Assembly (NCBI GenBank): GCA_046329575.1
Contig: JAXLUJ010000009.1
Location: 43,291-107,290, forward strand
Source: Chitinophagales bacterium
GTDB lineage: Bacteria > Bacteroidota > Bacteroidia > Chitinophagales > LD1
DNA: 64,000 bases
Reading direction: 5' to 3'
In this document: piece after piece, positions 1 to 64,000 of the stretch
Numbering within the stretch: the first letter of the stretch is position 1
How the letters are laid out: each line of letters opens with the position of its first letter
Notes under the pieces: generated by a model
Seen by the model: only the letters and a program-made list of their open reading frames with translations
What the model was told of the DNA's origin: nothing
The model's database searches: none
Position numbers and translations under genes: made by a program

Positions 1-1421
1 TGGATCATCGTATGCCCGCCACCTGTTGTAAACTTAATTTGTGTGGATTGGGCGAAAGGGTTAGGGGAATTACTGATGAGTTGCACACCTGCCTTATTGT
101 TAATTTCGTGAACCGCTGAGGTGCAATCGGCACTATTGATCATGGGAATGCGTTGGAAGTTTTGAAGCAATACTGAACTAATATCGCTTTGTGGAACGCA
201 GAACCAATCTTGCAGAATGGAGGCATAAACCGAACGAAAATCGTATTGCATGGGCAGATTGTCGTTCACGCCTACAGTTGACGGTATTTGTGGATTGGTG
301 CCTGAAATGCCGGATTGTACCTGATTGCCAAATATAAAAACCGGCGCGGCAGCGCCGTGGTCGGTACCCAGTGAAGCATTTGATTTGATTCTTCTGCCAA
401 ATTCCGAGAAAGTCATTCCAATCACGCGATCGGCCGCACCTAATTGCTGAAGATCGTCTTGAAATACTTTGATAGCTGCTGATAATTCACTAAGCAAATT
501 GGCATGAACCCCGAAATCGGTATTGCCACTTACTACTTGTGAAGAGTGTGTGTCGTAACTACCATCACTTTGCGTACTTACCATGTACACGCGGGTCTTC
601 AAACCGCCTGCAATTAACCGCGCTACGGCTTTTAACTGTTCGCCAAGTTTATTACCTGCCGGGTAAATAAGTTGAGGTGTAGTAACCGAATTGTAAGCGT
701 TCGTTACCACCGAAGCATATTGGTTAGTTTGTTTGGCTACTTCGCGGATATAACTCAATTCTTTTCCGGCAGGCGTGGCCGGTGCGGCATCGGTAATACC
801 ATTTGCCAGATTGTAAATGGAAGAAGGATCGGCTATGCTCATGGCCATATTCACCTGCGGGCCCTGAAAAACCGGCGACAGAAAATAGCCGATTTGAATT
901 GCCAGCGGATCAGGCATGGTGGCATTGGGATAGCCGTTTGGATAGTTGGCGTATTCATAGCTAAGGTGCCTGCCCGACCAACCTGTTGTGAGCACCTGAT
1001 TGCTATCGGCGCCCGTAAGCCAAATGTCGGTAGAACGGAAATGAGAATAATTCGGATTGGGATAGCCCACGCCTTGAACAATGTGCATTTTTCCGGCATT
1101 GAACAATTCCTGCATACCCGTCATTTTGGGATGCAAACCGGTGGCCGTAGTCCCATTCAGCGGCAGTACCTTATTCTGTGCAATCATGATATTGCTGCGG
1201 GCATTTGAGAGCGGGCTGTACTGATCAACCGGAATAACACAGTTCAGTCCGTCATTACCTCCTACCATTTGTATAAGCACCAGCACATGGTCGGTTTCTA
1301 CCGATGCGCCGGTGAGCGCCTCCAAAAATGGCGAAGCGCCAAATGCCTTAACGGGTAAGCCGTTCAGCAATGCAGGAAGTACAGCTACGGGAGTGGTTTT
1401 TAGAAAGTCGCGTCTTTTCAT
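1..1421 (-). CDS. DUF1501-family (sulfatase-fold) protein with a twin-arginine signal and the beginning of a T9SS C-terminal sorting domain; 3' end lies outside the window
   Basis: Absent from the ORF track because there is no stop in the window. My translation from ATG (complement of 1419..1421) gives MKRRDFLKTTPVAVLPALLNGLPVKAFGASPFLEA. It continues with HVLVLIQMVGGNDGLNCVIPV and VQGVGYPNPNYSHFRSTDIWLTG, which are DUF1501 hallmarks. The last in-window residues, SAVHEINNKAGVQLISNSPNPFAQSTQIKFTTGGGHTMI, resemble the start of a T9SS CTD. It lies directly downstream of its usual DUF1800 partner. Confidence 0.8.
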   Translation of the reverse strand, partial: MKRRDFLKTTPVAVLPALLNGLPVKAFGASPFLEALTGASVETDHVLVLIQMVGGNDGLNCVIPVDQYSPLSNARSNIMIAQNKVLPLNGTTATGLHPKMTGMQELFNAGKMHIVQGVGYPNPNYSHFRSTDIWLTGADSNQVLTTGWSGRHLSYEYANYPNGYPNATMPDPLAIQIGYFLSPVFQGPQVNMAMSIADPSSIYNLANGITDAAPATPAGKELSYIREVAKQTNQYASVVTNAYNSVTTPQLIYPAGNKLGEQLKAVARLIAGGLKTRVYMVSTQSDGSYDTHSSQVVSGNTDFGVHANLLSELSAAIKVFQDDLQQLGAADRVIGMTFSEFGRRIKSNASLGTDHGAAAPVFIFGNQVQSGISGTNPQIPSTVGVNDNLPMQYDFRSVYASILQDWFCVPQSDISSVLLQNFQRIPMINSADCTSAVHEINNKAGVQLISNSPNPFAQSTQIKFTTGGGHTMI

Positions 1422-1437
1422 AAGTTGGTATTTAGGA

Positions 1438-3090
1438 TTAGCTGAGTTGATATTCCGAGGAGTTCATCAAATATTTCAGTACGTAGCGCAACCGGGTTTC
1501 CACTACATTGCGTTTCACCATGTCAGAAGGATTGGCGATGTAATCGTTCCAGGCATTGGTCCAATAGTAGTTCTGAGTTTGGCCACCCAATAAACCATAT
1601 TGCCGCAAATAATCTTTCACGGTTTGTGAAACATCCAGCATATACAACTGGTTGAGGATATCATCAATTAAGGCTATGGGATCATCGGGAGTTGCAAACT
1701 GTGAGGCATACACTATGGCATCAATTTGCAGTTTAAATGTATTGCCGCCGGCTGAAACCGAAAAGCCGGTGTACAGCAGCGCATCCGTGATTTGATTGCG
1801 AAGGGGAAGCGTAGAACTATTGATCCAAAGTTCATGGAATTGCGGTAGCTGGTAATATTCCGTCCAGCCCGAAACAGATGGCGGATCGAGCAGGTCCTGG
1901 CCCAGAGTGATGCTAAAATAATCAGTTGTTAGCCAGGTTCGGTAATTGAGCGGTATGTCACTTGAAACGGGCATGGCCACTTTATATTCCCGGCAAAGCC
2001 CGGCAAGAAAATCCACAGGCGATTTGATTACACAACCGTAATTGAGCACATCAAAAAAGTGTTCGCTTTTGAAAAGCGTATCAAGCGCGGTTTTAATGTT
2101 GTAATTGGAATTTCTGAAAATAGTGGCCAACGGCTCAATGATGTTGGTTTCTACAGTGGCATCAATATCGTAGTAAACAAAGAAGCGATATAGTTTTCTG
2201 CAAATGTATTTGGCTACTTCCTGTTGATTGAAGATCATGGTGAGCAAGTCGTCTAATTCATTAGCGCCGGCTGCTCCACTTTGGCCGGTAATCACGGTGT
2301 TATTATAAAAAGAAGAAAACTGTTTGTTGGTGGTATCGTGCGCAGTGCTATCGAAATAGCTGGTGTAATTGGTGTTGATACGATAGCCGGAAAGCACACG
2401 GGCCGCCATTTGCACATCTGACTCGGTATAATGGTTTGCCAGATCTTTACCAACGGTGAACAGCTCTTGTAACTCGCGTCCGTAGTTCTCATCGGGTGCT
2501 GCTGCCGAATTTTGATCGCCATTCAAAAAGCGCAGCATGGCAGGATCGAGTGTTATGGCTTTTACGAATTGTTTGAAATCGCCAAAAGCATTCTGGCGTA
2601 TAGTGTTCAGGTACAAATATCCGGCAATGGGAAACTGATAAGCGGAAAGTTGCGTAGCGAAATGATTGTGCCAGAACAGCACTAATTTTTCTTCGATTGA
2701 TCGGTTTTGATTTACCATTAAGCCGAACCACCACGCTTTGAGCGACTGTTGCCGTACGCCAAGCGACATTGGTTGATTCGAAAAATCGGTTACCCAAGTG
2801 GCACCGGGTGCAACTACCGTATCGGTGTATTGCTCGTTGTAATTGTTTACCGGCGGCGAAGGTGGTGTTCCTGCGGTGAGCAGTTCATCTACGGCCTGCG
2901 TCATGGTACGGGTGAGGAAATAATCGATATCCGATTTTGAAGCGCCGAACATGGTGCGTTTTAATAGATGGGTTACCTGGCGTATGCCCCAGGTTCCGGT
3001 GTAAGTGGCTAAAGTTGTAGTACTGCGTTGGCCTGAGGGTCTGGCATAGGGAACATGCACTTCCGCAGCAGGTAGTAACAAATCATTCAT
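1438..3090 (-). CDS. DUF1800 domain-containing protein
   Basis: 550-aa ORF with the LKRTMFGA and LVLFWHNHFATQ motifs typical of DUF1800. It sits 16 nt upstream of the DUF1501 gene on the same strand, the conserved DUF1800/DUF1501 pair. Confidence 0.8.
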   Translation of the reverse strand: MNDLLLPAAEVHVPYARPSGQRSTTTLATYTGTWGIRQVTHLLKRTMFGASKSDIDYFLTRTMTQAVDELLTAGTPPSPPVNNYNEQYTDTVVAPGATWVTDFSNQPMSLGVRQQSLKAWWFGLMVNQNRSIEEKLVLFWHNHFATQLSAYQFPIAGYLYLNTIRQNAFGDFKQFVKAITLDPAMLRFLNGDQNSAAAPDENYGRELQELFTVGKDLANHYTESDVQMAARVLSGYRINTNYTSYFDSTAHDTTNKQFSSFYNNTVITGQSGAAGANELDDLLTMIFNQQEVAKYICRKLYRFFVYYDIDATVETNIIEPLATIFRNSNYNIKTALDTLFKSEHFFDVLNYGCVIKSPVDFLAGLCREYKVAMPVSSDIPLNYRTWLTTDYFSITLGQDLLDPPSVSGWTEYYQLPQFHELWINSSTLPLRNQITDALLYTGFSVSAGGNTFKLQIDAIVYASQFATPDDPIALIDDILNQLYMLDVSQTVKDYLRQYGLLGGQTQNYYWTNAWNDYIANPSDMVKRNVVETRLRYVLKYLMNSSEYQLS

Positions 3091-3204
3091 GATTTCAAAT
3101 TTTATGGAAAGCGATCAACTTACTTTAAAGATAAATAATTGACCTTTGAAAAAAGGAATAGTTTAAACGCCGCTTTTGTGGAATGAATATTTAAAGGAAC
3201 GAAT

Positions 3205-3822
3205 GTGTGGTGGCAATATGTTTTAGTGTTTATAGGTTCGATGTTGGTGGACATTGTACCATTTCCTTTTCTGCCGGCATTCACGGTGATGATTGCATTG
3301 CAGTTGATTTTTAAACTGAATATTTGGTTAGTGATCATTGCCGGCGTAGCCGGTTCCATTTTGGGCCGCTACATTCTTACGTTGTACATTCCCAAATTGT
3401 CGGCAAAAATCTTCAACACTTCCAAGAATGAAGACGTACAGTATTTGGGTAAGAAAATGAAACAAAATCGGTGGAAGGGCCACGGATTGGTGCTTTTGTA
3501 TTCGCTTTTGCCATTGCCTACCACACCCTTGTTTTTGGCAGCAGGAATGGCGCGGCTGAGTCCGCTTTTTGTGATACCTGGTTTTTTTGTAGGGAAATTC
3601 ATTAGCGATACGGCTGCCGTTACGTTGGGCGATTATGCGGCAAAAAGCACGAATGATCTTGTACACGGCATAGTATCGTGGAAAACATGGGTAAGCCTTG
3701 CTGTTGGCCTGGTATTGCTTTGTGCGCTATTGTTTATCGACTGGCGCACTTTATTGCAACAAAAAAAGTTGCGGTTGCGGTTTAAGATTTGGAAGAAAGG
3801 AGAGGGGAGAAGAGAAAGATGA
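3205..3822 (+). CDS. Multi-pass membrane protein, YqaA/DedA (VTT-domain)-like
   Basis: 205-aa ORF with a GTG start (alternative ATG at 3241) and several hydrophobic helices. LVDIVPFPFLPAF...IIAGVAGSILGRYIL resembles COG1238/YqaA-type proteins. The last codons and the stop lie inside the heptamer tract. Confidence 0.5.
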   Translation: MWWQYVLVFIGSMLVDIVPFPFLPAFTVMIALQLIFKLNIWLVIIAGVAGSILGRYILTLYIPKLSAKIFNTSKNEDVQYLGKKMKQNRWKGHGLVLLYSLLPLPTTPLFLAAGMARLSPLFVIPGFFVGKFISDTAAVTLGDYAAKSTNDLVHGIVSWKTWVSLAVGLVLLCALLFIDWRTLLQQKKLRLRFKIWKKGEGRRER

Positions 3823-3862
3823 AAGATGAGAGATGAGAGATGAGAGATGAAAGATGAGAACT
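3814..3862. repeat. Heptamer microsatellite, 7 units of GARAGAT (last unit degenerate)
   Basis: Read directly: gaaagat gaaagat gagagat gagagat gagagat gaaagat gagaact. It overlaps the stop codon of the 3205..3822 CDS. Confidence 0.9.
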
Positions 3863-3863
3863 G

Positions 3864-4019
3864 AGCGTTCCGTGAGGGGGCGGAAAGGCGAGCCGAAGGC
3901 GAGGCCCGAAACGAAGTGAAGGGCGGAAGCGATAGCGTACCCTTGCAGCACCCGACCCCGCCTGTGGCTGTTGCCTGGCGAATTGGCTGAAGATGCTTGG
4001 CGGGGGCACGGCAAAAAAA
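3864..4019 (+). repeat. GC-rich intergenic repeat element, copy A (~156 bp, REP-like)
   Basis: The reverse complement matches 13055..13176 plus 15920..15956 over its whole length. By eye identity is roughly 85-90 percent, with a variable central ~40 nt. It ends in an A7 run and lies between convergent genes. The ORFs called here in several frames (3633..4022, 3751..4014, 3782..4009) are artefacts of the repeat. Confidence 0.85.
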
Positions 4020-4022
4020 CAA

Positions 4023-4448
4023 TTAAAGATGCAGTTCTATATCTTTAGGAATGATTTGAGTAACATCTATAGGCGGAAGAACATAAGATCTAAAATCGCT
4101 CATTTCAATTTTAGCGTGTAAAATTCCTCTTACGGTGCCTAGAGTGAGCATGGTTAAATGTTGGGCGAAATCTTTCGGAATAATTACCGATTTGTTTTTG
4201 GTTAAAACCAGCCAACTTTGCGCTGCAATCTGATAACTACATTCCGTTTCCAATACAAGAAAAGGCTGTTTTTGTTGCAACTGCAAATTCACATTAACCT
4301 GAAGGGAGTTGTTGTCAGGCGCTGCTTTTATTTCGGCATTCAGTTTAAGTTTTATGGGTTGCGAAACATCGTAACATTCCTTGATTATCGCAAACTGTGT
4401 AGTGATAATTGAGTGAATTGAAAACTGAACCGGTACGTTCTTACTCAT
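4023..4448 (-). CDS. SecB-like chaperone candidate (third gene of a TAC-like module)
   Basis: 141-aa ORF whose start overlaps the upstream gene's stop by 4 nt (ATGA). By-eye collinearity with E. coli SecB: VQFSIHSIITTQFAI vs FQIQRIYTKDISFEA. The central beta segments align, LQVNVNLQLQQKQPFLVLETECSYQIAA. The C-terminal LTMLTLGTVRGILHAKIEMSDFRSYVLPPIDV aligns with [30 protein letters not shown]. The fold assignment is unverified. Confidence 0.5.
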   Translation of the reverse strand: MSKNVPVQFSIHSIITTQFAIIKECYDVSQPIKLKLNAEIKAAPDNNSLQVNVNLQLQQKQPFLVLETECSYQIAAQSWLVLTKNKSVIIPKDFAQHLTMLTLGTVRGILHAKIEMSDFRSYVLPPIDVTQIIPKDIELHL

Positions 4449-4849
4449 GCTGACATGGCATATACGTTAAGAGATGATTCTTCAAAATTGCAATTATCAA
4501 TTTGCGCTATAAGCTCCTGAAAAGTCAGAACCGATACGGTTTGAGTTTCTCTGATCCCGGGGATTTCGAGTAACTGAACTTCCAACAATTGTTCGATTTT
4601 GCAAATCGTTTGAAGTGAAAGGTTTTCATTGCCTTTAACGATTTTATTCACTTGTTGCGGCGATACATTCAGGCTATTAGCTAAATCAACCTGAGTCATA
4701 CCCCGTTTTTTCAGAGAAAGCAGAATTCTTGTAGCTATTTTTTTTGACTTTAAATGCCAAGCACCCTCTGATTGCCGCGCTCTTTCTTTTTCCAACCAGT
4801 TGGAAACACGGCCTCCGCTTAATTGCTCTAACTTTTCTAAGGATTTCAT
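4445..4849 (-). CDS. XRE-family helix-turn-helix protein (HigA-like antitoxin candidate) with a C-terminal extension
   Basis: 134-aa ORF with the HTH_3 motif GMTQVDLANSLNVSPQQVNKIVKGNENLSLQTICKIEQLL. A ~40-aa tail (IPGIRETQTVSVLTFQELIAQIDNCNFEESSLNVYAMSA) follows the HTH. Confidence 0.75.
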   Translation of the reverse strand: MKSLEKLEQLSGGRVSNWLEKERARQSEGAWHLKSKKIATRILLSLKKRGMTQVDLANSLNVSPQQVNKIVKGNENLSLQTICKIEQLLEVQLLEIPGIRETQTVSVLTFQELIAQIDNCNFEESSLNVYAMSA

Positions 4850-4859
4850 TTTTTACAAT

Positions 4860-5396
4860 TTATAATTCACAAAACATGGTCAAATCATCGCCATCGCGTA
4901 CCTCTTGTTCTCTTAAAAAATCGCGAACCCGCTCCAGCTTATTCAGTTCCTTCATAAGTAGTGGATCTTCCTGCATCGTTCTGGTTGTTTTAATAGCACT
5001 ACCTGTAACCACATACATATTCCTTTCCACCCGAATAGCATAAATCCGCAATAAACTTTTCTTCGGGCGGCCATATGCTTTAGACAGTTGGAATAAACTG
5101 TAGTCGCCTTTATGAACAGGATGAAAAAGTGTGTCAAGTTCCAAATTGGTATGTTCTCTACTTGTTTCAAAAATTCTATTCCTTAAAAGTTGCGCCTCTT
5201 CTAGTACCTGTTCCACTTGAGTAGCTATAAATTCATCATCTTCAGTATCCTGAAACTTCCCTTCAAAATAAGCGATTAACGTTTCCGGATCCTCCCACTG
5301 TTCAAATGCCTTGTCCCATTCATTTCCATCACCTTGCTCATAATCGATTGCGTATAGACCCGCATTGTTAACGGCAAATATTTTAAAAAGTTGCAT
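4860..5396 (-). CDS. RelE/HigB (gp49/DUF891-like) toxin candidate with an acidic N-terminal extension
   Basis: 178-aa ORF. The C-terminal half, SLLRIYAIRVERNMYVVTGSAIKTTRTMQEDPLLMKELNKLERVRDFL, follows the gp49/HigB pattern YRIxY...VVLxxGFxKKTxKTPxxEIxxA. The N-terminal ~90 aa is D/E-rich with no recognisable family. It is followed 10 nt later by the XRE gene. Confidence 0.55.
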   Translation of the reverse strand: MQLFKIFAVNNAGLYAIDYEQGDGNEWDKAFEQWEDPETLIAYFEGKFQDTEDDEFIATQVEQVLEEAQLLRNRIFETSREHTNLELDTLFHPVHKGDYSLFQLSKAYGRPKKSLLRIYAIRVERNMYVVTGSAIKTTRTMQEDPLLMKELNKLERVRDFLREQEVRDGDDLTMFCEL

Positions 5397-5436
5397 AAAA
5401 TCAACTTATAGGTTTATTTTTAACAAAGGGTAGCTT

Positions 5437-8166
5437 TTAGGCAAAAGCCTTGCTCAGCAACTCGGCCTGTTCTTTGGCGTGTTGCTTTTTGAAACCTGTG
5501 GCAGGAGAAGCCGAGTTCTTTCGTGCAACCACTTTCATTGGCAATTTATCGTACAATCTTCCCAACAGGAAGTTCCACGCGCCCATGTTTTGCGGTTCTT
5601 CCTGAACCCAAACGATTTCGGCCTTGCTGTACTTTTCGCGAAGCGCTAACAGACCGGTTTCCGGAATCGGATAGATTTGCTCCAACCGAACGATTGCAAT
5701 ATCTTTCACACTGTCTTTTTGTTGTTTATCAAGCAAATCGTAATAGATTTTTCCGGTGCAGAGTAATACGCGGCGCACTTTGGCCGCAGCCGATTTGGAA
5801 ATGCTATCGTCATCAATCAACTCGCGGAAACCGCCTTTCATCACATTTTCAATTGGCGATTGACAAGCCGGCAAACGCAACAGCGATTTGGGCGACATTA
5901 CTACCAATGGTTTGCGGAATTCCCAGGCTAACTGACGGCGCAGGGCATGGAAATAGTTAGCCGGATCGGTAATATTCACCACCACCATATTCAATTCCGA
6001 ACAGCCTTGCAGGAATCGTTCGAGGCGGGCTGAAGAGTGCTCGGGCCCCTGGCCTTCATATCCATGCGGTAACAGCATTACGAGGCCGCACTTGCGCTGC
6101 CATTTTGATTCGCCTGCGGCGATGAACTGATCAATAATGATTTGCGCGCCATTGCTGAAATCGCCGAATTGCGCTTCCCATAAAACCAACGCATCGGGAT
6201 GGGTAATGGCATAGCCATACTCAAAACCAAGTACGCCATATTCGCTGAGGTGCGAATTATAAATGAAGAACTTGCCTTGATCTTTGCCTAGCTCGGATAG
6301 GCGATTGTATTCCTGATCAGTGTTCTGATCGGTAATAACCGCGTGGCGGTGCGTGAAAGTTCCGCGTTTCACGTCTTCACCGCTAAGGCGAACGTTCTTT
6401 CCTTCCAATAAAATACTGCCATAGGCCATCAGTTCAGCAGCGGCCCAATCAATTACTTTATTGTCCACCATCAGCTTTTTGCGGTCTTCGAGGTGTTTGA
6501 GCACCTGGCGCAGTGGCTGAAATCCTTCCGGATAGGTAGTGAGCGCCGTAATCAGTTTTTCAACTGATTTTTTATCGATGGCCGTATCTGGCGATTGTTC
6601 AAAGTCCTTGCCTGAAGCCATCCGCAGCCGTTGCCATGCCAGTTCGGTAGGTTGCGGTTTGTAAGGAAGCGGCTTTTGTTTTACGGCATCGAGGCGGGCC
6701 TGAAGGTCGCTCCAAAATTCTTTTTCCAGCCGCTTGCTCATCTCAGCAGTGATGCTGCCTTCCTGTTCCAGTTGCTGGGTATAAATATCGCGCGGATTGC
6801 TGTGTTTATCAATCAGCTTGTACATGCCCGGTTGGGTGAACTTTGGTTCATCGCTTTCGTTGTGACCCCAACGGCGGTAGCAAACCATGTCAATGAATAT
6901 GTCCTTATTGAACTGCTGGCGGTACGCTACGGCCATTTCACAGGCAAAAACAACCGCCTCGATATCGTCGCCATTCACATGCAAAACCGGCGCTTCCACT
7001 GTGGCAGCAATGGAGCTGCAATAATCAGAAGAACGGGCATCATCGAAACTGGTAGTGAAACCGATTTGATTGTTAATCACAAAGTGAATAGTGCCGCCGG
7101 TTTCGTAGCCTTTCAGGCGCATCATTTGCAACACTTCGTAAACAATACCCTGCCCTGCCACGGCGGCATCGCCATGCACCAAAATTGGCAGGATCTTATC
7201 GTAATCGCTGTTATAAATGGCGTCGGCTTTAGCGCGAACAAAACCTTCCACCACCGGATTTACCGCTTCGAGGTGCGATGGATTCGGCATTAACTTCAGA
7301 TAAACGCTTTTACCGGAGGCCGTAGGATATTGATGTGAAAAGCCCAAGTGATATTTTACGTCGCCGTCGCCCATGGTGAGGTCGAACAAAGCATTTCCTT
7401 CAAATTCATTAAAAATTTCTTCATACGTCTTACCCATGATATTGGCCAGAACGTTGAGGCGGCCGCGATGCGCCATGCCGATCACTACTTCATCCACATT
7501 CAGTTTTGCGGCAGTTTCAATAATGGCATCAAAACCCGGAATGGTAGTTTCGCCACCTTCCAGCGAAAAACGCTTTTCGCCCATGTACTTCGTACCCAAA
7601 AACTTTTCAAAAACTACGGCCTGATTGAGTTTGCGCAGAATGTGTTCTTTCTTTTCCACCGGAAAACGAAACAGTTTTTCGTTGTTCTCGATTTGAGATC
7701 GGAAGAAGTCAATTTCTTCTTTACGGCGCACATAACCGAACTCAAAGCCAATTGTACCGCAATACATGGCCTTCAATCGTTCCAGAATTGCCTGCAACGA
7801 AGCATTGGCCAATCCAATTTCAGCGCCGATGGCAAATTTTTTATCCAAATCACCTTCACTCAAACCGAAATCAGCCAATTCCAAATCAGGGCGGCGATCT
7901 TTACGGGGCCGTATCGGATTGGTGTTGGCGCGATAATGACCGCGGCTCCGATAGGCTTCTATCAACCGAAAAACCTTGAACTCGTCGGCTGAAAAGCCGG
8001 CGGCGCTCTTGCCATTGTAGTTCAGTGTAGCAAAGTCGAATCCTTCAAAAAATTTGCGGAACTCGGCATCAACCGAAGTGGAATCTTTCTTAAAATCACG
8101 GTAAAGATTCTCCAGAAATTCAGGTGTAGCGTTCGAAATAAAGGTGTATTTATCCATTTGCAGCAA
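5437..8166 (-). CDS. sucA: 2-oxoglutarate dehydrogenase E1 component
   Basis: 909-aa ORF with full-length E1o architecture and the ThDP-binding region GDAAVAGQGIVYEVLQM...HVNGDD. Antisense ORFs inside it are disregarded. Confidence 0.95.
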   Translation of the reverse strand: MLQMDKYTFISNATPEFLENLYRDFKKDSTSVDAEFRKFFEGFDFATLNYNGKSAAGFSADEFKVFRLIEAYRSRGHYRANTNPIRPRKDRRPDLELADFGLSEGDLDKKFAIGAEIGLANASLQAILERLKAMYCGTIGFEFGYVRRKEEIDFFRSQIENNEKLFRFPVEKKEHILRKLNQAVVFEKFLGTKYMGEKRFSLEGGETTIPGFDAIIETAAKLNVDEVVIGMAHRGRLNVLANIMGKTYEEIFNEFEGNALFDLTMGDGDVKYHLGFSHQYPTASGKSVYLKLMPNPSHLEAVNPVVEGFVRAKADAIYNSDYDKILPILVHGDAAVAGQGIVYEVLQMMRLKGYETGGTIHFVINNQIGFTTSFDDARSSDYCSSIAATVEAPVLHVNGDDIEAVVFACEMAVAYRQQFNKDIFIDMVCYRRWGHNESDEPKFTQPGMYKLIDKHSNPRDIYTQQLEQEGSITAEMSKRLEKEFWSDLQARLDAVKQKPLPYKPQPTELAWQRLRMASGKDFEQSPDTAIDKKSVEKLITALTTYPEGFQPLRQVLKHLEDRKKLMVDNKVIDWAAAELMAYGSILLEGKNVRLSGEDVKRGTFTHRHAVITDQNTDQEYNRLSELGKDQGKFFIYNSHLSEYGVLGFEYGYAITHPDALVLWEAQFGDFSNGAQIIIDQFIAAGESKWQRKCGLVMLLPHGYEGQGPEHSSARLERFLQGCSELNMVVVNITDPANYFHALRRQLAWEFRKPLVVMSPKSLLRLPACQSPIENVMKGGFRELIDDDSISKSAAAKVRRVLLCTGKIYYDLLDKQQKDSVKDIAIVRLEQIYPIPETGLLALREKYSKAEIVWVQEEPQNMGAWNFLLGRLYDKLPMKVVARKNSASPATGFKKQHAKEQAELLSKAFA

Positions 8167-8256
8167 TGCCCATTCAGGCGTGCGCGAAACTAATGATAAA
8201 TCAGTAAATTAATTGGCACGGTATTGTATATCTTTCTTCTGAATTAAAATCCGATT

Positions 8257-8451
8257 ATGAAAGCCAAAATTGCTCTTTTTTCTGCCCTGCTGATCCTTTT
8301 TGTTTGCGGTTCCTGTAAAAGGTGTACCACTTGCACCAAATCGGGCCAACCCGACCAGAAATTCTGCAATACCAACAATCAGAATGCGAATGCTTACCTG
8401 ATTCATATTGACGACTACAAGAATTTAGGTTATACGTGCACCGAAGAGTAG
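8257..8451 (+). CDS. Small Cys-rich secreted or lipoprotein-like peptide (64 aa)
   Basis: N-terminal signal-like MKAKIALFSALLILFVCGSC followed by CKRCTTCTK and two more Cys. It lies 22 nt upstream of lepA on the same strand. Coding status is uncertain. Confidence 0.4.
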   Translation: MKAKIALFSALLILFVCGSCKRCTTCTKSGQPDQKFCNTNNQNANAYLIHIDDYKNLGYTCTEE

Positions 8452-8472
8452 AAAATACTACCTTCGCGCGCT

Positions 8473-10263
8473 ATGCAAAATATTAGGAACTTCTGCATCA
8501 TAGCGCACATTGACCATGGCAAAAGCACGCTGGCCGATCGTTTGATTGAAACCACCAAAACGATTTCGGAGCGCCAGATGATGGATACCGTTCTCGATAA
8601 TATGGATCTGGAACGCGAACGCGGTATCACCATAAAGAGCCATGCTATCCAAATGGACTATCAGCGCGATGGTAAAAAATACGCTTTTAACCTGATTGAT
8701 ACCCCCGGCCACGTTGACTTCAGCTACGAAGTATCGCGCTCGCTGGCGGCCTGTGAAGGCGCGCTGCTGCTGGTAGATGCCTCGCAAGGCATTCAGGCCC
8801 AAACTATTTCCAATTTATATCTGGCGGTTGATCAGGGCCTCACCATTATTCCGGTAATCAACAAGATTGATATGCCGGGCGCCAACCCCGAAGTGGTAGA
8901 AGATCAGATGATGAACCTGATTGGCTGCAAAAGGGAAGAAATCATACGCGCCAGCGGCCGTACAGGCGAGGGCGTAAAGGAAATTCTGGATGCGGTGATT
9001 GATCGCATTCCTGCGCCAAAAGGCAATGAGGAAGCGCCCCTGCGTGCGCTCATCTTCGATTCGATGTTCAACTCCTTTCGCGGGGTAATTGCCTATTACC
9101 GTATTCTTGACGGCAAAATCAGCAAAGGTGAAAAAGTAAAGTTTGTGAATACCGGCGCGGTTTACAATGCCGATGAAGTAGGCGTTCTGCGGTTGGATCT
9201 GGAACCGCGAAACGAAGTAAAAACTGGTGATGTAGGCTACATTATCACCGGCATCAAGAACGCCAAAGAAATTAAAGTGGGCGATACGATTACCGCCAAC
9301 GCCAATCCTTGTGAAGAAGCTATCCACGGTTTTGAAGATGTGAAACCTATGGTTTTCGCAGGTATTTATCCCATTGATAATGATGACTATGAAGATCTGC
9401 GCGATTCATTGGAAAAATTGCAGTTGAACGATGCCTCTTTGGTGTATGAGCCGGAAACGTCTATAGCGTTGGGATTTGGTTTCCGCTGTGGATTTTTAGG
9501 ACTGTTGCATCTGGAGATTGTTCAGGAACGCCTGGAACGCGAATTCGACATGACCATCATCACCACGGTGCCGCAGGTGAGTTACGAAGCCTATCTGACC
9601 GATGGATCGCAATTAACTATCAACAATCCGGCCGATATGCCGGACATCCAGCGCATTGAACGTTTGGAAGAACCTTACATCAAGGCGCAGGTGATTACTA
9701 AGCCGGAATATATAGGCGCGATTATGACGTTGTGCATGGATAAACGCGGCATTCTGATTAATCAAAACTATTTGACCGAAGATCGCGTGGAACTGCATTT
9801 TGAAATGCCGCTTGCTGAAATTGTTTTCGACTTTTACGATAAACTGAAATCTATTTCACGTGGCTACGCTTCTTTCGATTATCACCGCATTGATTACCGT
9901 CCGGGCGATTTGGTGAAACTGGATATTTTATTGAATGCGGAAAAAGTAGATGCTTTCAGCGCCATGATTCACCGTTCAAAGGCGGAAGACTTTGGCCGAA
10001 GAATGTGCGAAAAACTGAAGGAAATCATTCCACGGCAAATGTTCATGATCCCGATTCAGGCGGCTATTGGCGCCAAAATTATTGCCCGCGAAAACATCAG
10101 CGCCATGCGTAAAGATGTGACCGCAAAATGTTATGGCGGCGATATTTCAAGAAAGCGCAAACTGCTCGAAAAACAGAAAAAAGGGAAGAAGAAAATGCGT
10201 CAGTTCGGTAAAGTTGAAGTGCCTCAGGAAGCCTTCATCGCCGTGCTTAAACTGAATGATTGA
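8473..10263 (+). CDS. lepA: Translation elongation factor 4 (LepA)
   Basis: 596-aa ORF with the GTPase motifs [14 protein letters not shown] and NKID, and the LepA C-terminal domain ending in [23 protein letters not shown]. Confidence 0.97.
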
Positions 10264-10285
10264 TCTCTTTTCGTTTAAAAAGAAC

Positions 10286-10309
10286 CATTCGTTTACATTA
10301 AAACGAATG
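10286..10309 (+). terminator. Stem-loop after lepA (9-bp stem cattcgttt/aaacgaatg, 6-nt loop)
   Basis: Read directly. The right arm can alternatively pair with attcgttt at about 10315..10322. There is no strong U-tract, so terminator function is tentative. Confidence 0.35.
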
Positions 10310-10353
10310 CGGAATTCGTTTATTAACAGAACCTAGTTCTCAAAAAATAAAAA

Positions 10354-11229
10354 ATGCTGCTCGACGGAAAGAAACTGGCTGATGAATTGAAACTCGAAAT
10401 TGCTGCGGAAGTAAAACAGTTAACATCAACCGGAAAACGTAGGCCGCATCTTGCGGCCATTCTGGTGGGAAACGATGGCGGTAGTTTGTCGTATATCGGC
10501 CATAAAGTAAAGTCATGCGAACAGGTAGGTTTTCAATCTACCTTACTGCACTTTGAAGATACTTCAATCACCGAGGCGTTTCTGTTGCAGGAAGTGGAAA
10601 AGCTCAATCGCAGCGAAGAGGTGGATGGTTTTATTGTGCAACTGCCGCTTCCTTCACACATCAATGCCGATAAAATCATCATGGCCATTGATCCGAAGAA
10701 AGATGTGGATGGGTTTCATCCTGTAAATGTGGGAAAAACTACACTCGGCCTTCCGGCTTATGTATCGGCCACACCCCTTGGTATTACCAAAATTTTAGAG
10801 CGCTATAAAATTGCTACTTCAGGCAAACATTGTGTAGTAATTGGCCGAAGTAATATTGTAGGAAGACCGGTGAGCATTTTGCTCAGTAACAGTGCGCCAA
10901 CCGGAAATGCTACCGTAACGGTTTGTCATTCCAGAACGCAAAATCTGGCTGAAATCACTAAGACGGCTGATATCATCATTGCGGCATTGGGAAAGCCGGA
11001 GTTTCTTACCGGCGATATGGTGAAAGAAGGCGTAGTGATTATTGATGTGGGCACTACTCGTGTGGAAGATGCCACTTCAAAAACAGGATGGCGACTGAAA
11101 GGCGATGTGAAATTTGATGAAGTTTCTAAAAAAGCATCGGCCATTACGCCGGTTCCAGGAGGTGTTGGACCGATGACAGTGGTTTCTCTTCTTCTCAATA
11201 CTTTAAAAGCTTACAAGAATGAAGTATAG
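10354..11229 (+). CDS. folD: Bifunctional methylenetetrahydrofolate dehydrogenase/methenyl-THF cyclohydrolase
   Basis: 291-aa ORF with the motifs GFIVQLPLP, DVDGFHP, GRSNIVGRP and PVPGGVGPMT. Confidence 0.95.
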   Translation: MLLDGKKLADELKLEIAAEVKQLTSTGKRRPHLAAILVGNDGGSLSYIGHKVKSCEQVGFQSTLLHFEDTSITEAFLLQEVEKLNRSEEVDGFIVQLPLPSHINADKIIMAIDPKKDVDGFHPVNVGKTTLGLPAYVSATPLGITKILERYKIATSGKHCVVIGRSNIVGRPVSILLSNSAPTGNATVTVCHSRTQNLAEITKTADIIIAALGKPEFLTGDMVKEGVVIIDVGTTRVEDATSKTGWRLKGDVKFDEVSKKASAITPVPGGVGPMTVVSLLLNTLKAYKNEV

Positions 11230-12097
11230 TTTTCCTTTTGTATGCCTCCTTTCCCTTTTAGCTGCCTGTAATCAAAATCCTTCAAAAACGGCACCAGCCG
11301 GCGATTGGAGCGATTCGGCCGTTTCTACCATAAAATATAAAGCCTTCCCTGATGGCAAACGGTTGCTGGAAAAAGACAACACCTTTTACGATGTGGTTTC
11401 CTTTCTCGATAAAAGCGATGCCGCCTCTTTTTTACTCAAAATCACAAAGCACGAAAAGCACTTTATTGACTCTGTGAATGGCGAAAACCATTTTACCGTA
11501 GCGGCACAATCGTTAAATAACAGTTCCCTTAAATGGAAGGCCGATTTTGATGCGGCCGACATCGACTATTCTGCAAAAGTTATAGTGGCCCATACCGAAC
11601 CTTCCGGCGATCAGGAAGATACGTACACCTTGTACTCGTTGCTGAATGGCAACAAACTGATGAGTTATACTTATGGCGATTTGAGAGCCCTTATCCCAAA
11701 CACTTCGCACAAACGGTTCTTTGGGTATCTATCGCAAAAATCGGCTCAGGACCATCCGCAAAATTTTGCCGATGTTACCTATTGCGGCAGCGATAAAGTA
11801 ATTCAAACCATTCACATTCGTTCAAAGAACAAAGACATTCCGGTATATACGCCGGAGCTGTTGCTGAAGGCGGCTGAAGAAAGCGGCAACACCATTGCTG
11901 CCGAAGGGAAGAATGTAATTTTGGCGCATGCTTCGCGCCAGTTTTCAGCCGATCAAATCACCGGATTCGCCCTTCAGATAAATTATTTTCTGCCAAACGT
12001 AACCGAGCCGATCACCATACTGCTGCCCGTTCGCAACGATCATGTTGACCTCAGCGCCGCGCAGTACAATAAATCCATTTTTGAACTTAGCGAATAA
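11219..12097 (+). CDS. Hypothetical lipoprotein
   Basis: 292-aa ORF with the signal plus lipobox-like LLSLLAAC. Its start overlaps the folD stop by 11 nt. No family recognised. Confidence 0.6.
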   Translation: MKYSFPFVCLLSLLAACNQNPSKTAPAGDWSDSAVSTIKYKAFPDGKRLLEKDNTFYDVVSFLDKSDAASFLLKITKHEKHFIDSVNGENHFTVAAQSLNNSSLKWKADFDAADIDYSAKVIVAHTEPSGDQEDTYTLYSLLNGNKLMSYTYGDLRALIPNTSHKRFFGYLSQKSAQDHPQNFADVTYCGSDKVIQTIHIRSKNKDIPVYTPELLLKAAEESGNTIAAEGKNVILAHASRQFSADQITGFALQINYFLPNVTEPITILLPVRNDHVDLSAAQYNKSIFELSE

Positions 12098-12111
12098 TGC
12101 TAAATTGAATC

Positions 12112-13044
12112 GTGGTTTCCATCTCGTTTGTAGTTCCTGTTTATAATGAAGCAGCCAACATTGCACCGCTTTATGAAAGGCTGAGCGCCGTAATGCAGTC
12201 AATCAACGCTTCTTATGAATTGCTGTTGGTCAACGATGGATCTACTGATACATCGTTACAGCAAATCAAAGATCTGGCCTTGCGTTTTCCCGAGGTAAAG
12301 TTTATTGATTTGAGCCGGAATTTCGGACAGCAAATTGCGCTGACTGCCGGGTTTGAACATTGCACCGGTCAGGCCGTGGTAATTTTGGATGCCGATTTGC
12401 AAGATCCGCCTGAAGTGATTCCTGAAATGTACCAAAAGTTGGGTCAGGGTTTTGATGTGGTGTATGCCCGCCGCCTGAACCGCAATGGCGATGCCCTTTT
12501 CAAGCGCACCTTTGCATCTGTTTTCTATCGTATTCTTTCTACCATTACTACCGTGCCGATTCCGGTAGATACGGGCGATTTCAGAATTGTGAGCCGCCGC
12601 GTGATTGAGCATTTGAAGCAAATGCCCGAAAGTCATAAGTATTACCGTGGCCAAATTCCCTGGTTAGGATTTACGCAAACCTTTATAACCTATGATCGGG
12701 AACCGCGCCGCTCCGGCAATTCGGGTTATTCTTCGGTAAAAATGTTGCGGTTGGCTATTGATGGCATCACCTCTTTTTCCAATTTCCCGTTGCGCTTTGC
12801 GTCTATTGCAGGTTTTGTAGTTTCCGGTATGTCGTTCATTTGGATTCTTATTGCGCTTTACGATCGTTTAATTGCGCACAACACGGTGAAAGGCTGGACC
12901 TCGCTCATGATTGCCATTCTGTTTTTGGGCGGCATTCAGTTGATTTGTATCGGCATTATTGGCGAGTATATCAGCCGCATCAGCGATAATGTGCGGCATC
13001 GTCCGTTGTATATCATTCGGGAAACGAATGTGAAACACCCATAA
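12112..13044 (+). CDS. Family 2 glycosyltransferase (polyprenyl-phosphate sugar transferase, GtrB/ArnC-like)
   Basis: 310-aa ORF with a GTG start. Motifs are VVPVYNE, LVNDGSTD and ILDADLQDPPE, followed by two C-terminal TM helices. Confidence 0.85.
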   Translation: MVSISFVVPVYNEAANIAPLYERLSAVMQSINASYELLLVNDGSTDTSLQQIKDLALRFPEVKFIDLSRNFGQQIALTAGFEHCTGQAVVILDADLQDPPEVIPEMYQKLGQGFDVVYARRLNRNGDALFKRTFASVFYRILSTITTVPIPVDTGDFRIVSRRVIEHLKQMPESHKYYRGQIPWLGFTQTFITYDREPRRSGNSGYSSVKMLRLAIDGITSFSNFPLRFASIAGFVVSGMSFIWILIALYDRLIAHNTVKGWTSLMIAILFLGGIQLICIGIIGEYISRISDNVRHRPLYIIRETNVKHP

Positions 13045-13054
13045 GTTTATTTAA

Positions 13055-13176
13055 TTTTTTTGCCGTGCCCCCGCCAGGCAGCAGCAGTCAATTCGCCGGG
13101 CAGCAGCCATAGGCGGGGTCGGGTGCTGCAAGGGTACGCTATCGCTTCCGCCCTTCACTTCGTTACGGGCCTCGCC
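13055..13176 (-). repeat. GC-rich intergenic repeat, copy B, left part (interrupted by an IS)
   Basis: Matches the reverse complement of 3864..4019 up to ...cgggcctcgcc, where the IS inverted repeat begins. Confidence 0.85.
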
Positions 13177-13241
13177 TGTATCGTCCTAAAAAAAGTTTAC
13201 AGGTTAAAAAATAAGTCCTGTTATAGGTTTACAATTCAGGC

Positions 13242-14189
13242 TTAATCCTGATTGGAGTTTACAAATGTAGTTTTTGGCCGGTAATAATTCTTCCATGTCC
13301 TATGAATTGGAAGGTTATTTCGATGAACGTCTTCAGGGGTCAACATGTTGCAACTCATATGGGGTCGAACTTCATTATAAATCAAAACAGAACGTGTTAG
13401 GATTTCCATTAATTGCCCATCTGTTGGCTGGTAATGGTTTAAGAACTCTTCTTTGATAATCCCATTCACACGTTCAGCAATAGCGTTTTCCAATGGATCG
13501 CCGTTCTCAGTCATACTGATTTTGATGTGGTTAGCTTCTAATAGTTTTACGTAATCAGCCGAACAATACTGTATACCGCGGTCAGAATGATGGATTAGGC
13601 CGGACAACGGCCCACCGGCCATAGTAATAGCCATTTCCAAAGCTTTAACGGTATGTATCGCCTCAAGACTATCCGCTACATGATGCCCAACGATTTTCCT
13701 GCTGTAGGCATCGGTTATGAAGCTGATATATCTAAATCCCAAGGCGGTTTTGTAATAGGTAATATCCGATACCCATAACTGATTAGAAGATGTAGGCGTA
13801 AAGCCGCGTATGATATTGGGGTATTTGCGGAACCAGTGGTTAGATCAGTGTGGTAGTCATTTTCCTACGTTTTTTTCTAATTAATAATTTGTGAGCTGCC
13901 AATAGATCAAATAGCGCATCGCGTCCCATTTTGATTTGATGTTCCAATAAAATGGCTGCAAAAGCAACAGCAGTTTACGGCCACCAATGGCAGGTTGAAG
14001 CGCCGAATTTGATGGACTTCGCTGTAATACCAGTTCCTCTTCAAAAGAGTTGGTTTGCTGTCGCCACTGTTGTTGATAATAAGCCTGTCTGGTTATACCA
14101 AGTAAACAACAGCATCGAACCAGACTTGTTTGGGGTCGGCTGTCTTTAGTTTCACGGATTACTTGGTGTTGGAGTTTTTCGGATGGCAA
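13242..14189 (-). pseudogene. Outer IS transposase orfB (rve/DDE integrase), broken by frameshifts
   Basis: The C-terminal fragment 13242..13742 carries the DDE core (HHSDRGIQYCS...ENAIAERVNGIIKEE). Upstream pieces read in other frames: SNHWFRKYPNIIRGFTPTSSNQLWVSDITYYKTALGFRY, QIKMGRDALFDLLAAHKLLIRKKRRKMTTT, and the 13881..14189 fragment. At least two frame breaks are present. Confidence 0.8.
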
Positions 14190-14580
14190 TCTTATATTCC
14201 TTTTCGGCCAGCGTAATCATACGCTCATAGAGCTCCGAACGAAGTTGTTCGTCTGCCAAACGTTTCTTTAAACGAGCGATTTCAGCCTCCAACATACTGA
14301 GAGACGCCTGCGACTGCTTTTGCGGATCTTTTGATTGAGACAAAGGAAAATCGTTTAGTGCCGCAAAATTACGTAATACTTTTGGTGCATATGGGTCCGC
14401 ATAACCTGCTTTTCGTAGCCACTTGCAAATTATGCCATGGCCGCTCAGGCCATATTTGCGCTCAATGTGCTCTTTGGGCTGACCTGTCTGAAGATATTCA
14501 TCTATAACTTGCTGTTTAAATGATGGTGAATAATAATAAGAGCCTGCAGGTCGTTTCGGATCTTGTTCTTGTTTTGTGTC
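14152..14580 (-). pseudogene. Outer IS orfA body, severed from its start codon by the nested IS
   Basis: Joining 15877..15871 to 14580 and downward reads ATG GAC ACA AAA, giving MDTKQEQDPKRPAGSYYYSPSFKQQVIDEYLQTGQPKEHIERKYGLSGHGIICKWLRKAGY...LEAEIARLKKRLADEQLRSELYERM (HTH plus leucine zipper). The nested IS sits inside codon 2-3. Confidence 0.75.
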
Positions 14581-14641
14581 TGAAGCCCCCCCTAAAACTA
14601 AGATAGGTTAAAACCAGACTGAAAGCACTAATTTCAGTTTT

Positions 14642-14914
14642 ATGAGAAAATCAAAGTTCACGGAAGCGCAGATTGTAAAGGCGCTGGATGAGGAACAGAA
14701 AGGCCGGAAGGCCGAAGACATTTGCAGGGAACTTGGCGTTAGCCGGGCAACGTTTTACCAATGGAAATCGAAGTATGGCGGAATGGACGTAAGCCATTTG
14801 CAACAACTCAAGGCATTGCAGGAGGAGAACCGCAAGCTTAAAGCGATGTATGCGGATTTGGCCTTAGATCACCGCATTCTCAAAGAGGTCATCGAAAAAA
14901 GTTGTAGGGTCTGA
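14642..14914 (+). CDS. IS copy 1 orfA (HTH transposase subunit); C-terminus altered by loss of one A in the slippery run
   Basis: 90-aa ORF identical to copy 2 orfA up to EVIEK. It then reads SCRV, where copy 2 reads KL. Confidence 0.7.
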   Translation: MRKSKFTEAQIVKALDEEQKGRKAEDICRELGVSRATFYQWKSKYGGMDVSHLQQLKALQEENRKLKAMYADLALDHRILKEVIEKSCRV

Positions 14915-14981
14915 ACAGAAACGGCAACTGGTACACCAGCTCAAACAAGAGCAGGTATCAGTACGGTTCGCCGCCCGGATC

Positions 14982-15854
14982 ATGAATATATCCATTGCAG
15001 CCGTTTACTATCAATCGAAGAAGGATGACTCAGCAGTTGTTGCTAAACTCAATACTTTAGCTGAATTAAAGCCAACCCGGGGTTTTGACTATTACTTTGG
15101 CCGTATTCGCAATGAAGGCTTCACATGGAACCATAAGCGGGTGAAACGCGTTTATGATGCGCTACAACTCAATCTGCGGCGCAAAACGCAAGCGAAAGTT
15201 ACCAGTGCGTGAAAAAGTTCCATTACTGCGCCCTAGTGCGCCCAATCAAATGTGGAGTATGGATTTTATGTGCGATACGCTGGCTTGTGGCCGCAAGTTC
15301 AGAACGTTGAACATCATAGATGAGTTTAACAGCGAATTGCTGGATATTGAGATTGACTTTTCGCTACCAGCCAAGCGCGTTATCCGTACGCTGGAAAGAG
15401 CTTCTGGTGCCATGGCAAGCCGATGGCCATACGCGTAGACAACGGCCCAGAGTTCATTAGCAATGCGCTGGAATCATTTTGCAATCAACCGCAGAACAAC
15501 ATTAAGCTGTCTTTTATTCAAAAGGGAAAACCCACTCAAAATGCCTATGTAGAACGTTTTAACCGAACCTTCCGGGAGGATGTGCTGGATGCGTACTCGT
15601 TTAGAACCATTTATCAGGCCCGCAGCGAAGCAGCTTGGTTCCTGGAGGATTACAACAGCCATCATCCTCATGAAGCCCTTCAGGGCATGAGTCCGATTGG
15701 CTATCGCCATGCTGTTGAAAGTGGAAAACTCGCCCCGCGCCAATCCCCGCCGAGTTTACCACATTGCAACAGCGGAACTAATAATAACACCAATAATAAA
15801 TTTTTAACTTCAAACATTGTTAACCGCAAAAAGTCTGGAAATACCCTGTATTAA
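14982..15854 (+). pseudogene. IS copy 1 orfB (DDE integrase), split into three frames
   Basis: ORFs 14982..15212, 15154..15438 and 15423..15854 together reproduce the 290-aa copy 2 OrfB, with frame breaks at A3 to A4 (about 15184) and CC to C (about 15402). Confidence 0.85.
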
Positions 15855-15919
15855 AAATGGGGGGGCTTCATGTCCATTTATAGTTTACATTTTGTGTAAA
15901 CCTATTTTAGGACAAGACA

Positions 15920-15956
15920 GCCTTCGGCTCGCCTTTCCGCCCCCTCACGGAATGCT
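15920..15956 (-). repeat. GC-rich intergenic repeat, copy B, right part
   Basis: gccttcggctcgcctttccgccccctcacggaatgct continues the repeat exactly where 13176 left off. The first 3 nt are the duplicated target. Confidence 0.85.
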
Positions 15957-15961
15957 TGGGT

Positions 15962-17530
15962 TTAGCGGATAACCAGTTTACACATAGTTACAATTTGATC
16001 ATCGCCTGAAAGCGTGGCCATATAGTATCCCGGCGGCAGGTTAGGTAGTTCAGCATCATAATAACTGGAGTAATGGGGCACAACAAAAGAGGCAACATTT
16101 TGCCCCATCGCATTGGTAAGCTGAATTTTTACATGATGGTAACGGTCCCATTCCACCCAGTTGTAATCAAAGCGCACAGCCTGGGAAGCCGGATTCGGTA
16201 AAGGAACCATCCAGGGCTGCCTGCCGGCAGCCTTTAGGCCATCCGGCAGCCCGTTGTATAACGTATCACAAGTAGCGCCCATTTTGCGGCCCAGCCTGTA
16301 ATTTGGAAATAATGGAATGGAGGATGGCATGTTCTTATAGGTTCTGTACTTTCGCCTTCTGAAATCGCAGGCGGCGCCGGTCAAATCGGGTTTCTCTATC
16401 GTATTGATGAAAACGCAAGCTACGGTTGGGCTAATATAAATTTTGCCATCCGGTCCGTAACCGCTGAAGTCGAAAGCACTAATCGCACCAATGATAGAGT
16501 CGATAAAGTTGTCTTGGATGGCAACCGTATCTTTTCCGGCATTTACATCTGCATCATAAAGGTGGTATTGAAAGATGTAATAACCAGCTACCATATACAC
16601 TAATGAATCGTTAGATGCAATCTCAGCAGAAGAAAAAAAATCGGATATCCCACCTAAAGTAGAATCGCGTGGCAGGAAGGTATCTATGATGATGGGATTC
16701 GATAAACGCCCGTTGCATCGGTCAAAGTCAAAAACAGCAGAATTATAAAATCCGGTATGACGCAGCATTTTTTTACCGCTCATCGAAAATACAGTTTTCC
16801 CTCCCGAACCGCCGGGTACCACATTGCCTAAACATTGCTTTTCCACAAAATAAAAGGAATCTTTAGTGAGCAGGTATTTGTGATAGCAGTTGCTGTAAGC
16901 CTCCATGATTATGATCCACCAGTCGCGGCCATTGCCATGGCGGCAAACCCCCAAATGACCGCCGGTGTTGATAGTGCTGTCGATGGCCACATTTTTCCGG
17001 GTAACATGATAGCGTCCATTAATTGGGTTTTTCACTATAGTGGTGTAGTTAAGATAAGAGTTCCAGGGCGCCTCCAGCAGCCCCACATTAATATGAAACA
17101 AATAGATGGTGCTGTCGGTTGGTGCGATTTGCACAAAGGCAAAAGCGCCATAAAGTGCTAACCCGGCATCATTTCCCACTGTAAACTGGTGGCAATATTC
17201 CCACAAGCCGCCATAACCAATACTATCGCCATTGGGAATAATGGCGCCTGCCGTATCAAAAATCCAAAGGCCGTTGGTGTATAATTCCAGATTTCCGGCA
17301 GTATCGGAATAGCTGGTATTGGCTGCATCAAACGCTATATTTCTCTTTTTAGGATAGTGTTTGAATGTATCCAGAAAGGTGGCTTCTTCATTACCGGAAT
17401 AGGGGAACTGTGTACTATCCTGATATTGGGGATGATCGCCCCACATCCACGTATTATCATGCTTTTGTGCATTACTATAAACCCACAAGCAGCAGGCCAA
17501 ATAAATTAGTGTCGTTTTTCTTATTTCCAT
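15962..17530 (-). CDS. Secreted T9SS cargo protein, function unknown (522 aa)
   Basis: Signal peptide MEIRKTTLIYLACCLWVYSNAQ. The C-terminal ~80 aa, PNPASQAVRFDYNW...YYMATLSGDDQIVTMCKLVIR, fits a T9SS sorting domain. Its start overlaps the upstream giant gene's stop by 10 nt. Confidence 0.75.
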   Translation of the reverse strand: MEIRKTTLIYLACCLWVYSNAQKHDNTWMWGDHPQYQDSTQFPYSGNEEATFLDTFKHYPKKRNIAFDAANTSYSDTAGNLELYTNGLWIFDTAGAIIPNGDSIGYGGLWEYCHQFTVGNDAGLALYGAFAFVQIAPTDSTIYLFHINVGLLEAPWNSYLNYTTIVKNPINGRYHVTRKNVAIDSTINTGGHLGVCRHGNGRDWWIIIMEAYSNCYHKYLLTKDSFYFVEKQCLGNVVPGGSGGKTVFSMSGKKMLRHTGFYNSAVFDFDRCNGRLSNPIIIDTFLPRDSTLGGISDFFSSAEIASNDSLVYMVAGYYIFQYHLYDADVNAGKDTVAIQDNFIDSIIGAISAFDFSGYGPDGKIYISPTVACVFINTIEKPDLTGAACDFRRRKYRTYKNMPSSIPLFPNYRLGRKMGATCDTLYNGLPDGLKAAGRQPWMVPLPNPASQAVRFDYNWVEWDRYHHVKIQLTNAMGQNVASFVVPHYSSYYDAELPNLPPGYYMATLSGDDQIVTMCKLVIR

Positions 17531-20500
17531 AGGATTACACTTCGTTTATAAATGATTCGGTCGGCTTGCATCAGGCGCAACTGATAGAATCCCGGCGACA
17601 GATTTTCGGTAAGCATAGAAAGCGTATTGCCGCCATTCGGAGCGCCCTGACGCAAAACGATTTCACCTAAATTATTAATTAGTTCCACGGTTTCGCCCTG
17701 ATACGTACCTCCATAAAGATATAGCACCAGATGATCATTAGCAGGAATGGGATAAACGCGGTACGATCGGTTTTCATTGGCTTTGGTGCTATCAGTAGCC
17801 ATTTCTTTTTTTAAGGCGATACCGGCCTGATCGCAGAAATCAAAATCGTCATAACTTTCAACCGCAATGCCGCTCAACATAGCCCTGGCATTGAAAACTG
17901 CATTCCCGGCTTCCAGATAACACGATTGAGCCAGTTGAACCAAAAAATTGAATTGGCCCTCCTCGTATTGGAGATTAGATGAATCTATTGTTTTCAAGTA
18001 AAGCAGATTTACGGCTTTGGTATAATCCTGGAAATTAGCGTTAGTAGATAATGCTTGCAAAGCGCTGAGCAAATGCGCACGGCGCTGATCAAAAATATCA
18101 CGCCAGGGCGCCCGGATATTTTGTTGAATCACCCGTTCCGCTTCCACATAATCTTGCAAACGTTGGTATAAAGCCTGATTGGTGGTATCCGTAAGGGTGA
18201 CGGAAGTGTCAGGGTTTACCCCGGAAGAATCAATTAACTGCAACCAGGTGGTATCGTTATTTGAGGCGCTGTCTAAGGCAACTAATGCGGCTGCAAACGA
18301 TTGCTGGCGGGCCACACTTTGGCTTAACGAAAGCATTGCCGTTTCGTTCATAGTATAAAGTTCGCGTTGCAAGTGTTCCACTTCCGCGAATTTTCCCAAA
18401 GGGGTGTTGGCTACCGAATCGTAAAACATTCTTTCAACACTTTCCTCATCCAGTGTGTCGGCAATAATGCCCAGTTTTTCCTGCAGGGCTTTAGCGGCTT
18501 CCCAACGGTTTACCTCTTCAAAAAAATCGGGATGGTATTGATTCATCAAAACCATTTCATCGAATTCCGTAAGCTCGCCCGCTTGCACCAACGGCTGCTG
18601 TGTGGTGTTGTTGTCATCACAGGACGGAACAACAGATACTGCTGGGTCATATTTGAACCATTGCGAAGGTCCTATAATTGTATTAGTAGTCGGGCTTTGG
18701 GCGCTACTGCCGGGAGGAATAGGAACACGAAATTGTGATGGTACTCCCTGGAATGCTGAATTCTGATTCCATCCTGCCAGGTTTTGGGAGGAATAATTGC
18801 CGTTCCAGTTATTGCCTTTGGCTTTTTGCTTACCCATTACGCCAGAGGTGGTAATGTGAAGCCCCACATAATTGGCGATGGCGCCATGCCCAATATCATT
18901 CGTTTTAAAATCAGTACCGGAATTCTGTCCTTCAAACCGGAAACCGGCCTTTAGTCCGTAAGCCATATTGCAACTCACCAGCTGGTGGCCGCCGCTATTT
19001 TGAGCAAAACAAAACCCGCGGGGGTAAAGATTGGTATTGTTTGCTGCTCCAGAGGCGCCAGGCAAAACCCCGTAAGCAGTATTGCTTAATACGTCAAAAT
19101 TGCTGCAATTGCTAAAACGAAATGCATTTCTGGTGGTGGCTTGTATCACATTGGCCTTTACCAGATTTCGCTCAACTACCACATTAGCAGCGGTATTATA
19201 AATTCCAGATACATTGGTCATCGATATACCTTCCGCACCATTTTTCAGGCTTACCTTGTTATTGGTAATTTGAAGAGAAGGCTGCTGGCGCGACAAATCA
19301 TCAGAAATGGAGATGCCTACTCCAAGGTTGGCAATGTTCAGCGATTGCTGTATAGTATTAAAGAAGGGCCATTTATCAACTGTAATTGTGTTATCCTGAA
19401 TCTTATGGGCAAACAAATTTACTCCACTTCTGCAAAAATTTAAAACAACACCGGTTGACCAGGGTTCTGAAAAATTAATCGATAAACCCTGACCATCATA
19501 CTGAGTAGGCAAAGTACCAAAACTACTTCCCAGCATATCAATTTTGTTTAATTGGATGGTTATGTTGGATTCAGTACAGTTATTCAGTATGATGCCATTA
19601 AGGCAATAGTTCATGATGTTATTATAAATATATGGTTCGTAGTTTTGTTCAATTTTTATAGCCTTTCTACAACTTTTAAAAAAACAGTTAGAGATATTAA
19701 TACCGGTAATCGCATTGGCTGGATTTGTTTGATTTTTGTTGTACGCATAAATCGCATTTCCATTTCTGGCGCCGGTTCCACCGGAATTTACCGGGAGGTT
19801 GTACTGAACATATGCCCGTGGTCGATCCTCGGCAGGTATGGCATAAAACTGGCATTGCCTGAAGTAAGCCGAACTATGTTTTACAATTGCACCATTAGCC
19901 AGATTACTGAATTTGGCACTGAGCGCTGTGCGGGAGGTAGGTTGGAATAAATTCAGATAGATACCTGCCCATGCCCACATATTATCACCATCCGTAATTG
20001 TACTTGCAGCAGGCATATCGGTTTCATTAATCATACCTGGAAATGGCTTTTTAAAATTGGTAGTTCCCTCAAAACGAACATTTGATCCCATTCTAATGGA
20101 ATAAGAAAACATCGGAGCCGGTAAAATGGCGGAAGATCTTGATGCACAAACGCCAATAAAATTGTCACGGAAAGTAATTGAGCCATATAGGCAGTTCAAA
20201 TCACTATTGTGTTCTAGATAAACCGCATACTGAGCATCTTGAATTTGAACTCTGTCTCCGAACGTAAGGCCCCCGTTAGGATTCACATGAAATCCTTCCC
20301 ACAAACAGCTACCAATAGATTCGAATGTGGTATTTTGAACGCTAAGACGGGCGTTGGAATTGACGATGATATTCGCTCCCGGATAAAGCAGAAACCGGAC
20401 ATTACTGAAGTTGTAATTCGTATTGATGACCAATTTCCCCTGAATAGCAATGGTAGTATTGGCCGCGGGTGAAAAGCCTGAAGTTGGCCAACCCTGAGCA

Positions 20501-23500
20501 GTAATTACATTATTGAGCTGGTTTGTCCCGGATAAAACAATTGAGGCTGGTGAGAAAAAATTAAATGAAGTAGAGGCAGACGAGCCATTGGTCTGTGTTA
20601 CAGTTACGGAATAAGTACCGGTTTGGTACGGGGTCAAACTAGACCCGGAATTATTCAGAGGGGAATTATTAAAACTCCATTGATAGGTTTGTCCGGCCGG
20701 AGCAACGAATTCCTGTACACCGCAAGCGTTAAGTTGACAAGGTAAAATATTTTGGGTAACACTAGCGGTACATCCATTGGGAGCTGTGGCAGTAACAGAA
20801 TATGCACCAGAGCTGCCTACTGAAATGGCCGAGGTATTTGCCTGATTTGACCACATGAAGGTAGATCCTAACGAAGTTGAAGTCGCCGTGATCGTTGCAC
20901 TTTGAGGGGGACATATTGCTTGAAGATCTGCAGATACAGTAACAACAGGATGACATGCTCCATTGACTAGCGGGCCACCTCTGAATGTAGATATAGTTTC
21001 AGTTTGGTTGTTTGGATCACAATATGTTACATAGCGGAATCTTACCGGAAGATCTGGAAACGTAACCGTATTGCAAGGTATATCCAAATCAAATTTTATG
21101 CAGAAGACTCCGTCATTATTATTAAATCCAAACCCTGCATCTACACCCCATAAATTTGCAGCGGTGAATCCTGTTAAGGAAGTACTGGCTAAATTTAATG
21201 AACTCAAATTAACATCATAATCCTTATTGTTGCCGTTCTGAACAACTGTAATACGGTTAGACGGAAAGGCAATTACAATTCCTCCGGGTAAATTATTTGA
21301 ACTGATGTTAAAGTTAGATGGCGTATAATTATCAGGCAAAGAAAATAATATATGAAAATTTCCAATGCCCCCAGATGATGCAGAGTTTAAGCAAGCGCTA
21401 ACTTGCACCGGATTACAATTAGATGCACCAGGTGTAATGGTCGAATTTATCGCTTCGATATGAACAGAATTAATCTTTAAATTAAAATTAAATTGAGACG
21501 GATTATTGCAAAAAGTATTTTGCGTTAACTGATTAATTTCAGGGAAAGGTGTTTCACATCGCCAACTGTACAATATAGGAACAGGCACAAGGTTATCCGC
21601 TGCAGTACATCCGTTAAGCGTAAAATTGATCCTAAATTTCGTAGGGGTATTTACAATCGTTTGAAGGTCGTAAGATAAATAACAGGACCCATTTACTTGT
21701 ATGGTAACAGGATTGATAGTTTGCCAAATATTATTACTCAAGTATTGAACATTGGTCACTGAGAGATCTGTACTTCCATAATTTGCATTCAGAGGAATGG
21801 GAATATTAACCGTACCGGCTGCATTACATGGAAGCATAATCTGAAGATAAATATTTGTATTCTCAGCACCTTGGAAGCCATTTATCCACGGGAAACCGGT
21901 TATGGCGAAGTCTGAGATTATTTCGCTTCCTGTTTGAGTGTTTGATAAGTTAGTAATCTCTAGATTACTATACGATGGAACACTTAAAATGTAATTACCA
22001 TTTATAATATTCCCATCACTTCTAGATGTATGAGCTTGACAATCTGAGTAGCTATTGTATTCAAAATAGGAATCATTTCCTTTTACTGAGTAGGTGCTAT
22101 TTATAGACGTTGTTTGTTGACATAGGGCATGAATGTTAAATCGAGCTCCTTGTTCGAAATATTCATCTCCTAACAAAAGTGTTGGAATATTGTTGATTTG
22201 TACGGTATTAAAAGTGCATAAAGGAGTAATGGCGACCGGATCATTGTAATTTTGTAGAATACCGGATTGGAGTTCTGAACATGTTGAATATTGTGCATTT
22301 AATACATTCAATTCGAAATTAGCTGGTAACACCGGATTAGCCCCCAATCCGTTAGCAGGAATTATTTGGTTATTAGCGCCTAAACAGGAAACATGGCTTA
22401 CTGCGTAAAGATTTCGTTGACTATTGGAATAGGAATAACCTGCAGTGTAAAATTCGACTAATTCCGGTATGAAATTATTAGCTAACGATCCCAAATGAAG
22501 TTTTACTGGATCGTATGCCGGATTTAGTAAACCTGAAAAGCTACCTCCTGACATTAACAAGGGTCTACACTCGTTATGAAATGCATTATAAGCTCCATCC
22601 GCATCAACATAGCGTACGGTCTTGATTCGAAGTTTATCCATACAAGTATTGCTTGGTTTCCACTCCTCAAAATTCCTTTCCTTTATGCTATATACTTTAT
22701 GGATTGCGCCGCCGGCACCTTCACACATGAAGTAAACCAATAAGTTTGGAGAAGCTGAAATGAATGGCCGTGGCGGGGTGGGAACGCTATTCGGAGGTGT
22801 AGGAGAAAAATAAGCGGAATTTAACACTCCCGCACTAGAAACACCGGAATTGCTACTAATAACATTTACAATCGAATTCGGTAAGCTATTAGTTGTTAGA
22901 AACATTGAATTTGTACAACTTAATTCTACTGAATTCGCAGGATTCTGGCATATTTTGAATTCCGGTAAAAATTGAACGGACGAGGCAATGTTGAACTCCG
23001 TTAGATTCAACCCTAAAAAGTCTTCGGCACTGACATGATATAAAAAAGTGACGTTATTTCCAGAAACCACTGAAACTGGGTTTTGAAGGTTAATAATGGA
23101 TGCCGGAATAACACTATTGGGTTGGAAGTAAGCAACATTTCCTCCAGTTGGCTGTAAATTCACCAGATTTGCATTACTGATATTGATCTGATAGTACATA
23201 TCCTTCAATACAACTTGCCGATTTAGTAAAGCCGACCAGTAAGTTTTCCAATCGGAGTATTGATAGCCAAAGCTATGATCAGAGGTACCGTCAAAAAAGA
23301 CTCCTTTGAAATTTGCTCTGAGATGATCCCCAACTATAGATGCGAGTTGATCGACTTCAGGATGAGTAAGAAGGTAGTTCTGGTCAATAGGTGTTATATT
23401 TTGACCATTCACATCAGCAAGTCCGTCGTCGTCGTCGTCTTGATATCCGAAATTAGTTCGCTCAAGTCGGAACGCAGAGTGATCATCTGGAAGGATGCCT

Positions 23501-25665
23501 GGCGTAACACAGCCAGGACATAAAACGTTAAAAGAAAAGCATTGGTCGTTTAAATTAATGAAACAGTCTGTTTGTCCCCCGCAGTCTTGACTGAAACTTG
23601 TTAGTACGTGTAAATCCTGATGACCGTGTTCTTGACCATCAGGCCCAATTTTTAGCGGACAACATCCTCTTACCCAAAAGTGTAACTTTGAGTTTTTAAA
23701 GAAACTCTTGAATTCTTGACAGTTATTTAATTGCAAGGTAGCGATGTCAAACTTTGCGACTATATGCGGTCCAGTATTTGTTATTTCTATTCCTAAAGTG
23801 GGTAACCAGTTTGTTGTACCATTGCTAATGTATGGAGCCGTGGAGTTTGCAGGAATACCATTGATCGGACAAGAAATTAAAATATTTGAAATGTTATTTG
23901 GGCCATCATCAAAAAGTATCTTAAATACTCCACCTGGACTGCCATTTGGACTCGCGCAAAAAAATTGGCAATCGTAATCATTCGCGTCATTATTAGGGAA
24001 ACTTATATTTTTGATCGTATATTCCTCAGGTTCGCTACAGCTATTTGAACTAGGATTAAGGCCAAAATCGGTAAGATCTGTAACTAATTGTTGGTGCGAT
24101 TGGATCAATTCGAGATCAGGGTCATTTTGATTTGGTATTGAGCTATTAGTACTTATACCCGCCATAGTGGTAGGTAAATGAGCTTTATATAAGTTTGTGA
24201 TTTGTCCGTTATTAGCTGTATAAGTACTGTTTTGAGTATTTAGTGTGTAACCATCAACACAATTTTCCTTGTATTTACCCGTAAATGCCCAATGGTTGAA
24301 AAAAATTGGATTATTAAACCCAACGTTGTCCGGACAACATCTAAAAGTTTTAAATCTGATGCTTAACTGATGTCCTGGAGGTAGCGTTTCCACAAACAGG
24401 TGCCAGTCCTTTATAAATACGTCATTTTGGAAACAGGCTGGTGGTGGAAATGACTGGTCGGCAGCTGTTAAAAAATTTGTAAAGGGGTTATTTTGCTGCA
24501 CGCCGCTGAAAACAGCATTGTTTGGTATCGCGAGCGCATTAACATAGTTAAAACTATGAATGTTATTTGCATCATTAATTATGATTGATGCTCTATCAAT
24601 ATAAGTATAATCCGTGTTAAGAGGAGCATAATTGACTAAATTTAATTCAATATCTGATGCCGTTAAATTAGTACTTTCATTAGAAATCAGAAACTCCCAC
24701 TCTTGTTCGGTATTAGTGCAACTATTATCCCAAAACTCCTGATTAGAACTAAAGGGTATCGGTGAAACCCTATATATGTGCACGAAATCCTGATGATTGG
24801 CGTTGTTAAATATCACATTTAACGCTGCTGTGCTTTTATTTGGGTTACAAGAACAACCCCACAACAAGTTAAAATTAGTATTTAGGCCGCCACTGGGCAG
24901 GCAGCCGGTGGCACCAGAAAGGAATACGTCCTGTTCGATTCGTAAATGGTCACCATGGTGCAAATTAATACCGATAGTTAGTAAATCAACATTTATAGGG
25001 AAAATAACAGAATTTCCGCCCTGACCATTGGCCGTAAAGAAGGGTTGCGTTGCATTATTTAGGTAAAATCGAACACTGGTAATATTCACAATAAGCGGTA
25101 TTGAAGCGGCACCGTCAAAAACAAGGGACCCATAAAAGTCCTCCGAACCATTATTAATGTATTCATGACTAACTGTTTGAGTTTGTCCTACTCCGATTTG
25201 GAAGTTCATGGAGTTAGGTAGTAAATAATGGTCGATGAAAGGAAATTTAAAAGGAGTACTTAAGGTGCCTGAAATGGTTGCAGTTGTGGTAATTATTATG
25301 TTGAATGTGGCAGATGCGGCATTCATCGCCGGTATTGCATTACATAGGCCGTCTATTATGTAGTCTATTTTTTGGTTAGGGTTGGAATTTAACACAGTAT
25401 GGTCAAAACTAAATTTTAATACAGATCCTTGTCTGATTACAGAAAATCCCGCGGGTAAAGTGGCATGATAGTTAAAGGCAACCGTTGGCAAAGTCACATC
25501 TATAACGAAATCAGCGTTTACAAAATTTGATGTTGTTAAAGAAAGCGTGTTTGATTCACAAGCATTCACTGCTGTGGGCATAGTTGAATGAACCTCCTGC
25601 GCCTGAATGTTTTTTGAAAATGTAAGGGTTATTAGAAATACGGTTATAATTAGGTTTGTTTTCAT
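17521..25665 (-). CDS. Giant secreted T9SS cargo protein (2714 aa): N/S/T-rich N-terminal region, Ig-like modules, parallel beta-helix repeats, helical region, T9SS CTD
   Basis: A single uninterrupted ORF with signal peptide MKTNLIITVFLITLTFSKNIQAQ. Ig-like segments include ICPPQSATITATSTSLGSTFMWS...YSVTATAPNGCTASVTQ. Around residues 1700-2250 there are repetitive N-x-x-F/I-x-x-N segments typical of right-handed beta-helix. The C-terminus, YRVYPIPANDHLVLYL...FYQLRLMQADRIIYKRSVILWK, is CTD-like. Confidence 0.85.
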   Translation of the reverse strand: MKTNLIITVFLITLTFSKNIQAQEVHSTMPTAVNACESNTLSLTTSNFVNADFVIDVTLPTVAFNYHATLPAGFSVIRQGSVLKFSFDHTVLNSNPNQKIDYIIDGLCNAIPAMNAASATFNIIITTTATISGTLSTPFKFPFIDHYLLPNSMNFQIGVGQTQTVSHEYINNGSEDFYGSLVFDGAASIPLIVNITSVRFYLNNATQPFFTANGQGGNSVIFPINVDLLTIGINLHHGDHLRIEQDVFLSGATGCLPSGGLNTNFNLLWGCSCNPNKSTAALNVIFNNANHQDFVHIYRVSPIPFSSNQEFWDNSCTNTEQEWEFLISNESTNLTASDIELNLVNYAPLNTDYTYIDRASIIINDANNIHSFNYVNALAIPNNAVFSGVQQNNPFTNFLTAADQSFPPPACFQNDVFIKDWHLFVETLPPGHQLSIRFKTFRCCPDNVGFNNPIFFNHWAFTGKYKENCVDGYTLNTQNSTYTANNGQITNLYKAHLPTTMAGISTNSSIPNQNDPDLELIQSHQQLVTDLTDFGLNPSSNSCSEPEEYTIKNISFPNNDANDYDCQFFCASPNGSPGGVFKILFDDGPNNISNILISCPINGIPANSTAPYISNGTTNWLPTLGIEITNTGPHIVAKFDIATLQLNNCQEFKSFFKNSKLHFWVRGCCPLKIGPDGQEHGHQDLHVLTSFSQDCGGQTDCFINLNDQCFSFNVLCPGCVTPGILPDDHSAFRLERTNFGYQDDDDDGLADVNGQNITPIDQNYLLTHPEVDQLASIVGDHLRANFKGVFFDGTSDHSFGYQYSDWKTYWSALLNRQVVLKDMYYQINISNANLVNLQPTGGNVAYFQPNSVIPASIINLQNPVSVVSGNNVTFLYHVSAEDFLGLNLTEFNIASSVQFLPEFKICQNPANSVELSCTNSMFLTTNSLPNSIVNVISSNSGVSSAGVLNSAYFSPTPPNSVPTPPRPFISASPNLLVYFMCEGAGGAIHKVYSIKERNFEEWKPSNTCMDKLRIKTVRYVDADGAYNAFHNECRPLLMSGGSFSGLLNPAYDPVKLHLGSLANNFIPELVEFYTAGYSYSNSQRNLYAVSHVSCLGANNQIIPANGLGANPVLPANFELNVLNAQYSTCSELQSGILQNYNDPVAITPLCTFNTVQINNIPTLLLGDEYFEQGARFNIHALCQQTTSINSTYSVKGNDSYFEYNSYSDCQAHTSRSDGNIINGNYILSVPSYSNLEITNLSNTQTGSEIISDFAITGFPWINGFQGAENTNIYLQIMLPCNAAGTVNIPIPLNANYGSTDLSVTNVQYLSNNIWQTINPVTIQVNGSCYLSYDLQTIVNTPTKFRINFTLNGCTAADNLVPVPILYSWRCETPFPEINQLTQNTFCNNPSQFNFNLKINSVHIEAINSTITPGASNCNPVQVSACLNSASSGGIGNFHILFSLPDNYTPSNFNISSNNLPGGIVIAFPSNRITVVQNGNNKDYDVNLSSLNLASTSLTGFTAANLWGVDAGFGFNNNDGVFCIKFDLDIPCNTVTFPDLPVRFRYVTYCDPNNQTETISTFRGGPLVNGACHPVVTVSADLQAICPPQSATITATSTSLGSTFMWSNQANTSAISVGSSGAYSVTATAPNGCTASVTQNILPCQLNACGVQEFVAPAGQTYQWSFNNSPLNNSGSSLTPYQTGTYSVTVTQTNGSSASTSFNFFSPASIVLSGTNQLNNVITAQGWPTSGFSPAANTTIAIQGKLVINTNYNFSNVRFLLYPGANIIVNSNARLSVQNTTFESIGSCLWEGFHVNPNGGLTFGDRVQIQDAQYAVYLEHNSDLNCLYGSITFRDNFIGVCASRSSAILPAPMFSYSIRMGSNVRFEGTTNFKKPFPGMINETDMPAASTITDGDNMWAWAGIYLNLFQPTSRTALSAKFSNLANGAIVKHSSAYFRQCQFYAIPAEDRPRAYVQYNLPVNSGGTGARNGNAIYAYNKNQTNPANAITGINISNCFFKSCRKAIKIEQNYEPYIYNNIMNYCLNGIILNNCTESNITIQLNKIDMLGSSFGTLPTQYDGQGLSINFSEPWSTGVVLNFCRSGVNLFAHKIQDNTITVDKWPFFNTIQQSLNIANLGVGISISDDLSRQQPSLQITNNKVSLKNGAEGISMTNVSGIYNTAANVVVERNLVKANVIQATTRNAFRFSNCSNFDVLSNTAYGVLPGASGAANNTNLYPRGFCFAQNSGGHQLVSCNMAYGLKAGFRFEGQNSGTDFKTNDIGHGAIANYVGLHITTSGVMGKQKAKGNNWNGNYSSQNLAGWNQNSAFQGVPSQFRVPIPPGSSAQSPTTNTIIGPSQWFKYDPAVSVVPSCDDNNTTQQPLVQAGELTEFDEMVLMNQYHPDFFEEVNRWEAAKALQEKLGIIADTLDEESVERMFYDSVANTPLGKFAEVEHLQRELYTMNETAMLSLSQSVARQQSFAAALVALDSASNNDTTWLQLIDSSGVNPDTSVTLTDTTNQALYQRLQDYVEAERVIQQNIRAPWRDIFDQRRAHLLSALQALSTNANFQDYTKAVNLLYLKTIDSSNLQYEEGQFNFLVQLAQSCYLEAGNAVFNARAMLSGIAVESYDDFDFCDQAGIALKKEMATDSTKANENRSYRVYPIPANDHLVLYLYGGTYQGETVELINNLGEIVLRQGAPNGGNTLSMLTENLSPGFYQLRLMQADRIIYKRSVILWK

Positions 25666-25683
25666 AGTGAAGCCCCCCCATTT

Positions 25684-26646
25684 TTAATACAGGGTATTTC
25701 CAGACTTTTTGCGGTTAACAATGTTTGAAGTTAAAAATTTATTATTGGTGTTATTATTAGTTCCGCTGTTGCAATGTGGTAAACTCGGCGGGGATTGGCG
25801 CGGGGCGAGTTTTCCACTTTCAACAGCATGGCGATAGCCAATCGGACTCATGCCCTGAAGGGCTTCATGAGGATGATGGCTGTTGTAATCCTCCAGGAAC
25901 CAAGCTGCTTCGCTGCGGGCCTGATAAATGGTTCTAAACGAGTACGCATCCAGCACATCCTCCCGGAAGGTTCGGTTAAAACGTTCTACATAGGCATTTT
26001 GAGTGGGTTTTCCCTTTTGAATAAAAGACAGCTTAATGTTGTTCTGCGGTTGATTGCAAAATGATTCCAGCGCATTGCTAATGAACTCTGGGCCGTTGTC
26101 TACGCGTATGGCCATCGGCTTGCCATGGCACCAGAAGGCTCTTTCCAGCGTACGGATAACGCGCTTGGCTGGTAGCGAAAAGTCAATCTCAATATCCAGC
26201 AATTCGCTGTTAAACTCATCTATGATGTTCAACGTTCTGAACTTGCGGCCACAAGCCAGCGTATCGCACATAAAATCCATACTCCACATTTGATTGGGCG
26301 CACTAGGGCGCAGTAATGGAACTTTTTCACGCACTGGTAACTTTCGCTTGCGTTTGCGCCGCAGATTGAGTTGTAGCGCATCATAAACGCGTTTCACCCG
26401 CTTATGGTTCCATGTGAAGCCTTCATTGCGAATACGGCCAAAGTAATAGTCAAAACCCCGGGTTGGCTTTAATTCAGCTAAAGTATTGAGTTTAGCAACA
26501 ACTGCTGAGTCATCCTTCTTCGATTGATAGTAAACGGCTGCAATGGATATATTCATGATCCGGGCGGCCCGAACCGTACTGATACCCTGCTCTTGTTTGA
26601 GCTGGTGTACCAGTTGCCGTTTCTGTTCAGACCCTACAACTTTTTT
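25684..26646 (-). CDS. IS copy 2 orfB (DDE/rve integrase domain), expressed as OrfAB by -1 frameshift
   Basis: The ORF track gives 25684..26556 (290 aa). The frame stays open upstream to the slippery site (KKVVGSEQKRQLVHQLKQEQGISVRAARIMNIS...). DDE region: WSMDF...IRVDNGPEF...NAYVERFNRTFRED. Confidence 0.8.
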   Translation of the reverse strand, partial: KKVVGSEQKRQLVHQLKQEQGISTVRAARIMNISIAAVYYQSKKDDSAVVAKLNTLAELKPTRGFDYYFGRIRNEGFTWNHKRVKRVYDALQLNLRRKRKRKLPVREKVPLLRPSAPNQMWSMDFMCDTLACGRKFRTLNIIDEFNSELLDIEIDFSLPAKRVIRTLERAFWCHGKPMAIRVDNGPEFISNALESFCNQPQNNIKLSFIQKGKPTQNAYVERFNRTFREDVLDAYSFRTIYQARSEAAWFLEDYNSHHPHEALQGMSPIGYRHAVESGKLAPRQSPPSLPHCNSGTNNNTNNKFLTSNIVNRKKSGNTLY

Positions 26647-26900
26647 TCGATGACCTCTTTGAGAATGCGGTGATCTAAGGCCAAATCCGCATACATCGCT
26701 TTAAGCTTGCGGTTCTCCTCCTGCAATGCCTTGAGTTGTTGCAAATGGCTTACGTCCATTCCGCCATACTTCGATTTCCATTGGTAAAACGTTGCCCGGC
26801 TAACGCCAAGTTCCCTGCAAATGTCTTCGGCCTTCCGGCCTTTCTGTTCCTCATCCAGCGCCTTTACAATCTGCGCTTCCGTGAACTTTGATTTTCTCAT
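26634..26900 (-). CDS. IS copy 2 orfA (HTH plus leucine-zipper transposase subunit)
   Basis: 88-aa ORF, MRKSKFTEAQIVKALDEEQKGRKAEDICRELGVSRATFYQWKSKYGG...LKALQEENRKLKAMYADLAL, typical of IS3-family OrfA. Confidence 0.85.
   Translation of the reverse strand: MRKSKFTEAQIVKALDEEQKGRKAEDICRELGVSRATFYQWKSKYGGMDVSHLQQLKALQEENRKLKAMYADLALDHRILKEVIEKKL
26640..26646 (-). promoter_or_regulatory. Programmed -1 ribosomal frameshift heptamer A AAA AAG of IS copy 2
   Basis: The minus strand reads ATC GAA AAA AAG TTG TAG in the orfA frame. The orfB frame is exactly -1 from it. A_AAA_AAG is the classical IS3-family slippery motif. Confidence 0.6.
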
Positions 26901-27157
26901 AAAACTGAAATTAGTGCTTTCAGTCTGGTTTTAACCTATCTTAGTTTTAGGGGGGGCTTCAATAGGATAATAGTTTTAGACAGAAGTAAAATTTATTACT
27001 GAAACAATTTCTTGTTCTAAAGATAAACCAATAATTACAATATTTTTTTAAAAATTACAACCTACTTATATAACCCTCCTGTAGCCTGTCTTTCTACTTT
27101 CTGGCACAACTTTTTAGCCTACTTTCGCGCTTCTAAAATTCAATAGCTCTGTTCATT

Positions 27158-29584
27158 ATGCCGCGCGGCTTTCGGTGTTTACTTCTTATTTGGTGCTGGA
27201 TGTGTACGGTTGCCGCGTCGGCGCAACATACCGTTATGCTTCAGGGTCAGGTTACCGATGTAAAAAGCCTCCCGGTGAAAGATGCTATGATTTATCTGCC
27301 CAATCAACCGAATGGCGTGATGAGCAATGCCGGAAATTTTTCGCTGCAACTGCTCCCCGGAAATTATGCCATCACTTTCACTTCTGCCGAAATGATTCCA
27401 TTAACTGTAGCGGTACATCTTGCTCAGGATACCGTAATAACAGTGATCCTTCAAAAAGAACGCACGTTGAACGAAGCTGTTGTGAGTACCAAAAAGATGG
27501 AACGCCAAAGCCGTCATGATGCCGATGGCGTGATGAGTCTTACACCAGGAAATTTCAATTCGATACCCGCATTTATGGGCGAGCACGATCCGATGCGCGC
27601 CGTGCAGATGCAGCCGGGGGTTCAAAGCGGTAGCGAAGGGGGCAGAGGTATTTTTATCAGAGGCGGTAGTCCCGATCAAAATCTGATGCTGCTCGACGGC
27701 GCTCCTGTTTACAATCCATCGCATATCTACGGATTCATTTCAGTGTTCAATGGCGATGCCGTAGAAAGAGTTTCAATTTACAAAGATCGTTTGCCGGCGC
27801 GTTACGGCGGAAGATTATGCTCGGTAATTGATGTGGATATGGACGAAGGTAATACCAATCGGCTGAGAGGCGCATTGGCATTGGGAGTGGTGGCCTCGCG
27901 ATTCCATTTAGACGGACCGCTTTCACGCAATAAAAAAACAACCTTCTCGCTTTCACTTCGCGGTTGCTATATGGGTTTGTTCACCGGTCCTATTTCGCGG
28001 AAACAGTTTGCTGCATCAGGTTACAACGGCAATGTGCTCTATTATTTTGGCGATGTGAATGTGAAACTGGTTCATCGCTTTTCTGAAAAAAGTAAGCTTT
28101 CGTTTTCTTTTTTTACCAATAACGACTGGTATCAATTTTCCCGTAAAGGAGAAGCACATGTAAAAAATGTGTTGCAGTCGAGCAACACCGTAAATGAACT
28201 GAACTGGGCGAACTACGCTTCTACACTGGCGTGGAACCACCGCATCGGCGAAAACTGGAAACTGTTGCACCGCCTCACTTTCGGGCGCTACCAATTGCAT
28301 TCAAAAAACATTTACAACACCGCCGCCAAACTCACCGATATTCCGGGTGTAGAATACAATTTCAACTCCCAAAGCAACCGCTATTCTCATATCACCAACA
28401 TTAATTTTCAGAATGAAGCCACTTATTTCACCCAAAAACAACAATTCACTTTTGGTGTGGAAGTAGGGGAGCAGTTGTACCAAACCGGTACCGGAAAATC
28501 CAGTTCCGACGAAACCGGTTCGGGACGCACCGAATACGATTTGAACAACCCACTCATCAAAGCTACAGAAGTGGCCGCTTATGTTGATGAAACGTACACC
28601 CCCGTTCAGAATTTAACCATGCATTTGGGTTTCCATGCCCGGATGTATTATCAGCAGAAAGCTTTTGCCAGTTTGTTGCCCCGTTTCAGTTTAACCTGGA
28701 ATCCTTACAAGCGTTTGTTCTTACGCGGATCGGTTTCCGGTACTTTTCAGCCGCTTCATTTGCTCACGGCCGCCACGGCCGATATTTTCAGCGATTTGTG
28801 GGTGCCGGCTACAAAAGCAACAGCTCCCGAAACCGGCTGGAACTTTTCAGGCGGTTTACTGCACAAACTGCCATTGGGTTTTGAGTGGAGCGTAGATGGT
28901 TTTTATCGCTTAATGGAAAATGTGATCGATTACAAAGAAGGTGTTTCGCCGGGTGCGGCCGACGGCAATTGGCAGCAACAAGTGATGACCAATGGAATCG
29001 GACGAAGTTATGGGGCTGAATTTTATGTAGGCAGAACGTTTGGACGCATTAACGGCGCAGTGGCTTATACCTTATCGTGGAGCGATCGCAAATTCAGTGA
29101 AGTAAACGATGGCAAATTCTATCCTTACAAATACGACCGCAGACATAATCTGGCAGCGCAACTCACGTTTCAGGCTACCAAAAATATTGAACTCGGTCTT
29201 TCGTATGTTTATGGAAGTGGTTACCACTATACCCTTCCGGTGCAGTATTTTTATACCTATAGCGGCAATACTAATTTCGATTATCTGCATTCTATAAATA
29301 CCGCCACCAGCCGGGGCGAGAGTGTGCCGGTATATACTTCGCGTAATGGCTATCAACTTCCTTCTTTCCAACATCTGGATGTTTCATTTACGTGGCATAA
29401 GAAGAAAAAATATGTAGAGCATGAAGTAAACGTGAGTGTTTACAATGTGTACAGCCATTTCAATCAGTTTGCTGTGTATTCCGAAATCAAATTTAATCCC
29501 GACGGAACAGTAAGCCGTACCTATAAGCAGGTGAGTTTGTTCCCGGTGCTTCCTTCCATCACCTACACCATTCATTTGTTATGA
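27158..29584 (+). CDS. TonB-dependent receptor with N-terminal carboxypeptidase-regulatory-like domain
   Basis: 808-aa ORF with a signal peptide and a CarbopepD_reg-like region (LQGQVTDVKSLPVKDAMIYL). Plug motifs are PGVQSGSEGGRGIFIRGGSPDQNLMLLDGAPVYNPSH. A long beta-barrel ends in an aromatic-rich C-terminus. Confidence 0.9.
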   Translation: MPRGFRCLLLIWCWMCTVAASAQHTVMLQGQVTDVKSLPVKDAMIYLPNQPNGVMSNAGNFSLQLLPGNYAITFTSAEMIPLTVAVHLAQDTVITVILQKERTLNEAVVSTKKMERQSRHDADGVMSLTPGNFNSIPAFMGEHDPMRAVQMQPGVQSGSEGGRGIFIRGGSPDQNLMLLDGAPVYNPSHIYGFISVFNGDAVERVSIYKDRLPARYGGRLCSVIDVDMDEGNTNRLRGALALGVVASRFHLDGPLSRNKKTTFSLSLRGCYMGLFTGPISRKQFAASGYNGNVLYYFGDVNVKLVHRFSEKSKLSFSFFTNNDWYQFSRKGEAHVKNVLQSSNTVNELNWANYASTLAWNHRIGENWKLLHRLTFGRYQLHSKNIYNTAAKLTDIPGVEYNFNSQSNRYSHITNINFQNEATYFTQKQQFTFGVEVGEQLYQTGTGKSSSDETGSGRTEYDLNNPLIKATEVAAYVDETYTPVQNLTMHLGFHARMYYQQKAFASLLPRFSLTWNPYKRLFLRGSVSGTFQPLHLLTAATADIFSDLWVPATKATAPETGWNFSGGLLHKLPLGFEWSVDGFYRLMENVIDYKEGVSPGAADGNWQQQVMTNGIGRSYGAEFYVGRTFGRINGAVAYTLSWSDRKFSEVNDGKFYPYKYDRRHNLAAQLTFQATKNIELGLSYVYGSGYHYTLPVQYFYTYSGNTNFDYLHSINTATSRGESVPVYTSRNGYQLPSFQHLDVSFTWHKKKKYVEHEVNVSVYNVYSHFNQFAVYSEIKFNPDGTVSRTYKQVSLFPVLPSITYTIHLL

Positions 29585-30459
29585 AACTGAAGTATAGCCT
29601 CACTTTCGGGATATTGGTGCTGCTCGCTTCCTGCGTGAAGGATTTTTCATTGCCTGAAAATCAAAAAGGCGCTACGCTAAATTCGTTGTTCTCACCGCAA
29701 GACGGTCTTCGCGTTTATCTTACCGAAAGTATTCCGGCAACCGGGCAGTCTGACCAGCAGACTGCCATAACCGGCGCAACGGTGAAGCTTTTTGAGAATG
29801 ATCAATTTCTGGAAAACCTTGTTTTTATTCCTTCCAGTTATGATTCGATGTATGGTTATTATAAAACCACTAAACATCTGCATGAAGGAAAACGATACCG
29901 TGTATCGGCTGAAACCAGGCAGTATGGCCAGCTTTCCGCTTTCGATAGTATTCCGTCGCAAGTGCCTTTAAGCGGACTTGTGGTGAAGGTGGATACCTCT
30001 TATGGCGAGGCCTCGCTTTACTTTACTGACAATTACGCCAGTGCTGATTTTTATCGTTTGAATGTGTATACCCGCGGAAAATATAAAACGGTGAATACCG
30101 AAGGCGATACGGTAATAGTAGCTTATAACTACACTTGCCGGGCGCAGCTTTTGGAAAGAATGAGCGATACGGTACGCGATTCCCGGAATTTGCTCTTTTC
30201 CGATAAAGGAATCAACGGCGGGGCGCAAGCTTTGCACTTTAATTTTTATTTGCCCGATACAGCATACATGGTTTCTCAATCGCTTTATATTGAACTGAAC
30301 CACGTTAGCGAAAACCATTACAACTATTTCAGGAAGCTGGCCCTGTACAGGGGTTCGTCTTATAATGCAGAACCGGTTCATTTGTTTGGCAACATTGAAC
30401 ATGGAAACGGTATTTTTGCCGGTCAAAGCATTACCAGAAAAGTTATAGTGTTGAAGTGA
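29581..30459 (+). CDS. DUF4249-like lipoprotein partner of the TonB-dependent receptor
   Basis: 292-aa ORF with the lipobox LLASC. Its start overlaps the receptor stop (ATGA). The TBDR/DUF4249 pairing is common in Bacteroidota. Confidence 0.65.
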   Translation: MKLKYSLTFGILVLLASCVKDFSLPENQKGATLNSLFSPQDGLRVYLTESIPATGQSDQQTAITGATVKLFENDQFLENLVFIPSSYDSMYGYYKTTKHLHEGKRYRVSAETRQYGQLSAFDSIPSQVPLSGLVVKVDTSYGEASLYFTDNYASADFYRLNVYTRGKYKTVNTEGDTVIVAYNYTCRAQLLERMSDTVRDSRNLLFSDKGINGGAQALHFNFYLPDTAYMVSQSLYIELNHVSENHYNYFRKLALYRGSSYNAEPVHLFGNIEHGNGIFAGQSITRKVIVLK

Positions 30460-30486
30460 GAAGCACAGCTTAAATGGAATAACCGC

Positions 30487-31440
30487 ATGGCATTTGTAAC
30501 TGAAATAGGCACCGATCTGAAACGCGCTGCAGCTTTGCTGCGTGGCGGAGATGTAGTGGCCATACCTACAGAAACGGTGTACGGTTTGGCGGCCAATGCA
30601 TTAGACGAGGAGGCTGTAGTAAAGATCTTTCATGCAAAAGATCGTCCGTTTTTCGATCCGTTGATTGTGCACGTTCACGATCAAAATGCAGTATCTGCCT
30701 ATGTTTCAGCAATTCCTAAATCATTTGAACCGTTGATGGATGCCTTCTGGCCGGGGCCGCTTACCTTGTTGTTCCCAAAAGCAGAAAAGATTCCCGACAT
30801 CACTACTTCAGGTCTGACGCGTGTAGGCATTCGGGTACCGGCGCACCCCATGGTGCGCGAGCTGCTGAACCAAATCGATTTCCCTTTGGCTGCACCTAGC
30901 GCCAATCCTTTCGGATACATTAGCCCAACCACAGCACTTCATGTTTACGAACAACTTCAAAATAAGATCCCGTATATCCTCGATGGAGGACCCAGCACCG
31001 TTGGATTGGAAAGCACCATTGTGGGTGAAGAAAACGGCGAACTGGCCGTTTACCGACTGGGAGGCATTGGTTTAGAAGAACTGGAAAAAGTAGCCGGAAC
31101 ACTGCGGTTGCGGATCAGCGAAAATTCAAACCCTGCTGCACCCGGACAATTGGCTTCGCATTATGCGCCGCAGAAAAACCTGTTAGTTGGCGATGTGTAC
31201 GCCATTTTGCCCCAATTTCCGGAACAAAAAATTGCAGTGATCAGTTTTCGGAAAAAGTATAATGAACAAACGGTGCTTCTTTCTCCCAATGGCGATTTAA
31301 AAGAAGCGGCAAGAGCGCTTTTTCATGTGTTGCGCCAACTCGACCAAAGCGATGCCGACCTGATTGTTGCAGAAGTGTTTCCTGATTATGGTTTAGGCCG
31401 GGCTATCAACGATAGGTTGCGCCGGGCTGCAGTGCGTTAA
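30487..31440 (+). CDS. tsaC: L-threonylcarbamoyladenylate synthase (Sua5/YwlC-type TsaC)
   Basis: 317-aa ORF with the YrdC-domain motifs PTETVYGLAANA, KDRPFFDPLIVHV and APSANPFGYISPT, plus the Sua5 C-terminal domain. Confidence 0.9.
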   Translation: MAFVTEIGTDLKRAAALLRGGDVVAIPTETVYGLAANALDEEAVVKIFHAKDRPFFDPLIVHVHDQNAVSAYVSAIPKSFEPLMDAFWPGPLTLLFPKAEKIPDITTSGLTRVGIRVPAHPMVRELLNQIDFPLAAPSANPFGYISPTTALHVYEQLQNKIPYILDGGPSTVGLESTIVGEENGELAVYRLGGIGLEELEKVAGTLRLRISENSNPAAPGQLASHYAPQKNLLVGDVYAILPQFPEQKIAVISFRKKYNEQTVLLSPNGDLKEAARALFHVLRQLDQSDADLIVAEVFPDYGLGRAINDRLRRAAVR

Positions 31441-31470
31441 TGCTGGCATTGTTTTTTGGTTTAGAAGAAC

Positions 31471-33270
31471 ATGCGTGGCGCAGCTGCTCTTCTTATCATT
31501 TCAATCTACAGTTTGGTTTTGCAGGCGCAGCATGCCGATTCCTCTTCAGCTCCGGCGTTTATGCAACGGATGCAAACCATTGCGCAAAAAGCAGCAAAAG
31601 GCTTTGCCCGTTTAAGTTATAACGATGATCCCGATTCAAATACCACAACAGGTTCACGGCCTTATCGAAAATACCGCAACCGGGTGATTCGCAAGATTGA
31701 GATCACTGTTTTTCGTCCTTTTGGAACCGATATTCAGGATTCTACAAAGGTAATTCCCATGAACCGATTCGAAAAAGGCGCTAACCGATTCCATACCCGC
31801 ACCCGTTCCTGGGCGGTTCGAAACGACTTGCTGTTTCGCGAAGGGCAGCGCCTGAACCCTCAACGTATTGCCGATTCGGAACAACAACTATGGTCGCGCA
31901 ACACTTTTAAAAACCTTCGCATTTACGTAGTTCCAATACAAACCGATAGTGTAGATGTATTCATTTTGGCTCAGGACCGCTTTACCTTTCAGTTTCTCAC
32001 TTCTTTCGAATTTTATCGTTTACGGGTTAATCTCAACCTCATAAATTTTCTGGGGGCTCCGCAAACCCTTACCGTAGGCGCGTACGTGAGTGCCATTTAC
32101 CACAATTGGTTTGGTGTAAATGTGGGATACAGCTATGATAACATTGCCGGAACGCACATTAATGCTTCAGTTCGCGCAGCTTATGAAAAGATCGGTTTTT
32201 CTGTAGAAGGTAGTGTGACTCGTCCGTTTTTTTCAGCCGATACGAAGTGGGGTGGAGCATTTATAGCCGGATGGCAAAATACACAGGTACAAACCATTAA
32301 CGATTACACGTATTTCTATAATCAGTCGAATCATTATGAAGACCTTCGTTTGGTTTATGCCATTAAACGAACAGATACTTCCGCACAAAGCGCACAGCGG
32401 CTGCATCCCTTGGTAGCGCTGCGTTATCAGCATTTGCAATATGGCAATCGTCCGTTTTTGGTTCGCGGAGATGGGGTGTTCAAATTTGCCGGTTACGATC
32501 GTTTGTTATGGGCTGTTGGATTGGCTTCGTGGAACTATTATGAGGAGCGGACGGTGTACCTATTGGGTCAAAAGGAATATATTCCCAAGGGCCCGGGTGC
32601 GCAACTGATAATGGGCGTTGAGCGAGATGAGCTTTTCGGCAAGCGCGCTTATGCCGGTTTTCACTTTCAGTACGGGCGATACTTTCCGGTATTTGGTTAT
32701 AGTTTGTTTGACGCCGGAGCAGGCGGTTACACGAATTTCAATAAGATAGAACAAACGCATGTGGCGCTACAGCACCATTATTATTCGCCGCTGCTCAGTT
32801 TAGGAAAATGGCATGTACGGCATTTCATCGGTAACTTTTTCTATTTCGGATTTGACCGGCCGCCGGGCTCCTCATTTCAGGTAACAGAACGCTACGGCTT
32901 GAAAGGGTTGAATTATCCGGTATTTAGAGCAGAACGCGTGATTGCCGCGAATTTTGAAACGTCATTCTATCTACCCAAAAAAATTATGGGCTTCAACGCC
33001 AGCATTTTTGTGAATTGCGATTTGGCTTATCTTGGTTTTTATGGTTGGCAACCACAGTTTCATCCTTTAGTGCAGCAAGCCTATGGCAGCGGCATGCGGT
33101 TGCGCATTCCAAATTTCGGACTCGATATCATTGAGGTGGGTTTGTACTATTATCCGTTCTCATATCTATACAACATTTTCCCGGTGAATCCATCGGGTGG
33201 CACGGCCAATCCCCGTCAGGCGGCAGCCAACAATCTGTATAACCTCGACGCCTTGCACGTTGATTATTAG
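31471..33270 (+). CDS. Putative outer-membrane beta-barrel protein (Omp85-like?), function unknown
   Basis: 599-aa ORF with a signal peptide. It has alternating aromatic/Gly-rich beta-strand-like sequence and a C-terminal aromatic residue. The family is not firmly recognised. Confidence 0.45.
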   Translation: MRGAAALLIISIYSLVLQAQHADSSSAPAFMQRMQTIAQKAAKGFARLSYNDDPDSNTTTGSRPYRKYRNRVIRKIEITVFRPFGTDIQDSTKVIPMNRFEKGANRFHTRTRSWAVRNDLLFREGQRLNPQRIADSEQQLWSRNTFKNLRIYVVPIQTDSVDVFILAQDRFTFQFLTSFEFYRLRVNLNLINFLGAPQTLTVGAYVSAIYHNWFGVNVGYSYDNIAGTHINASVRAAYEKIGFSVEGSVTRPFFSADTKWGGAFIAGWQNTQVQTINDYTYFYNQSNHYEDLRLVYAIKRTDTSAQSAQRLHPLVALRYQHLQYGNRPFLVRGDGVFKFAGYDRLLWAVGLASWNYYEERTVYLLGQKEYIPKGPGAQLIMGVERDELFGKRAYAGFHFQYGRYFPVFGYSLFDAGAGGYTNFNKIEQTHVALQHHYYSPLLSLGKWHVRHFIGNFFYFGFDRPPGSSFQVTERYGLKGLNYPVFRAERVIAANFETSFYLPKKIMGFNASIFVNCDLAYLGFYGWQPQFHPLVQQAYGSGMRLRIPNFGLDIIEVGLYYYPFSYLYNIFPVNPSGGTANPRQAAANNLYNLDALHVDY

Positions 33271-33279
33271 AATTGAAAT

Positions 33280-33603
33280 TTAAAGCCCGATGATGAACGC
33301 TAAACCGATAAGCATACAAATACCACCGGTGCCGGTAATGCCGTAAAGCGCCGCATGAAAAACGCCATCGCAGTTGGTCATCAGCAGGCAGGAAATAAAT
33401 CCGGTGATGCACAAAACCACGCCAATACCTATCAGGATCATTCCGGTATGACTGTTGCGGTCGTGTTCCAATTGCCGTAGCACTTTGCGAACGTCTTCGG
33501 CCGGATGGCCGGCAGTGCAAAGGTCTTGTTCAATTTCTTTAGGTGATTTGCTTTGCTTATACAGCAATTGCGCCATTTCAATCAGCGATGTGTTTGCGTT
33601 CAT
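33280..33603 (-). CDS. Small membrane protein (108 aa from the internal ATG)
   Basis: The ORF track gives 33280..33705. I prefer the ATG at 33603 (MNANTSLIEMAQ...). It has a soluble N-terminus followed by two hydrophobic helices. Confidence 0.5.
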   Translation of the reverse strand: MNANTSLIEMAQLLYKQSKSPKEIEQDLCTAGHPAEDVRKVLRQLEHDRNSHTGMILIGIGVVLCITGFISCLLMTNCDGVFHAALYGITGTGGICMLIGLAFIIGL

Positions 33604-33703
33604 AGCTCTTGTTTTGGTTTCAGAAATTGTTTCAGAAAGTTTTGACTTTCTGTGGTTAAGATAAACTTTTTTATGGAAAAGAAAGTAGAACCCGCAGGGA
33701 AAC

Positions 33704-33782
33704 AATTACGAATGAAAAATGACGAATTACGATGAATGGCTTCCTCTCACAATCGTAATTCGTAATTCTGTAATTCGTAATT
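33704..33782. repeat. Long imperfect AT-rich hairpin built from AATTACGAAT / ATTCGTAATT units
   Basis: The left arm aattacgaatgaaaaatgacgaattacgat faces the right arm atcgtaattcgtaattctgtaattcgtaatt across an ~18-nt loop. The ATTCGTAATT unit occurs 3 times in the right arm. Confidence 0.7.
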
Positions 33783-34028
33783 AAACGAAGGTTAGGAATG
33801 AGGTGCTATGTATGTTGTTCAAAATGAGTAAGGCGCTATATTTTGGCTTCCCGCGGTAGGGATCGCAGCGAAAAGCCCGCAAGCCGCGCCACCACTGCGT
33901 TTCATAGATCACAAAACGTAGGCCGCGGCTGAGGACTTGCAGCGTAGAGCCCGGCATCCGCAAAAAATAAAATTCATGCAACACCGCCATTCGTTGTTCT
34001 TATTTGAAAGAAGATTATCTAACCTCAG

Positions 34029-35189
34029 TTATTCAATTACAGGATGCCTTTCGAACTTCGCATCCGGATGAAATAACTTCCGGTAAGTAACATGGGTTTT
34101 CATGATTTTGCCACCAACGGTTTCGCAGGTGCGCATCATTTTTGGATTGAAATCACCTATCCAGGTCAATTCGATCCAGCGCCATTTGTTCTTTGGAGTT
34201 ACCACTTTGTCGGCAGCTATTACAATTCCGGCCTCTACACCGCGGCGCTGATGCGAAGGCACTACGCCAAACACCAATCCAAAGATGCGGTCGTTCTTTC
34301 CATATGTTTTGTGCCACAAAAATTTCAGCTTTCCCCAAAGGTTGAAATTGCCATGAACATGTTGAAACCATTGATTCAATTCAGGTAACATTACAAACAT
34401 AGCCACAGGTTCGCTATGATAGTAGGCATACCAAAGTAAATAGTCCAGCATCACCGGCTTCATGCTCTTCAATAAGGCCAGACTTTGGTCGCGCGTCATT
34501 TCCTTGAAGTTGTGGTGTTTGCGCCAGGCCTGATTGTAAACGATGCGAAAATCTTCGGCATACTTTTCCAAATTGCCTTTGTTGGCATGTGAGAAGGTAT
34601 AACCTTGACGTAACAGCCGCTCGTAAAAAGGCTGGTATTTTTCAGGTCGCTCCATTTTTACCGGAAGGCCGTAACTATATTGTTCGAAATAATTTTTGAA
34701 GCCATACGCTTCAAAAAAATCGCGGTAATAAGGCGGATTGAAATTCATTTGATACGTGGGTTGTTCTTCAAAACCCTGCACCAGCAAACCCCAGTAGGCA
34801 TTGCGTTCTCCGAAATTTATTGGGCCGTCCATACCTTCCATACCGCGCTGTTGCAACCAATTTTTGGCTGCGTCGAAAAGCAGAAATGCGGAATTTTGGT
34901 CTTCAATGCATTCAAAAAAACCGCAGCCGCCAATGGGATGCGTTGCTGCTGCTGTAGTTCGTTGGTTGATAAATGCTGCAATCCTACCAATCACATCGCC
35001 GTTCTCATTTTGTAACACCCATCGGATAGCTTCGCCATGTGTAAAGAATTTATTTTGTGTGGGGTCGAACACTTTTTCAATATCCTGTTTCAGCGGGGCA
35101 ATCCATTGCGGATACGCGGCGTACAACCGAAAAGGCAGATCGTGAAATTGCTGAATGGTGTTGCGGTCTTGAACCTCTTTAAGCTGCAT
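34029..35189 (-). CDS. Conserved hypothetical protein, probable GNAT-fold N-acetyltransferase
   Basis: 386-aa ORF. RIAAFINQ...GGCGFFECIED and VVPSHQRRGVEAGIV look like acetyl-CoA-binding GNAT elements. The assignment is tentative. Confidence 0.5.
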   Translation of the reverse strand: MQLKEVQDRNTIQQFHDLPFRLYAAYPQWIAPLKQDIEKVFDPTQNKFFTHGEAIRWVLQNENGDVIGRIAAFINQRTTAAATHPIGGCGFFECIEDQNSAFLLFDAAKNWLQQRGMEGMDGPINFGERNAYWGLLVQGFEEQPTYQMNFNPPYYRDFFEAYGFKNYFEQYSYGLPVKMERPEKYQPFYERLLRQGYTFSHANKGNLEKYAEDFRIVYNQAWRKHHNFKEMTRDQSLALLKSMKPVMLDYLLWYAYYHSEPVAMFVMLPELNQWFQHVHGNFNLWGKLKFLWHKTYGKNDRIFGLVFGVVPSHQRRGVEAGIVIAADKVVTPKNKWRWIELTWIGDFNPKMMRTCETVGGKIMKTHVTYRKLFHPDAKFERHPVIE

Positions 35190-35197
35190 ATTGGAAA

Positions 35198-36193
35198 TTA
35201 TGATGCCGAAAGGCGGTGTTTCTTATTGCTGATGGTATTGCTGAGCGTCCAGGCTACTTGTTTTTCAAAAGTATGCTGCCTGCGGGTACAAATCAATTCG
35301 CACAAGCGGCAACTTTCCGGAATGCAGGGGTCGGGATGAATAAACACCTCCACCGGTTGCGGATAAAAGCGGTTCACCGTATCATCTACAATATCGATTT
35401 CAGAATGTACCTGCTCCAGATTCCAGTACCACGGAAATGTAATATGGCAATCCAGATGAAGCGTACTTCCATATTGTATCACCCGCAAATTGTGCAGGTC
35501 AATCCATCCGGGCTTCCTATTAGCCGATAAATGGCTCACAATGGGATCCACAATGGCTACATCGGTTTCGTCCATAATGCCTACTAACGATTTGCGTACC
35601 AATTTCCATCCGGTAACGGCAATAACGGCGGCTCCAATTACGGCAAACAAACTATCGAGCCAAACAATTTTAGTAAGCCAGATAAGTGCTACACCAACCA
35701 AAATGGCTGCTGAAATGTAAGCATCGGTCTTTAGGTGCTGGCCATCAGCTTCCAAAACTAACGAACGGTATTTCTTAGCGCGGTTTACAAGAAAAACACC
35801 AAGCAAAAAGTTTGCAGCTCCGGTTCCCGCAAGCAGCATCATCCCGATGCCCAAATGTTCAAGAGGCTGCACGTGATGAAATGAAACAATGGCTTTTAGC
35901 ATTATCATTACCGAAGCCGCCAGAATCAGCGCTCCTTCAAAACCGGCGGAAAGAAATTCGATTTTGCCATGCCCATAGGGATGGTCCTGATCTTTGGGCT
36001 TTGAAGAAAGCCATAAGCTGTACCAGGCAAATGTACCTGCTGCAATATTTACTACCCCTTCCAACGCATCGGTAAGTATGGTGGTGGAATGGGTATAGAA
36101 ATAAGCGCCGAACTTGATGAGTAGTAGTAACAGGCCCACGGCTACAGCAAATTGCTGAGCGCGCAAGGTGCTTTTTACCGAATCCTGACTCAT
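35198..36193 (-). CDS. Cation diffusion facilitator (CDF) family metal efflux transporter
   Basis: I chose the ATG at 36193 (MSQDSVKSTL...) rather than the ORF-track start at 36295, which would overlap the upstream gene. Motifs are LTDALEGVVNI, HPYGHGKIEF and GQHLKTDAYIS. The C-terminal tail is Cys-rich. Confidence 0.85.
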   Translation of the reverse strand: MSQDSVKSTLRAQQFAVAVGLLLLLIKFGAYFYTHSTTILTDALEGVVNIAAGTFAWYSLWLSSKPKDQDHPYGHGKIEFLSAGFEGALILAASVMIMLKAIVSFHHVQPLEHLGIGMMLLAGTGAANFLLGVFLVNRAKKYRSLVLEADGQHLKTDAYISAAILVGVALIWLTKIVWLDSLFAVIGAAVIAVTGWKLVRKSLVGIMDETDVAIVDPIVSHLSANRKPGWIDLHNLRVIQYGSTLHLDCHITFPWYWNLEQVHSEIDIVDDTVNRFYPQPVEVFIHPDPCIPESCRLCELICTRRQHTFEKQVAWTLSNTISNKKHRLSAS

Positions 36194-36225
36194 AGCACGA
36201 AGAAACAAATTACTGAAGCCAAAAC

Positions 36226-37218
36226 CTAACGCTGGATATTCCGTTTTGCCGGACCATTTTTCAGCATTTCCCATTCCTGCTGAAACCCACACCAACCCTG
36301 CAATCCGCCGCTGTGAACAGCAATAATGCGCGTGCCGGGCTCAAAATAATTTTGAAGAATCAAATCATACACACCGTACAGCATTTTTGAGGTGTACACC
36401 GGATCGAGAAGAATGCGGTGATGAACAAAGATATACTGAATGAACTGAAACAACTCATCCGTAATTTTGGCATAACCTCCAAAGTGATACTCTCGGTGGA
36501 ACTCGATGTTTGCAACGGCATGGGGCGTAGCGTTGGCAATCAGTTGCGGCAAACTTCCTTCTCCTTTCAATGCAGGAAAAACCAACAGGCGTTGATTCGC
36601 ATGCAGCGCATTTCGTAGGCCCGAGGCTGTGCCTCCGGTTCCGGCAGCGCAGCACATCACATCAAATGGAACGTCTATTTCGCCTACCAGTTCTTCGCAA
36701 CCCGGCAATGCCAATGCATTGGTCCCACCTTCAGGTAAATAGTAGAAATCGCCAAAGCGGTAGTGTAATTCCTCGATTCGTCCGGGTTCGTCTTTCAGGC
36801 GGTAGTGGCTTCGTTCCATAAAATGCAATTGCATGCCGTTTGCTGCAGCTTGCTGCAACGTTAGCGATGGCGTGGCAGTAGGTTCGCCGCGAATGATGCC
36901 AATGGTCTTCAAACCGAAAAGTTGGCCTGCCGCTGCAGTGGCTGCAATGTGGTTGGAATAGGCGCCTCCAAAAGTTAGCAAGGTGTCTTTTTGTGATTCG
37001 ATGGCCTGCTGCAGGTTGAACTTCATTTTGCGCCATTTATTTCCCTGAAGCAGCGGATGGATCAAATCATCGCGCTTTATCCAAACCGATATATTTCGAT
37101 CGGCCATCCATTTTTCCGGTAATCGCTGTAACGGCGAAGGAGTACGGATGCTTTCGGGGATTGAAAATTTATTCAAAATGTGATGTTGTGATAACAGCCA
37201 TCGGCTATCTTCGCGCAA
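36226..37218 (-). CDS. PLP-dependent ACC deaminase / D-cysteine desulfhydrase family protein
   Basis: 330-aa ORF with an uncertain TTG start. Motifs: IKRDDLIHPLLQGNKWRKMKF (PLP lysine region), TFGGAYSNHIAATAAAG and CCAAGTGGTASG. Confidence 0.8.
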   Translation of the reverse strand: MREDSRWLLSQHHILNKFSIPESIRTPSPLQRLPEKWMADRNISVWIKRDDLIHPLLQGNKWRKMKFNLQQAIESQKDTLLTFGGAYSNHIAATAAAGQLFGLKTIGIIRGEPTATPSLTLQQAAANGMQLHFMERSHYRLKDEPGRIEELHYRFGDFYYLPEGGTNALALPGCEELVGEIDVPFDVMCCAAGTGGTASGLRNALHANQRLLVFPALKGEGSLPQLIANATPHAVANIEFHREYHFGGYAKITDELFQFIQYIFVHHRILLDPVYTSKMLYGVYDLILQNYFEPGTRIIAVHSGGLQGWCGFQQEWEMLKNGPAKRNIQR

Positions 37219-37230
37219 ATTAAATTTTCT

Positions 37231-38847
37231 ATGCGCATCTTTTTAATGGCGTTGATGGTTGCTCTTGGTTTCACCGCTTTCGCACAAACGGCCGAAAATC
37301 GACCTAAATTGGTAGTTGGCGTGGTGGTTGATCAAATGCGCTACGATTTTTTATATCGCTATTCCGAAAAATATGGAGATACCGGTTTTAAACGACTGCT
37401 GAAAAACGGCTATTCGTGTGAGAATACGCATATTCCGTACGTTCCAACATTTACAGCCCCGGGCCACACCTGCATCTACACGGGCAGCGTACCGGCCATT
37501 CATGGTATTGTAGGCAACGACTGGTACTCCCGCCAAACTAAACACTTTCAGTATTGCACCACCGATACCTCATTTGTAACGGTTGGCGCTAAAGGAAAAA
37601 CCGGACAGCAATCGCCCAATCAGTTAAAAGCTACTACAATTACGGATGAGCTTCGTTTAGCCACTAACTTCAAATCAAAAACCATAGGAATCGCCCTGAA
37701 AGATCGCAGTTCCATTTTGCCCGCAGGTCATGCAGCCAATCATGCCTATTGGTACGATGGTAAGTCGGGTAATTTTGTGAGCAGTTCGTATTATGGCGAT
37801 ACCTTACCGGCTTGGGTGAATGCCTTCAATGCCCGGGGTTTGGCGGCTTCCTATCTGAAATCAAATTGGAATGTATTGCAGAAAAATGGCTATGCAGAAA
37901 GTACAGAAGATGACGTAAATTGGGAAAGCAATTATACGAACGAAGAACATCCGGTTTTTCCGCATCGGGTTGATGAACTTACCAAAAACGGATACGCCAT
38001 TTTGCCGGCCACTCCTTGGGGTAACAGCATAACTTTTGAAATGGCTAAAGCGGCTATCAAAAATGAAAATTTGGGTAGAAATGGTACTACCGATTTTCTT
38101 GCTGTAAGTTTCTCTTCCACCGATTATATCGGCCATCAATTTGGGCCAAATTCAGTAGAAACAGAAGATGGTTATTTGCGCTTTGATAAAGAGCTGGGCG
38201 AATTTTTAATTTATCTCGATCAAACTGTTGGAGCAGGTAATTATTTATTGTTTCTATCGGCCGATCATGGCGTTTCACATGCCGTAGGCTTCAATAAAAA
38301 GCATAACATCCCGGCCGGAAATGTGAAAGACCACGATTTAGATTCCATTTGCAATAAATATCTGTACGAACAGTATGGCGAAAAGAATATGGTAGAAGCA
38401 TTGGTAAACTTTCAGGTTTATCTTAATCAGGCGGTACTGGAAAAGCACGACATCCGCGAGAAAGATGTGGTGAGCGACTTATCTGCTTTTTTAATGAAGC
38501 AACCAAACGTAAAAGCAGTAGTTGATCTTCACCATCTGAGCGCCACAACGCTGGAACCGCAGTTGAAAGAGCGGTTGACTAACGGCTATAATCACCAGCT
38601 TTCCGGCGACCTTCAAATCATTTATGAACCCGCAGTTTTAGAGGCTTTTGAAACCGGAACTACTCACGGCAGCAATTACAATTATGATACACACATTCCA
38701 CTGGTTTGGTTTGGTTGGAATGTAAAAGCCGGTAAAGATTTTTCGGAAGTTAGAATGACGGATATTGCAGCAACCCTGGCCGCTATGCTCCACATTCAGG
38801 AGCCCAGCGGTTGTGTGGGAAAACCCATTCAAGGGCTGTTAAAATAA
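37231..38847 (+). CDS. Alkaline-phosphatase-superfamily protein (nucleotide pyrophosphatase/phosphodiesterase-like)
   Basis: 538-aa ORF with a signal peptide. Metal-site motifs are VVVDQMRYD, PTFTAPGHTCIYTG, SADHG and THGS. Confidence 0.8.
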   Translation: MRIFLMALMVALGFTAFAQTAENRPKLVVGVVVDQMRYDFLYRYSEKYGDTGFKRLLKNGYSCENTHIPYVPTFTAPGHTCIYTGSVPAIHGIVGNDWYSRQTKHFQYCTTDTSFVTVGAKGKTGQQSPNQLKATTITDELRLATNFKSKTIGIALKDRSSILPAGHAANHAYWYDGKSGNFVSSSYYGDTLPAWVNAFNARGLAASYLKSNWNVLQKNGYAESTEDDVNWESNYTNEEHPVFPHRVDELTKNGYAILPATPWGNSITFEMAKAAIKNENLGRNGTTDFLAVSFSSTDYIGHQFGPNSVETEDGYLRFDKELGEFLIYLDQTVGAGNYLLFLSADHGVSHAVGFNKKHNIPAGNVKDHDLDSICNKYLYEQYGEKNMVEALVNFQVYLNQAVLEKHDIREKDVVSDLSAFLMKQPNVKAVVDLHHLSATTLEPQLKERLTNGYNHQLSGDLQIIYEPAVLEAFETGTTHGSNYNYDTHIPLVWFGWNVKAGKDFSEVRMTDIAATLAAMLHIQEPSGCVGKPIQGLLK

Positions 38848-38876
38848 TTCGTTTCTTTACATATAAATACTCAGCC

Positions 38877-39212
38877 TTGCCATACAAAGAAAAAGAAATA
38901 GAAAAGCTGTACTACACCATCGGTGAAGTGTCGCAAATCATGAATTTAAATGCATCTCAAATACGGTATTGGGAAAGTGAATTCGAATCGCTTAAGCCAA
39001 GAAAAGACCGTAAAGGGAATCGCATTTTTACGAAGGAAGATATTGAAACCATTCGCATCATTCATTACCTTACGAAAGAAAGAGGGTTTACCATTGAAGG
39101 GGCGAAGGCACAAATCAGGAACGATTTGGGGAAATTGCGCCGAAATATGGAACTACAGCGTTCCCTCACGCACATTCGCGAATTTTTGATTGAATTGAAA
39201 GACGCGCTTTGA
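38877..39212 (+). CDS. MerR-family transcriptional regulator (small)
   Basis: The ORF-track start at 38811 overlaps the previous gene, so I prefer the in-frame TTG at 38877. HTH: YYTIGEVSQIMNLNASQIRYWESEF...RKGNRIFTKEDIETIRIIHYL. Confidence 0.75.
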   Translation: MPYKEKEIEKLYYTIGEVSQIMNLNASQIRYWESEFESLKPRKDRKGNRIFTKEDIETIRIIHYLTKERGFTIEGAKAQIRNDLGKLRRNMELQRSLTHIREFLIELKDAL

Positions 39213-39213
39213 T

Positions 39214-40155
39214 TTAGCGCATCTTGCCGCGTTTCATCAAAAAAGTTTGCAGCACAGGATAAAAGCCTTCATTGATATCGGCTTCCACAAAGTCGATTTT
39301 GTACTGTCCGCATCGCAGCATTAGCTCCTTTTTGAAAGTGGAAAGCTGGTTCACATAATAGTCTTTCACCTGATGGGCCTGAAGTTTCACCTGTTCGCCA
39401 TTTTCCATGTCGATGAACACATACGGACGATTTTCAAACTCGAAATCTAATTCGTGTTTCTTATCCGTTACATGAAACAAAATCACTTCATGTTTATTGA
39501 AACGCAAATGTTGCAATGCTGAAAAGATTTCGTCTAAACCGCCGCCGGTGTGATCATCGAACATATCGCTGAAAATAATTACCATGCTGCGTTGATGAAT
39601 AGTTTCCGCAATCTGATGCAAACATTTGGCGGCCTGTGTTTTAGAGTTCAATGCCTTGGCCTGAAGCAGTTGCCCCAACTGCGAATACAGCATTTGCTGG
39701 TGTTTGGTACTGCTGCGTGCCGTTGTATTTACTTTCACCTCATCTGAAAAAATGCTTAGCCCTGCAGCATCGCGTTGGCGTTTCAGTAAATTAATAAGCG
39801 CCGCCGCAGCATAAACCGAGAACCTTAATTTGTTCGCCCCATTCTTTGCATCCATTGGGTAGAACATCGAAGAGGATGCATCTAGCACTAATTGACATCG
39901 TAAATTCGTTTCCTCTTCATAGCGTTTCACAAACATTTTATCGGTTCGCGCAAACACTTTCCAATCCATATTTTTTGTAGGCTCGCCCTGATTGTACAAC
40001 CGGTGTTCAGCAAATTCTACCGAAAAACCGTGGAAGGGCGATTTGTGCAAACCAATGATAAATCCTTCCACTACCTGCTTGGCCAACAGTTCCAGATTGT
40101 CGTGTATCTGCGTTTGTGCCAAAGCCTCTAACCCCAAATCCTTGCTTCTTTCCAT
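39214..40155 (-). CDS. DUF58 domain-containing protein (vWA-like, usually MoxR-associated)
   Basis: 313-aa ORF with GLHKSPFHGFSVEFAEHRLYNQGEPTKNMDWKVFARTDKMFVKRYEEETNL and VLDASSSM, which are DUF58 hallmarks. Confidence 0.8.
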   Translation of the reverse strand: MERSKDLGLEALAQTQIHDNLELLAKQVVEGFIIGLHKSPFHGFSVEFAEHRLYNQGEPTKNMDWKVFARTDKMFVKRYEEETNLRCQLVLDASSSMFYPMDAKNGANKLRFSVYAAAALINLLKRQRDAAGLSIFSDEVKVNTTARSSTKHQQMLYSQLGQLLQAKALNSKTQAAKCLHQIAETIHQRSMVIIFSDMFDDHTGGGLDEIFSALQHLRFNKHEVILFHVTDKKHELDFEFENRPYVFIDMENGEQVKLQAHQVKDYYVNQLSTFKKELMLRCGQYKIDFVEADINEGFYPVLQTFLMKRGKMR

Positions 40156-40161
40156 TCCTGA

Positions 40162-41814
40162 TTATTGCCTTTCTTTTATGAATGTGCGAACTGCCCGAAA
40201 TCCGCTGCTGCTATGTACTTCCAAAACAAATATTCCGGCAGGTAGTTCGCGCACATCAACCGCTGCATTTTGAGTTTTTTCGCTCTTTGCCTCTACCACC
40301 TGTTCGCCAATAACATTGAAAATCCTGATCTGATCAAAATCTTCGGCACAAGAAATTTTGACGAAAGATGATGCCGGATTGGGTGCAAGGTTTATTCCGG
40401 TACGTAACTGCTGTTCCGTTATTCCTGCAGGATAACACGGACTCCACATCCCGTTGAGCGTTGCCGTTCCGGTGTTATCCGGATCTAACCACGGCTTTAA
40501 CTGCCGGTTGGCAGCGGAACCATTACTGGTCCAGTGATACCACATTTTCCCGTAAAAGTCATTCTCGGTTGGCGAACTGCAATAGCTGTTTCCTCCGGTA
40601 AGCGTTCCAATCACCAAATGTTCAGGATTAAAAATAGCTGAGCCGGAAGAGCCCTCTTCGGTTACGCCATGACCCGTTGCCGTTTGCGCCCATTCAATAC
40701 GCCAATGCGTATTTGCCACGCTAGATCCCCAGGCATCGCTAAACAATCGCGTTTTGTAAGTAGAAATCTTTTTGATGTCAGCATTCGGATGGTGAATTCC
40801 TACACCGGAATCAGCCGCAATGTTGCGATTGTCCCATCCGGCATAATAAACGTGAAAGCTGTCAGGAGGTTTGTTTTTAATTTTTAGCAAGGCAAAATCA
40901 CTGCCATTATCGCCGCCCATATCGTTGCTGCTGGAAACGTAGGTGCAGCCGGTAAGCACTTTATTCTGTAATCCATTTCCAGTGGAAGGATTGCTGCAAC
41001 CAGATGCTTCAAAACCGAAATAAAATTTCCACTGGTTTAATTCAGAAGTGGTAGCAGTTGTTCCGGTTTGATCATCCTGGTAACAGTGGTCGGCCGTTAA
41101 GAAATAGGGCGTACAATCCATGCGCACATTGTTGATTAACGTACCGGTGCAATTGTAAAGTGCGCCGCCCAATTTTAGTAAGATCAGGGCCACTGCATTT
41201 TTTTCGGGTTGCCAATTGCCGCCTTCCGGGCAGTTCACATTCACCTCGCAAACATCGCTATTGCCAAAATCGCGTCCCGCCTTTCCGATATTTTTAAAAA
41301 TGTATCCTACTTCATTAATGTGAAAAGGAAAGTCCATCGCCTCCTCATTCCAGGCATCATACTCAACAGTTAGTTCGTCAGAAGGAACTACATCCAACGC
41401 ATAACTGCCGCCCTCCGGATTTTCGTTGCTTCGGTAGGGGCCAAATACAATTGTTCGATCGTTGTTGTAGATCCACAATTCACCGCCAGCCGGAATTTTC
41501 ATTTGATCGGGATACAAAATCAAACCCTTGGCACCAACGGCTTTCACTTTACAACGCCATATCTTTTTCCCTTGCCAGCTCGTCCATTCTCCCGTTTTAA
41601 CCGGCGAAATAGCAGCAGGAAGGGCTCGTCCAATAAGAGATGCCGATCCATTTTTACCCTTGGGCGGAGTTATTAGAGTAGCATCCAATTGATATGGAAG
41701 CACTTCGGAATGATAAGCCGGGAAATTGTAACTGAAAGACAGGGGTTGCTGTCCATAAGTTAATAAGAATGAGAACAGATAAATAAGTGATAGATAAAAT
41801 CTGGACAGACGCAT
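40162..41814 (-). CDS. Secreted S1-family (lysyl-endopeptidase-like) serine protease with T9SS CTD
   Basis: 550-aa ORF with a signal peptide. The catalytic-triad contexts are FLTADHCY (His), SDFALLKI (Asp) and EEGSSGSAIF (Ser). The C-terminal LAPNPASSFVKISCAEDF...IFVLEVHSSSGFRAVRTFIKE is CTD-like. Confidence 0.8.
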   Translation of the reverse strand: MRLSRFYLSLIYLFSFLLTYGQQPLSFSYNFPAYHSEVLPYQLDATLITPPKGKNGSASLIGRALPAAISPVKTGEWTSWQGKKIWRCKVKAVGAKGLILYPDQMKIPAGGELWIYNNDRTIVFGPYRSNENPEGGSYALDVVPSDELTVEYDAWNEEAMDFPFHINEVGYIFKNIGKAGRDFGNSDVCEVNVNCPEGGNWQPEKNAVALILLKLGGALYNCTGTLINNVRMDCTPYFLTADHCYQDDQTGTTATTSELNQWKFYFGFEASGCSNPSTGNGLQNKVLTGCTYVSSSNDMGGDNGSDFALLKIKNKPPDSFHVYYAGWDNRNIAADSGVGIHHPNADIKKISTYKTRLFSDAWGSSVANTHWRIEWAQTATGHGVTEEGSSGSAIFNPEHLVIGTLTGGNSYCSSPTENDFYGKMWYHWTSNGSAANRQLKPWLDPDNTGTATLNGMWSPCYPAGITEQQLRTGINLAPNPASSFVKISCAEDFDQIRIFNVIGEQVVEAKSEKTQNAAVDVRELPAGIFVLEVHSSSGFRAVRTFIKERQ

Positions 41815-41872
41815 TACCGTTGTTAATTATGAAATCGGAAGTTATCCAATTATTAAGAATTTTACTATCACA

Positions 41873-44410
41873 ATGGTTCGCAAAGTACTGGCGGTTTTTT
41901 CAATATTCCTACTGGTTGCCAGTTCGCTGGTGATGGGTGGCACCGCATTGCTTGAAAACAAAATTAAAACGCTTGCCGTAGAAAAAATAAACGCGCAAAT
42001 CGCGGTGCCGGTGAAGGTAAGCGGCGGAATCACCCTTTCATTGTTTAAACACTTTCCTTACGCTTCCATTTCTTTCAAAAATGTGACTATTAACGACAAG
42101 CTGCGGCCCGGAAAAACACTTCTGCAATTAGAAGAATTATCGCTGCTGATGAACGTTCCCAGTTTGTTTAAAGAGGAACAAGAAGTCACTAAAATTTATG
42201 CCGGCAATGGCGATATCGACATCTTCATCAATAATAAAGGCGCCGCCAATTACGATATTTTCAAAACTGACGATAAAGTAGCTGCTTCAAAATTCAAAGT
42301 GTTATTAAAAACGGCAACGTTAGAGGATATTCGGTTGGGTTACTACAATGAAGAAAAAAATGAATTGGTAGTGGCCGCACTCAATCACCTCACCTTATCA
42401 GGCAATTTCAGCGACAAGGAATTTGATTTGAACACCAATGCCGACGTCAAAGTAAGGTTGGTACAAGTGAATGAAGAAAAGTATATTGAGAACAAGGCGA
42501 TGACAGCCGATATGTTGCTGCATGTGGACCAGATCCAACAAAAGTTCTCCATTCAGCGCGCTGCGCTTGAAGTAGCAAAAAATGAATTTGTGCTTTCCGG
42601 ATATTGGAAATCGATGCGCAATCGCACTGACGTTAACTTTAAGGCAGAAAGCAAAGGCGAGGATGTAGCCAATTTGATTGCCTTGATACCAGACCAACTC
42701 AGGAAGAATCTGGTGGGTGCCGATGGCAATGGCAACTATACTATTACCGCTACTGTAATTGGTTCGGTTTCGAAAGGAGTGAACCCTGAAGTGAAAGTGG
42801 AAGCCATGCTTCGCGATGCTACCATTCGTTTACCAAAATTGAGCAGGGCGCTGGAAAAAGTAAATGCCAGTGGATTTTATAAGCTCAAAGCCGATGGCGC
42901 AGATGAGTTGCAGGTGAAAAAATTTGAATCTTACTTTCACAACGAACCCTTTGGTTTTTCGCTGGATCTTCGCAAAATCAGCGCTCCGGACTTTGACCTT
43001 TCAGCGCATGGTACAGTAGATGTGGAAGAAGCGCGAAGCTTTTTTGGCGATAGTATTCTCGAAAACGCAGAAGGGAAAATTGATATTGCTGATCTGCATT
43101 TGAGTGGAAATATTCCATCATGGAAACAATTAGATCAGGCCGCAGTTCGAGGAGAAGGTGCATTAAAGTTACGTGAGGTGGAATTTCAAACCGATGGCAT
43201 TACTTATGGAAATATTAATGGTACAATTCAGTTTGAAGATGAAAAACTAAGAATCAGCGCGCTTTCCATTAACTTTCTGAACACTGATTTTCTTTTTAAT
43301 GGCACCGTTGAAAATCCACTGAACTACGGATTAGGTTTGGCCAAAAAGAAAACAGAGAACATTACTCTTGGTTTTAACGGCGATCTGAAAATGAAGGTGT
43401 GCAACCTTGGAAATATGATTGCCGCCTACGATAAAAAGAAAAAACGCGCGGCCGCAGAAGGCGATAAAATCGATATCCGAAATGTGTTCAACATGGAAGG
43501 CGCCTTGCGCCTTTCGATCGGCAAATTGATTTATAATAAAATGAATTTTAACGAGGTGAGCGGAGAGGTGTCGCTATCGCCACACCACATCAACCTTTCA
43601 AGGCTTACCTCACACGCCATGGGCGGAAACATAGCTGCCACGGGCGCTGTGGCGTTTCTTCAAGATAAGGAAATGGAGCTGTTGCTTGACCTTAAAATTG
43701 ACAAAGTGGAATTGCCTCAAATTTTTCAGCAATGCGATAACTTTGGTCAAACCACACTTACCGATAAAAACCTGAAGGGTGATATAACCGCCACCACACA
43801 GTTTAAAACAGTTTGGAAAAATTATAAAGATGTTGACCTGCATCAATTGGAAGGGCAGTTGCAATGCCGTATCGGTAATGGCGAATTGCTCAATTTTGAA
43901 CCCATACGTGCCGCTTCACAGTTTATTAAAGTGGAAGAACTCAACCGGATTGTTTTTTCAGAATTATCGAACACTCTTTTTATTAAAAATGGTGTGATTT
44001 CGGTGCCGCAAATGGAGGTAAATTCTTCGGCATTGAATTTGATGTTGAATGGAACGCATACTTTCGAAAATCAAATCGATTACCACCTTAAAATCAATTT
44101 GACAAAGTTGCTCGCGGCCAAATTTAGCAGGAGGAATGCTGATGTGCAATACATTGAGGAAGATCCTTATGAAGGAACGAATCTGTTCCTTACGCTTAGC
44201 GGACCGCTTTCCGATCCACATATCCATTACGATAAAAAAGCGGTAAATTCTAAAATAAAACAAGACTTTGCCGATGAACGTGAAGAGCTGAAGAGTTTGT
44301 TCAAAAATGAAAAGCCGAAGGCAAAAAACGAAAAGGAGCGCACACGTGAAGACAAGTATTTCGACACCAGGAGCGAGCCCGTTTTCATGGATCTGGATGA
44401 AGAAAAATAA
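41873..44410 (+). CDS. AsmA-family protein
   Basis: 845-aa ORF with an N-terminal TM anchor. It has the AsmA-like N-terminal pattern VKVSGGITLSLFKHFPYASISFKNVTI and the AsmA_2-like C-terminal region NGELLNFEPI...LNLMLNGTHTFENQIDYHLKINL. Confidence 0.7.
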   Translation: MVRKVLAVFSIFLLVASSLVMGGTALLENKIKTLAVEKINAQIAVPVKVSGGITLSLFKHFPYASISFKNVTINDKLRPGKTLLQLEELSLLMNVPSLFKEEQEVTKIYAGNGDIDIFINNKGAANYDIFKTDDKVAASKFKVLLKTATLEDIRLGYYNEEKNELVVAALNHLTLSGNFSDKEFDLNTNADVKVRLVQVNEEKYIENKAMTADMLLHVDQIQQKFSIQRAALEVAKNEFVLSGYWKSMRNRTDVNFKAESKGEDVANLIALIPDQLRKNLVGADGNGNYTITATVIGSVSKGVNPEVKVEAMLRDATIRLPKLSRALEKVNASGFYKLKADGADELQVKKFESYFHNEPFGFSLDLRKISAPDFDLSAHGTVDVEEARSFFGDSILENAEGKIDIADLHLSGNIPSWKQLDQAAVRGEGALKLREVEFQTDGITYGNINGTIQFEDEKLRISALSINFLNTDFLFNGTVENPLNYGLGLAKKKTENITLGFNGDLKMKVCNLGNMIAAYDKKKKRAAAEGDKIDIRNVFNMEGALRLSIGKLIYNKMNFNEVSGEVSLSPHHINLSRLTSHAMGGNIAATGAVAFLQDKEMELLLDLKIDKVELPQIFQQCDNFGQTTLTDKNLKGDITATTQFKTVWKNYKDVDLHQLEGQLQCRIGNGELLNFEPIRAASQFIKVEELNRIVFSELSNTLFIKNGVISVPQMEVNSSALNLMLNGTHTFENQIDYHLKINLTKLLAAKFSRRNADVQYIEEDPYEGTNLFLTLSGPLSDPHIHYDKKAVNSKIKQDFADEREELKSLFKNEKPKAKNEKERTREDKYFDTRSEPVFMDLDEEK

Positions 44411-44430
44411 CCGGAAATTGAATCGTTTTT

Positions 44431-44916
44431 TTAATTGGGTTCACCCAATTTCTGAAGCCCGCCTTTATTTAATCGGTAAACCGTCCATTCATTCATAGCC
44501 GTGGCACCCAAACTTTTATAAAAATCGATTGCCGGCTGATTCCAGTCTAAAACCGACCATTCCATTCGCCCACAATTTTCATTTTTTGCAATTGCGGCAA
44601 GATGCAGAAACAACGCCTTGCCGAATCCTTTTCCGCGGTAAGCCGGTTTCAGGAAAAGATCTTCTAAATACAATCCTTTCTTGCCTATAAAAGTAGAGAA
44701 GTTGTAAAAGTAGAGCGCAAAACCAATGGGCGTTCCATTTTCTTCGGCTATTACTGCGTATGCTGTGGGAGTTGAATTGAACAGCGCTTCGCGCAATTGT
44801 TCCGAAGTGGCTGCCAATTCCGATTCCAGCTTTTCATAAACAGCCAATTCTTTGATCAGCGAAAGCAATAGCGCTGCATCCTGAGGTTGCGCCGGCCTGA
44901 TAGTAAATGATTTCAT
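44431..44916 (-). CDS. GNAT-family N-acetyltransferase (diamine/spermidine acetyltransferase-like)
   Basis: 161-aa ORF with the acetyl-CoA motif YRGKGFGKALFLHLA and the fold pattern LYLEDLFLKPAYRG. Confidence 0.8.
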   Translation of the reverse strand: MKSFTIRPAQPQDAALLLSLIKELAVYEKLESELAATSEQLREALFNSTPTAYAVIAEENGTPIGFALYFYNFSTFIGKKGLYLEDLFLKPAYRGKGFGKALFLHLAAIAKNENCGRMEWSVLDWNQPAIDFYKSLGATAMNEWTVYRLNKGGLQKLGEPN

Positions 44917-44924
44917 GGTAGGAG

Positions 44925-45011
44925 CGGAGAGAGAGGGATTCGAACCCTCGGTACAGTTGCCCGTACAACAGTTTTCGAGACTGTCCCATTCGACCGCTCT
45001 GGCATCTCTCC
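44925..45011 (-). tRNA. tRNA-Ser (anticodon CGA)
   Basis: The reverse complement is GGAGAGATGCCAGAGCGGTCGAATGGGACAGTCTCGAAAACTGTTGTACGGGCAACTGTACCGAGGGTTCGAATCCCTCTCTCTCCG. It has a 7-bp acceptor stem, anticodon stem ACAGT/ACTGT with loop CTCGAAA, a long variable arm and a GGTTCGAATCC T-loop. No CCA is encoded. Confidence 0.9.
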
Positions 45012-45080
45012 GTGGGCAAATTTCAATTATTTTTTGATGGAAACCAGCTATTGTTGAGGAAGCATCATTTTGGCATAAAT

Positions 45081-45102
45081 AAAAAAAGCCCGCATCTGCG
45101 GA
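45081..45102 (-). terminator. Rho-independent terminator-like hairpin between the two tRNA genes
   Basis: The minus strand reads GTCCGC-AGAT-GCGGGC followed by T7. The plus strand also ends in a T-rich run. Confidence 0.5.
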
Positions 45103-45115
45103 CTTTTTCTTCTAG

Positions 45116-45203
45116 CGGAGAGAGAGGGATTCGAACCCACGGTAGGCTCATCACCTACGACTGTTTTCAAGACAGTTGCAATCAACCACTCTGCCATCTC
45201 TCC
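45116..45203 (-). tRNA. tRNA-Ser (anticodon TGA)
   Basis: The reverse complement is GGAGAGATGGCAGAGTGGTTGATTGCAACTGTCTTGAAAACAGTCGTAGGTGATGAGCCTACCGTGGGTTCGAATCCCTCTCTCTCCG. The anticodon loop is CTTGAAA and there is a long variable arm. Confidence 0.9.
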
Positions 45204-45405
45204 GGGGGCAAAACAAACAAAGTGTAAGACATTTGCAAAATGTTTGAGGATTTTGTTGCAATCCGGCACACTGCAAGGCATTCCAGGTTGGGATTGGCAC
45301 TTATTTTCAAAACCGTCTTTTTTCGATCGGGGCATCTCGAAAAGTGGTGTTGCAGTACTATCAAAAAAGTGTAGCTTTACCCGAAATCATTAAATACTTC
45401 TGTTA

Positions 45406-46842
45406 ATGAAGAAAATTCTCCTCTGCTGCGCTATTGTTTTATCGCTGAACAGCTTCGCTCAGGTTGGTATCAATATTTTGAACCCCGACTCCAGTGCAGT
45501 ACTGCAATTGGAATCAGTGAAGAAAGGGTTAGGCTTGCCGCGGCTCAATACTGCTCAAATGAACGGTATTGCCCAACCGCTAAAAGGTCTTACTATTTAC
45601 AACACCACTGATTCGGTAATTGAGTACTGGAATGGCGAATGTTGGCTAAAGGCCTATGAAAAGAACTGTTACGAGTGCGAATTTCAGATGAATATCGATG
45701 ATCTCACCGATACGCTAGATCGCACTGATGCTGATTCTGTATTTTCGACCATTTCACTGCTGCAAACTCACGGCAAACAGGATATCAATATTATTTGGTC
45801 TTCCTTGCCTCCTCAAGGGGTAAACATCTTCTTCAATGGACCAACAACCATCGATTCGGTAGGGTCGGTTCAAATTGTGGTGAAGGCCGATGTTTTCGCC
45901 GGTTCGGGTAATGTACCTATTTTGGTTACTGCTTTTTGTGGCGACAAAATTCGTTTTGTTACCTATAATGTTTATATCAAACCTTGTGTTCGTGTAGTAT
46001 TGCCCGTTGATGTAAATAATTACGATCTGCAAGCGCAAAATTCTTCGGTACTTCCTGCAGGTGCTAAAGAATGCGTGGTGGTAACAGTGAACAGTGGTGT
46101 TTCTGTTTCCTCTAATTTGCCAACTGCTACTGCTTACACCAGCGGCAATCTGAATCCATTGTCTATTGTAGGTATCATCAATAATGGAAGTTTCCTGGGC
46201 CGCGGTGGCAACGGCGCTGCAGGTGGCAGTTTCTCGGGATTTCCTCCGGGAGCCACCGGTACAAATGGCGGTAATGCCATGAACCTTACTACCAAAACTA
46301 TCATACAGAATTATGGTCAGATTTTTGGCGGCGGCGGCGGCGGATCGTCAGTAGGTTTAAGTACTACAGTAAATGTGCCGATTGCAGGGAATATCACCTT
46401 TGGTTTTGGCGTTTGTGGCGGCGGCGGATCTTCAGCAGGTTTAGGAGGCGCTCCGGTTGGTACATCTTTCCCTCCGGGCGGTTTTGTAGGCGGTCAAAAT
46501 GCCACCGCAGGTCCGGCTTCAGTTCCGGGTGCCGGGGGCTCTTTCTCTTTGCCAATCAATATTCCAATCGTGTCTCCCGTTTCAGTTAACATTACTCCGA
46601 ATGGTTCTGGCGGAGCAGGAGGGGCTTTCGGTCAGCCGGGAGGCCCTGCCGGAATTGGTGTTTCTATTCAGGCTTGCGGTATTCCGTTCATTGGGTGTAT
46701 TACTCTGGTGAATCTCGGCCCTTACAACTATCCGGCTGTAAGCAGCCCCGGATTGGCCATCAAACGCAATGGCAATCCGCTTTCCGGAATTGCCGACGGA
46801 CCATACAATTCAGCACAAATTAAAGGAACAGTTGCACCATAA
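45406..46842 (+). CDS. Secreted glycine-rich protein of unknown function
   Basis: 478-aa ORF with a signal peptide. The N-terminal module VGINILNPDSSAVLQLESVKKGLGLPRLNTAQMNGIAQPLKGLTIYNTTD...YWNGECW recurs in many Bacteroidota surface proteins. The C-terminal ~230 aa has multiple G-runs (GRGGNGAAGG, FGGGGGGSS, CGGGGSSAGLGG, GSGGAGGAFGQPGGPAG). Confidence 0.7.
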   Translation: MKKILLCCAIVLSLNSFAQVGINILNPDSSAVLQLESVKKGLGLPRLNTAQMNGIAQPLKGLTIYNTTDSVIEYWNGECWLKAYEKNCYECEFQMNIDDLTDTLDRTDADSVFSTISLLQTHGKQDINIIWSSLPPQGVNIFFNGPTTIDSVGSVQIVVKADVFAGSGNVPILVTAFCGDKIRFVTYNVYIKPCVRVVLPVDVNNYDLQAQNSSVLPAGAKECVVVTVNSGVSVSSNLPTATAYTSGNLNPLSIVGIINNGSFLGRGGNGAAGGSFSGFPPGATGTNGGNAMNLTTKTIIQNYGQIFGGGGGGSSVGLSTTVNVPIAGNITFGFGVCGGGGSSAGLGGAPVGTSFPPGGFVGGQNATAGPASVPGAGGSFSLPINIPIVSPVSVNITPNGSGGAGGAFGQPGGPAGIGVSIQACGIPFIGCITLVNLGPYNYPAVSSPGLAIKRNGNPLSGIADGPYNSAQIKGTVAP

Positions 46843-46865
46843 TTTCAAATTCAAGGAAAAGAAAA

Positions 46866-47495
46866 ATGAAAACAATATTCAGCATCGCGCTAATTGCCAT
46901 TTCCCTCGGCGCTTCGGCATTCGATGGAACTATTAAGCAACAAGTGAAAAATTATAATGGCTCCGGAAATACATTTGATTATACCTGGTATTTCAGCAGC
47001 AAAGGACTTCGTTTTGATCTGGAATTTAACGGTAAGGATGGCAAAACCAACACGGTTTTTCTCACCGATGCACTGGTTTCTAAAATTCAGATGTATACTA
47101 TTGATGGAAAGGCATCGGAAAAACACATTTTCGATATCGAAACCTCAAAGGCCTCTGCAGATGTGCAAATAATTACTTCGCGCGCTACAGGCGAAAAGAA
47201 AGTGATTTCAGGTTACAATTGCGAGAAGTATGAAATTGTAACCAATACCACTAAGATAGAAAGCTGGATCACTAAAGACATTGCAGTGGATTGGACCAAT
47301 TATCAAAATCTGTTTAGAAACAGCCCGGAAGTATTGATGATGGCCCGTGAAGGCATTAAAGGCTTTTCATTGGAATCGAACTCTGCAAACGGGCAGAATG
47401 CTATATCATTAACTAAGGTGATAGCTGGAAGTCCGGCTGAATCGGTATTCAGCATTCCAGCCGGTTATACCCCTTTCTATACCAACAATAAATAA
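46866..47495 (+). CDS. DUF4412-like secreted protein
   Basis: 209-aa ORF with a signal peptide. Overall pattern: FDGTIKQQVKNY...GYNCEKYEIV...GFSLES...IPAGYTP. Confidence 0.6.
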   Translation: MKTIFSIALIAISLGASAFDGTIKQQVKNYNGSGNTFDYTWYFSSKGLRFDLEFNGKDGKTNTVFLTDALVSKIQMYTIDGKASEKHIFDIETSKASADVQIITSRATGEKKVISGYNCEKYEIVTNTTKIESWITKDIAVDWTNYQNLFRNSPEVLMMAREGIKGFSLESNSANGQNAISLTKVIAGSPAESVFSIPAGYTPFYTNNK

Positions 47496-47507
47496 CGGCC
47501 GAAAGGC

Positions 47508-48116
47508 ATGCTTAGTTTTTTGTTGATCGGTTTCACCGTGGTGGTGTCGTTTGCGGCCTTCCAGCAACCGGAATGGTTCGACCGCCTTTGCGGCTGGCCA
47601 TTCCGAACCAATCATTATAAAGAATGGTGGCGGCTGATTTCAGGAGGATTCATTCATGCCGATGTGCCGCATCTGTTTTTCAATATGGTGTCCTTCTACT
47701 TCTTCGGAAGAGTGGTAGAAATTTATTTTACGATCTATTTGCCAAAAATCGGCGCAGTAGGCTTTGTGCTTTTCTACCTCATCGCAATAGTGGTGGCTAA
47801 CATTCCCGATATGATCACACACCGCGATAACTATGGCTATAGATCAGTTGGAGCATCAGGAGGCGTAGCGGCAGTGCTGTTCGCTTCTATCATTTTTGAT
47901 CCGTGGAATCGTATTGGCTTTTTTATTCCAGACCTCGAACTACCCGGAATATTTTTTGCACCCTTGTATCTGGCTTTATCATTTTATATGGCAAAACGCG
48001 GTACCGATAACATCGGGCATGTGGCTCACATTACCGGTGCCGTTTTTGGCTTTGTATTTCCATTATTGATCAAACCTTCGCTATTTAATCGTTTTGTCGA
48101 ATTATTGTTTTCATGA
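47508..48116 (+). CDS. Rhomboid-family intramembrane serine protease
   Basis: 202-aa ORF with WWRLISGGFIHADVPHLFFNM, the catalytic GASGGVAAVLF and HVAHITGAVFG. Confidence 0.85.
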   Translation: MLSFLLIGFTVVVSFAAFQQPEWFDRLCGWPFRTNHYKEWWRLISGGFIHADVPHLFFNMVSFYFFGRVVEIYFTIYLPKIGAVGFVLFYLIAIVVANIPDMITHRDNYGYRSVGASGGVAAVLFASIIFDPWNRIGFFIPDLELPGIFFAPLYLALSFYMAKRGTDNIGHVAHITGAVFGFVFPLLIKPSLFNRFVELLFS

Positions 48117-49126
48117 TCATTGACCTTCGCAGCGATACCGTAACCAAACCATCTGCCGCAATGCTGCAAGCCATGATGGCTGCAGAAGTTGGTGATGATG
48201 TTTTTGCCGAAGATCCTACAGTAAAACGGTTAGAAGAAAAAACGGCCGCCATGTTTGGGATGGAGGCCGGTTTGTTTTGCCCTTCAGGAACTATGACCAA
48301 TCAAATTGCTGTGAAAGTAAATACTCAGCCCTTAGATGAGGTGATTGGCGATAAGCTTTGTCATATCTATAATTATGAAACCGGAGGGGTGGCCTTTCAT
48401 TCGGGCGCCAGTATGCGCCTTACGGAATGCGATCGCGGGATCATGACCCCCGATGCCATTGCGCAGTGTATACTTCCCGATAACGACTGGTACGCTAATA
48501 CCAGATTGGTTTGTATAGAGAATACCGTAAACAAAGGTGGTGGTGCGGTGTATAGCCTGGCTGCGATGAAGGAAATCAGTCACTTTTGCAGCCAAAAGAA
48601 TTTGAAATTACATTTAGATGGGGCTAGAATATTCAACGCGCTTGCAGCCATTCAGCAGCAGCCAATCGCTTTAAAAGGGCTGTTTGAAACAATTTCTGTA
48701 TGTCTATCGAAGGGATTAGGCGCGCCGGCCGGTTCAGTGCTCTTAGGAAGCGCTGAGTTAATAAAAAAGGCACGGAAAATCAGGAAAGTGATGGGAGGTG
48801 GCATGCGCCAATCGGGAATTTTAGCGGCTGCAGGAATTTACGCACTCGATAATAACGTTACACGCTTGTGGCAGGATCATGATCATGCGCAAAAAATTGC
48901 CGGTATGGTAAAGAAAATCGATTGGGTAAGAAGTGTACTTCCAGTAGAAACCAACATCGTAATTTTTGAAGTAGACAACGCGGCTAAACGTACTGCCGAA
49001 TTCGAAGAAGTTGGCATTAAAGTATCGCCATTTTCATCAACTCATGTAAGAATGGTGACGCATCTCGACTTTTCCAGTGAAATGCTGCTGCAACTGGAAA
49101 GCCGCCTGGGAAAGTGGATGGCTTAA
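48113..49126 (+). CDS. ltaE: Low-specificity L-threonine aldolase
   Basis: 337-aa ORF with DLRSDTVTKPSAAMLQAMMAAEVGDDVFAEDPTV and CPSGTMTNQIA. The PLP-lysine region is VCLSKGLGAPAGS. Confidence 0.9.
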   Translation: MIIDLRSDTVTKPSAAMLQAMMAAEVGDDVFAEDPTVKRLEEKTAAMFGMEAGLFCPSGTMTNQIAVKVNTQPLDEVIGDKLCHIYNYETGGVAFHSGASMRLTECDRGIMTPDAIAQCILPDNDWYANTRLVCIENTVNKGGGAVYSLAAMKEISHFCSQKNLKLHLDGARIFNALAAIQQQPIALKGLFETISVCLSKGLGAPAGSVLLGSAELIKKARKIRKVMGGGMRQSGILAAAGIYALDNNVTRLWQDHDHAQKIAGMVKKIDWVRSVLPVETNIVIFEVDNAAKRTAEFEEVGIKVSPFSSTHVRMVTHLDFSSEMLLQLESRLGKWMA

Positions 49127-49776
49127 CGGTCGTAGTCGTATAACGTATAACCGGTTTCAATACCAGAATGCGATTCACGGATAACTCTGCCCTGGTCATC
49201 GAATTGATACACATACTTTGTAACTCCTGCCGATGTGGTCTTGGTTTGAACCAGATTCTTGCTGCATTTTCCGTTTAATGGCATATCGCCCAAACAGCGC
49301 GTATCGATCTTATCGGTAAAATAAGTATAGGAAACCACAGCGCCTTCCATTTGTTGTTTCTTCAAATTACCATCTTCATAAGTGGCATTGAACACAGCCA
49401 CATTGCCACTGAATTTTTTTGTAAGATGACCTTCTGCATCATAATAAAAACGTTCATTCAAACTATTAGAAGTGGCCAGCCCGTTTTCAATAGTATAAGT
49501 TACTATGCTTGCAGTGCCGCTGATCGAGTCAACATGGTACATTTTGATTACCGGTCCTGCATATTCGTAGTTGTTGCGGTATTTACTGCTTCTTACCTCT
49601 GAAATTCGATGGAGTTCATCATACTTATAAGCTACGATTTCGCCATCCATATCAGCCGTACTTCTAATGAAAGCCGGTTCAGGAAGTGCTGGCGTTACTG
49701 CACTTTCTTTTTTACAGGAATACAAAAAGCAGAACGATACGATGGAAGCGAATAACGCGAGGGTAAATTTTTGCAT
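49123..49776 (-). CDS. Hypothetical lipoprotein with YD-like repeat flavour
   Basis: I chose the ATG at 49776 (MQKFTLALFASIVSFCFLYSCKKE). Repeated Y-x-Y-D/E-x-x-G segments are present. It is convergent with ltaE and overlaps it by 4 nt. Confidence 0.55.
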   Translation of the reverse strand: MQKFTLALFASIVSFCFLYSCKKESAVTPALPEPAFIRSTADMDGEIVAYKYDELHRISEVRSSKYRNNYEYAGPVIKMYHVDSISGTASIVTYTIENGLATSNSLNERFYYDAEGHLTKKFSGNVAVFNATYEDGNLKKQQMEGAVVSYTYFTDKIDTRCLGDMPLNGKCSKNLVQTKTTSAGVTKYVYQFDDQGRVIRESHSGIETGYTLYDYDR

Positions 49777-49877
49777 AGTGAGAAAATCTAATATTATAGG
49801 AGGCATTACGTTCTTCTAACAAAATAGTTTCATTCTTACCTACGCGATTTTTGGAAGAAATGAATTTTCTTTACCGA

Positions 49878-50612
49878 ATGAATGTGAGCGTAAATAAATA
49901 CATCAGCGATAGCGGATTTTGCAGCCGCCGGGAAGCTGATAAGATCATTGAACAAGCGCGGGTGAGCATCAATGGCAACGTGGTACTGAAAGGCGCTCGT
50001 GTTCAGGAGGGCGATGTAGTGGAGGTAGACGGGGAACCGATTCGTAAAAAGAAACGCGCGGTTTACATCGCTTTTAATAAGCCGAAAGGAGTAACCTGCA
50101 CTACCGATAGAAATGACAGAACGAACATCATTGATTTTATTAATTACAAATCCCGCATTTTTCCCGTTGGCCGATTGGATAAATTGTCAGATGGATTGAT
50201 TTTTCTTACTAACGATGGTGATATCGTGAATAAGATTTTACGCGCCGGCAATCACCATGAAAAAGAATATGTAGTGAATGTAGATAAACCCGTTACGGCC
50301 GAGTTCATACACCAACTTCGCAATGGTGTTAGAATTTCACCGGGTGCGCTTACCAAAAAGTGCATCGCAAGTAAAGAGGGGCCCAAAAGGTTTCGCATCA
50401 CCTTGCAACAAGGGTTGAACCGGCAGATCCGGCGCATGTGCGAGGCGCTGGGCTACAGGGTGGAAACGCTCACCAGAGTGCGCATCATGCATATTAGTTT
50501 GCGTGGCATTGCCCCGGGCACCTGGCGTTATTTCACCGCTCAGGAAATTTCAGAAATGGAAGAATTACTGAAGCATTCCGTAAAAGGAGAGGAGGGGAGT
50601 TGGGAAGAATAA
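49878..50612 (+). CDS. rluF: RsuA/RluF-family rRNA pseudouridine synthase
   Basis: S4 domain (NKYISDSGFCSRREADKII) plus the catalytic motif FPVGRLDKLSDGLIFLTNDG. The start is ambiguous (TTG 49851, ATG 49860 or ATG 49878). Confidence 0.8.
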   Translation: MNVSVNKYISDSGFCSRREADKIIEQARVSINGNVVLKGARVQEGDVVEVDGEPIRKKKRAVYIAFNKPKGVTCTTDRNDRTNIIDFINYKSRIFPVGRLDKLSDGLIFLTNDGDIVNKILRAGNHHEKEYVVNVDKPVTAEFIHQLRNGVRISPGALTKKCIASKEGPKRFRITLQQGLNRQIRRMCEALGYRVETLTRVRIMHISLRGIAPGTWRYFTAQEISEMEELLKHSVKGEEGSWEE

Positions 50613-51848
50613 TCAGGCCTTCCGAAGTGTAATCTCCGTGATCTCCGGCAAAATGCCTACACGGCCCGGATAAAAAAGGAAACCGAAGCCGCGGTTCACA
50701 TAAATATACTGTTTGCCTTCCTGATACAGCCCGGCCCATTGTTTGTACACCCATTGCGAAGGCGACCATTTCACAAAACGATTTTCAACACCAAATTGGA
50801 AGCCGTGTGTATGCCCGCTTAGCATCAAATCGATATCGGGATATTCCGGCCGAACCTGCGCATCCCAATGCGAAGGATCATGACTCAACAAGATTTTGAA
50901 AGGTATTTCTTCCGTTCCTTTATGCGCTACGTCTAATTTCCCGTAGCGTGGAAAGTGAAGCGCATGGCCCCAGTTCTCGATTCCGATGATGGCAATCTTT
51001 TCTCCATTTCGTTCTAAAACACGATGTTCATTCATCAGAATATCCCATCCCATTTCCTTGTGAACATTTACCAGATCAGCAAAATTTTGCTTTTTTTCTT
51101 CGGCCGTGTCCCATTGCACATAATCGCCATAATCGTGATTGCCTGTGGTTGAAAAAACTCCGTCCTTCGCGCGAAGTTTTCCGAAAATTTCTTTGTAAGG
51201 CAACACTTCAGGAGTGGTGTTGTTCACCAAATCACCGGTAAAAAAGATGGCATCCGCCTTGCGGTCGTTGATCATTTGTACGGCATCAATCAATGGTTGC
51301 GTACGTGTAAAACTGCCGGAATGAATATCGCTAATCTGAATGAAGCGATAACCGTCAAATGCGTCGGGTAAATTCGGGAATTTAATGGTGAGTTTTCGCA
51401 ACTGATAATTGTAAGCATTCACCACTACACCGTAAAGCAAGCCCAGAAACGGTACTGCCGCTACTCCCATAGCCACTTTGCTTAAAAAAGCAGAGCGCGA
51501 CATTCCTCCATTACTAACAGCTGATTTTGAAGTGAATGCCCATGCGCCTAAACGGTAAATATCTCCAAAAACCAGGAATAGGAAGACCACCAGTTTGGCC
51601 AGCAACAGCATCATGAAAATGGCAGAAGTGTACATGAAAACCACCTTCAAATCACTTTTATATCCACCCAGACGGTAAATCGGAAAACACAGGTATAGCA
51701 ACACATTCACTACTAAAAAGCCAATCTGTAACGAACTAAAACGAGAACCATCGCGTGGGGGCGATACCAGGCGTAATGCCTGGAAAAAATAATACTCGGC
51801 TGCAACCAATACGGTTAAAATCAGCAATGGAACTAATATGCGACCCAT
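50613..51848 (-). CDS. Membrane-anchored metallophosphoesterase (YkuE-like)
   Basis: 411-aa ORF with 4-5 N-terminal TM helices. Motifs are ISDIHSG, FTGDLVN, GNHDYG and LSGHTHG. Confidence 0.85.
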   Translation of the reverse strand: MGRILVPLLILTVLVAAEYYFFQALRLVSPPRDGSRFSSLQIGFLVVNVLLYLCFPIYRLGGYKSDLKVVFMYTSAIFMMLLLAKLVVFLFLVFGDIYRLGAWAFTSKSAVSNGGMSRSAFLSKVAMGVAAVPFLGLLYGVVVNAYNYQLRKLTIKFPNLPDAFDGYRFIQISDIHSGSFTRTQPLIDAVQMINDRKADAIFFTGDLVNNTTPEVLPYKEIFGKLRAKDGVFSTTGNHDYGDYVQWDTAEEKKQNFADLVNVHKEMGWDILMNEHRVLERNGEKIAIIGIENWGHALHFPRYGKLDVAHKGTEEIPFKILLSHDPSHWDAQVRPEYPDIDLMLSGHTHGFQFGVENRFVKWSPSQWVYKQWAGLYQEGKQYIYVNRGFGFLFYPGRVGILPEITEITLRKA

Positions 51849-51908
51849 TAATTTTTATTATGGTGACGAAAGTAGTTGAAAAACATTGTAGCCTGCCTTG
51901 TTTTTCCT

Positions 51909-54143
51909 TTACTTCTTCTTCAATTCTGCTTTTTTAAGTTGGGTAATTTTCAAATTGTTTTTGGCCAGTTCATAACCCGGATTAACCTGAAGCGCACGCC
52001 TGCAGGCTTTTTCGGCCTCATCAAATTGCTGAAGGGCATTGTAGCTGGCACACAAATTATTGAGCGCCACTATTTGATTGCTGTCAATTCGCAAGGCTGC
52101 TTTACAAAGTGAAACACATTTTCCAAAATCGCCTTGATTATAAGCTTCCAAACTTTGATTTACCATGGTAACAATCAATGTGGTAGCATTTGCCGCTCCT
52201 GCTTCGTCAACTATTCCTTTCAAATTTTTGAGCCGCATGGCTACAGGTGGATCGTTTGGATTTACCGCCAAATATTTTTCATAGAAGTAAGCCGCGCTTT
52301 TGTCATTTCTTTTGAAATCGTAAGCTATAGCTTCTTGTTTTAAAGCGGTAATATTTTGAGGTTGCACCAGCAAAACACTATCACAAAGCGCTATGGCGCC
52401 ATCATAATCTTTGGCGTAGTTCAATGCTTCTGCGCAAATAGCTTTGTTTTCAGGATGCGGATTTCGGTTCAACAGATTGTTCACGGCTATTTTAATTCCT
52501 TCGGGGCTTTCCAGCCGATAGTTATGATATACAGCAGCCAAGGGTACGCCGCCTGCCTTTTCCTCATAAACCGTATTGATTGGCGGCCATTTTTCAAAAA
52601 GCTTATTGTCGTATTTGCATGCAGCCGTAAGCAATATCGAATAGTCCCAATCCAATGAATTTTCTATGGCTGCTACATATTTGTAATTGGGAACACGCAT
52701 CAAAAAGTATTCGCTACTGCTTTGTGAGCCATAATACACTCTCACGCGAACCGGGTGTTGAGCATCAGGGTGGCTGTGTTGCTGAATATAATCTACGCAA
52801 GCTTTTAAACAGTTGCCATAGTAATCGGTTTCGTATTTTCCCCAAGCCGCTTTCACACCGCCAAAAACCGGATTGAAATAACACATCTCATTTGGATGGT
52901 TGGCCGTAATCCAAACAATCGGTTCTATAAAAAATACAAGGAAGAGCGCTGCTATGCTGTAATTGCGCCATTTCGTTTTTGGAATTTCCAAAAGTAGGGT
53001 TTCCCAAACCATGGCAAAACAGATTAATGCCACACAGTAAAGAAAAAAGAAGTGTCGGCCATCGTGAGGAAAATACGATCCTTTAATAATCGAAATGGCA
53101 AGCGGCGCAAATGAAATTAATCCAATTAAACCCATTACTACTTTTTGGCGCGATAACACCAATACCAGCGGGAAAAGAAATGCACTCAAAACTACGAATA
53201 CCGGATTCCCTATAGCCTCCCAAACTAAAATGTAGTTCCACGGTTCGTCTTTATTGCTCACATGACGGCCGTCGTATAAATCATAAGAATTGAAGACATT
53301 GAAGTTGGAAAGCGTTTTTAACGAACGCAAAGGAACCTGCCACGGATCGGTTTGCGCATAAGGCCACAGCAGCGAAATGCCATAGTAGGCGATTATAATT
53401 CCAGCTACTACAGCTACGCCGCTCAGCGCTATATTTAAATTGGAAAGCGCAGCGCCATTTCGTTTGAGTTCCATCCATTTCACAGCCGTGAAAATGAACA
53501 GCCAAATGAATAGTGTTAATCCTGAGATCCGTACATCACATGCCAACGTTGCCGCAACAAGCATCGCCACTAACCAGTGCCATTTCAGGGCAGGTAACGA
53601 TTTATACCATTTCACCAGAAAAAATACCGATAACACATAAAGCCCAGCAAATGGTATATCCTTCGGATTGTTGCTTAGATGACCGATTAGCCGTGGCGAA
53701 CAGCAGCCCATTAAAAGCGTTATAAGACCGGCCCGCCAACCGCCAATTTCAACCGCCGTTAATCCTGCAAAAAGTATTGCCGTAAATCCGAAAAGAAAAA
53801 TCAGATAATGCCGCTGAACAAATAAATCGGTTTCATTAAAATTTCGATGAACAGTTTGCGCCAGTAAATCGAAAGCGCCGGGAAATACATTCATTCCACG
53901 CAAATCTTTTTCACCTTCAAAAGCGGTGATCAGTTCGCCTTTATCATTATAAGGAGAAAGTTGCGCGGCCTTGCTTTTACCGGAATAGAAATCATATAAA
54001 ATCCAACCGTGAGAGGCGTGTAGCGCATCGTCAAAGTTTAATCCATAGTTGCCTACGCGCGCCAGGCCTATCAAAAAGAACAAACTGGCTACCAACCAAA
54101 ACGCGCGTTTATAATAGAGTGAAATCGTTTCTTGAATTGACAT
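51909..54143 (-). CDS. GT39/ArnT-like membrane glycosyltransferase fused to C-terminal TPR repeats
   Basis: 744-aa ORF with about 11 TM segments and an early DD/DA loop (GLNFDDALHA). The C-terminal ~220 aa has TPR-like A/Y/N periodicity. Confidence 0.7.
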   Translation of the reverse strand: MSIQETISLYYKRAFWLVASLFFLIGLARVGNYGLNFDDALHASHGWILYDFYSGKSKAAQLSPYNDKGELITAFEGEKDLRGMNVFPGAFDLLAQTVHRNFNETDLFVQRHYLIFLFGFTAILFAGLTAVEIGGWRAGLITLLMGCCSPRLIGHLSNNPKDIPFAGLYVLSVFFLVKWYKSLPALKWHWLVAMLVAATLACDVRISGLTLFIWLFIFTAVKWMELKRNGAALSNLNIALSGVAVVAGIIIAYYGISLLWPYAQTDPWQVPLRSLKTLSNFNVFNSYDLYDGRHVSNKDEPWNYILVWEAIGNPVFVVLSAFLFPLVLVLSRQKVVMGLIGLISFAPLAISIIKGSYFPHDGRHFFFLYCVALICFAMVWETLLLEIPKTKWRNYSIAALFLVFFIEPIVWITANHPNEMCYFNPVFGGVKAAWGKYETDYYGNCLKACVDYIQQHSHPDAQHPVRVRVYYGSQSSSEYFLMRVPNYKYVAAIENSLDWDYSILLTAACKYDNKLFEKWPPINTVYEEKAGGVPLAAVYHNYRLESPEGIKIAVNNLLNRNPHPENKAICAEALNYAKDYDGAIALCDSVLLVQPQNITALKQEAIAYDFKRNDKSAAYFYEKYLAVNPNDPPVAMRLKNLKGIVDEAGAANATTLIVTMVNQSLEAYNQGDFGKCVSLCKAALRIDSNQIVALNNLCASYNALQQFDEAEKACRRALQVNPGYELAKNNLKITQLKKAELKKK

Positions 54144-54168
54144 GAATGGCTGCTGTTTTTGTTATCGG

Positions 54169-55161
54169 TTATGGAAGATCCACATCCAGGATCCACGGAT
54201 TAAATACTTGCGATAGGAAGAGCTTTTTTCGATACACTAAGCCCGTAGCACAGGCGCTTATCGCTTCGCCGTTGTTGAAATAAACAATTTGAGGTTCTCC
54301 TCCCGAAGGTGAAATTCGGTAAATCAGCGATGGGGAGATTTTTGAACTGTCTTTCATGTGGTTTATAAAGGCCATGAACTTAGGATGACAGGCAACAATT
54401 AGGTCGCCGCCATCTAAACGGATATTATCAGGCCCCTTCACATGTGCCAGTATTTTCTGGTCGGTTAGTTTTCCATTTTTGAACTGGTAACTGCATACAT
54501 AATTGCCAGTGGTGGAGGCATGATAAACCGTATTTCCTTTGATGGTGATACCATTGCCGAAAGCAATCTTTTCGGCAGCTATGGTAACACTATCGCGGCA
54601 CCAATACACAATAGTTGCCTTCTTTTGTTTAAACAGCATTTCAGATGTACTGCCGCGCGTTCCCAAATCGTTACTAACTAAAAAACTACCATCAGCTAAT
54701 CCGGCTACTGCATTGGGCGAATTGAAAAGCGGATGTGTGATTTCTTCCAAAAAATAAAGTTCATTCTCCCGCACTTCATAACGGATGATGCTGTTCTTTT
54801 TTGCGGCATCGTTATGTGAAATCACCAGGAGTTGCTCTTGTTTTCCCACCAAAACAGCATCTATACCATGCGGATGAAATACCATTCCGGCGGGTTCATT
54901 GGTTCTGGGCAGTTCATGCGTTTCATGAGTGGCCGGATCATAAGTGTAAATGCCCGCTTTTTTTACTTCTGTTTTTCGGCGCGCATCGCACGATATCAGT
55001 ATCCGGAACTTTGCGGCAACGGTGTCTAAAACCAGATCTTCAGGGCCATAGCCGCAATTTGCCCGAAAGTAAGGGTATCTGGTTTCTGATGGTAATGAAA
55101 CGCAGCCTTGCAAGGCAAGCAGGAGAAGGCTATACCAAACCGAATTTAGCTTTAATCGCAT
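54169..55161 (-). CDS. Beta-propeller lipoprotein, SMP-30/arylesterase (paraoxonase)-like
   Basis: 330-aa ORF with the lipobox LALQGC. GPEDLVLD, HPHGID, NSPNAVAG, FGNGITI and GPDNIRLD recur at propeller-blade spacing. Confidence 0.5.
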   Translation of the reverse strand: MRLKLNSVWYSLLLLALQGCVSLPSETRYPYFRANCGYGPEDLVLDTVAAKFRILISCDARRKTEVKKAGIYTYDPATHETHELPRTNEPAGMVFHPHGIDAVLVGKQEQLLVISHNDAAKKNSIIRYEVRENELYFLEEITHPLFNSPNAVAGLADGSFLVSNDLGTRGSTSEMLFKQKKATIVYWCRDSVTIAAEKIAFGNGITIKGNTVYHASTTGNYVCSYQFKNGKLTDQKILAHVKGPDNIRLDGGDLIVACHPKFMAFINHMKDSSKISPSLIYRISPSGGEPQIVYFNNGEAISACATGLVYRKKLFLSQVFNPWILDVDLP

Positions 55162-55165
55162 CGCG

Positions 55166-56407
55166 TTAATTTTCTTCTAAAATAAATTTACGCAGCAAAT
55201 TCAAGGCGGTAATTGCTGACAGCCGGATGTTTTCCATCCTTCTGGGGAAAAAATGAAAAGTGTGAGTGTGTATCTTGTGGCGGTCGCCCACCGCAAAGCA
55301 AACGGTTCCTACCGGTTTTTCCGCACTGCCCCCATCAGGGCCTGCAATTCCGGAAATAGCCACGCCACAATCTGCCACTGAAATGCTGAGCAAACCCTCA
55401 AGCATTTCTTTTACGCATTTTTCGCTAACTGCGCCTTCTGTTTCCAGCGTTTCTTTTTTCACGCTTAAAATTTGCTGTTTCATTTCGTAAGAATAAGTTA
55501 CAGTGCTGCCTTCAAAGTATTTCGAACTTCCCGCCACAGCGGTTACCAAATGCCCGGCATAACCGCCGGTGCAGCTTTCGGCAAAGGCGAACTTTTTTCC
55601 TTTTTGAAGAAATAGCTTTCCTAAATACGCTTCCAGCGAAACATCTTCTTCAGCATAACTATACAAATGCAACAGTTGCTTTAGTTCGTTGAATTTATGC
55701 TCCAGAATCGCGCAAGTAGCCGCATCAGCATCATAGGCGCTCAACCGCAATTTCACCACGCCAAGATCTGGCAAATAGGCTAGCTTAATAGCTGCAGGTA
55801 GAGAAAGCTCAAAATTGGTAAGTAAATTCGCTATGGCCGACTCCCCAATTCCCACAGTCATGAGATTCCGGTGCACCACCTGTTGCAACACAAATTTTTT
55901 GGTTAAACGCGGAAGAACCCTGTCGGTCATCAGGTGTTTCATTTCATAAGGAACGCCGGGCATCGAAACAAATACCACACCGTTCACTTCAAACCACATT
56001 CCTGGAGCTGTGCCTCTGTCGTTTTCCAAAACGATGCAATTAGCCGGCACCAAGGCTTGTTTTCGATTGATTTCGAGAATTTCCCTGCCTCGTTTTTCAA
56101 AAATGAGGCGAAGCCGCTCAAACGTTGCCTCATGGAACACTTCCTCCACACCAAAATAATCGCAAAGGGTCTTGCGGGTAATATCATCTTTCGTAGGTCC
56201 TAAACCGCCGGTTATCAGCACTAGTTTCGATTGCCGGGCAGCCCGCTCTAACGCATTTTTGATATGGCCGGCATCATCGCCCACTGAAAGTATTTCATAC
56301 ACCCGAAATCCGGCGGCATTTAACTGCTGACCCATCCAAGCCGAATTGGTATCTACGGTTTGACCAATCAGAAGCTCATCGCCAATGGTGATAATGGTTG
56401 CGTTCAT
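55166..56407 (-). CDS. cinA: Competence/damage-inducible protein CinA (MoCF-binding plus PncC-type NMN amidohydrolase domains)
   Basis: I chose the ATG at 56407 (MNATIITIGDELLIGQTVDTNSAW). The C-terminal CinA domain has AESCTGG and GIAGPDGG. Confidence 0.9.
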   Translation of the reverse strand: MNATIITIGDELLIGQTVDTNSAWMGQQLNAAGFRVYEILSVGDDAGHIKNALERAARQSKLVLITGGLGPTKDDITRKTLCDYFGVEEVFHEATFERLRLIFEKRGREILEINRKQALVPANCIVLENDRGTAPGMWFEVNGVVFVSMPGVPYEMKHLMTDRVLPRLTKKFVLQQVVHRNLMTVGIGESAIANLLTNFELSLPAAIKLAYLPDLGVVKLRLSAYDADAATCAILEHKFNELKQLLHLYSYAEEDVSLEAYLGKLFLQKGKKFAFAESCTGGYAGHLVTAVAGSSKYFEGSTVTYSYEMKQQILSVKKETLETEGAVSEKCVKEMLEGLLSISVADCGVAISGIAGPDGGSAEKPVGTVCFAVGDRHKIHTHTFHFFPRRMENIRLSAITALNLLRKFILEEN

Positions 56408-56510
56408 CGCTAAAATTTGCCCAAAACAATATAAACCCATCAAAATACCTTCGGAAAATCCACACTTCCCCCGTATTTGAAAAAAGTGTTGCTTTTTTCG
56501 GAAGATTCGC

Positions 56511-56518
56511 TATTTTTG
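56511..56518 (+). promoter_or_regulatory. Candidate Bacteroidota -7 promoter box TATTTTTG upstream of rpsU
   Basis: Matches the TAnnTTTG consensus, 23 nt before the rpsU ATG. There is no clean -33 TTTG at canonical spacing. Confidence 0.3.
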
Positions 56519-56540
56519 CCGTCCAAAATAAAAACATCGT

Positions 56541-56735
56541 ATGCTGATTATTGACACACGCGAATCGGAATCATTGGACAGAGCGCTGAAAAAGTACAAG
56601 AAAAAGTACGAAAAGGCGGGTATTCTGCGTGAACTCCGTGGCCGTCAAACTTTCATAAAGCCATCCGTTAAACGCCGCAGTGAGGTGTTGAAGGCTGCTT
56701 ACGCGCAGAAAATGAAATCCTCAGGCGAAGAATAG
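56541..56735 (+). CDS. rpsU: 30S ribosomal protein S21
   Basis: 64-aa basic ORF with ESLDRALKKYKKKYEKAGILRELRGRQTFIKPSVKRR. Confidence 0.95.
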   Translation: MLIIDTRESESLDRALKKYKKKYEKAGILRELRGRQTFIKPSVKRRSEVLKAAYAQKMKSSGEE

Positions 56736-56760
56736 TTCAATTCTTCATTTCAAAATATTA

Positions 56761-56787
56761 AAGCTCCGCAGGTCGGGGCTTTTTTTG
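56761..56787 (+). terminator. Rho-independent terminator (probably bidirectional) between rpsU and the convergent OmpA-family gene
   Basis: AAGCTCCG-CAGGT-CGGGGCTT followed by a T run. The complement is followed by TTTAATATTTT. Confidence 0.6.
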
Positions 56788-56805
56788 TTTCCGGCTGTTA
56801 GAAGG

Positions 56806-58851
56806 CTACTTTTTGGGATCTACCGTAATGTTCTCCGGCTCAACCGATTCAATTTTTTGCTTCGAACCTGTAATGCGGAAGGTAGTTCGGCGATTCTTCT
56901 GGAATTCTTCTTCGGTACAATTGGCTCCATTCGTACAATTATTCACCGGTTTGGTTTCTCCATAGCCTACAGCTACCAAACGTTCTTTCGCCACGCCTTT
57001 ACCAATTAAATAATCTACAACCGACTGCGCACGGGCCTGCGATAATTTTTGGTTGTAAGCATCGCTGCCGCGCGAATCGGTGTGCGATCCAATCTCAATG
57101 CTCAAATCCTTGTTTTCATTGAAGAAAACAAGAATGGAATCCAATACATTTTTGGATTCAGGGCGCAAAGCAGCTTTGTCGTAATCATAATAAATGTTCG
57201 GAATTACGATTTCCTTTTGAGTAAATATCTTTTCCAGTTCCAGATCTTTGTAAATGGTGATGACAGTTGAATCTTGATTTCGTTTTCCTTTTGACGAAAC
57301 AACATCACTTTTCGAAAAGAATCCATAGGCATTTGCCGTAAGTTTGTAATCCGTTTCTTTTTGAAGCGGAAAAGTAAAATTGCCGCCACCATCGGTCAAC
57401 ACACTGGCCAGTACAGCGTCCGATTCGGGATTTTTCAGATCTACCCGCGCCGCTTTTACAGGCTGCATGCCCAATATCTTGCTATCGGGATTTTCCGGAT
57501 TTTCGAATTGTTTGGTTAAAATTTTTCCTTTCAAAACGAAAGTATTGCGCCATTTTTCTTCAAAGTGATAAATATCGTCGCCGCCCCGGCCGCCTTGACG
57601 TGATGACGAAAAATACCCGCTCATAAGTATGGAATCCTCCTCATTAGAAGGCTTATACTTTTCAATGATAAATGCAAAATCATCAGCCCCCGAATTGATT
57701 GGATAACGCAAATTCTGCGGGTCTTTCCATAGCGTTTTACTTCTTGTTGCCTTGAAAATATCCAAACCACCCATTCCCGGTAATCCGTTCGAAGCAAAGT
57801 ATAAGTTGCCTCTATCATCGAGCCACGGAAAATATTCGTCGCCGCTGGTGTTTACATACTGTCCGGCATTGGCGGGTGCCGACCATCCACTGTCGGTTTT
57901 TGAGAAATAATACAAATCGTGCCCTCCGAATCCGGCTTTCATATCTGATGAAACAAAAAGTGTTTTCCCGTCGCGCGATAGCGCCGGTTGCCCAACATTT
58001 ACCGTGTCAGGGAAAAGATTTAACGGTTCAGCTTCGGCCCAACTGCCATTAGCATAACGGCTGAAATAAATTTTGCAGAATTCGTTTTTCTTGTCTTTTA
58101 TTTTTTTGTTCGATTCATCTACGCCCTTACAACGGGTGAAGTAAATTTCGTTGCCATCTTTGCTAAACGTACAGGAGCCCTCGTATTCGGCCGTGTTTAA
58201 CACCGGTGAGAAGTTCTGTGGGGTGCTCCACTTTCCGTTTTTCTTTTCAGAGGAATATAAGTCAGCCTGTTTTTCTCCGGTCCATTCATTGATGAAATTG
58301 CCGGTAGCATTATCATTGGAAGAAGTGAAAATGAGATTACCTTTCAAAAGTACAGGGGCATAATCGCTTTTGGGAGTATTGATTTCTGCCACGCCATGCA
58401 CTTCTGTTTTGGTGAATGCCTGCTTCCATTCAATAGCGTTTTGTGCATTCTTGATTTCCCGCTGTGCTACATTTTTACTGGCAGCATCAATAGCGCCAAA
58501 TTTAGTAAAGGTCTTAATGGCTTCTTCCGGCTGATCGAGCATCAACTGCATTTTTCCCAGGTTGAAATACGACTGCTCATCGCCTTCCTGAACTGCCTTA
58601 GCATACCACTCGGCTGCATTTTTAATGTTATTGAAACGGCGGTATGAATCAGCTATTTTGTTTGCCAGTTCCCGCTTTTTGGTCGGATCTTTTTCCGCAT
58701 TAAATTCTTTCTGGAGAGTCTCGGCTGCTATGGCGTACTCTTTCAGATCAAAAGAGGTAGATCCGGATCTTGTTTTTTGTGTAGTGGCACACCCTTGAAT
58801 CAGAATCAACAGCAGCAAGGCAAATGAAATATGGCGATTCAACATTACCAT
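56806..58851 (-). CDS. OmpA-family protein with N-terminal TPR and TolB-like (PD40) beta-propeller repeats
   Basis: 681-aa ORF with the lipobox-like LIQGC. PD40-like repeats are present (DYAPVLL, EGSCTFSKDGNEIYF, GQPALSRDGKTLFV, DEYFPWLDDRGNLYF). The C-terminal OmpA domain has IGSHTDSRGSDAYNQKLSQARAQSV. Confidence 0.85.
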   Translation of the reverse strand: MVMLNRHISFALLLLILIQGCATTQKTRSGSTSFDLKEYAIAAETLQKEFNAEKDPTKKRELANKIADSYRRFNNIKNAAEWYAKAVQEGDEQSYFNLGKMQLMLDQPEEAIKTFTKFGAIDAASKNVAQREIKNAQNAIEWKQAFTKTEVHGVAEINTPKSDYAPVLLKGNLIFTSSNDNATGNFINEWTGEKQADLYSSEKKNGKWSTPQNFSPVLNTAEYEGSCTFSKDGNEIYFTRCKGVDESNKKIKDKKNEFCKIYFSRYANGSWAEAEPLNLFPDTVNVGQPALSRDGKTLFVSSDMKAGFGGHDLYYFSKTDSGWSAPANAGQYVNTSGDEYFPWLDDRGNLYFASNGLPGMGGLDIFKATRSKTLWKDPQNLRYPINSGADDFAFIIEKYKPSNEEDSILMSGYFSSSRQGGRGGDDIYHFEEKWRNTFVLKGKILTKQFENPENPDSKILGMQPVKAARVDLKNPESDAVLASVLTDGGGNFTFPLQKETDYKLTANAYGFFSKSDVVSSKGKRNQDSTVITIYKDLELEKIFTQKEIVIPNIYYDYDKAALRPESKNVLDSILVFFNENKDLSIEIGSHTDSRGSDAYNQKLSQARAQSVVDYLIGKGVAKERLVAVGYGETKPVNNCTNGANCTEEEFQKNRRTTFRITGSKQKIESVEPENITVDPKK

Positions 58852-59189
58852 CCGAATTTTTTAATGAGCAGGTAAGTGGCAGTTACCAGCAATATTGAAG
58901 TTAAGTTTCCTACCAGAAAGTAATCATTGGATACCCGGCTTTTTTTGTCGTCGTCCAATCGGGTTCCTAATTTCACCGCACCAAAAAAGGTAACCACGCC
59001 GGGCAATTCATTAATGAATCCGATATATAGTACAAAGCGTTCCAATACACCCTTTAACACCGAATACAACCATTTGTTCTGTGTTACTTCCGATTGAGCG
59101 GAATAGTATTTCCTGATGCCGTAGAACAATGGCAAGGCGATCAGTTCCTGAGCAGCAAACAAAGCTGCGTATGTAGCAATCGAACTCAT
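58845..59189 (-). CDS. Small 3-TM membrane protein coupled to the SatD-like gene
   Basis: 114-aa ORF with three hydrophobic segments (about residues 3-24, 50-72 and 90-110). Its start overlaps the upstream stop by 4 nt, and its stop overlaps the next gene's start by 7 nt. Confidence 0.6.
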   Translation of the reverse strand: MSSIATYAALFAAQELIALPLFYGIRKYYSAQSEVTQNKWLYSVLKGVLERFVLYIGFINELPGVVTFFGAVKLGTRLDDDKKSRVSNDYFLVGNLTSILLVTATYLLIKKFGW

Positions 59190-59815
59190 TTTAATTGATT
59201 CAGGTTGGTGATGATGTTTTTGATGGCCTTGAATTCGCGGATGTGAAGCGTTTGCTCACGCCGCCACATCAGTGAACTGTCGCGCCCGCATTTTGCTGCC
59301 GCTTCACGATAGTTGGAAGTGCTCAGAAATGCAGCGATCACTTCGCGGTCTTTGGTTTTCCATTCATCAATCACCGATTGAAAAATAAGAAAACTATTCG
59401 CAAGGAGTTCTTCCAATTTCCTATCAGGAAGGTGGAAGTAAAACCGGGTCCGTTTTTCTTTTTTCAAAAGCTGCAATTGCTCCCGAGCCTTGGCCAGCCC
59501 GTCGCCCAGCATTCCATAAGCAATCTGATGATTAATGGCGGTATCAATCTTTCCGTAATACAACACATACCGCAGTTGGAATGGGAATTTACTGAGCGCT
59601 ACGCTTTGCTCCAGCGTAGTGATCACCTGCAGGGCCTCGTTCAACCCATTTAACACGCCCTGAAATTCATCGCCTAGCGTAATGGTAAGGGGCGATGCCA
59701 ACTCTTTTCGGAATTGAAGGTTAATTTGTTCTACCTGAAATCGAAATTCTTTCTGCAATTTCATTCCAGACAGCGCTCTGCTCTTCACAATATCGGCCAT
59801 CAGGATATAATTCAT
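59186..59815 (-). CDS. SatD-like protein: class III nucleotidyl-cyclase-like core plus C-terminal HTH-like tail
   Basis: I chose the ATG at 59815 (MNYILMADIVKSRAL...). ILMADIVKSRAL, ITLGDEFQGVL and QLRYVLYYGKIDT...GMLGDGLAKAREQL follow the order and spacing of cyclase-homology-domain motifs (FADIVGFT, IGDAxMA, RIGIHTG...GDxVNxAAR). The tail has NYREAAAKCGRDSSLMWRRE. Confidence 0.55.
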   Translation of the reverse strand: MNYILMADIVKSRALSGMKLQKEFRFQVEQINLQFRKELASPLTITLGDEFQGVLNGLNEALQVITTLEQSVALSKFPFQLRYVLYYGKIDTAINHQIAYGMLGDGLAKAREQLQLLKKEKRTRFYFHLPDRKLEELLANSFLIFQSVIDEWKTKDREVIAAFLSTSNYREAAAKCGRDSSLMWRREQTLHIREFKAIKNIITNLNQLK

Positions 59816-59869
59816 ATTGCATGTTTTATGCAATAATAAAAAATATTGCACGAAAATTGCAATTATTGG

Positions 59870-60454
59870 TTAATTCGTCCGGCGCATATAAACGGTAGCT
59901 ATAGAAACATGGAACTCCATATCATGGATGTGCCCGTTTTCATAATGATATACATTGCGGTTGCCATCAGAGCTTTTAAATTCCATGGTGTTGGCATCAG
60001 GATATTTCAATTCGTTGAAATCGGCTTCGGCTTCGTAAAAAATTTTTCGGTGTAATTTTCTGGGCTCGAAATAGAGCGTTACAATAGAAAAGTCGGGCGC
60101 TTCCGTAAAACTCCTTTTTCCTTTGTACGAATCTACCTGATATTGTTGCCCGTCGAAATGCACTTTAGTCCATCGTTCCAGCCTGCCATTCTGTTTTTCG
60201 ATATGAGAAGATGAAATCAGTTTGCCGTTCTGATACTTCACATCATAGCGGCTTTCATTTTCCCGGTTAATCCACAAAATTTTTGCCGCCGAATGGGTTT
60301 CTAAAGTGTAATGTTCCACATTTTCCGGCTCCAGGGTTTTTGTTACGGTTAGGTCGCCAACTTTATCACCAAAAAGGATGACATCAAAATGAATTCGCTG
60401 AGCACTTAAACCCAGGGTGAGCGCAAAACACAATACCAAACAGAAATACTTCAC
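59870..60454 (-). CDS. Secreted hypothetical protein
   Basis: 194-aa ORF with signal peptide MKYFCLVLCFALTLGLSAQ. It lies immediately downstream of thrS, with the stop and start adjacent. Confidence 0.6.
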   Translation of the reverse strand: MKYFCLVLCFALTLGLSAQRIHFDVILFGDKVGDLTVTKTLEPENVEHYTLETHSAAKILWINRENESRYDVKYQNGKLISSSHIEKQNGRLERWTKVHFDGQQYQVDSYKGKRSFTEAPDFSIVTLYFEPRKLHRKIFYEAEADFNELKYPDANTMEFKSSDGNRNVYHYENGHIHDMEFHVSIATVYMRRTN

Positions 60455-62383
60455 TTAAATCACATTCATTTCCTGAATCAAATTCTGAATGAAGTTGGCC
60501 ACAGGAACACTACCCTGATCGCCCTGACCCTGCCGGCGCACGGAAACGGCATTTTCTGCCATTTCTTTCTCGCCAACAATCAACATGTAGGGCGTGCGTT
60601 TCAATTCTGTATCGCGAATTTTCTTTCCAATTTTTTCAGCGCGTTCGTCCACGGCGGCTACTACGTTGTTTTCCATCAACTGCCTTTTGATATCCAGAGC
60701 ATAGTCGAGGTATTTATCACTGATGGGCAAAATGGCCACCGGTTCCGGGCTTAACCATAGCGGAAACTTGCCGGCGCAGTGTTCAATGAGCACCGCCACA
60801 AAGCGTTCCATCGATCCGAAAGGTGCGCGGTGAATCATTACCGGACGGTGTTTGGCATTATCACTACCGGTATATTCCAAATCGAATCGCTCCGGAAGGT
60901 TGTAATCAACCTGAATAGTGCCCAATTGCCATTTCCGGCCGATGGCATCTTTTACCATGAAATCGAGCTTGGGTCCGTAAAAGGCCGCTTCTCCTAATTC
61001 AGTTACTGTTTTCAACCCTTTTTCATTGGCCGATTCAATAATGGCGCGTTCCGCCTTTTCCCAGTTTTCATCAGAGCCAATATACTTAGTGCGGTTTTCG
61101 GGATCGCGTAGCGAAATTTGGGCGGTATAGTCCTGAAAGTCGAGCGTTTTAAATACCATCAACACCAAATCAATCACTTTCAAAAATTCTTCCTTCAGTT
61201 GGTCGGGACGGCAGAATAAATGCGCATCATCTTGCGTAAAGCCCCGAACGCGAGTGAGGCCATGCAATTCGCCATGTTGTTCATAGCGGTAAACCGTTCC
61301 AAACTCGGCTAAACGAACCGGCAAATCTTTATAGGACCTTGGTTTGCTTTTATAAATTTCACAATGGTGCGGACAGTTCATCGGCTTAAGGAAGAACTCT
61401 TCACCTTCCTGCGGCGTGTGAATGGGTTGAAATGAATCGGCTCCGTACTTTTCATAGTGGCCGGAAGTGATGTAAAGGTTTTTATTACCGATGTGCGGCG
61501 TTACTACAGGAAGATATCCTGCTTTGATCTGCGCCTTTTTTAAGAATTGTTCCAGTTTGTCGCGAAGGGCTGCGCCTGCAGGAAGCCATAAAGGAAGCCC
61601 CATTCCCACTTTTTCTGAGAAGGTGAACAGTTCCAGTTCTTTACCAATCTTTCGGTGATCGCGCTTTTTAGCTTCTTCTAAAAGTGCCAGATGTTCATCC
61701 AGCATTGCTTGCTTTGGAAAGGTGATACCATAGATACGCGTAAGTTGCTGGCGTTTTTCATCGCCACGCCAGTAAGCACCTGCGAGGCTCAGCAATTTTA
61801 CCGCCTTAATGGCGCCAGTGCTCGGGATATGCGGTCCCCGACACAAATCCGTAAAATTTCCCTGTTGATAGAACGTTATTTCGCCATCTTTCAAGTCTTG
61901 TAAAAGTTCAATTTTATAGGGGTCGTTCTTTTCGGTGAAATAACGGATGGCTTCGTCCTTACCAATGGAAGTGCGTATATATTTGTTGTCTTTCCCCGCT
62001 AATTCCAACATCTTTTTCTCAACGGCGGCCAAATCTTCTTCAGAAATTTTCTGGCCACCTAAGTCCACATCGTAATAATATCCGCCGTCAATAGCCGGGC
62101 CGATTCCGAACTTCACGCCCGGATAAATAGCTTCGAGTGCTTCGGCCATCAAATGCGCGCTGGAATGCCAGAATGTTTTCTTTCCGTTTTCGTCATCGAA
62201 CTTCAGCAGTTTCAGGCTGCTGTCAGATGAAATAGGGCGATGGAGATCCCAAACCTCTCCATTCACTTCGGCGGCAATCACACTTTTAGCAAGGCCCGCA
62301 GAAATACTGGCTGCAACGTCATAGGCCGAACTTCCCTCTTTATACTCGCGTACGGCCCCATCGGGCAACGTAATTTTAATCAT
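60455..62383 (-). CDS. thrS: Threonine--tRNA ligase
   Basis: 642-aa ORF with a TGS domain ([14 protein letters not shown]), the editing-domain motif [10 protein letters not shown], class II motifs ([37 protein letters not shown]) and an anticodon-binding domain. Confidence 0.97.
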
Positions 62384-62480
62384 AGGAATTGTCTATTTTT
62401 TCAGAAGCACGAATCTAATAAGATTGAAAACTTTTCACCGCTTTTGCGTAAAAATGGCGAATCGAAAGTTATTTCGCAGT

Positions 62481-63251
62481 ATGAATCGGATATTCATTTT
62501 TGTTTGGATCGTTATGAGCGCTGTTGCACTGCGCGCGCAGGAAGTGGTGAAACCGTCTTCCATCATCTACAAAAGCAAACAGATCATGGCCAATGGCGAG
62601 ATCGTGCGATTTAAAGAAGATGATTCGCTGATTGTGGTATTCCGCGATGGTCAAATCTTTTCCAATATGTCGGAAAAATTTTCACTTACGCATTTAACCG
62701 ACACCAAATCCAGAATTCGGTATTCCAATTTGGACGATAAAAAACTGTTTAAGATCGAACGCATTAATCCCGATACCACTTTTTACGATTTTACCTATGT
62801 GAAATTAAAGGATACCCTGATTTGGAAAAATTATGTAGGCTATCGTCATAAGTTCACCATGCGCGACAAGTTCAACGGTACCACCTTTACCGTGGTATTG
62901 TATGAATGTCCGGAAATTCAAATCGATCCGGCCTATCAGAAATTCTATTTCAGTGAATTGTTCTTTATGAAAGTGCCCATCAAACTTACCGGCGGGGTTA
63001 TTAAGGCTTTGGCGGAAATGCGGGTGAAAGATAAACCGGTATCACGCGGGGAATTGCTTTTGCTGCGCTTTGACGATTTACGGTGGCCGGTGCCGGTTGA
63101 TTTTAAGACGCCGATTGAAAAGAACTATACCCTGGTGGAACCGGATACCGGAAAGAAAGACCGGGAACGTGCCAAGAGGTTGGTAGAGGAAATAAGTGGC
63201 CGCAAAGATTATCCTTCTACATCGTTCAAGGAGGGGTTTGAACACGAATAA
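62481..63251 (+). CDS. Secreted hypothetical protein
   Basis: The ORF-track start is 62424. ATG 62454 or ATG 62481 (MNRIFIFVWIVMSAVALRAQE, signal-like) are more plausible. No family recognised. Confidence 0.55.
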   Translation: MNRIFIFVWIVMSAVALRAQEVVKPSSIIYKSKQIMANGEIVRFKEDDSLIVVFRDGQIFSNMSEKFSLTHLTDTKSRIRYSNLDDKKLFKIERINPDTTFYDFTYVKLKDTLIWKNYVGYRHKFTMRDKFNGTTFTVVLYECPEIQIDPAYQKFYFSELFFMKVPIKLTGGVIKALAEMRVKDKPVSRGELLLLRFDDLRWPVPVDFKTPIEKNYTLVEPDTGKKDRERAKRLVEEISGRKDYPSTSFKEGFEHE

Positions 63252-63287
63252 TCGGTTATTGCCGCATTTGGAATTTTAGCGGCATAC

Positions 63288-63295
63288 TATTTTTG
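63288..63295 (+). promoter_or_regulatory. Candidate -7 promoter box TATTTTTG upstream of infC
   Basis: Matches TAnnTTTG, 72 nt before the infC start. It is preceded by the hairpin tgccgc(13 nt)gcggca at 63260..63284. Confidence 0.3.
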
Positions 63296-63366
63296 CAGTA
63301 ATTTGAATTTCAAAAGTTCTTCGGGAAATATTTTATTTGCATCCGTTTAAACAAAAGAATTAGCAT

Positions 63367-63927
63367 TTGATACCAAACAAACGACCGGCGTTTCGCGGAC
63401 GGCCAATTAAGAAAGAATTAGAGCATCGCATCAACGATATGATCCGCGTGCCGGAAGTGAGAGTAGTAGGTGAGGGCATTGAGCCTGGCATTTATCCTAC
63501 TAAAGTTGCTTTCGATAAAGCCTTTTCTATGGGGCTCGATCTGGTGGAAATTTCTCCGAATGCCACACCTCCGGTGTGTCGCATTATCGACTACAATAAA
63601 TTCCTCTACGAAAAAAAGAAGAAGGAAAAGGAGATTAAGGCAAATGCCAAGAAAACCGAAACCAAGGAAATTCGGTTTACATCGAATACTGATGAACATG
63701 ATGTGGATTTCAAATCGAAACATGCTGAGGAGTTCCTTCGCGAGGGAAATAAAGTTAAGGCAGTGTTGATGTTCAGGGGGCGTTCCATTGTTTTTAAAGA
63801 GCGGGGCGAATTGCTGTTACTTCAGTTTGCAAAAAAACTGGAAGACGTTGGCGCAGTGGAACAATTGCCAACTTTGGAGGGAAAGCGCATGATGATGACG
63901 CTTGCTCCTAAAAAGAAGAAATCCTGA
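63367..63927 (+). CDS. infC: Translation initiation factor IF-3
   Basis: 186-aa ORF with [47 protein letters not shown] and [17 protein letters not shown]. There is no in-frame ATG upstream of the conserved N-terminus. Candidate starts are TTG 63367 or ATA 63370. Confidence 0.9.
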
Positions 63928-64000
63928 TTACCAACTGATCTTTTCCTTGGCCAGAAAAGCTGCAATTCCCTTGCGGCAGTCTTTTTCAGCCCGGCATTGG
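63928..64000 (-). CDS. 3' end of a convergent gene, enoyl-CoA hydratase/crotonase-like C-terminus (partial)
   Basis: The reverse complement reads ...QCRAEKDCRKGIAAFLAKEKISW*. The pattern D-x-+-x-G-I-x-A-F-L-x-K-x-K resembles crotonase C-termini. Only 24 codons are visible. Confidence 0.4.
   Translation of the reverse strand, partial: QCRAEKDCRKGIAAFLAKEKISW

Follow-up and report, generated by a model that had tools for sequence, protein, structure and literature searches.

The locus considered here raises the question of how one insertion sequence (IS) came to lie within another inside an intergenic repeat, and whether the repeat was chosen as a target or hit at random. It is found in a 64,000-nucleotide stretch of a contig from a Chitinophagales metagenome-assembled genome (MAG), hereafter called the window, and has three levels: a 1290-bp IS3-family element in a 1449-bp IS3-family element in a 156-bp GC-rich repeat. 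Insertion of one IS into another is common in IS-rich genomes and is in itself nothing unusual. As in nested IS insertions generally, one IS disrupts another at this locus, and intact target duplications allow stepwise reconstruction. The reading favoured here, with a probability of about 0.78, is that of a genuine two-step nested transposition, with the extra frameshifts most likely being consensus errors.

Anatomy of the nested locus

The repeat is uninterrupted in copy A (3864-4019, minus strand). Copy B, on the plus strand, is split into a left part (13055-13176), which ends in GCC (13174-13176), and a right part (15920-15956), which starts with GCC (15920-15922); the two triplets are the target duplication of the outer IS. 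Between them, the outer IS is read on the minus strand in two segments with a total of 1449 bp. The first segment (13177-14580) contains the right inverted repeat, the remnants of orfB, and orfA from codon 3, and the second (15875-15919) contains a stranded ATG (15877-15875) and the left inverted repeat (15895-15919). The inner IS (14581-15870, plus strand), with 12-bp inverted repeats, orfA and a broken orfB, lies between two copies of TGTC, one at 14577-14580, which in the outer orfA corresponds to codon 2 plus the first base of codon 3, and the other at 15871-15874. When the insertion and one GCC are removed, copy B is restored to 156 nt and aligns without gaps to copy A, which lies on the opposite strand, with 146 of 156 positions identical. 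An earlier note on this DNA had proposed this three-level nesting, with both target duplications and with restoration of the repeat by the GCC duplication. Its coordinates for the repeat and for both elements proved exact when re-checked in the sequence, and the proposal is borne out. Neither the nesting nor the repeat can be ascribed to chance: each element is bordered by a perfect target duplication, and the repeat has an 18-mer core that is found at two places in the window, where 0.02 occurrences would be expected.

It is extremely unlikely that the nesting is an assembly chimera of mis-joined IS copies. Such an origin would fit a MAG with multi-copy ISs and the signs of poor consensus quality at this locus, and exact-protein look-ups, including those with two small junction-crossing ORFs, recovered no independent contig that spans any of the four junctions. 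However, a mis-join in a shared IS would not leave flanks from which both the outer IS and the repeat can be made whole again, with exact duplications of 4 bp and 3 bp, respectively, and the left flank up to position 13140 matches an independent contig exactly (L003; 9408-13140, 3733 nt, 100% identity). Exact-protein look-ups, including those with the MAG copies P0001 and P0123, the 522-aa neighbour and the reconstructed OrfA, found no empty-site allele. A residual route to a chimera is fixed-site insertion, by which two repeat copies could be joined via the outer IS; the nesting of IS in IS would still be real in that case.

Two IS3-family elements

The outer element is bounded by 25-bp inverted repeats (13177-13201, TGTATCGTCCTAAAAAAAGTTTACA; 15895-15919, reverse complement TGTCTTGTCCTAAAATAGGTTTACA) that match at 21 of 25 positions and end in TGT...ACA. 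It encodes a 141-aa OrfA and, in the -1 frame, orfB, with a slippery site A_AAA_AAC. Its conceptual OrfAB scores 273 bits on the NCBIfam model NF033516 (cutoff 160), and the Pfam domains rve (1.6e-20) and rve_3 (1.2e-14) are present; OrfA has no match to Pfam HTH_Tnp_1 at E < 0.001. By the family model, the -1 frame architecture, the TG...CA ends and the 3-bp duplication, it belongs to the IS3 family. In the nested copy, orfA from codon 3 reaches 14576, remnants of orfB extend over about 13242-14170, and an A5 run at 14175-14179 is one A short of the A6 that forms the slippery site in intact copies. Two such intact copies, on other public contigs (L084 and L085), have A_AAA_AAC in phase and orfB open in the -1 frame, and the L084 copy is flanked by an AGG target duplication. 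At least seven copies of the outer IS are carried by the MAG, at least six of them annotated besides the copy in the window.

The inner element has perfect 12-bp inverted repeats, TGAAGCCCCCCC (14581-14592 and 15859-15870). Its conceptual OrfAB scores 263 bits on NF033516 (cutoff 160) and contains HTH_Tnp_1, rve and rve_3 domains. In the nested copy, orfA (14642-14914) includes an A6 run (14895-14900), and orfB is broken into three ORFs (14982-15212, 15154-15438 and 15423-15854). A second copy, absent from the earlier note, lies elsewhere in the window (25668-26961, minus strand). This copy is intact and 1294 bp long, is flanked by the duplication ATAG (25664-25667 and 26962-26965), and is placed 2 bp upstream of the ATG of a gene for a 2714-aa protein. 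Its orfA (26634-26900, 88 aa) ends in an in-phase A_AAA_AAG slippery heptamer, and in the -1 frame its orfB is uninterrupted (25684-26556 and upstream). The duplication is 4 bp at every site with readable flanks (TGTC, ATAG/CTAT and CACT). The family model, the -1 frameshift architecture, the TG...CA repeats and the short duplication place this element in the IS3 family as well, as the earlier note had said of both elements. Within the family, it is putatively IS407-group-like, going by the ISfinder group definitions. It shares with this group a size of about 1.3 kb, TG...CA ends, 4-bp duplications, an 88-aa OrfA with HTH_Tnp_1, an A_AAA_AAG site and orfB in the -1 frame. From their family membership, both elements presumably transpose by copy-out-paste-in via a circular intermediate.

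Order of the two insertions

In the simplest course of events, the 1449-bp element would have inserted into repeat copy B between two convergent genes, and the 1.29-kb element would then have inserted, with a 4-bp duplication, at a point that separates the start codon of the outer orfA from the rest of this gene. Removal of the inner IS and one TGTC in silico gives an outer orfA that reads ATG GAC ACA AAA..., with the same 5' end as the uninterrupted L084 copy. The ATG at 15877-15875 was thus stranded by insertion at codons 2-3, as had been suspected. The second step would have cut off the outer transposase genes from their start and promoter while leaving the ends of the outer IS intact, so that the outer IS would be inactive in cis.

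The claim that the order of events is fully reconstructible from the target duplications goes too far, because these would fit equally if the outer IS had moved already carrying the inner one. The inner IS would then have hit an outer copy elsewhere first, and the resulting 2.7-kb composite would have been moved into repeat copy B by the transposase of another outer-IS copy acting in trans. Such a movement is allowed by the outer inverted repeats, which are both intact, and the other annotated outer copies offer a source of transposase. IS3-family transposases prefer to act in cis, as in IS911, which counts against it. Furthermore, no second outer copy with the inner IS at TGTC has been seen, and the simple order is more parsimonious. 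The composite is therefore considered very unlikely to have moved as a unit, and insertion of the outer element before the inner one is preferred.

Origin of the frameshifts

Relative to the intact L084 and L085 copies, the outer IS contains five indels, near 14180, 14020, 14002, 13953 and 13847. One of them affects the slippery A-run and the other four fall within ~330 nt of the start of orfB; none is present in L084 or L085. The earlier note had reported at least two frameshifts in the outer orfB; the frameshifts stand, and the count is revised to these five indels. The nested inner IS differs from copy 2 at five indel sites (14895-900, 14953, 14969, 15183 and 15400; six bases) and by no substitution over 1290 nt. 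All ten sites are at least 313 nt away from the junctions at 13177, 14580, 15870 and 15919, for which the chance is 0.527^10, or about 0.002. Most of the indels affect runs of 1-3 bases, and seven of the ten either lie in runs no longer than three bases or are complex changes. Indel anomalies are also found in other outer-IS copies of the same MAG (P0122+P0126 and P0001). Single-copy genes in the window are clean, and neighbouring pairs of ORFs are complete genes with full-length domains, not split ones. An assembly that is error-prone throughout is rejected by these full-length domains and by the identity to L003 mentioned above.

The indel-only, junction-avoiding pattern, together with the clean single-copy genes, suggests that the apparent decay of both nested elements is most likely an artefact, namely long-read consensus errors left in repeats that were out of reach of short-read polishing. 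Homopolymer errors in repeats are known to survive such polishing (PMC8812927). It is unlikely that the frameshifts are real and that both nested elements were pseudogenised after the inner insertion had silenced the outer IS. Homopolymer slippage is a real mutational process, and the nested copies are both broken while their sister copies are intact. In addition, an independent run-level contig (L086), which carries the flank of copy 2, has the A6 allele at the inner slippery run, and thus at least one inner indel may be a real polymorphism. On the other hand, substitutions normally outnumber indels, and the two inner copies differ by indels only. Events in such short runs or of complex form are rare as spontaneous mutations, and real mutations would have had to avoid about 300 nt beside every unique junction. 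The inner element must also be a very recent arrival, because indels are all that separates it from copy 2, and this would have left little time for decay. The statement that the outer IS had then decayed is therefore not borne out, and consensus error remains the preferred origin of the frameshifts.

Consensus error requires one further assumption, in that copy 2 is equally repetitive and yet error-free. Multi-mapping reads might have polished only one of the copies, or the nested variant might have had low coverage. Apparent pseudogenisation of ISs in long-read or hybrid MAGs should not be taken as biology without read-level support.

The 156-bp repeat

Each copy of the repeat takes up the spacer of a convergent gene pair and starts directly behind a T7 run that follows a stop codon. 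The genes around copy A are a VTT/DedA-like ORF, which ends at 3822, and an ORF of 141 aa, which ends at 4023. Copy B starts 11 nt past the stop codon of a GT2 glycosyltransferase gene (12112-13044) and, at its other end, stops 6 nt short of the stop codon of the convergent gene for the 522-aa protein (15962-17530), which has a weak match to a T9SS C-terminal sorting domain, below the Pfam cutoff. The known family consists of the two copies in the 64 kb, two diverged copies on contigs of the same project and four relatives in metagenomes. The last were obtained in a metagenome scan with the 18-mer core, which returned 26 loci, about 20 of them chance matches of 18-19 nt; only L088, L105, L101 and L089 extend into the repeat family.

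A REP-type palindrome was considered and rejected. The minimum free energies of the two copies (-51.0 and -54.7 kcal/mol) are close to or above the means of shuffled sequences (-50.7 and -59.8 kcal/mol; z = -0.08 and +1.38), so that the repeat is no more stable than shuffled sequence and forms only small local hairpins. Its identity as a terminator was likewise rejected, with no site found in a terminator scan and a fold z-score of about 0. Neither the repeat nor the hairpins next to relatives of the outer IS gave a match in Rfam. The repeat resembles REP/BIME and REPIN sequences in being GC-rich, in occupying extragenic 3' spacers, in existing as several diverged copies and in serving as a landing site for an IS. 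It is unlike them in its length of 156 bp and in lacking a stable palindromic fold and an Rfam match.

Probable target preference of the outer element

Diverged members of the repeat family also border the L084 and L085 copies of the outer IS, again in the same orientation (for L084, nhmmer E = 1e-17). Thus, all three recoverable sites in the source organism are in the repeat family with constant orientation, although this is a sample of three and the sites do not coincide in the repeat alignment. Directly to the left of the insertion, the window (GGCGAGCCGAAGGC) and L084 (GTGCGAGCGAGG) have similar sequences. The earlier note had suggested the GC-rich repeat as a preferred IS target and had named a lack of association between other outer-IS copies and the repeat as a ground for abandoning the idea. 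Both other recoverable copies are associated with it, and this, together with insertion of relatives at a fixed distance from GC-rich motifs, supports the suggestion.

Relatives were collected by a scan of species-representative genomes, in which the source MAG is not included and the best hit is 65% identical. Eighty relatives share the termini TGTCTTGTCCTRAAATAGGTTT, and perfect 3-bp duplications are found in 35. At their insertion sites the GC content exceeds the local background by 8 points (p = 7e-7), and the reconstituted sites fold at -19.9 kcal/mol as against -12.8 kcal/mol for control positions (p = 8e-8), although both contrasts are inflated because the random control positions are mostly coding. 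The orfB-side flank is the more structured one in the relatives. Across 12 Flavobacteriaceae loci, 76 kb of sequence outside the IS contain 10 hairpins of the form CGAGC-N2-7-GMTCG, nine of which start 12-13 nt after the right end of the IS. In all four Pedobacter/Mucilaginibacter genomes, the 19-mer GAGCAAGCGGAAGTTGGGC starts at the fourth nucleotide past the right end, directly after the 3-bp duplication.

The insertion site of the outer IS is probably not random. Without active targeting, insertions would fall at random and those in dispensable intergenic DNA would survive. Dispensable DNA in these genomes often holds GC-rich repeats and terminator hairpins. In favour of this alternative, the controls used for the relatives were mostly coding, and only three sites are known in the source organism, with repeat-alignment positions that differ between the window and L084/L085. 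Survivorship fails, however, to explain the fixed 12-13 nt spacing and orientation to the hairpin in nine of 12 independent Flavobacteriaceae insertions. Nor does it account for an identical 19-mer directly after the duplication in four genomes with different left flanks, or for the constant orientation to the repeat at all three source-organism sites. Random insertion followed by survival is thus regarded as quite improbable, and targeting by the element is preferred. The outer element belongs to an IS3 clade that is spread across Bacteroidota and has strongly conserved termini, and its transposase would direct insertion, always in one orientation, to lineage-specific GC-rich repeats or hairpins or to positions beside them.

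On balance, the evidence tilts slightly towards this clade being an undescribed one with near-invariant termini, which homes in one orientation and at fixed spacing to lineage-specific GC-rich repeats or hairpins. Taken jointly with this reading and with the same slight leaning, the homing targets would be the 156-bp repeat in Chitinophagales, CGAGCGGGACGCTCG hairpins in Flavobacteriaceae and GAGCAAGCGGAAGTTGGGC in Pedobacter and Mucilaginibacter. No earlier description of repeat-targeting IS3 elements or of REP-like families in Bacteroidota was found in the literature searched, which is not proof of absence.

Relation to REP-targeting elements and implications

IS1397, ISKpn1 and ISPsy8 belong to the IS3 family and have REP/BIME palindromic units as their specific insertion targets (Tobes and Pareja, 2006, PMC1525189, and references therein). 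Judged by its sequence, the outer element appears to be a Bacteroidota counterpart of these three. It shares with them the IS3 family, an apparent preference for a short GC-rich extragenic repeat family, constant orientation and small duplications, and its relatives, like them, have an insertion point fixed relative to a hairpin. The hosts are Proteobacteria in their case and Bacteroidota in the present one, and the target is a 30-40 nt REP hairpin there, whereas it is a 156-bp non-palindromic composite repeat here. Insertion of IS1397-type elements is in the hairpin loop, in contrast to a position 12-13 nt beside the hairpin in the Flavobacteriaceae relatives. A further difference is that OrfA of the outer IS lacks an HTH_Tnp_1 match (E < 0.001). 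Targeting of enterobacterial REPs has been demonstrated experimentally for IS1397 and ISKpn1, whereas for the outer IS it is predicted from sequence.

Safe-haven targeting of extragenic repeats would explain how a compact genome can retain at least seven copies of the outer IS without having its genes disrupted. If the clade reading is true, target recognition by the transposase has repeatedly been retuned to the host's own repeats, and REP-like repeat families are revealed in Bacteroidota. If confirmed, the paradigm of IS1397 and ISKpn1 would extend beyond Proteobacteria, and elements of the outer type would mark unannotated GC-rich repeats in Bacteroidota genomes.

Structure of the nested insertion

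The three levels of nesting proposed in the earlier note were borne out to the base by reading of positions 12700–16300 and by repeat searches. Copy B of a 156-bp GC-rich intergenic repeat (13055–13176 and 15920–15956) is split by the outer IS (13177–15919), whose right inverted repeat, TGTATCGTCCTAAAAAAAGTTTACA (13177–13201), is identical at 21 of 25 positions to the other one, TGTCTTGTCCTAAAATAGGTTTACA (15895–15919, reverse complement). GCC stands on each flank (13174–13176 and 15920–15922), and removal of the outer IS with one GCC leaves a 156-nt sequence that aligns ungapped to copy A on the opposite strand (3864–4019; 146/156 identity), in agreement with the proposal that this duplication restores the uninterrupted repeat. 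The inner IS was found at the same coordinates as before (14581–15870, 1290 bp), with perfect 12-bp inverted repeats, TGAAGCCCCCCC, and TGTC on each flank (14577–14580 and 15871–15874). Its removal with one TGTC gives ATG GAC ACA AAA CAA..., the start of the 141–143-aa outer orfA, exactly as at the 5' end of an uninterrupted outer-IS copy on the public contig L084. The inner IS thus lies in codons 2–3 of outer orfA and strands the ATG at 15877–15875, as had been noted.

In the most parsimonious history, the outer IS would have entered copy B first, duplicating GCC, and the inner IS would then have entered outer orfA, duplicating TGTC and separating the outer transposase genes from their start and promoter. 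Read-through from the inner IS cannot drive outer orfA, because the two elements are read from opposite strands; mobilisation of the outer IS in trans is possible because both of its ends are intact. The same intact ends fit a reverse order, in which a composite formed elsewhere possibly moved into copy B later, so that the order is less fully reconstructible than had been claimed. From knowledge of the family, copy-out-paste-in transposition with transposase-directed target choice is presumed.

Identity and distribution of the two elements

Both elements are assigned to the IS3 family, as proposed, because their OrfAB fusions score 263 (inner) and 273 bits (outer) against the curated NCBIfam IS3 model with a cutoff of 160. 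The conceptual inner OrfAB has HTH_Tnp_1, rve and rve_3 domains, and outer OrfB has rve and rve_3. An intact second copy of the inner IS, missing from the earlier note, lies on the minus strand at 25668–26961 (copy 2). A canonical -1 slippery heptamer closes its 88-aa orfA in phase (GA A_AAA_AAG), its orfB continues uninterrupted in the -1 frame to the stop, and its target duplication is ATAG (plus strand). The copy-2 OrfA and a GT2 protein of the window match MFN8310129.1 and MFN8310123.1, respectively, in exact sequence. An inner-IS relative on contig L001 is 96% identical and has the duplication CACT. Judging from its size, 4-bp duplication and 88-aa OrfA, the inner IS presumably resembles the IS407 group. 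A third inner-IS insertion site is found on L002 (Logan SRR26348421, 1–454; 100% identity over 764 nt); its flank is absent from the window, so that the inner IS must occupy further loci, or occur in further strains, beyond the two copies seen here.

With its duplications (25664–26965), copy 2 lies 2 bp upstream of the ATG (25665–25663, minus strand) of a 2714-aa ORF, the 4-bp duplication overlapping this start codon. The insertion should deprive the gene of its own promoter and ribosome-binding region.

Intact outer-IS copies are present on L084 (ENA ERZ27248705) and L085 (Logan SRR26348417); in each, a 141-aa orfA is followed by orfB in the -1 frame, with A_AAA_AAC as the in-phase slippery site. 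At least six further annotated outer-IS transposase genes are on five other contigs of the source assembly, a metagenome-assembled genome. Among the proteins of these other contigs (P0001 and P0121–P0126), two allelic subtypes are distinguished (HTIKALEMAISMSYGPL versus HTVKALEMAITMAGGPL, and TDGQLMEIL versus TEEQLKKIL), and short indels are present in several of the copies. Features of both subtypes are combined in the window copy, a mosaic that points to exchange between copies by recombination or gene conversion.

Origin of the frameshifts

The nested inner IS differs from copy 2 at five indel sites and by zero substitutions: its slippery run is A6 where copy 2 has A7, and runs of G3, G3, A3 and C2 in copy 2 are G2, G1, A4 and C1, respectively, in the nested copy. 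The nested outer IS likewise departs from L084 and L085 by five indels: the slippery run shortens from A6 to A5, one G is added, G2 becomes G1, T5 becomes T4 and TG replaces A. Its other differences from these contigs are substitutions, mostly in one 3' patch that matches an allele in other copies of the assembly. The count for the outer IS, previously put at two or more frameshifts in orfB, is raised to these five indels, one of them at the slippery run.

True mutational decay would bring substitutions too and favour long homopolymers, and would have no cause to spare sequence near the junctions. All ten sites lie within 13847–15400, and none is closer than 313 nt to a unique junction (13177, 14580/81, 15870/71 and 15919); 52.7% of positions are that far away, which gives a chance of about 0.002 for ten independent sites. 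Logan contig L003, which ends within the repeat, is 100% identical to window 9408–13140 (0 differences over 3733 nt), and ORFs of the window are long and unbroken, up to 2714 aa. Suspicious adjacent ORF pairs were rejected as split genes, each being a complete separate gene. Among the outer-IS proteins of other contigs of the assembly, P0122 and P0126 reflect a G2 to G1 frameshift and P0001 two compensating deletions, and such oddities are absent from both other public contigs with the outer IS. A documented failure of short-read polishing is that homopolymer-type errors persist in repeats (PMC8812927). Because of the indels without substitutions in the inner copy, the avoidance of junctions, the clean single-copy sequence and this known failure, most frameshifts in the nested elements are read as consensus errors, at odds of three or four to one, and the decay ascribed to the outer IS is probably an assembly artefact. 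Two caveats apply to this reading: copy 2 is free of errors, and the A6 allele also occurs on L086 (Logan SRR26348418), a contig with the copy-2 left flank. Against the A7 of window 26640–26660, the frameshift run of L086 is A6, and the four remaining variable sites are identical. The length of the inner slippery run may therefore truly vary, its difference between sequencing runs being either real polymorphism or platform-specific error.

The repeat as an insertion target

Copies A and B each fill a spacer between convergent genes and start just past a stop codon and the T7 run that follows it. The repeat has no Rfam match, a terminator scan gave no site in it, and shuffled versions fold as well as it does; a strict REP palindrome was rejected on these grounds. 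Diverged members with conserved blocks (GGGTCG..., GGGTACGCTATCGCTTCCG and ...CTCAC) are on four unrelated metagenome contigs (L088 2227–2363, L105 807–943, L101 6761–6849 and L089 48–136), and the repeat is treated as an extragenic, GC-rich family that serves IS elements as a landing pad. L088 is of marine origin; its member and that of L105 follow a terminator-like hairpin and T-run, comparable to the T7 run of the window copies. Heptanucleotide tandem arrays adjoin GC-rich intergenic segments: AAGATGA x7 beside copy A (3810–3865), TCGTAAT x4 (33753–33782) near the GC-rich stretch 33844–33904, and a TCGTAAT-type array directly upstream of the members on L101 and L089. Elsewhere in the window, two tandem tRNA genes (44925–45203, minus strand), 191 nt apart, have near-identical 3' halves.

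The outer-IS flanks on L084 and L085 are also GC-rich. Both halves of the L084 flank are diverged family members (nhmmer E = 1e-17 and 1.5e-4); for L085, whose flank is shorter, nhmmer gave no match, and membership is based on alignment. The core GGGTACGCTATCGCTTCCG is common to the window repeat and these flanks, the orientation of the outer IS with respect to the repeat is constant over all three sites, and its left flank is similar in the window (...GGCGAGCCGAAGGC|) and on L084 (...GTGCGAGCGAGG|).

The 80 best outer-IS relatives (L004–L083) from species-representative genomes other than the source assembly share 50–65% protein identity, and their termini are strikingly conserved (left TGTCTTGTCCTRAAATAGGTTT, right TGWMTCGTCCTAAAAWAAGTTT). 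The terminal ~22 nt hardly vary among Flavobacteriia, Sphingobacteriia, Cytophagia, Chitinophagia and Saprospiria, although transposase identity is just 50–65%. Perfect 3-bp duplications adjoin these ends in 35 of the 80. Where flanks were usable (54 loci), the 80-nt site of insertion exceeds local background by 8 GC points (Wilcoxon p = 7e-7), and rebuilt sites fold at -19.9 kcal/mol versus -12.8 at control positions, which are mostly coding (p = 8e-8), the orfB side being the more structured flank. Position supplies the decisive evidence. In 12 Flavobacteriaceae loci, which differ in left flanks and duplications, the 76 kb of sequence beyond the IS contain 10 copies of the hairpin CGAGC-N2-7-GMTCG, nine of which start 12–13 nt past the IS right end. 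The 19-mer GAGCAAGCGGAAGTTGGGC directly follows the 3-bp duplication in each of four Pedobacter/Mucilaginibacter genomes. Insertions might merely survive in intergenic DNA, but such survivorship cannot yield a fixed hairpin or 19-mer spacing. The target preference suggested in the earlier note is thus supported by the L084/L085 flanks, the shared orientation and this spacing, and it extends beyond the source organism.

The nested insertion is an ordinary phenomenon, correctly observed, and the locus cautions that apparent IS decay is probably an assembly artefact. The main interest lies in the clade: the sequence comparisons support assignment of the outer IS to an IS3 clade that would home to lineage-specific GC-rich repeats in Bacteroidota, as IS1397, ISKpn1 and ISPsy8 are known to do in Proteobacteria (PMC1525189).

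Follow-up and report, generated by a model that had tools for sequence, protein, structure and literature searches.

A two-gene cassette encoding predicted T9SS type A cargo proteins

The window analysed here, a 64-kb stretch of DNA taken as a whole, comes from a metagenome-assembled genome (MAG) of a Chitinophagales bacterium and carries a two-gene cassette in which both ORFs are intact. The explanation that we find best for the locus as a whole, and to which we give a moderate degree of belief, is that of a conserved two-gene cassette, both products of which are T9SS type A cargo, that underwent recombination and, later, IS insertions. The first gene (17521–25665, minus strand; annotated at NCBI as hypothetical protein U0T73_09210, MAG Chitinophagales bacterium) encodes a giant protein of 2714 aa and, in agreement with a preliminary description of this DNA, is a single ORF without interruption. 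The second, or partner, gene (15962–17530, minus strand) encodes a protein of 522 aa made up of a signal peptide, a beta-propeller at aa ~25–420 and a type A C-terminal sorting domain (CTD) at aa 445–522 (window positions 15965–16198). The 10-nt overlap that had been reported between the stop of the giant gene and the start of the gene for the 522-aa CTD-bearing protein is indeed present (17521–17530, minus strand; ATGGAAATAA). Inspection of five homologous loci revealed that the junction is an ATGA 4-nt overlap in four cases and an 11-nt gap in the fifth. The conservation of this tight junction, together with the type A CTD found in both proteins, upholds the earlier reading of the pair as a T9SS cargo operon.

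The signal peptide announced for the giant was borne out by inspection of the sequence: the N-terminus resembles a Sec-type signal peptide (MKTNLIITVFLITLTFSKNIQA/QE), which would comprise aa 1–23 (MKTNLIITVFLITLTFSKNIQAQ; 25597–25665, minus strand). The N-terminus of the partner (MEIRKTTLIYLACCLWVYSNA/QK) looks Sec-like by the same kind of inspection, and the consensus of the partner family retains the '…AQK' site. When the sequence was reconstructed to its state before IS insertion, an in-frame TAA was found five codons upstream of the giant ATG, which is therefore taken to be the native start. The predicted T9SS CTD at the other end of the giant (17524–17775, minus strand; Pfam match at aa 2637–2711) could likewise be recovered, albeit as a borderline assignment on the full-length scan: for a cut-off of 27, PF18962 scored 28.9 bits when a 414-aa tile was scanned and 24.1 bits over the whole protein, and TIGR04183 scored 22.5 bits against a cut-off of 23, the CTD being all that NCBIfam found in the giant. 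PF18962 also matched all four aligned family members at E <= 1 (best E-value 2.8e-9), and the sole match of the C-module family profile in the PDB was a Por CTD chain, 8glj_D. The CTD of the partner scored 27.0 bits with TIGR04183 (cut-off 23), and the CTD of the giant matched type A models only. The window contains a further CTD cargo gene, for a trypsin-like protease (40162–41814; PF18962, 36.9 bits), and no T9SS machinery genes (SprA/Sov, PorK/L/M/N, PorU/V) were seen within the 64 kb. Surface location and cleavage or anchoring via a type A CTD are established biology (PMC9143113, PMC12618676), and by this biology the giant and its partner would be located at the cell surface or secreted.

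Domain organization of the giant protein

The preliminary description had noted ~1500 aa of N/S/T-rich sequence with scattered cysteines and no nameable family. This holds: N, S and T together account for 28.5% of the N-terminal region, which contains 42 Cys and has no match in Pfam or NCBIfam, even when its first 1500 aa were scanned with Pfam in 400-aa tiles at E <= 1. Nevertheless, the region is a conserved Cys-rich all-beta module and not low-complexity sequence. This N-module (aa ~24–1560; 20986–25596, minus strand), rare and unnamed, contains 12 invariant and four nearly invariant Cys, a CPGC motif and a GYxDxDDDGxAD motif resembling a Ca site (alignment A3). An exhaustive phmmer search of 1.84 billion protein clusters yielded 27 representatives at E <= 1e-3, 11 of them at E <= 1e-30; other giants carrying the N-module include P0002, P0179, P0180 and P0181, and in P0181, P0189 and P0192 it is associated with other C-termini. 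Strands predominate in the AF2 model of the module, which is of low confidence (pLDDT 61.9), and with this model Foldseek found beta-sandwich arrays only (e.g. integrin legs, pilins and AgI/II), at a TM of ~0.1.

The N-module is followed by two Ig-like modules of the SprB/PKD type (aa 1561–1705; 20551–20985, minus strand). Such modules had been expected, and two could be confirmed by alignment at aa ~1572–1705, where the giant is 30–38% identical to modules that recur in 'gliding motility-associated-like'/SprB-repeat giants; the Pfam PKD match is sub-threshold (E-value 0.0029). The C-terminal ~1000 aa form the C-module, which is conserved and begins with a repeat-like region rich in Asn, continues with a probable helical region and closes with the CTD. 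The repeat-like region (aa 1706–2330; 18676–20550, minus strand; alignment A1) is detected in eight giants by an HMM built from A1. The next part (aa 2331–2630; 17776–18675, minus strand) is probably helical, judging from a composition in which A, L, E, Q, K and R make up 43% and G and P 5.7%; L002_g1, L003_g and P0131 have it in conserved form, and P0002 and P0180 match it more weakly.

The parallel beta-helix that the preliminary description saw in the repeat region could not be confirmed: tests for it (Pfam on family members, hhalign, autocorrelation and self-BLAST) were weak or negative throughout. Pfam beta-helix families (Beta_helix, NosD, pectate-lyase) had no match in the giant even at E <= 1, hhalign against the Beta_helix-positive P0181 aligned the CTD alone, and a crude hydrophobic autocorrelation gave no periodicity in the repeat-like region. 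These results bear on an enzymatic reading of the locus, according to which the giant would be a secreted or surface carbohydrate-active enzyme whose repeat region forms a catalytic domain of the pectate-lyase-type beta-helix kind, with the N-module binding the substrate and the propeller serving as accessory hydrolase or lectin. Polysaccharide degradation is the function of many T9SS type A cargos, aa 1706–2330 do contain Asn-rich motifs of the form 'I.NN.I......GI', and one of four family members shows a weak NosD match (E = 0.016), all of which would fit an enzyme. However, glycoside-hydrolase families are as absent as Beta_helix and pectate lyase from the Pfam matches of the giant at E <= 1, no catalytic motif was identified in the protein, and the family profile finds nothing but the CTD in the PDB, so that we consider an enzyme improbable.

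A rare and modular protein family

The family was assembled via the partner homologues and the genes upstream of them, and via the exhaustive N-module search. When the complete giant was the query, a word-indexed homologue search gave five matches, with a single full-length relative; when its C-terminal 1114 aa were used instead, Ig/SprB-repeat proteins dominated the result and the query itself was missed. The C-module alignment, run against the representative genomes of GTDB, retrieved one locus, on L002's own contig. No family member exceeds 35% identity to any part of the window giant, an exact-sequence look-up of the partner found no record, and a literature search found no description of the giant family or of the giant/propeller gene pair. 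We regard the giant as belonging to a very rare, unnamed protein family, moderately interesting as a new family but not as a new kind of system. Close relatives were absent from the databases searched. The suggestion that the operon belongs to the accessory genome matches the rarity of the family and the ICE-like context in which P0002 sits, and is plausible to that limited extent.

The full N+C architecture, with the partner, recurs in P0002, P0179, P0180 and partly P0184, at 24–32% identity. This recurrence in four other genomes indicates that the combination of the two modules is old and not a recent fusion. The proposal that the N-terminus is fast-evolving found no support, since identity to the full-architecture relatives is flat along the protein (25–28% for the N-module and 20–27% for the C-module).

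The partner is predicted to be a six- or seven-bladed beta-propeller (AF2 pLDDT 90.8, pTM 0.89); its matches in the PDB are propellers of a generic kind, and no PorP_SprF match was found in it. In all six loci examined (the window, L001, L002, L003, L009 and L010) the gene for a C-module-bearing giant is immediately followed by one for a homologue of the partner. More distant homologues stand alone (P0013, P0023 and P0025), which means that the propeller is not strictly giant-dependent. The closest relatives of the partner are those of L002 and L003 (37–38% identity), followed by L001, L009 and L010 (29%), and the C-module ranks its relatives in the same order (25–35% for L002/L003; 18–23% for L001/L009/L010). 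C-module and partner co-diverge, whereas the N-module has other nearest relatives: it is absent from L003, and in L002 only one ~120-aa subdomain of it remains, the N-terminal regions of these two loci being otherwise unrelated to that of the window giant. The family is therefore modular, and the earlier claim of a mosaic stands at this level. Synteny between the window and L002 had been suspected from a divergent upstream CarboxypepD_reg gene in both, and was rejected when tblastn revealed no homology between the flanks.

A compositional step within the giant gene

According to the preliminary description, the 5′ two-thirds of the giant gene are markedly more AT-rich than its 3′ third. A difference does exist, with 38.7% GC at positions 19417–25665 versus 45.2% at 17521–19416 (window background 44.6%), but it is smaller than claimed, the line of 57% GC (18061–18120) cited for the 3′ part being the maximum of its region. 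The AT-rich part also extends further than stated, over approximately the first three-quarters of the gene. At third codon positions, GC3 is 0.327 for codons 1–2083 versus 0.450 for codons 2084–2714, with residuals after amino-acid correction of −0.144 and −0.024, respectively. The step is significant, with a t value of −5.6, whereas the largest value in 300 permutations was 3.5. The best single breakpoint falls at codons 2083–2098 (window position ~19.4 kb), and the transition takes place between codons ~1650 and ~2100 (~20.7–19.4 kb), in a zone (19416–20715) with a GC3 of ~0.32 upstream in the gene, that is at higher coordinates, and of ~0.45 downstream.

The 5′ part also departs from the genome in tetranucleotide usage. 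The correlation with the genome signature was r = 0.257 for the 5′ 6.2 kb, compared to 0.650 ± 0.040 in the background, where no segment fell below 0.564, while the 3′ part (1.9 kb) together with the partner gave 0.612 against a background of 0.540 ± 0.065. The partner has a GC3 of 0.475, equal to expectation. These values sustain the idea that the gene is a mosaic in composition, its 3′ end being native-like. To tell effects of amino-acid content from nucleotide signature, the 5′ part was recoded according to the codon usage of the background; the result was informative only in part, as recoded native genes also lose most of the signature. The compositional breakpoint lies off the module border at which the nearest relatives switch; as a divider of phylogenetic affinities inside the C-module it was rejected, all sub-parts being closest to L002/L003.

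We infer that recombination is the source of the step. Most likely, the 5′ ~5–6 kb, which encode the N-module plus the beginning of the C-module, would have come from an AT-richer donor allele, and the 3′ ~1.9 kb and the partner would have retained the resident composition. Alternatively, there may have been no transfer, the AT-rich 5′ part reflecting a bias intrinsic to the family (weaker synonymous selection, or selection favouring AT-rich codons in the long distal part) in a rare resident gene inherited vertically. Steps in the same direction, from low GC3 at the 5′ end to high GC3 at the 3′ end, reach significance in P0179 (t = −11.3) and in P0180 (t = −5.3), L002_g1 being a weak, borderline case (t = −4.2), and the giants of the family generally have a GC3 below the GC of their own locus. 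On the other hand, P0002 and L003 have no step, and in P0179 it is the C-module that is the outlier (GC3 0.63 versus 0.44 for the partner, at a locus GC of 0.46), a situation that fits module exchange better. In addition, the flat protein divergence along the molecule makes no relaxed constraint on the N-part evident, and the GC-normalised tetranucleotide signature is lost in the 5′ part, at ~10 SD under background. An intrinsic bias is, in our judgement, a rather unlikely alternative to recombination.

The step could also be an artefact of assembly, in which case the contig would join two co-occurring populations inside the C-module. The source is a MAG, and the two IS copies described below differ by homopolymer-length indels alone, suggesting long-read consensus errors. 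Nonetheless, the 8.1-kb reading frame remains unbroken across the transition zone, and, as no other family member is more than 35% identical to any part of the giant, nothing points to a second copy similar enough to cause a chimeric join, which makes an artefact very improbable. A Logan assembly of run SRR26348422 matched 5216 nt of the window without mismatch, the 19.4–20.7 kb zone lying outside the match. Recombination with an AT-richer allele remains the origin of the step that we favour.

Independent IS3 insertions on both sides of the operon

The mobile DNA that had been noted on both sides of the operon corresponds to two copies of one IS3-family element. Copy A (14581–15870, plus strand; 1290 nt) lies 91 nt downstream of the partner gene and is inverted relative to copy B (25668–26961, minus strand; 1294 nt), which ends in TGAAGCCCCCCC...GGGGGGGCTTCA and lies 2 nt upstream of the giant ATG, with its transposase in the same direction as the giant. 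The orfB of copy B (25684–26556) scored 189 bits with the IS3 transposase model NF033516 (cut-off 160). The elements show IS3 hallmarks, namely TG...CA ends, a 4-bp target duplication and an A7G slippery motif, and their ends (TGAAGCC...GGCTTCA) have four matches in the window. The homopolymer-length indels between the copies amount to six bases at five sites. The outer junction of copy B with its flank was reproduced in the independent Logan assembly.

That two near-identical 1.29-kb copies in inverted orientation, 9797 nt apart, bracket exactly two genes might suggest a composite transposon that delivered the operon as one unit of cargo. However, a separate target-site duplication of 4 bp flanks each copy, TGTC for copy A (14577–14580 and 15871–15874) and ATAG for copy B (25664–25667 and 26962–26965), so that the outer flanks differ, and the two must be regarded as independent insertions and not as the ends of a composite transposon. 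Moreover, once copy B is excised together with one ATAG, a normal 5′ region and an intact ATG are recovered, and the 3′ part of the giant gene and the partner are native in composition. We therefore consider delivery by such a transposon extremely improbable.

The order of events that we favour would have the two copies inserting independently, later than the recombination. Insertion of copy B would have severed the operon from its native promoter and displaced its native 5′ region (26962–27157), which is common to the operon and a divergent TonB-dependent receptor gene (27158–29584). The operon would now be transcribed from or through the IS, or else be silent. Consensus scans for promoters and terminators, which followed sigma-70 rules ill-suited to Bacteroidota, gave counts no higher than in shuffled sequence. 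An IS 2 nt from a start codon would make this locus a natural case of an operon cut from its promoter.

Proposed function and comparison with known systems

A possible scheme is that both proteins would cross the inner membrane by Sec and would then be exported by the T9SS via their CTDs to the cell surface or the medium. The C-module would be cell-proximal and the propeller would act together with it or upon it, and the N-module would form the distal, ligand-contacting part, giving an adhesin-like action. This role is suggested by a beta-sandwich array like that of adhesin or pilin stalks, in a model of low confidence; propeller and C-module would cooperate physically. C-module and partner would be inherited as a unit, and the N-terminal part would be exchangeable. 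A bolder version is that the giant and the CTD-bearing propeller form an undescribed T9SS surface-fibre system, the propeller being the assembly or anchoring partner of the C-module and the ~1500-aa head being swapped by recombination within the C-module. We think this version unlikely; were it true, the propeller would be to a type A cargo what SprF/PorP partners are to type B cargos.

Bacteroidota genomes commonly encode giant orphan surface proteins, most of which are left as 'hypothetical'. Here, one of them could be resolved into two large, conserved and unnamed modules, which are two candidate new domain families. The compositional step within the gene, which several members of the family share, suggests that such surface proteins diversify by exchanging modules. 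The understanding of the T9SS is unchanged by these results, whose value lies in annotation and in the generation of hypotheses, such as the testable one of a dedicated beta-propeller partner for a type A cargo.

Like known T9SS type A CTD cargos, e.g. the gingipains of P. gingivalis (PF18962/TIGR04183), both proteins have a Sec signal peptide and a terminal CTD of ~75 aa and occur in a Bacteroidota host. Unlike those cargos, the giant contains ~2500 aa that belong to no described family, and a dedicated CTD-bearing beta-propeller gene paired with a type A cargo is, to our knowledge, not a described feature. The flanking elements conform to the NCBIfam IS3 model, as other IS3-family elements do, and differ from composite transposons by the separate target duplication of each copy. 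A parallel in organization may be drawn with the SprB/RemA-type gliding adhesins of Flavobacterium and Cytophaga, which are also large modular T9SS surface proteins with Ig-like modules and a small co-transcribed partner gene beside them. In SprB-type proteins, though, PF13573 repeats are numerous and the CTD is of type B (PF13585/TIGR04131), whereas the giant has a type A CTD and gave no PF13573 match, whether scanned whole at E <= 0.01 or tile by tile at E <= 1. The partner of SprB-type proteins is the outer-membrane protein PorP/SprF (PMC9143113), whereas the partner in this cassette is a soluble-type propeller that is itself T9SS cargo. Gram-positive AgI/II and CNA-type adhesins, as well as pilins, differ from the giant in secretion and anchoring system and have no sequence relationship to it, and the fold matches reach a TM of ~0.1 with a low-confidence model. 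What the giant would share with them is a predicted beta-sandwich array and, at the level of the family, a conserved cell-proximal part combined with a variable distal one.

Organization of the operon and anatomy of its products

The GC content of the window is 44.1%. On the minus strand, the ORF of the giant (17521..25665, 2714 aa) is followed by that of the partner (15962..17530, 522 aa), the two overlapping by 10 nt (ATGGAAATAA). The NCBI entry for the giant, on a 169-kb contig, reads 'MAG: hypothetical protein U0T73_09210 [Chitinophagales bacterium]'. The neighbours of the operon are ordinary chromosomal genes, including those for 2-oxoglutarate dehydrogenase E1, LepA, FolD, a GT2 glycosyltransferase, a TonB-dependent receptor, Sua5 and ThrRS. 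A pair of neighbouring tRNA-Ser genes, with anticodons CGA and TGA, lies at 44924-45203 on the minus strand. A further T9SS cargo, a 550-aa trypsin-like protease (40162-41814, minus strand), carries a clear Por_Secre_tail (36.9 bits), and T9SS sorting signals are therefore used elsewhere in the genome.

The N-terminus of the giant resembles a Sec signal peptide, and because removing the IS insertion from the sequence places an in-frame TAA five codons before the ATG, this ATG is the native start. Residues ~24-1560 (the N-module) contain 28.5% Asn, Ser and Thr as well as 42 Cys, and gave no Pfam or NCBIfam match, even as 400-aa tiles at E <= 1. An exhaustive phmmer search with residues 101-1300 against 1.84 billion cluster representatives nevertheless returned 27 proteins at E <= 1e-3, 11 of them at E <= 1e-30, and the region is a genuine conserved module. 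In an alignment of 16 sequences, 12 Cys are invariant and another 4 nearly so, and the motifs CPGC and GYxDxDDDGxAD are present. Beta-strand predominates in the AlphaFold model of the N-module, which is of low confidence (pLDDT 61.9); the PDB matches of this low-confidence model, at TM ~0.1, are beta-sandwich domain arrays, among them integrin legs, pilins, AgI/II, CNA and macroglobulin-type proteins. Residues ~1572-1705 form two Ig-like modules, with 30-38% identity to repeats of SprB-repeat/'gliding motility-associated-like' giants. The second conserved module (C-module, residues ~1684-2714) comprises a repeat-like region rich in Asn, another region whose composition favours helices, and the T9SS C-terminal sorting domain (CTD), which scores 28.9 bits against a Pfam threshold of 27 on a tile and is borderline in the full-length protein. 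The beta-helix proposed for the repeat region in the preliminary description could not be confirmed.

The partner lies above the cut-off of the type A CTD model (27 vs 23 bits). Its homologues number more than 870; most are CTD proteins of ~500 aa from Chitinophagales and Saprospiraceae MAGs that carry no other annotation as proteins. Its AlphaFold model, based on an 82-sequence alignment, is confident (pLDDT 90.8, pTM 0.89) and consists of a beta-propeller followed by a CTD sandwich. In the PDB it matches propellers of a generic kind with six or seven blades, lactonase-like or YncE-like, at TM 0.3-0.4 and ~10% identity, so that the fold is clear but no activity can be read off.

A conserved gene pair with separable modules

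In six of six cases examined, a propeller gene follows a C-module giant. For the two closest homologues of the partner, P0006 and P0007, the gene immediately upstream encodes a giant CTD protein (2868 aa and >3333 aa, respectively), with a 4-nt overlap in both cases; only the C-terminal ~1100 aa of these giants are common with the window's giant (26-27% identity). The word-indexed search yielded P0002 (2670 aa) as the sole full-length relative of the giant, and the exhaustive search yielded two more, P0179 and P0180; all three possess both modules and have a partner homologue downstream (HMM E-values 1e-105 to 1e-141). An ATGA overlap joins the two genes in four of five homologous loci, with an 11-nt gap in the remaining one. 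More distant homologues of the partner are stand-alone genes.

At the P0002 locus (L001 1-9932; contig JBFOML010000981.1, GCA_040959605.1), the cassette adjoins genes characteristic of integrative conjugative elements, encoding a TrwB-type coupling protein, two tyrosine integrases, an N6 methyltransferase, an ArdC antirestriction protein and a SymE-like toxin. A gene of ~470-496 aa without Pfam match lies directly upstream of the giant both there (L001 8442-9932) and at the P0179 locus (L009 501-1916), the two copies being 47% identical. No counterpart was found in the window by tblastn, nor is there one upstream in loci L002 and L010, so the gene may be an optional third cassette member. The P0180 cassette sits beside ThiF+JAB fusion, metallo-beta-lactamase-fold and HTH genes (L010 297-5018), surroundings that may be defence-island-like. 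In L002, a second giant ORF (13544-21569, >2675 aa, GC3 0.51), matching neither the N-module nor the C-module, begins 2 kb downstream of the partner; giant genes therefore cluster at this locus.

The giant family is modular and rare. The N-module occurs without the C-module in, for example, P0181 (4033 aa, which also carries SprB repeats and a Pfam Beta_helix), P0189 and P0192, and the C-module without the N-module in P0131 and the giant of L003 (L003_g); in the L002 giant (L002_g1), one ~120-aa Cys-rich subdomain is all that is detectable of the N-module. Every sub-part of the window's C-module is nearest to L002_g1 and L003_g (25-35% identity) and more distant from P0002, P0179 and P0180 (18-23%). 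The partner ranks its relatives in the same way (37-38% vs 29%), and C-module and partner therefore have a common history; the history of the N-module is a different one. The N+C architecture, found in other genomes at 24-32% identity, is ancient, and the giant gene is thus no newly made fusion.

Composition of the giant gene

As an observation, the preliminary description holds for the most part but exaggerates the magnitude, and its interpretation is right in part. The line of 57% GC on which it drew exists but is a local maximum, mean GC being 45.2% at 17521-19416 vs 38.7% at 19417-25665. GC3 is 0.327 for codons 1-2083 and 0.450 thereafter (residuals of -0.144 and -0.024 after correction for amino-acid content), a step of t = -5.6 with a permutation maximum of 3.5; background tiles of 150 codons gave 0.465 +/- 0.049, and the partner, at 0.475, matches expectation exactly. 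Codons 1651-2100 are intermediate, placing the transition at ~19.4-20.7 kb of the window, within the start of the C-module and off any module border. The GC-normalised tetranucleotide correlation with the rest of the window is 0.257 for the 5' 6.2 kb vs 0.650 +/- 0.040 (minimum 0.564) for equal-sized background segments, and 0.612 vs 0.540 +/- 0.065 for the 3' part plus partner, the recoding control for this signature being informative only in part. A mosaic with a native-like 3' end is thus borne out by the GC3 step, the outlying 5' part and the native-like 3' part and partner. A fast-evolving N-terminal part, which had also been suggested, could not be demonstrated: along the whole protein, identity stays level in comparisons with P0002, P0179 and P0180, and the step is therefore not due to faster evolution of this part.

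No member of the family has a stronger GC3 step within the gene (t = -11.3, same direction) than P0179 (L009 1959-10754), where GC3 rises from 0.41 to 0.63 at codon ~2018, the exact start of the C-module, and returns to 0.44 in the partner downstream; here the C-module looks like the foreign piece. P0180 also shows a step in the same direction (t = -5.3) and L002_g1 is borderline, with no such step in P0002 and L003. We read these steps as repeated module exchange within the family, to which a compositional bias intrinsic to the family is a serious rival. Under module exchange, an AT-richer donor would have supplied the present N-terminal part of the giant in the window genome, in place of an earlier one.

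Flanking insertion sequences

Two IS3-family copies flank the operon, copy A (14581-15870, plus strand) and copy B (25668-26961, minus strand; transposase orfB 25684-26556). They are the same element in inverted orientation, with ends TGAAGCCCCCCC...GGGGGGGCTTCA and a transposase scoring 189 bits with NF033516 (cut-off 160). They differ by 6 bases at five sites (A6/A7, G2/G3, G1/G3, A4/A3, C1/C2), all homopolymer-length indels, with no substitutions. One site is an A7G slippery motif, of the kind usual in the programmed frameshifting of IS3 elements; the indels reflect either a frameshifted copy A or long-read homopolymer errors in the assembly. A separate 4-bp direct repeat surrounds each copy (TGTC for A, ATAG for B), indicating two independent insertions and ruling out a composite transposon as carrier of the operon. 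Both elements thus arrived later and independently, and no IS-IS inversion has taken place since.

Copy B ends 2 nt before the ATG of the giant, and the ATAG duplication (25664-25667 and 26962-26965) shares the 'AT' of the start codon. The operon's native 5' region (26962-27157) now lies 1.3 kb away, the native promoter region being displaced by 1294 nt. Moreover, orfB and the giant read in the same direction, with no terminator-like site between them in a simple scan. The Logan assembly of run SRR26348422 begins 29 nt inside the copy B end and its following 5.2 kb match perfectly; the junction is therefore no peculiarity of the MAG assembly. A third IS3-like element, different from these copies and apparently degenerate (~13242-14343, minus strand), consisting of three ORF fragments (rve-domain ORF 13242-13742; 13881-14189; orfA-like ORF 14152-14343), adjoins copy A; insertion sequences have therefore accumulated downstream of the operon.

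Comparison with known T9SS cargos

By sequence, the giant and its partner both qualify as T9SS type A cargos. In studied species, type A cargos undergo cleavage and are either joined to anionic LPS or released; type B cargos form associations with PorP-like partners (PMC9143113, PMC12618676). The giant differs from SprB-type adhesins, a class excluded here by the absence of SprB repeats, a type B CTD and a PorP/SprF neighbour. The literature searched yielded no account of a type A giant that has a CTD-bearing propeller as its partner. Within a known kind, the giant T9SS surface proteins, the giant represents a new, unnamed family variant, of interest chiefly for its conserved propeller partner and its exchangeable N-terminal module.

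Follow-up and report, generated by a model that had tools for sequence, protein, structure and literature searches.

IS3-family insertion sequences, among them IS911, IS2, IS150 and IS407, transpose by copy-out/paste-in. Reversible IS phase variation is known from IS492 in Pseudoalteromonas eps, from IS256 in staphylococcal ica and from the IEE-assisted excision of IS629; in these systems an IS disrupts the regulation of a surface-related locus, and the original sequence can be regained exactly, by way of the target duplication, when the element excises precisely. Spontaneous events of this kind across a 4-bp repeat are rare. In composite transposons such as Tn10 and Tn5, two copies of one IS are inverted around a cargo. 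Insertion sequences can also carry promoters, as do IS1186, IS942 and IS1168 upstream of cfiA and nim in Bacteroides (B. fragilis cfiA), IS6110 in M. tuberculosis and the "gene-activating" IS407 (PMC9330008). Promoters of Bacteroidota follow a TTTG / TAnnTTTG consensus (PMC9330008).

We analysed one 64-kb window, the whole stretch of DNA under study, from a metagenome-assembled genome (MAG) of an uncultured Chitinophagales bacterium. In this window an intact IS separates a two-gene operon, headed by a giant gene, from its native upstream region. The operon and its surroundings are as follows.

17521..25665, minus strand: giant gene, 2,714 aa, with a signal peptide, Asn/Ser/Thr-rich, and a near-threshold T9SS type A C-terminal domain
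15962..17530, minus strand: second operon gene, 522 aa, with a signal peptide and a T9SS type A C-terminal domain; 10-nt overlap with the end of the giant gene
26966..27157, no strand: native divergent intergenic region, 192 bp, 28.6% GC, with the IS now between it and the giant gene
27158..29584, plus strand: divergent TonB-dependent receptor gene, 808 aa, with a Plug domain

Both reading frames of the operon are fully intact, with 2,714 and 522 codons free of stops. The giant protein begins with a signal peptide (MKTNLIITVFLITLTFSKNIQA/Q), and its sorting-domain matches are full-length and lie at the extreme C-terminus (residues 2637-2711), just below threshold (22.5 bits against a cutoff of 23 for TIGR04183, and 24.1 bits against 27 for PF18962). 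The 522-aa protein, which also has a signal peptide, scores 27 bits against the TIGR04183 cutoff of 23. The T9SS label that the original prediction gave to the giant gene thus needs a qualification, since the giant protein stops just under the cutoffs, which the 522-aa partner passes. A comparison with 5.8 billion proteins gave essentially no homologues of the giant protein; 11% of its residues are Asn, Ser and Thr are also high, and its gene has a GC content of 40.2%, against 44.1% for the window. Reconstruction of the empty allele places an in-frame TAA 5 codons before the ATG, with no other start codon between them. Because of this stop, and because a signal peptide follows, the ATG at 25665 is the native start.

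The insertion itself, which we call IS copy 1, has the following parts.

25668..26961, minus strand: IS copy 1, intact IS3-family insertion sequence, 1,294 bp, recognised by its TG...CA ends and inverted terminal repeat, its OrfAB profile match and a twin in the window
26950..26961, minus strand: left terminal inverted repeat (IRL) at the start of the IS, perfect 12-nt core TGAAGCCCCCCC
25668..25679, minus strand: right terminal inverted repeat (IRR) at the end of the IS, GGGGGGGCTTCA, 2 nt before the ATG of the giant gene
26962..26965, minus strand: upstream copy of the target-site duplication, CTAT (ATAG on the plus strand)
25664..25667, minus strand: downstream copy of the duplication, CTAT, whose final two letters, AT, begin the ATG of the giant gene
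26634..26900, minus strand: orfA, 88 aa, HTH_Tnp_1 (PF01527, E = 3.7e-22)
26640..26647, minus strand: A AAA AAG slippery heptamer, a sequence signature at the right frame position for a programmed -1 frameshift from orfA to orfB
25684..26556, minus strand: orfB, 290 aa from an internal ATG, with rve and rve_3 DDE integrase core (retroviral integrase core); stop codon at 25684-25686

The reconstructed 405-aa OrfAB fusion matched the NCBIfam model NF033516 (IS3 family transposase) from end to end (263.3 bits against a cutoff of 160; model positions 2-369 of 369), and orfB alone reached 189 bits against the same cutoff. Joining of orfA and orfB by a -1 frameshift is predicted from the A AAA AAG signature. 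On the transposase model and this two-ORF frameshift signature we assign IS copy 1 to the IS3 family, the definition of which was taken from PMC6211511. It resembles IS911, IS2, IS150 and IS407 in its length, its imperfect terminal inverted repeats with 5'-TG...CA-3' ends (here including 12 perfectly matched bp), its HTH-bearing orfA and DDE-bearing orfB, its frameshift site, its multiple identical copies and its short target-site duplication, which at 4 bp lies within the 3-5 bp of the family. A duplication of this length accompanies three independent copies: CTAT at copy 1, TGTC at the second copy described below, and CACT at a relative in a metagenome. The 12-nt terminus occurs four times in the window, against an expectation of 0.2. 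Copy 1 differs from known members in that OrfB is less than 50% identical to any plasmid-borne IS3-family transposase, and it is therefore undescribed. We take it to be IS407-like, a provisional subgroup call that follows ISfinder groupings and uses only length (about 1.1-1.4 kb) and the 4-bp duplication. The termini also contain a long C7/G7 run, which is unusual and a further difference from the family. Copy-out/paste-in transposition in the family would pass through a circular intermediate with a promoter at the joined ends; by eye, neither a Bacteroidetes-type -33 element in the IRR nor a -7 element in the IRL was visible. A short-read contig of 1,293 bp consists of one IS unit, either a collapsed repeat or a circle.

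Reading along the minus strand, the end of the IS is followed by CT (25667-25666) and then by ATG AAA ACA from 25665. The duplication produced by the staggered cut keeps CTATG whole on the side of the gene, and the ORF and its ATG are intact. The orfB stop (TAA, 25686..25684) lies 18 nt from the ATG, and the genes of the IS and the giant gene are all on the minus strand and co-oriented. Coordinates and the end-to-end profile match therefore agree with the original prediction that an intact, co-oriented IS sits 2 nt upstream of the giant gene, with a duplication, ATAG when read on the plus strand, overlapping the start codon and supplying its first two letters. It was also correct that the AT-rich region shared with the divergent TonB-dependent receptor now lies about 1.3 kb away; the displacement of this 192-bp promoter region from the giant gene is 1,298 bp. 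The same junction between native upstream sequence and IRL is present in short-read contigs of SRR26348422 and SRR26348418, and because it is identical in these two other sequencing runs we consider the upstream junction to be real rather than an assembly join.

A second copy of the element, inverted around the operon relative to copy 1 and missing from the original prediction, lies just downstream of the operon, which is thereby bracketed by inverted twins.

14581..15870, plus strand: IS copy 2, 1,290 bp, flanked by a separate 4-bp duplication, TGTC (14577-14580 and 15871-15874)
13177..15919, minus strand: ISx, a distinct IS3-family element with frameshifts, 1,449 bp long when the insert is left out, with a 3-bp duplication GCC (plus strand)

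Copy 2 sits inside the decayed ISx, at codon 2 of the ISx orfA, and 42 nt separate the tip of ISx from the stop codon that ends the 522-aa gene. The two copies show zero substitutions over about 1.29 kb and differ only by six homopolymer indels; because of this lack of substitutions the insertion is judged to be recent. If the six indels are real, one of the copies may be inactive. Copy 2 appears to have arisen by a separate insertion, because it carries a separate duplication, TGTC, and lies within a different IS.

All sequence upstream of position -2 of the giant gene is now IS sequence. Since the IS ends 2 nt from the ATG, a hybrid promoter across the junction is impossible, and with a promoter in the IS the entire 5' leader would be of IS origin. 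No intrinsic terminator was predicted in 25400-27300 on either strand, and hence none in IS copy 1. With the IS co-oriented and free of predicted terminators, transcripts from the native promoter can still run via orfA and orfB into the gene. The suggestion that native promoter control had been replaced consequently goes too far, although its displacement by about 1.3 kb is evident.

The context in which translation starts has changed as well. A G7 run occupies about -8 to -14 of the giant gene start, position -3 is now A, and the IS contributes a competing start codon.

25679..25681, minus strand: out-of-frame AUG, 16 nt upstream of the giant gene start, opening a 41-codon frame that overlaps the start

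Over about 100 nt around the start, the predicted minimum free energy is -13.7 kcal/mol for the IS allele and -5.8 kcal/mol for the reconstructed empty allele; mean predicted pairing probability around the start is nearly alike in the two (0.47 vs 0.42). PMC6847099 describes initiation in Bacteroidetes as tuned by mRNA structure and upstream nucleotides, with A at -3 positive and nearby AUGs avoided. The A at -3 would thus favour initiation, which argues against reduced expression.

We consider it probable, on balance, that this locus records a recent simple insertion that left the operon dependent on read-through, with an altered translation start region and probably lower expression. A recently active IS3-family element would have inserted into a 4-bp target, CTAT, overlapping the operon's start codon. 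The operon would then be transcribed only as the tail of transcripts running through the IS, from the native promoter, from the normally weak transposase promoter or from both, and its translation start would be altered by the G7 run, the stronger predicted local structure, the competing AUG at -16 and the A at -3. The net effect would most likely be reduced and deregulated expression, the outcome of a one-way mutational event rather than of a programmed switch. Silencing, attenuation and activation of the operon are not separable from sequence alone.

An unlikely alternative is that an outward promoter near the right end of the IS, or a strong transposase transcript, drives or up-regulates the giant operon constitutively. 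The geometry fits: the IS is co-oriented, ends 2 nt from the ATG and has no predicted terminator. As at the activating elements described above (PMC9330008), it lies directly upstream of an intact gene and faces it, here in a Bacteroidota host. Its final 110 nt, AT-rich at 33.6% GC, contain the best outward -7-like box in the 3' end of the element, 68 nt before the ATG.

25734..25741, minus strand: candidate -7-like box TAAATTTT, with 5/6 matches to TAnnTTTG, not above chance

This box, however, has no -33 TTG at 16-22 nt, and equally good boxes turn up roughly every 200 nt throughout the region, three or four of them within the native intergenic part. Matches of the sigma-70 type number 3, against 3.7 in shuffles, and no outward TTTG or -35-like element was found in the right end of the IS. 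Exact TAnnTTTG occurs at about the frequency expected from base composition, by our own estimate, and rarely upstream of genes in the window, as judged by eye against the ORF list. Both kinds of motif scan, sigma-70 and Bacteroidetes-type, thus have no discriminating power in this organism, and the IS end is not separable by them from the native region; a functional outward promoter may still lie in those AT-rich last 110 nt. Conservation offers a further argument for activation: in a divergent relative, IS positions 1201-1260 are 88% conserved, against 63-83% in the rest of orfB. A 2-nt indel in this relative shifts the frame of the orfB tail. Yet conservation against it is a mosaic (97% in orfA, about 75% in orfB) that recombination between IS variants would also explain. 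The present case also differs from the described activators in that no outward promoter was recognised by motif scan and in that its target is a giant secreted protein rather than a resistance gene.

Full silencing of the operon through polarity, on the way to a pseudogene, is somewhat less likely still. The expression of IS3 transposases is normally very low, the native promoter has been displaced by 1.3 kb, and three features that the IS adds near the start, a competing upstream AUG, a G-run and stronger predicted folding, would act in the same direction. Against this, no terminator is predicted in the IS; both ORFs are intact, which says little after so recent an insertion.

Very improbable, in our assessment, is a reversible IS-mediated phase switch in which precise excision restores native control and a population holds ON and OFF alleles, the phase or antigenic switch of the original prediction. 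The duplication keeps the ORF intact, and precise excision would give the exact wild-type allele (empty site GTCTAAAACTATTATCCTATGAAAACAAACC); the IS is intact and recently active, with identical copies here and an insertion at another site in a sibling sample; and IS3-family elements are known to excise precisely, in a transposase-dependent manner, when an IEE protein is available (PMC9330008; PMC9397093). The junctions recovered, however, came only from the occupied allele, in the MAG and the two other runs, and nothing pointed to precise excision, so the claim of a switch is unsupported. Two public collections yielded no empty-site sequence, a weak point against a switch since these seem to lack the species; searches of the genome and metagenome collections gave no match to the 5' end of the giant gene either. 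The rarity of spontaneous precise excision across a 4-bp repeat also argues against a switch, and in contrast to the IS492, IS256 and IS629 systems only the occupied allele was seen here and the IS lies outside the ORF. That a composite transposon, two inverted IS copies and the 9.8-kb operon, brought an orphan lower-GC operon to this site is extremely improbable: two inverted copies without substitutions (six homopolymer indels aside) do bracket an operon of lower GC whose giant protein is essentially without homologues, but CTAT flanks copy 1 on both sides and TGTC does so for copy 2, the outer flanks of the whole unit, TGTC (14577-14580) and ATAG (26962-26965) on the plus strand, share no duplication, the ATG follows without a break on an AT-rich leader holding an in-frame stop once copy 1 is taken out, copy 2 lies inside another IS, and the low GC is explained by the Asn, Ser and Thr content. 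Unlike in Tn10 and Tn5, then, the unit was not brought in by transposition; given the mismatched outer flanks, the separate duplications and the nesting of copy 2, the structure arose in place through two separate insertions.

The simple insertion that we favour is of an ordinary kind, here placed before a very large secreted-protein gene. The identical inverted repeats that now flank the operon could mediate its future inversion or mobilisation. A bolder reading, that the IS at the ATG and its inverted twin make this orphan 9.8-kb adhesin-like T9SS operon an IS-controlled cassette, with expression set by IS-derived transcription and switchable, invertible, deletable or mobilisable, seems to us very improbable. 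If it were true, an environmental member of the Bacteroidota would be varying a giant surface protein at the level of its population, for instance in response to phages or grazers.

The insertion sequence (IS) that abuts the start of the giant gene belongs to an arrangement of genes and elements with the following coordinates in the window.

Operon genes and insertion elements
17521-25665, minus strand: giant gene, 2,714 aa
15962-17530, minus strand: operon partner, 522 aa
25668-26961, minus strand: IS copy 1, start TGAAGCCCCCCC at 26961, end GGGGGGGCTTCA at 25668, 1,294 bp as read from the sequence
within copy 1: orfA, 88 aa, HTH_Tnp_1 domain (E = 3.7e-22)
within copy 1: orfB, 290 aa, rve and rve_3 domains
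14581-15870, plus strand: IS copy 2, inverted relative to copy 1, just downstream of the operon
14577-14580 and 15871-15874: TGTC duplication of copy 2
13177-15919, minus strand: ISx, a different IS3-family element, 1,449 bp without its insert

On the minus strand, CTAT flanks IS copy 1 on both sides (26965-26962 and 25667-25664), and the downstream CTAT runs directly into a G, giving CT-ATG-AAA-ACA. Because the same element made 4-bp duplications at two more sites, TGTC at copy 2 and CACT in a metagenome relative, we regard the CTAT duplication as real rather than a 1-in-256 accident. The original prediction that the IS adjoins the giant-gene start, with a target duplication overlapping the start codon, was accurate, its coordinates and the flanking CTAT both being confirmed. 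The duplication did preserve the ATG, as the staggered cut doubled its first two bases. Deleting the IS and one CTAT reconstructs an empty allele (reference sequence ...GTCTAAAACTATTATCCTATGAAAACAAACCTAATT...) reading ...TCT GTC TAA AAC TAT TAT CCT ATG AAA..., in which an in-frame stop lies five codons 5' of the ATG with no start codon in between. The giant-gene product also carries a textbook signal peptide at its N-terminus, and together these features identify the ATG at 25665 as the native start. Only 18 nt now separate the orfB stop from this ATG, and the native upstream region (26966-27157; 192 bp, 28.6% GC), common to a divergent TonB-dependent receptor gene, lies beyond the IS.

From its sequence features, we classify the inserted element as an undescribed but typical member of the IS3 family. 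The 12-nt termini of copy 1 are perfect inverted repeats, with a weaker likeness some bases inward (computed and by eye), and the window contains four occurrences of the terminal 12-mer, where 0.2 would be expected. The end of orfA falls just past an A AAA AAG heptamer located at 26647-26640. A -1 shift at the heptamer would yield OrfAB, a reconstructed fusion of 405 aa that aligned end to end with an NCBIfam IS3-family transposase model (263 bits; cutoff 160); among solved structures, the DDE core also matched retroviral integrase cores. Copy 1 has every IS3-family hallmark named in PMC6211511: termini of the TG/CA type, the A6G-type signature of a -1 frameshift, an HTH motif and a DDE motif. 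No plasmid-borne relative reaches 50% identity to OrfB, which makes the element itself an undescribed one.

The giant protein is on record as MFN8310127.1 (U0T73_09210), from a 169-kb contig of an NCBI MAG labelled Chitinophagales bacterium; the MAG protein accessions concerned are MFN8310127-MFN8310130. Short-read contigs of runs SRR26348422 and SRR26348418 contain an identical junction between the native upstream region and the left inverted repeat (IRL), and sibling run SRR26348421 carries the same IS at a different site (contig L003, 1-466). The recurrence of the junction in other runs, together with the presence of the IS at other sites, indicates that the insertion is genuine, that the element is active or recently was, and that the occupied allele recurs across samples. 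Misassembly via repeats was rejected in view of the matching duplications at both copies and of the same junction in the short-read contigs of other runs. General assembly frameshift errors were also considered and rejected: the one suspect ORF pair that was checked outside the IS elements consisted of two different intact genes, and so far frameshifts have been observed in IS copy 2 and ISx.

The copy in L003 breaks an ORF at its 3' end, and the final ~50 residues of that ORF (KVYPNSLEASGKLYIESYS...VVDLNGI) resemble a T9SS C-terminal sorting domain by eye; neither Pfam nor NCBIfam reported a match to this interrupted tail. Related IS variants were found in unrelated projects (contigs L002 and L006). 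Alignment of copy 1 with L006 (run DRR438477, alignment A3) revealed mosaic conservation, with identities of ~97% for the left end and orfA, 63-83% for orfB and 88% for IS positions 1201-1260, and a 2-nt indel that shifts the frame of the orfB tail. This pattern points to recombination among IS variants, or to a non-coding role conserved close to the right end. The short-read contig L006, at 1,293 bp, is almost exactly one IS unit long and may represent a collapsed repeat or else a transposition intermediate in circular form.

The two-gene operon is bracketed by identical inverted IS copies. The original prediction captured the insertion of copy 1 and missed this inverted second copy. The two copies differ at six places, all of them homopolymer-run length changes with zero substitutions; these changes break orfB of copy 2, and their pattern resembles long-read error left unpolished in a repeat, though it may be genuine decay. 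Copy 2 is nested in ISx, which it entered at codon 2 of the ISx orfA, between ATG and GACA. ISx has inverted repeats TGTCTTGTCCTAAAATAGGTTTACAC and TGTATCGTCCTAAAAAAAGTTTACAG, a 3-bp duplication (GCC) and reading frames broken by several frameshifts, and its own insertion split a ~165-nt GC-rich repeat that begins directly behind the stop codon of the 522-aa gene. Since the duplications match within each IS copy but the outer flanks differ, the two copies represent separate in-place insertions, and the duplications at each copy also indicate that no inversion of the segment between them has followed. The same duplications contradict an arrival of the operon as a composite transposon.

The window contains two copies of the GC-rich repeat at ~93% identity, one at 13055-13176 plus 15920-15961 and the other, inverted, at ~3855-4020. 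It had no Rfam match, and its predicted fold was no more stable than those of shuffles (z = 0.78).

Both insertions in the window lie within 4 nt of an ATG, at sites that look alike by eye (AAACTAT...AAAACAA). We attribute this likeness to chance, as 70% of shuffles attained the local alignment score and other gene starts scored higher. The insertions in L002 and L003 are within coding sequence. Alignment of the target with the IS's own ends gave scores of 10-11, computed without a shuffle control.

No terminator-like site was predicted anywhere in 25400-27300, and IS copy 1 and the operon are co-oriented; the IS thus leaves native-promoter transcripts able to run into and through it, and any transposase transcript would extend into the operon as well. 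The proposal that native control had been replaced is borne out in that the native region has been displaced beyond the IS; replacement itself is not established, the co-oriented IS having no predicted terminator. We propose that the operon would be transcribed by read-through, from native-promoter transcripts, transposase transcripts, or both, crossing the IS. The start region would also be altered. After insertion the leader reads ...AAAAAUGGGGGGGCUUCACU-AUG in place of an A/T-rich leader, and this IS-derived stretch introduces a G7 run between about -8 and -14, an AUG at -16 that is out of frame and would compete with the native start, and an A at -3. Predicted local structure is stronger in the occupied allele than in the empty one (-13.7 vs -5.8 kcal/mol). 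Shine-Dalgarno pairing is not known to be used by Bacteroidetes. Initiation in this phylum is described in PMC6847099 as dependent on low structure and on upstream nucleotides, with A at -3 favourable and nearby AUGs avoided. On balance, we infer that the net effect of the insertion would be weaker, deregulated operon expression.

Complete silencing of the operon is also possible. Activation by an outward IS promoter would fit the geometry of IS and gene, and IS-borne promoters have precedents in the Bacteroides cfiA and nim elements and in IS6110 (PMC9330008), with IS407 a further precedent of gene activation in the reference list of PMC6211511. However, this reading found no sequence support beyond chance. 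Exact TAnnTTTG was absent from the gene strand between 25560 and 27160, no box better than 5/6 was present in either the native region or the 3' end of the IS, such 5/6 boxes occurring about once per 200 nt, and sigma-70-type matches in the promoter scan were at shuffle level. The Bacteroidetes TAnnTTTG motif itself showed no visible enrichment upstream of genes in the window; with matches at background level as well, motif scanning had no discriminating power here. The only known RNA families in the window were two tRNAs.

No record was returned by exact look-up of the giant protein, its 522-aa partner or OrfB. A 24-nt pattern from the giant-gene 5' end had 0 matches in both the genome and the metagenome collection, and the IS terminus had 0 matches in metagenome contigs. 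The only relative of the TonB-dependent receptor among species-representative genomes was 44% identical and had different neighbours, and a cluster look-up returned the MAG and a few short-read contigs only. No IS-free allele was retrieved from the genome and metagenome collections, from which the species appears absent. A reversible phase switch would require coexisting empty alleles and frequent precise excision, but neither was seen, the former in collections apparently without this species.

The 2,714-aa protein is rich in Asn (11%), Ser and Thr. Its C-terminal match to a T9SS sorting domain is full-length and slightly below threshold; it has no Pfam domain beyond this tail match and no relative among solved structures. 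Among 5.8 billion clustered proteins, we found its own MAG entry and two matches covering at most 7% of its length, and by these searches it is a near-orphan, essentially without homologues. The gene of the 522-aa partner overlaps the giant gene by 10 nt; its product carries a signal peptide, and its T9SS tail scores above threshold. It is reasonable to consider the giant protein a putative large secreted or surface T9SS cargo. Residues ~1750-2250 resemble a beta-helix-type repeat region by eye.

The landing of an IS at a promoter-proximal site or next to a gene start is a very common event, and nothing here goes beyond known kinds, the now complete anatomy comprising a typical IS3-family element, a duplication that overlaps the start codon, and an inverted second copy lying inside a further IS. 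As it stands, the locus is a clean, well-resolved example of IS insertion at a promoter-proximal site. It provides an annotation record for an undescribed IS3-family element, a marker of recent IS activity in this population, and a caution that the giant gene is no longer under its ancestral regulation in this MAG. If the IS governs expression of the 2,714-aa protein, this would be a natural case of mobile-element control of a T9SS cargo in an uncultured environmental bacterium.
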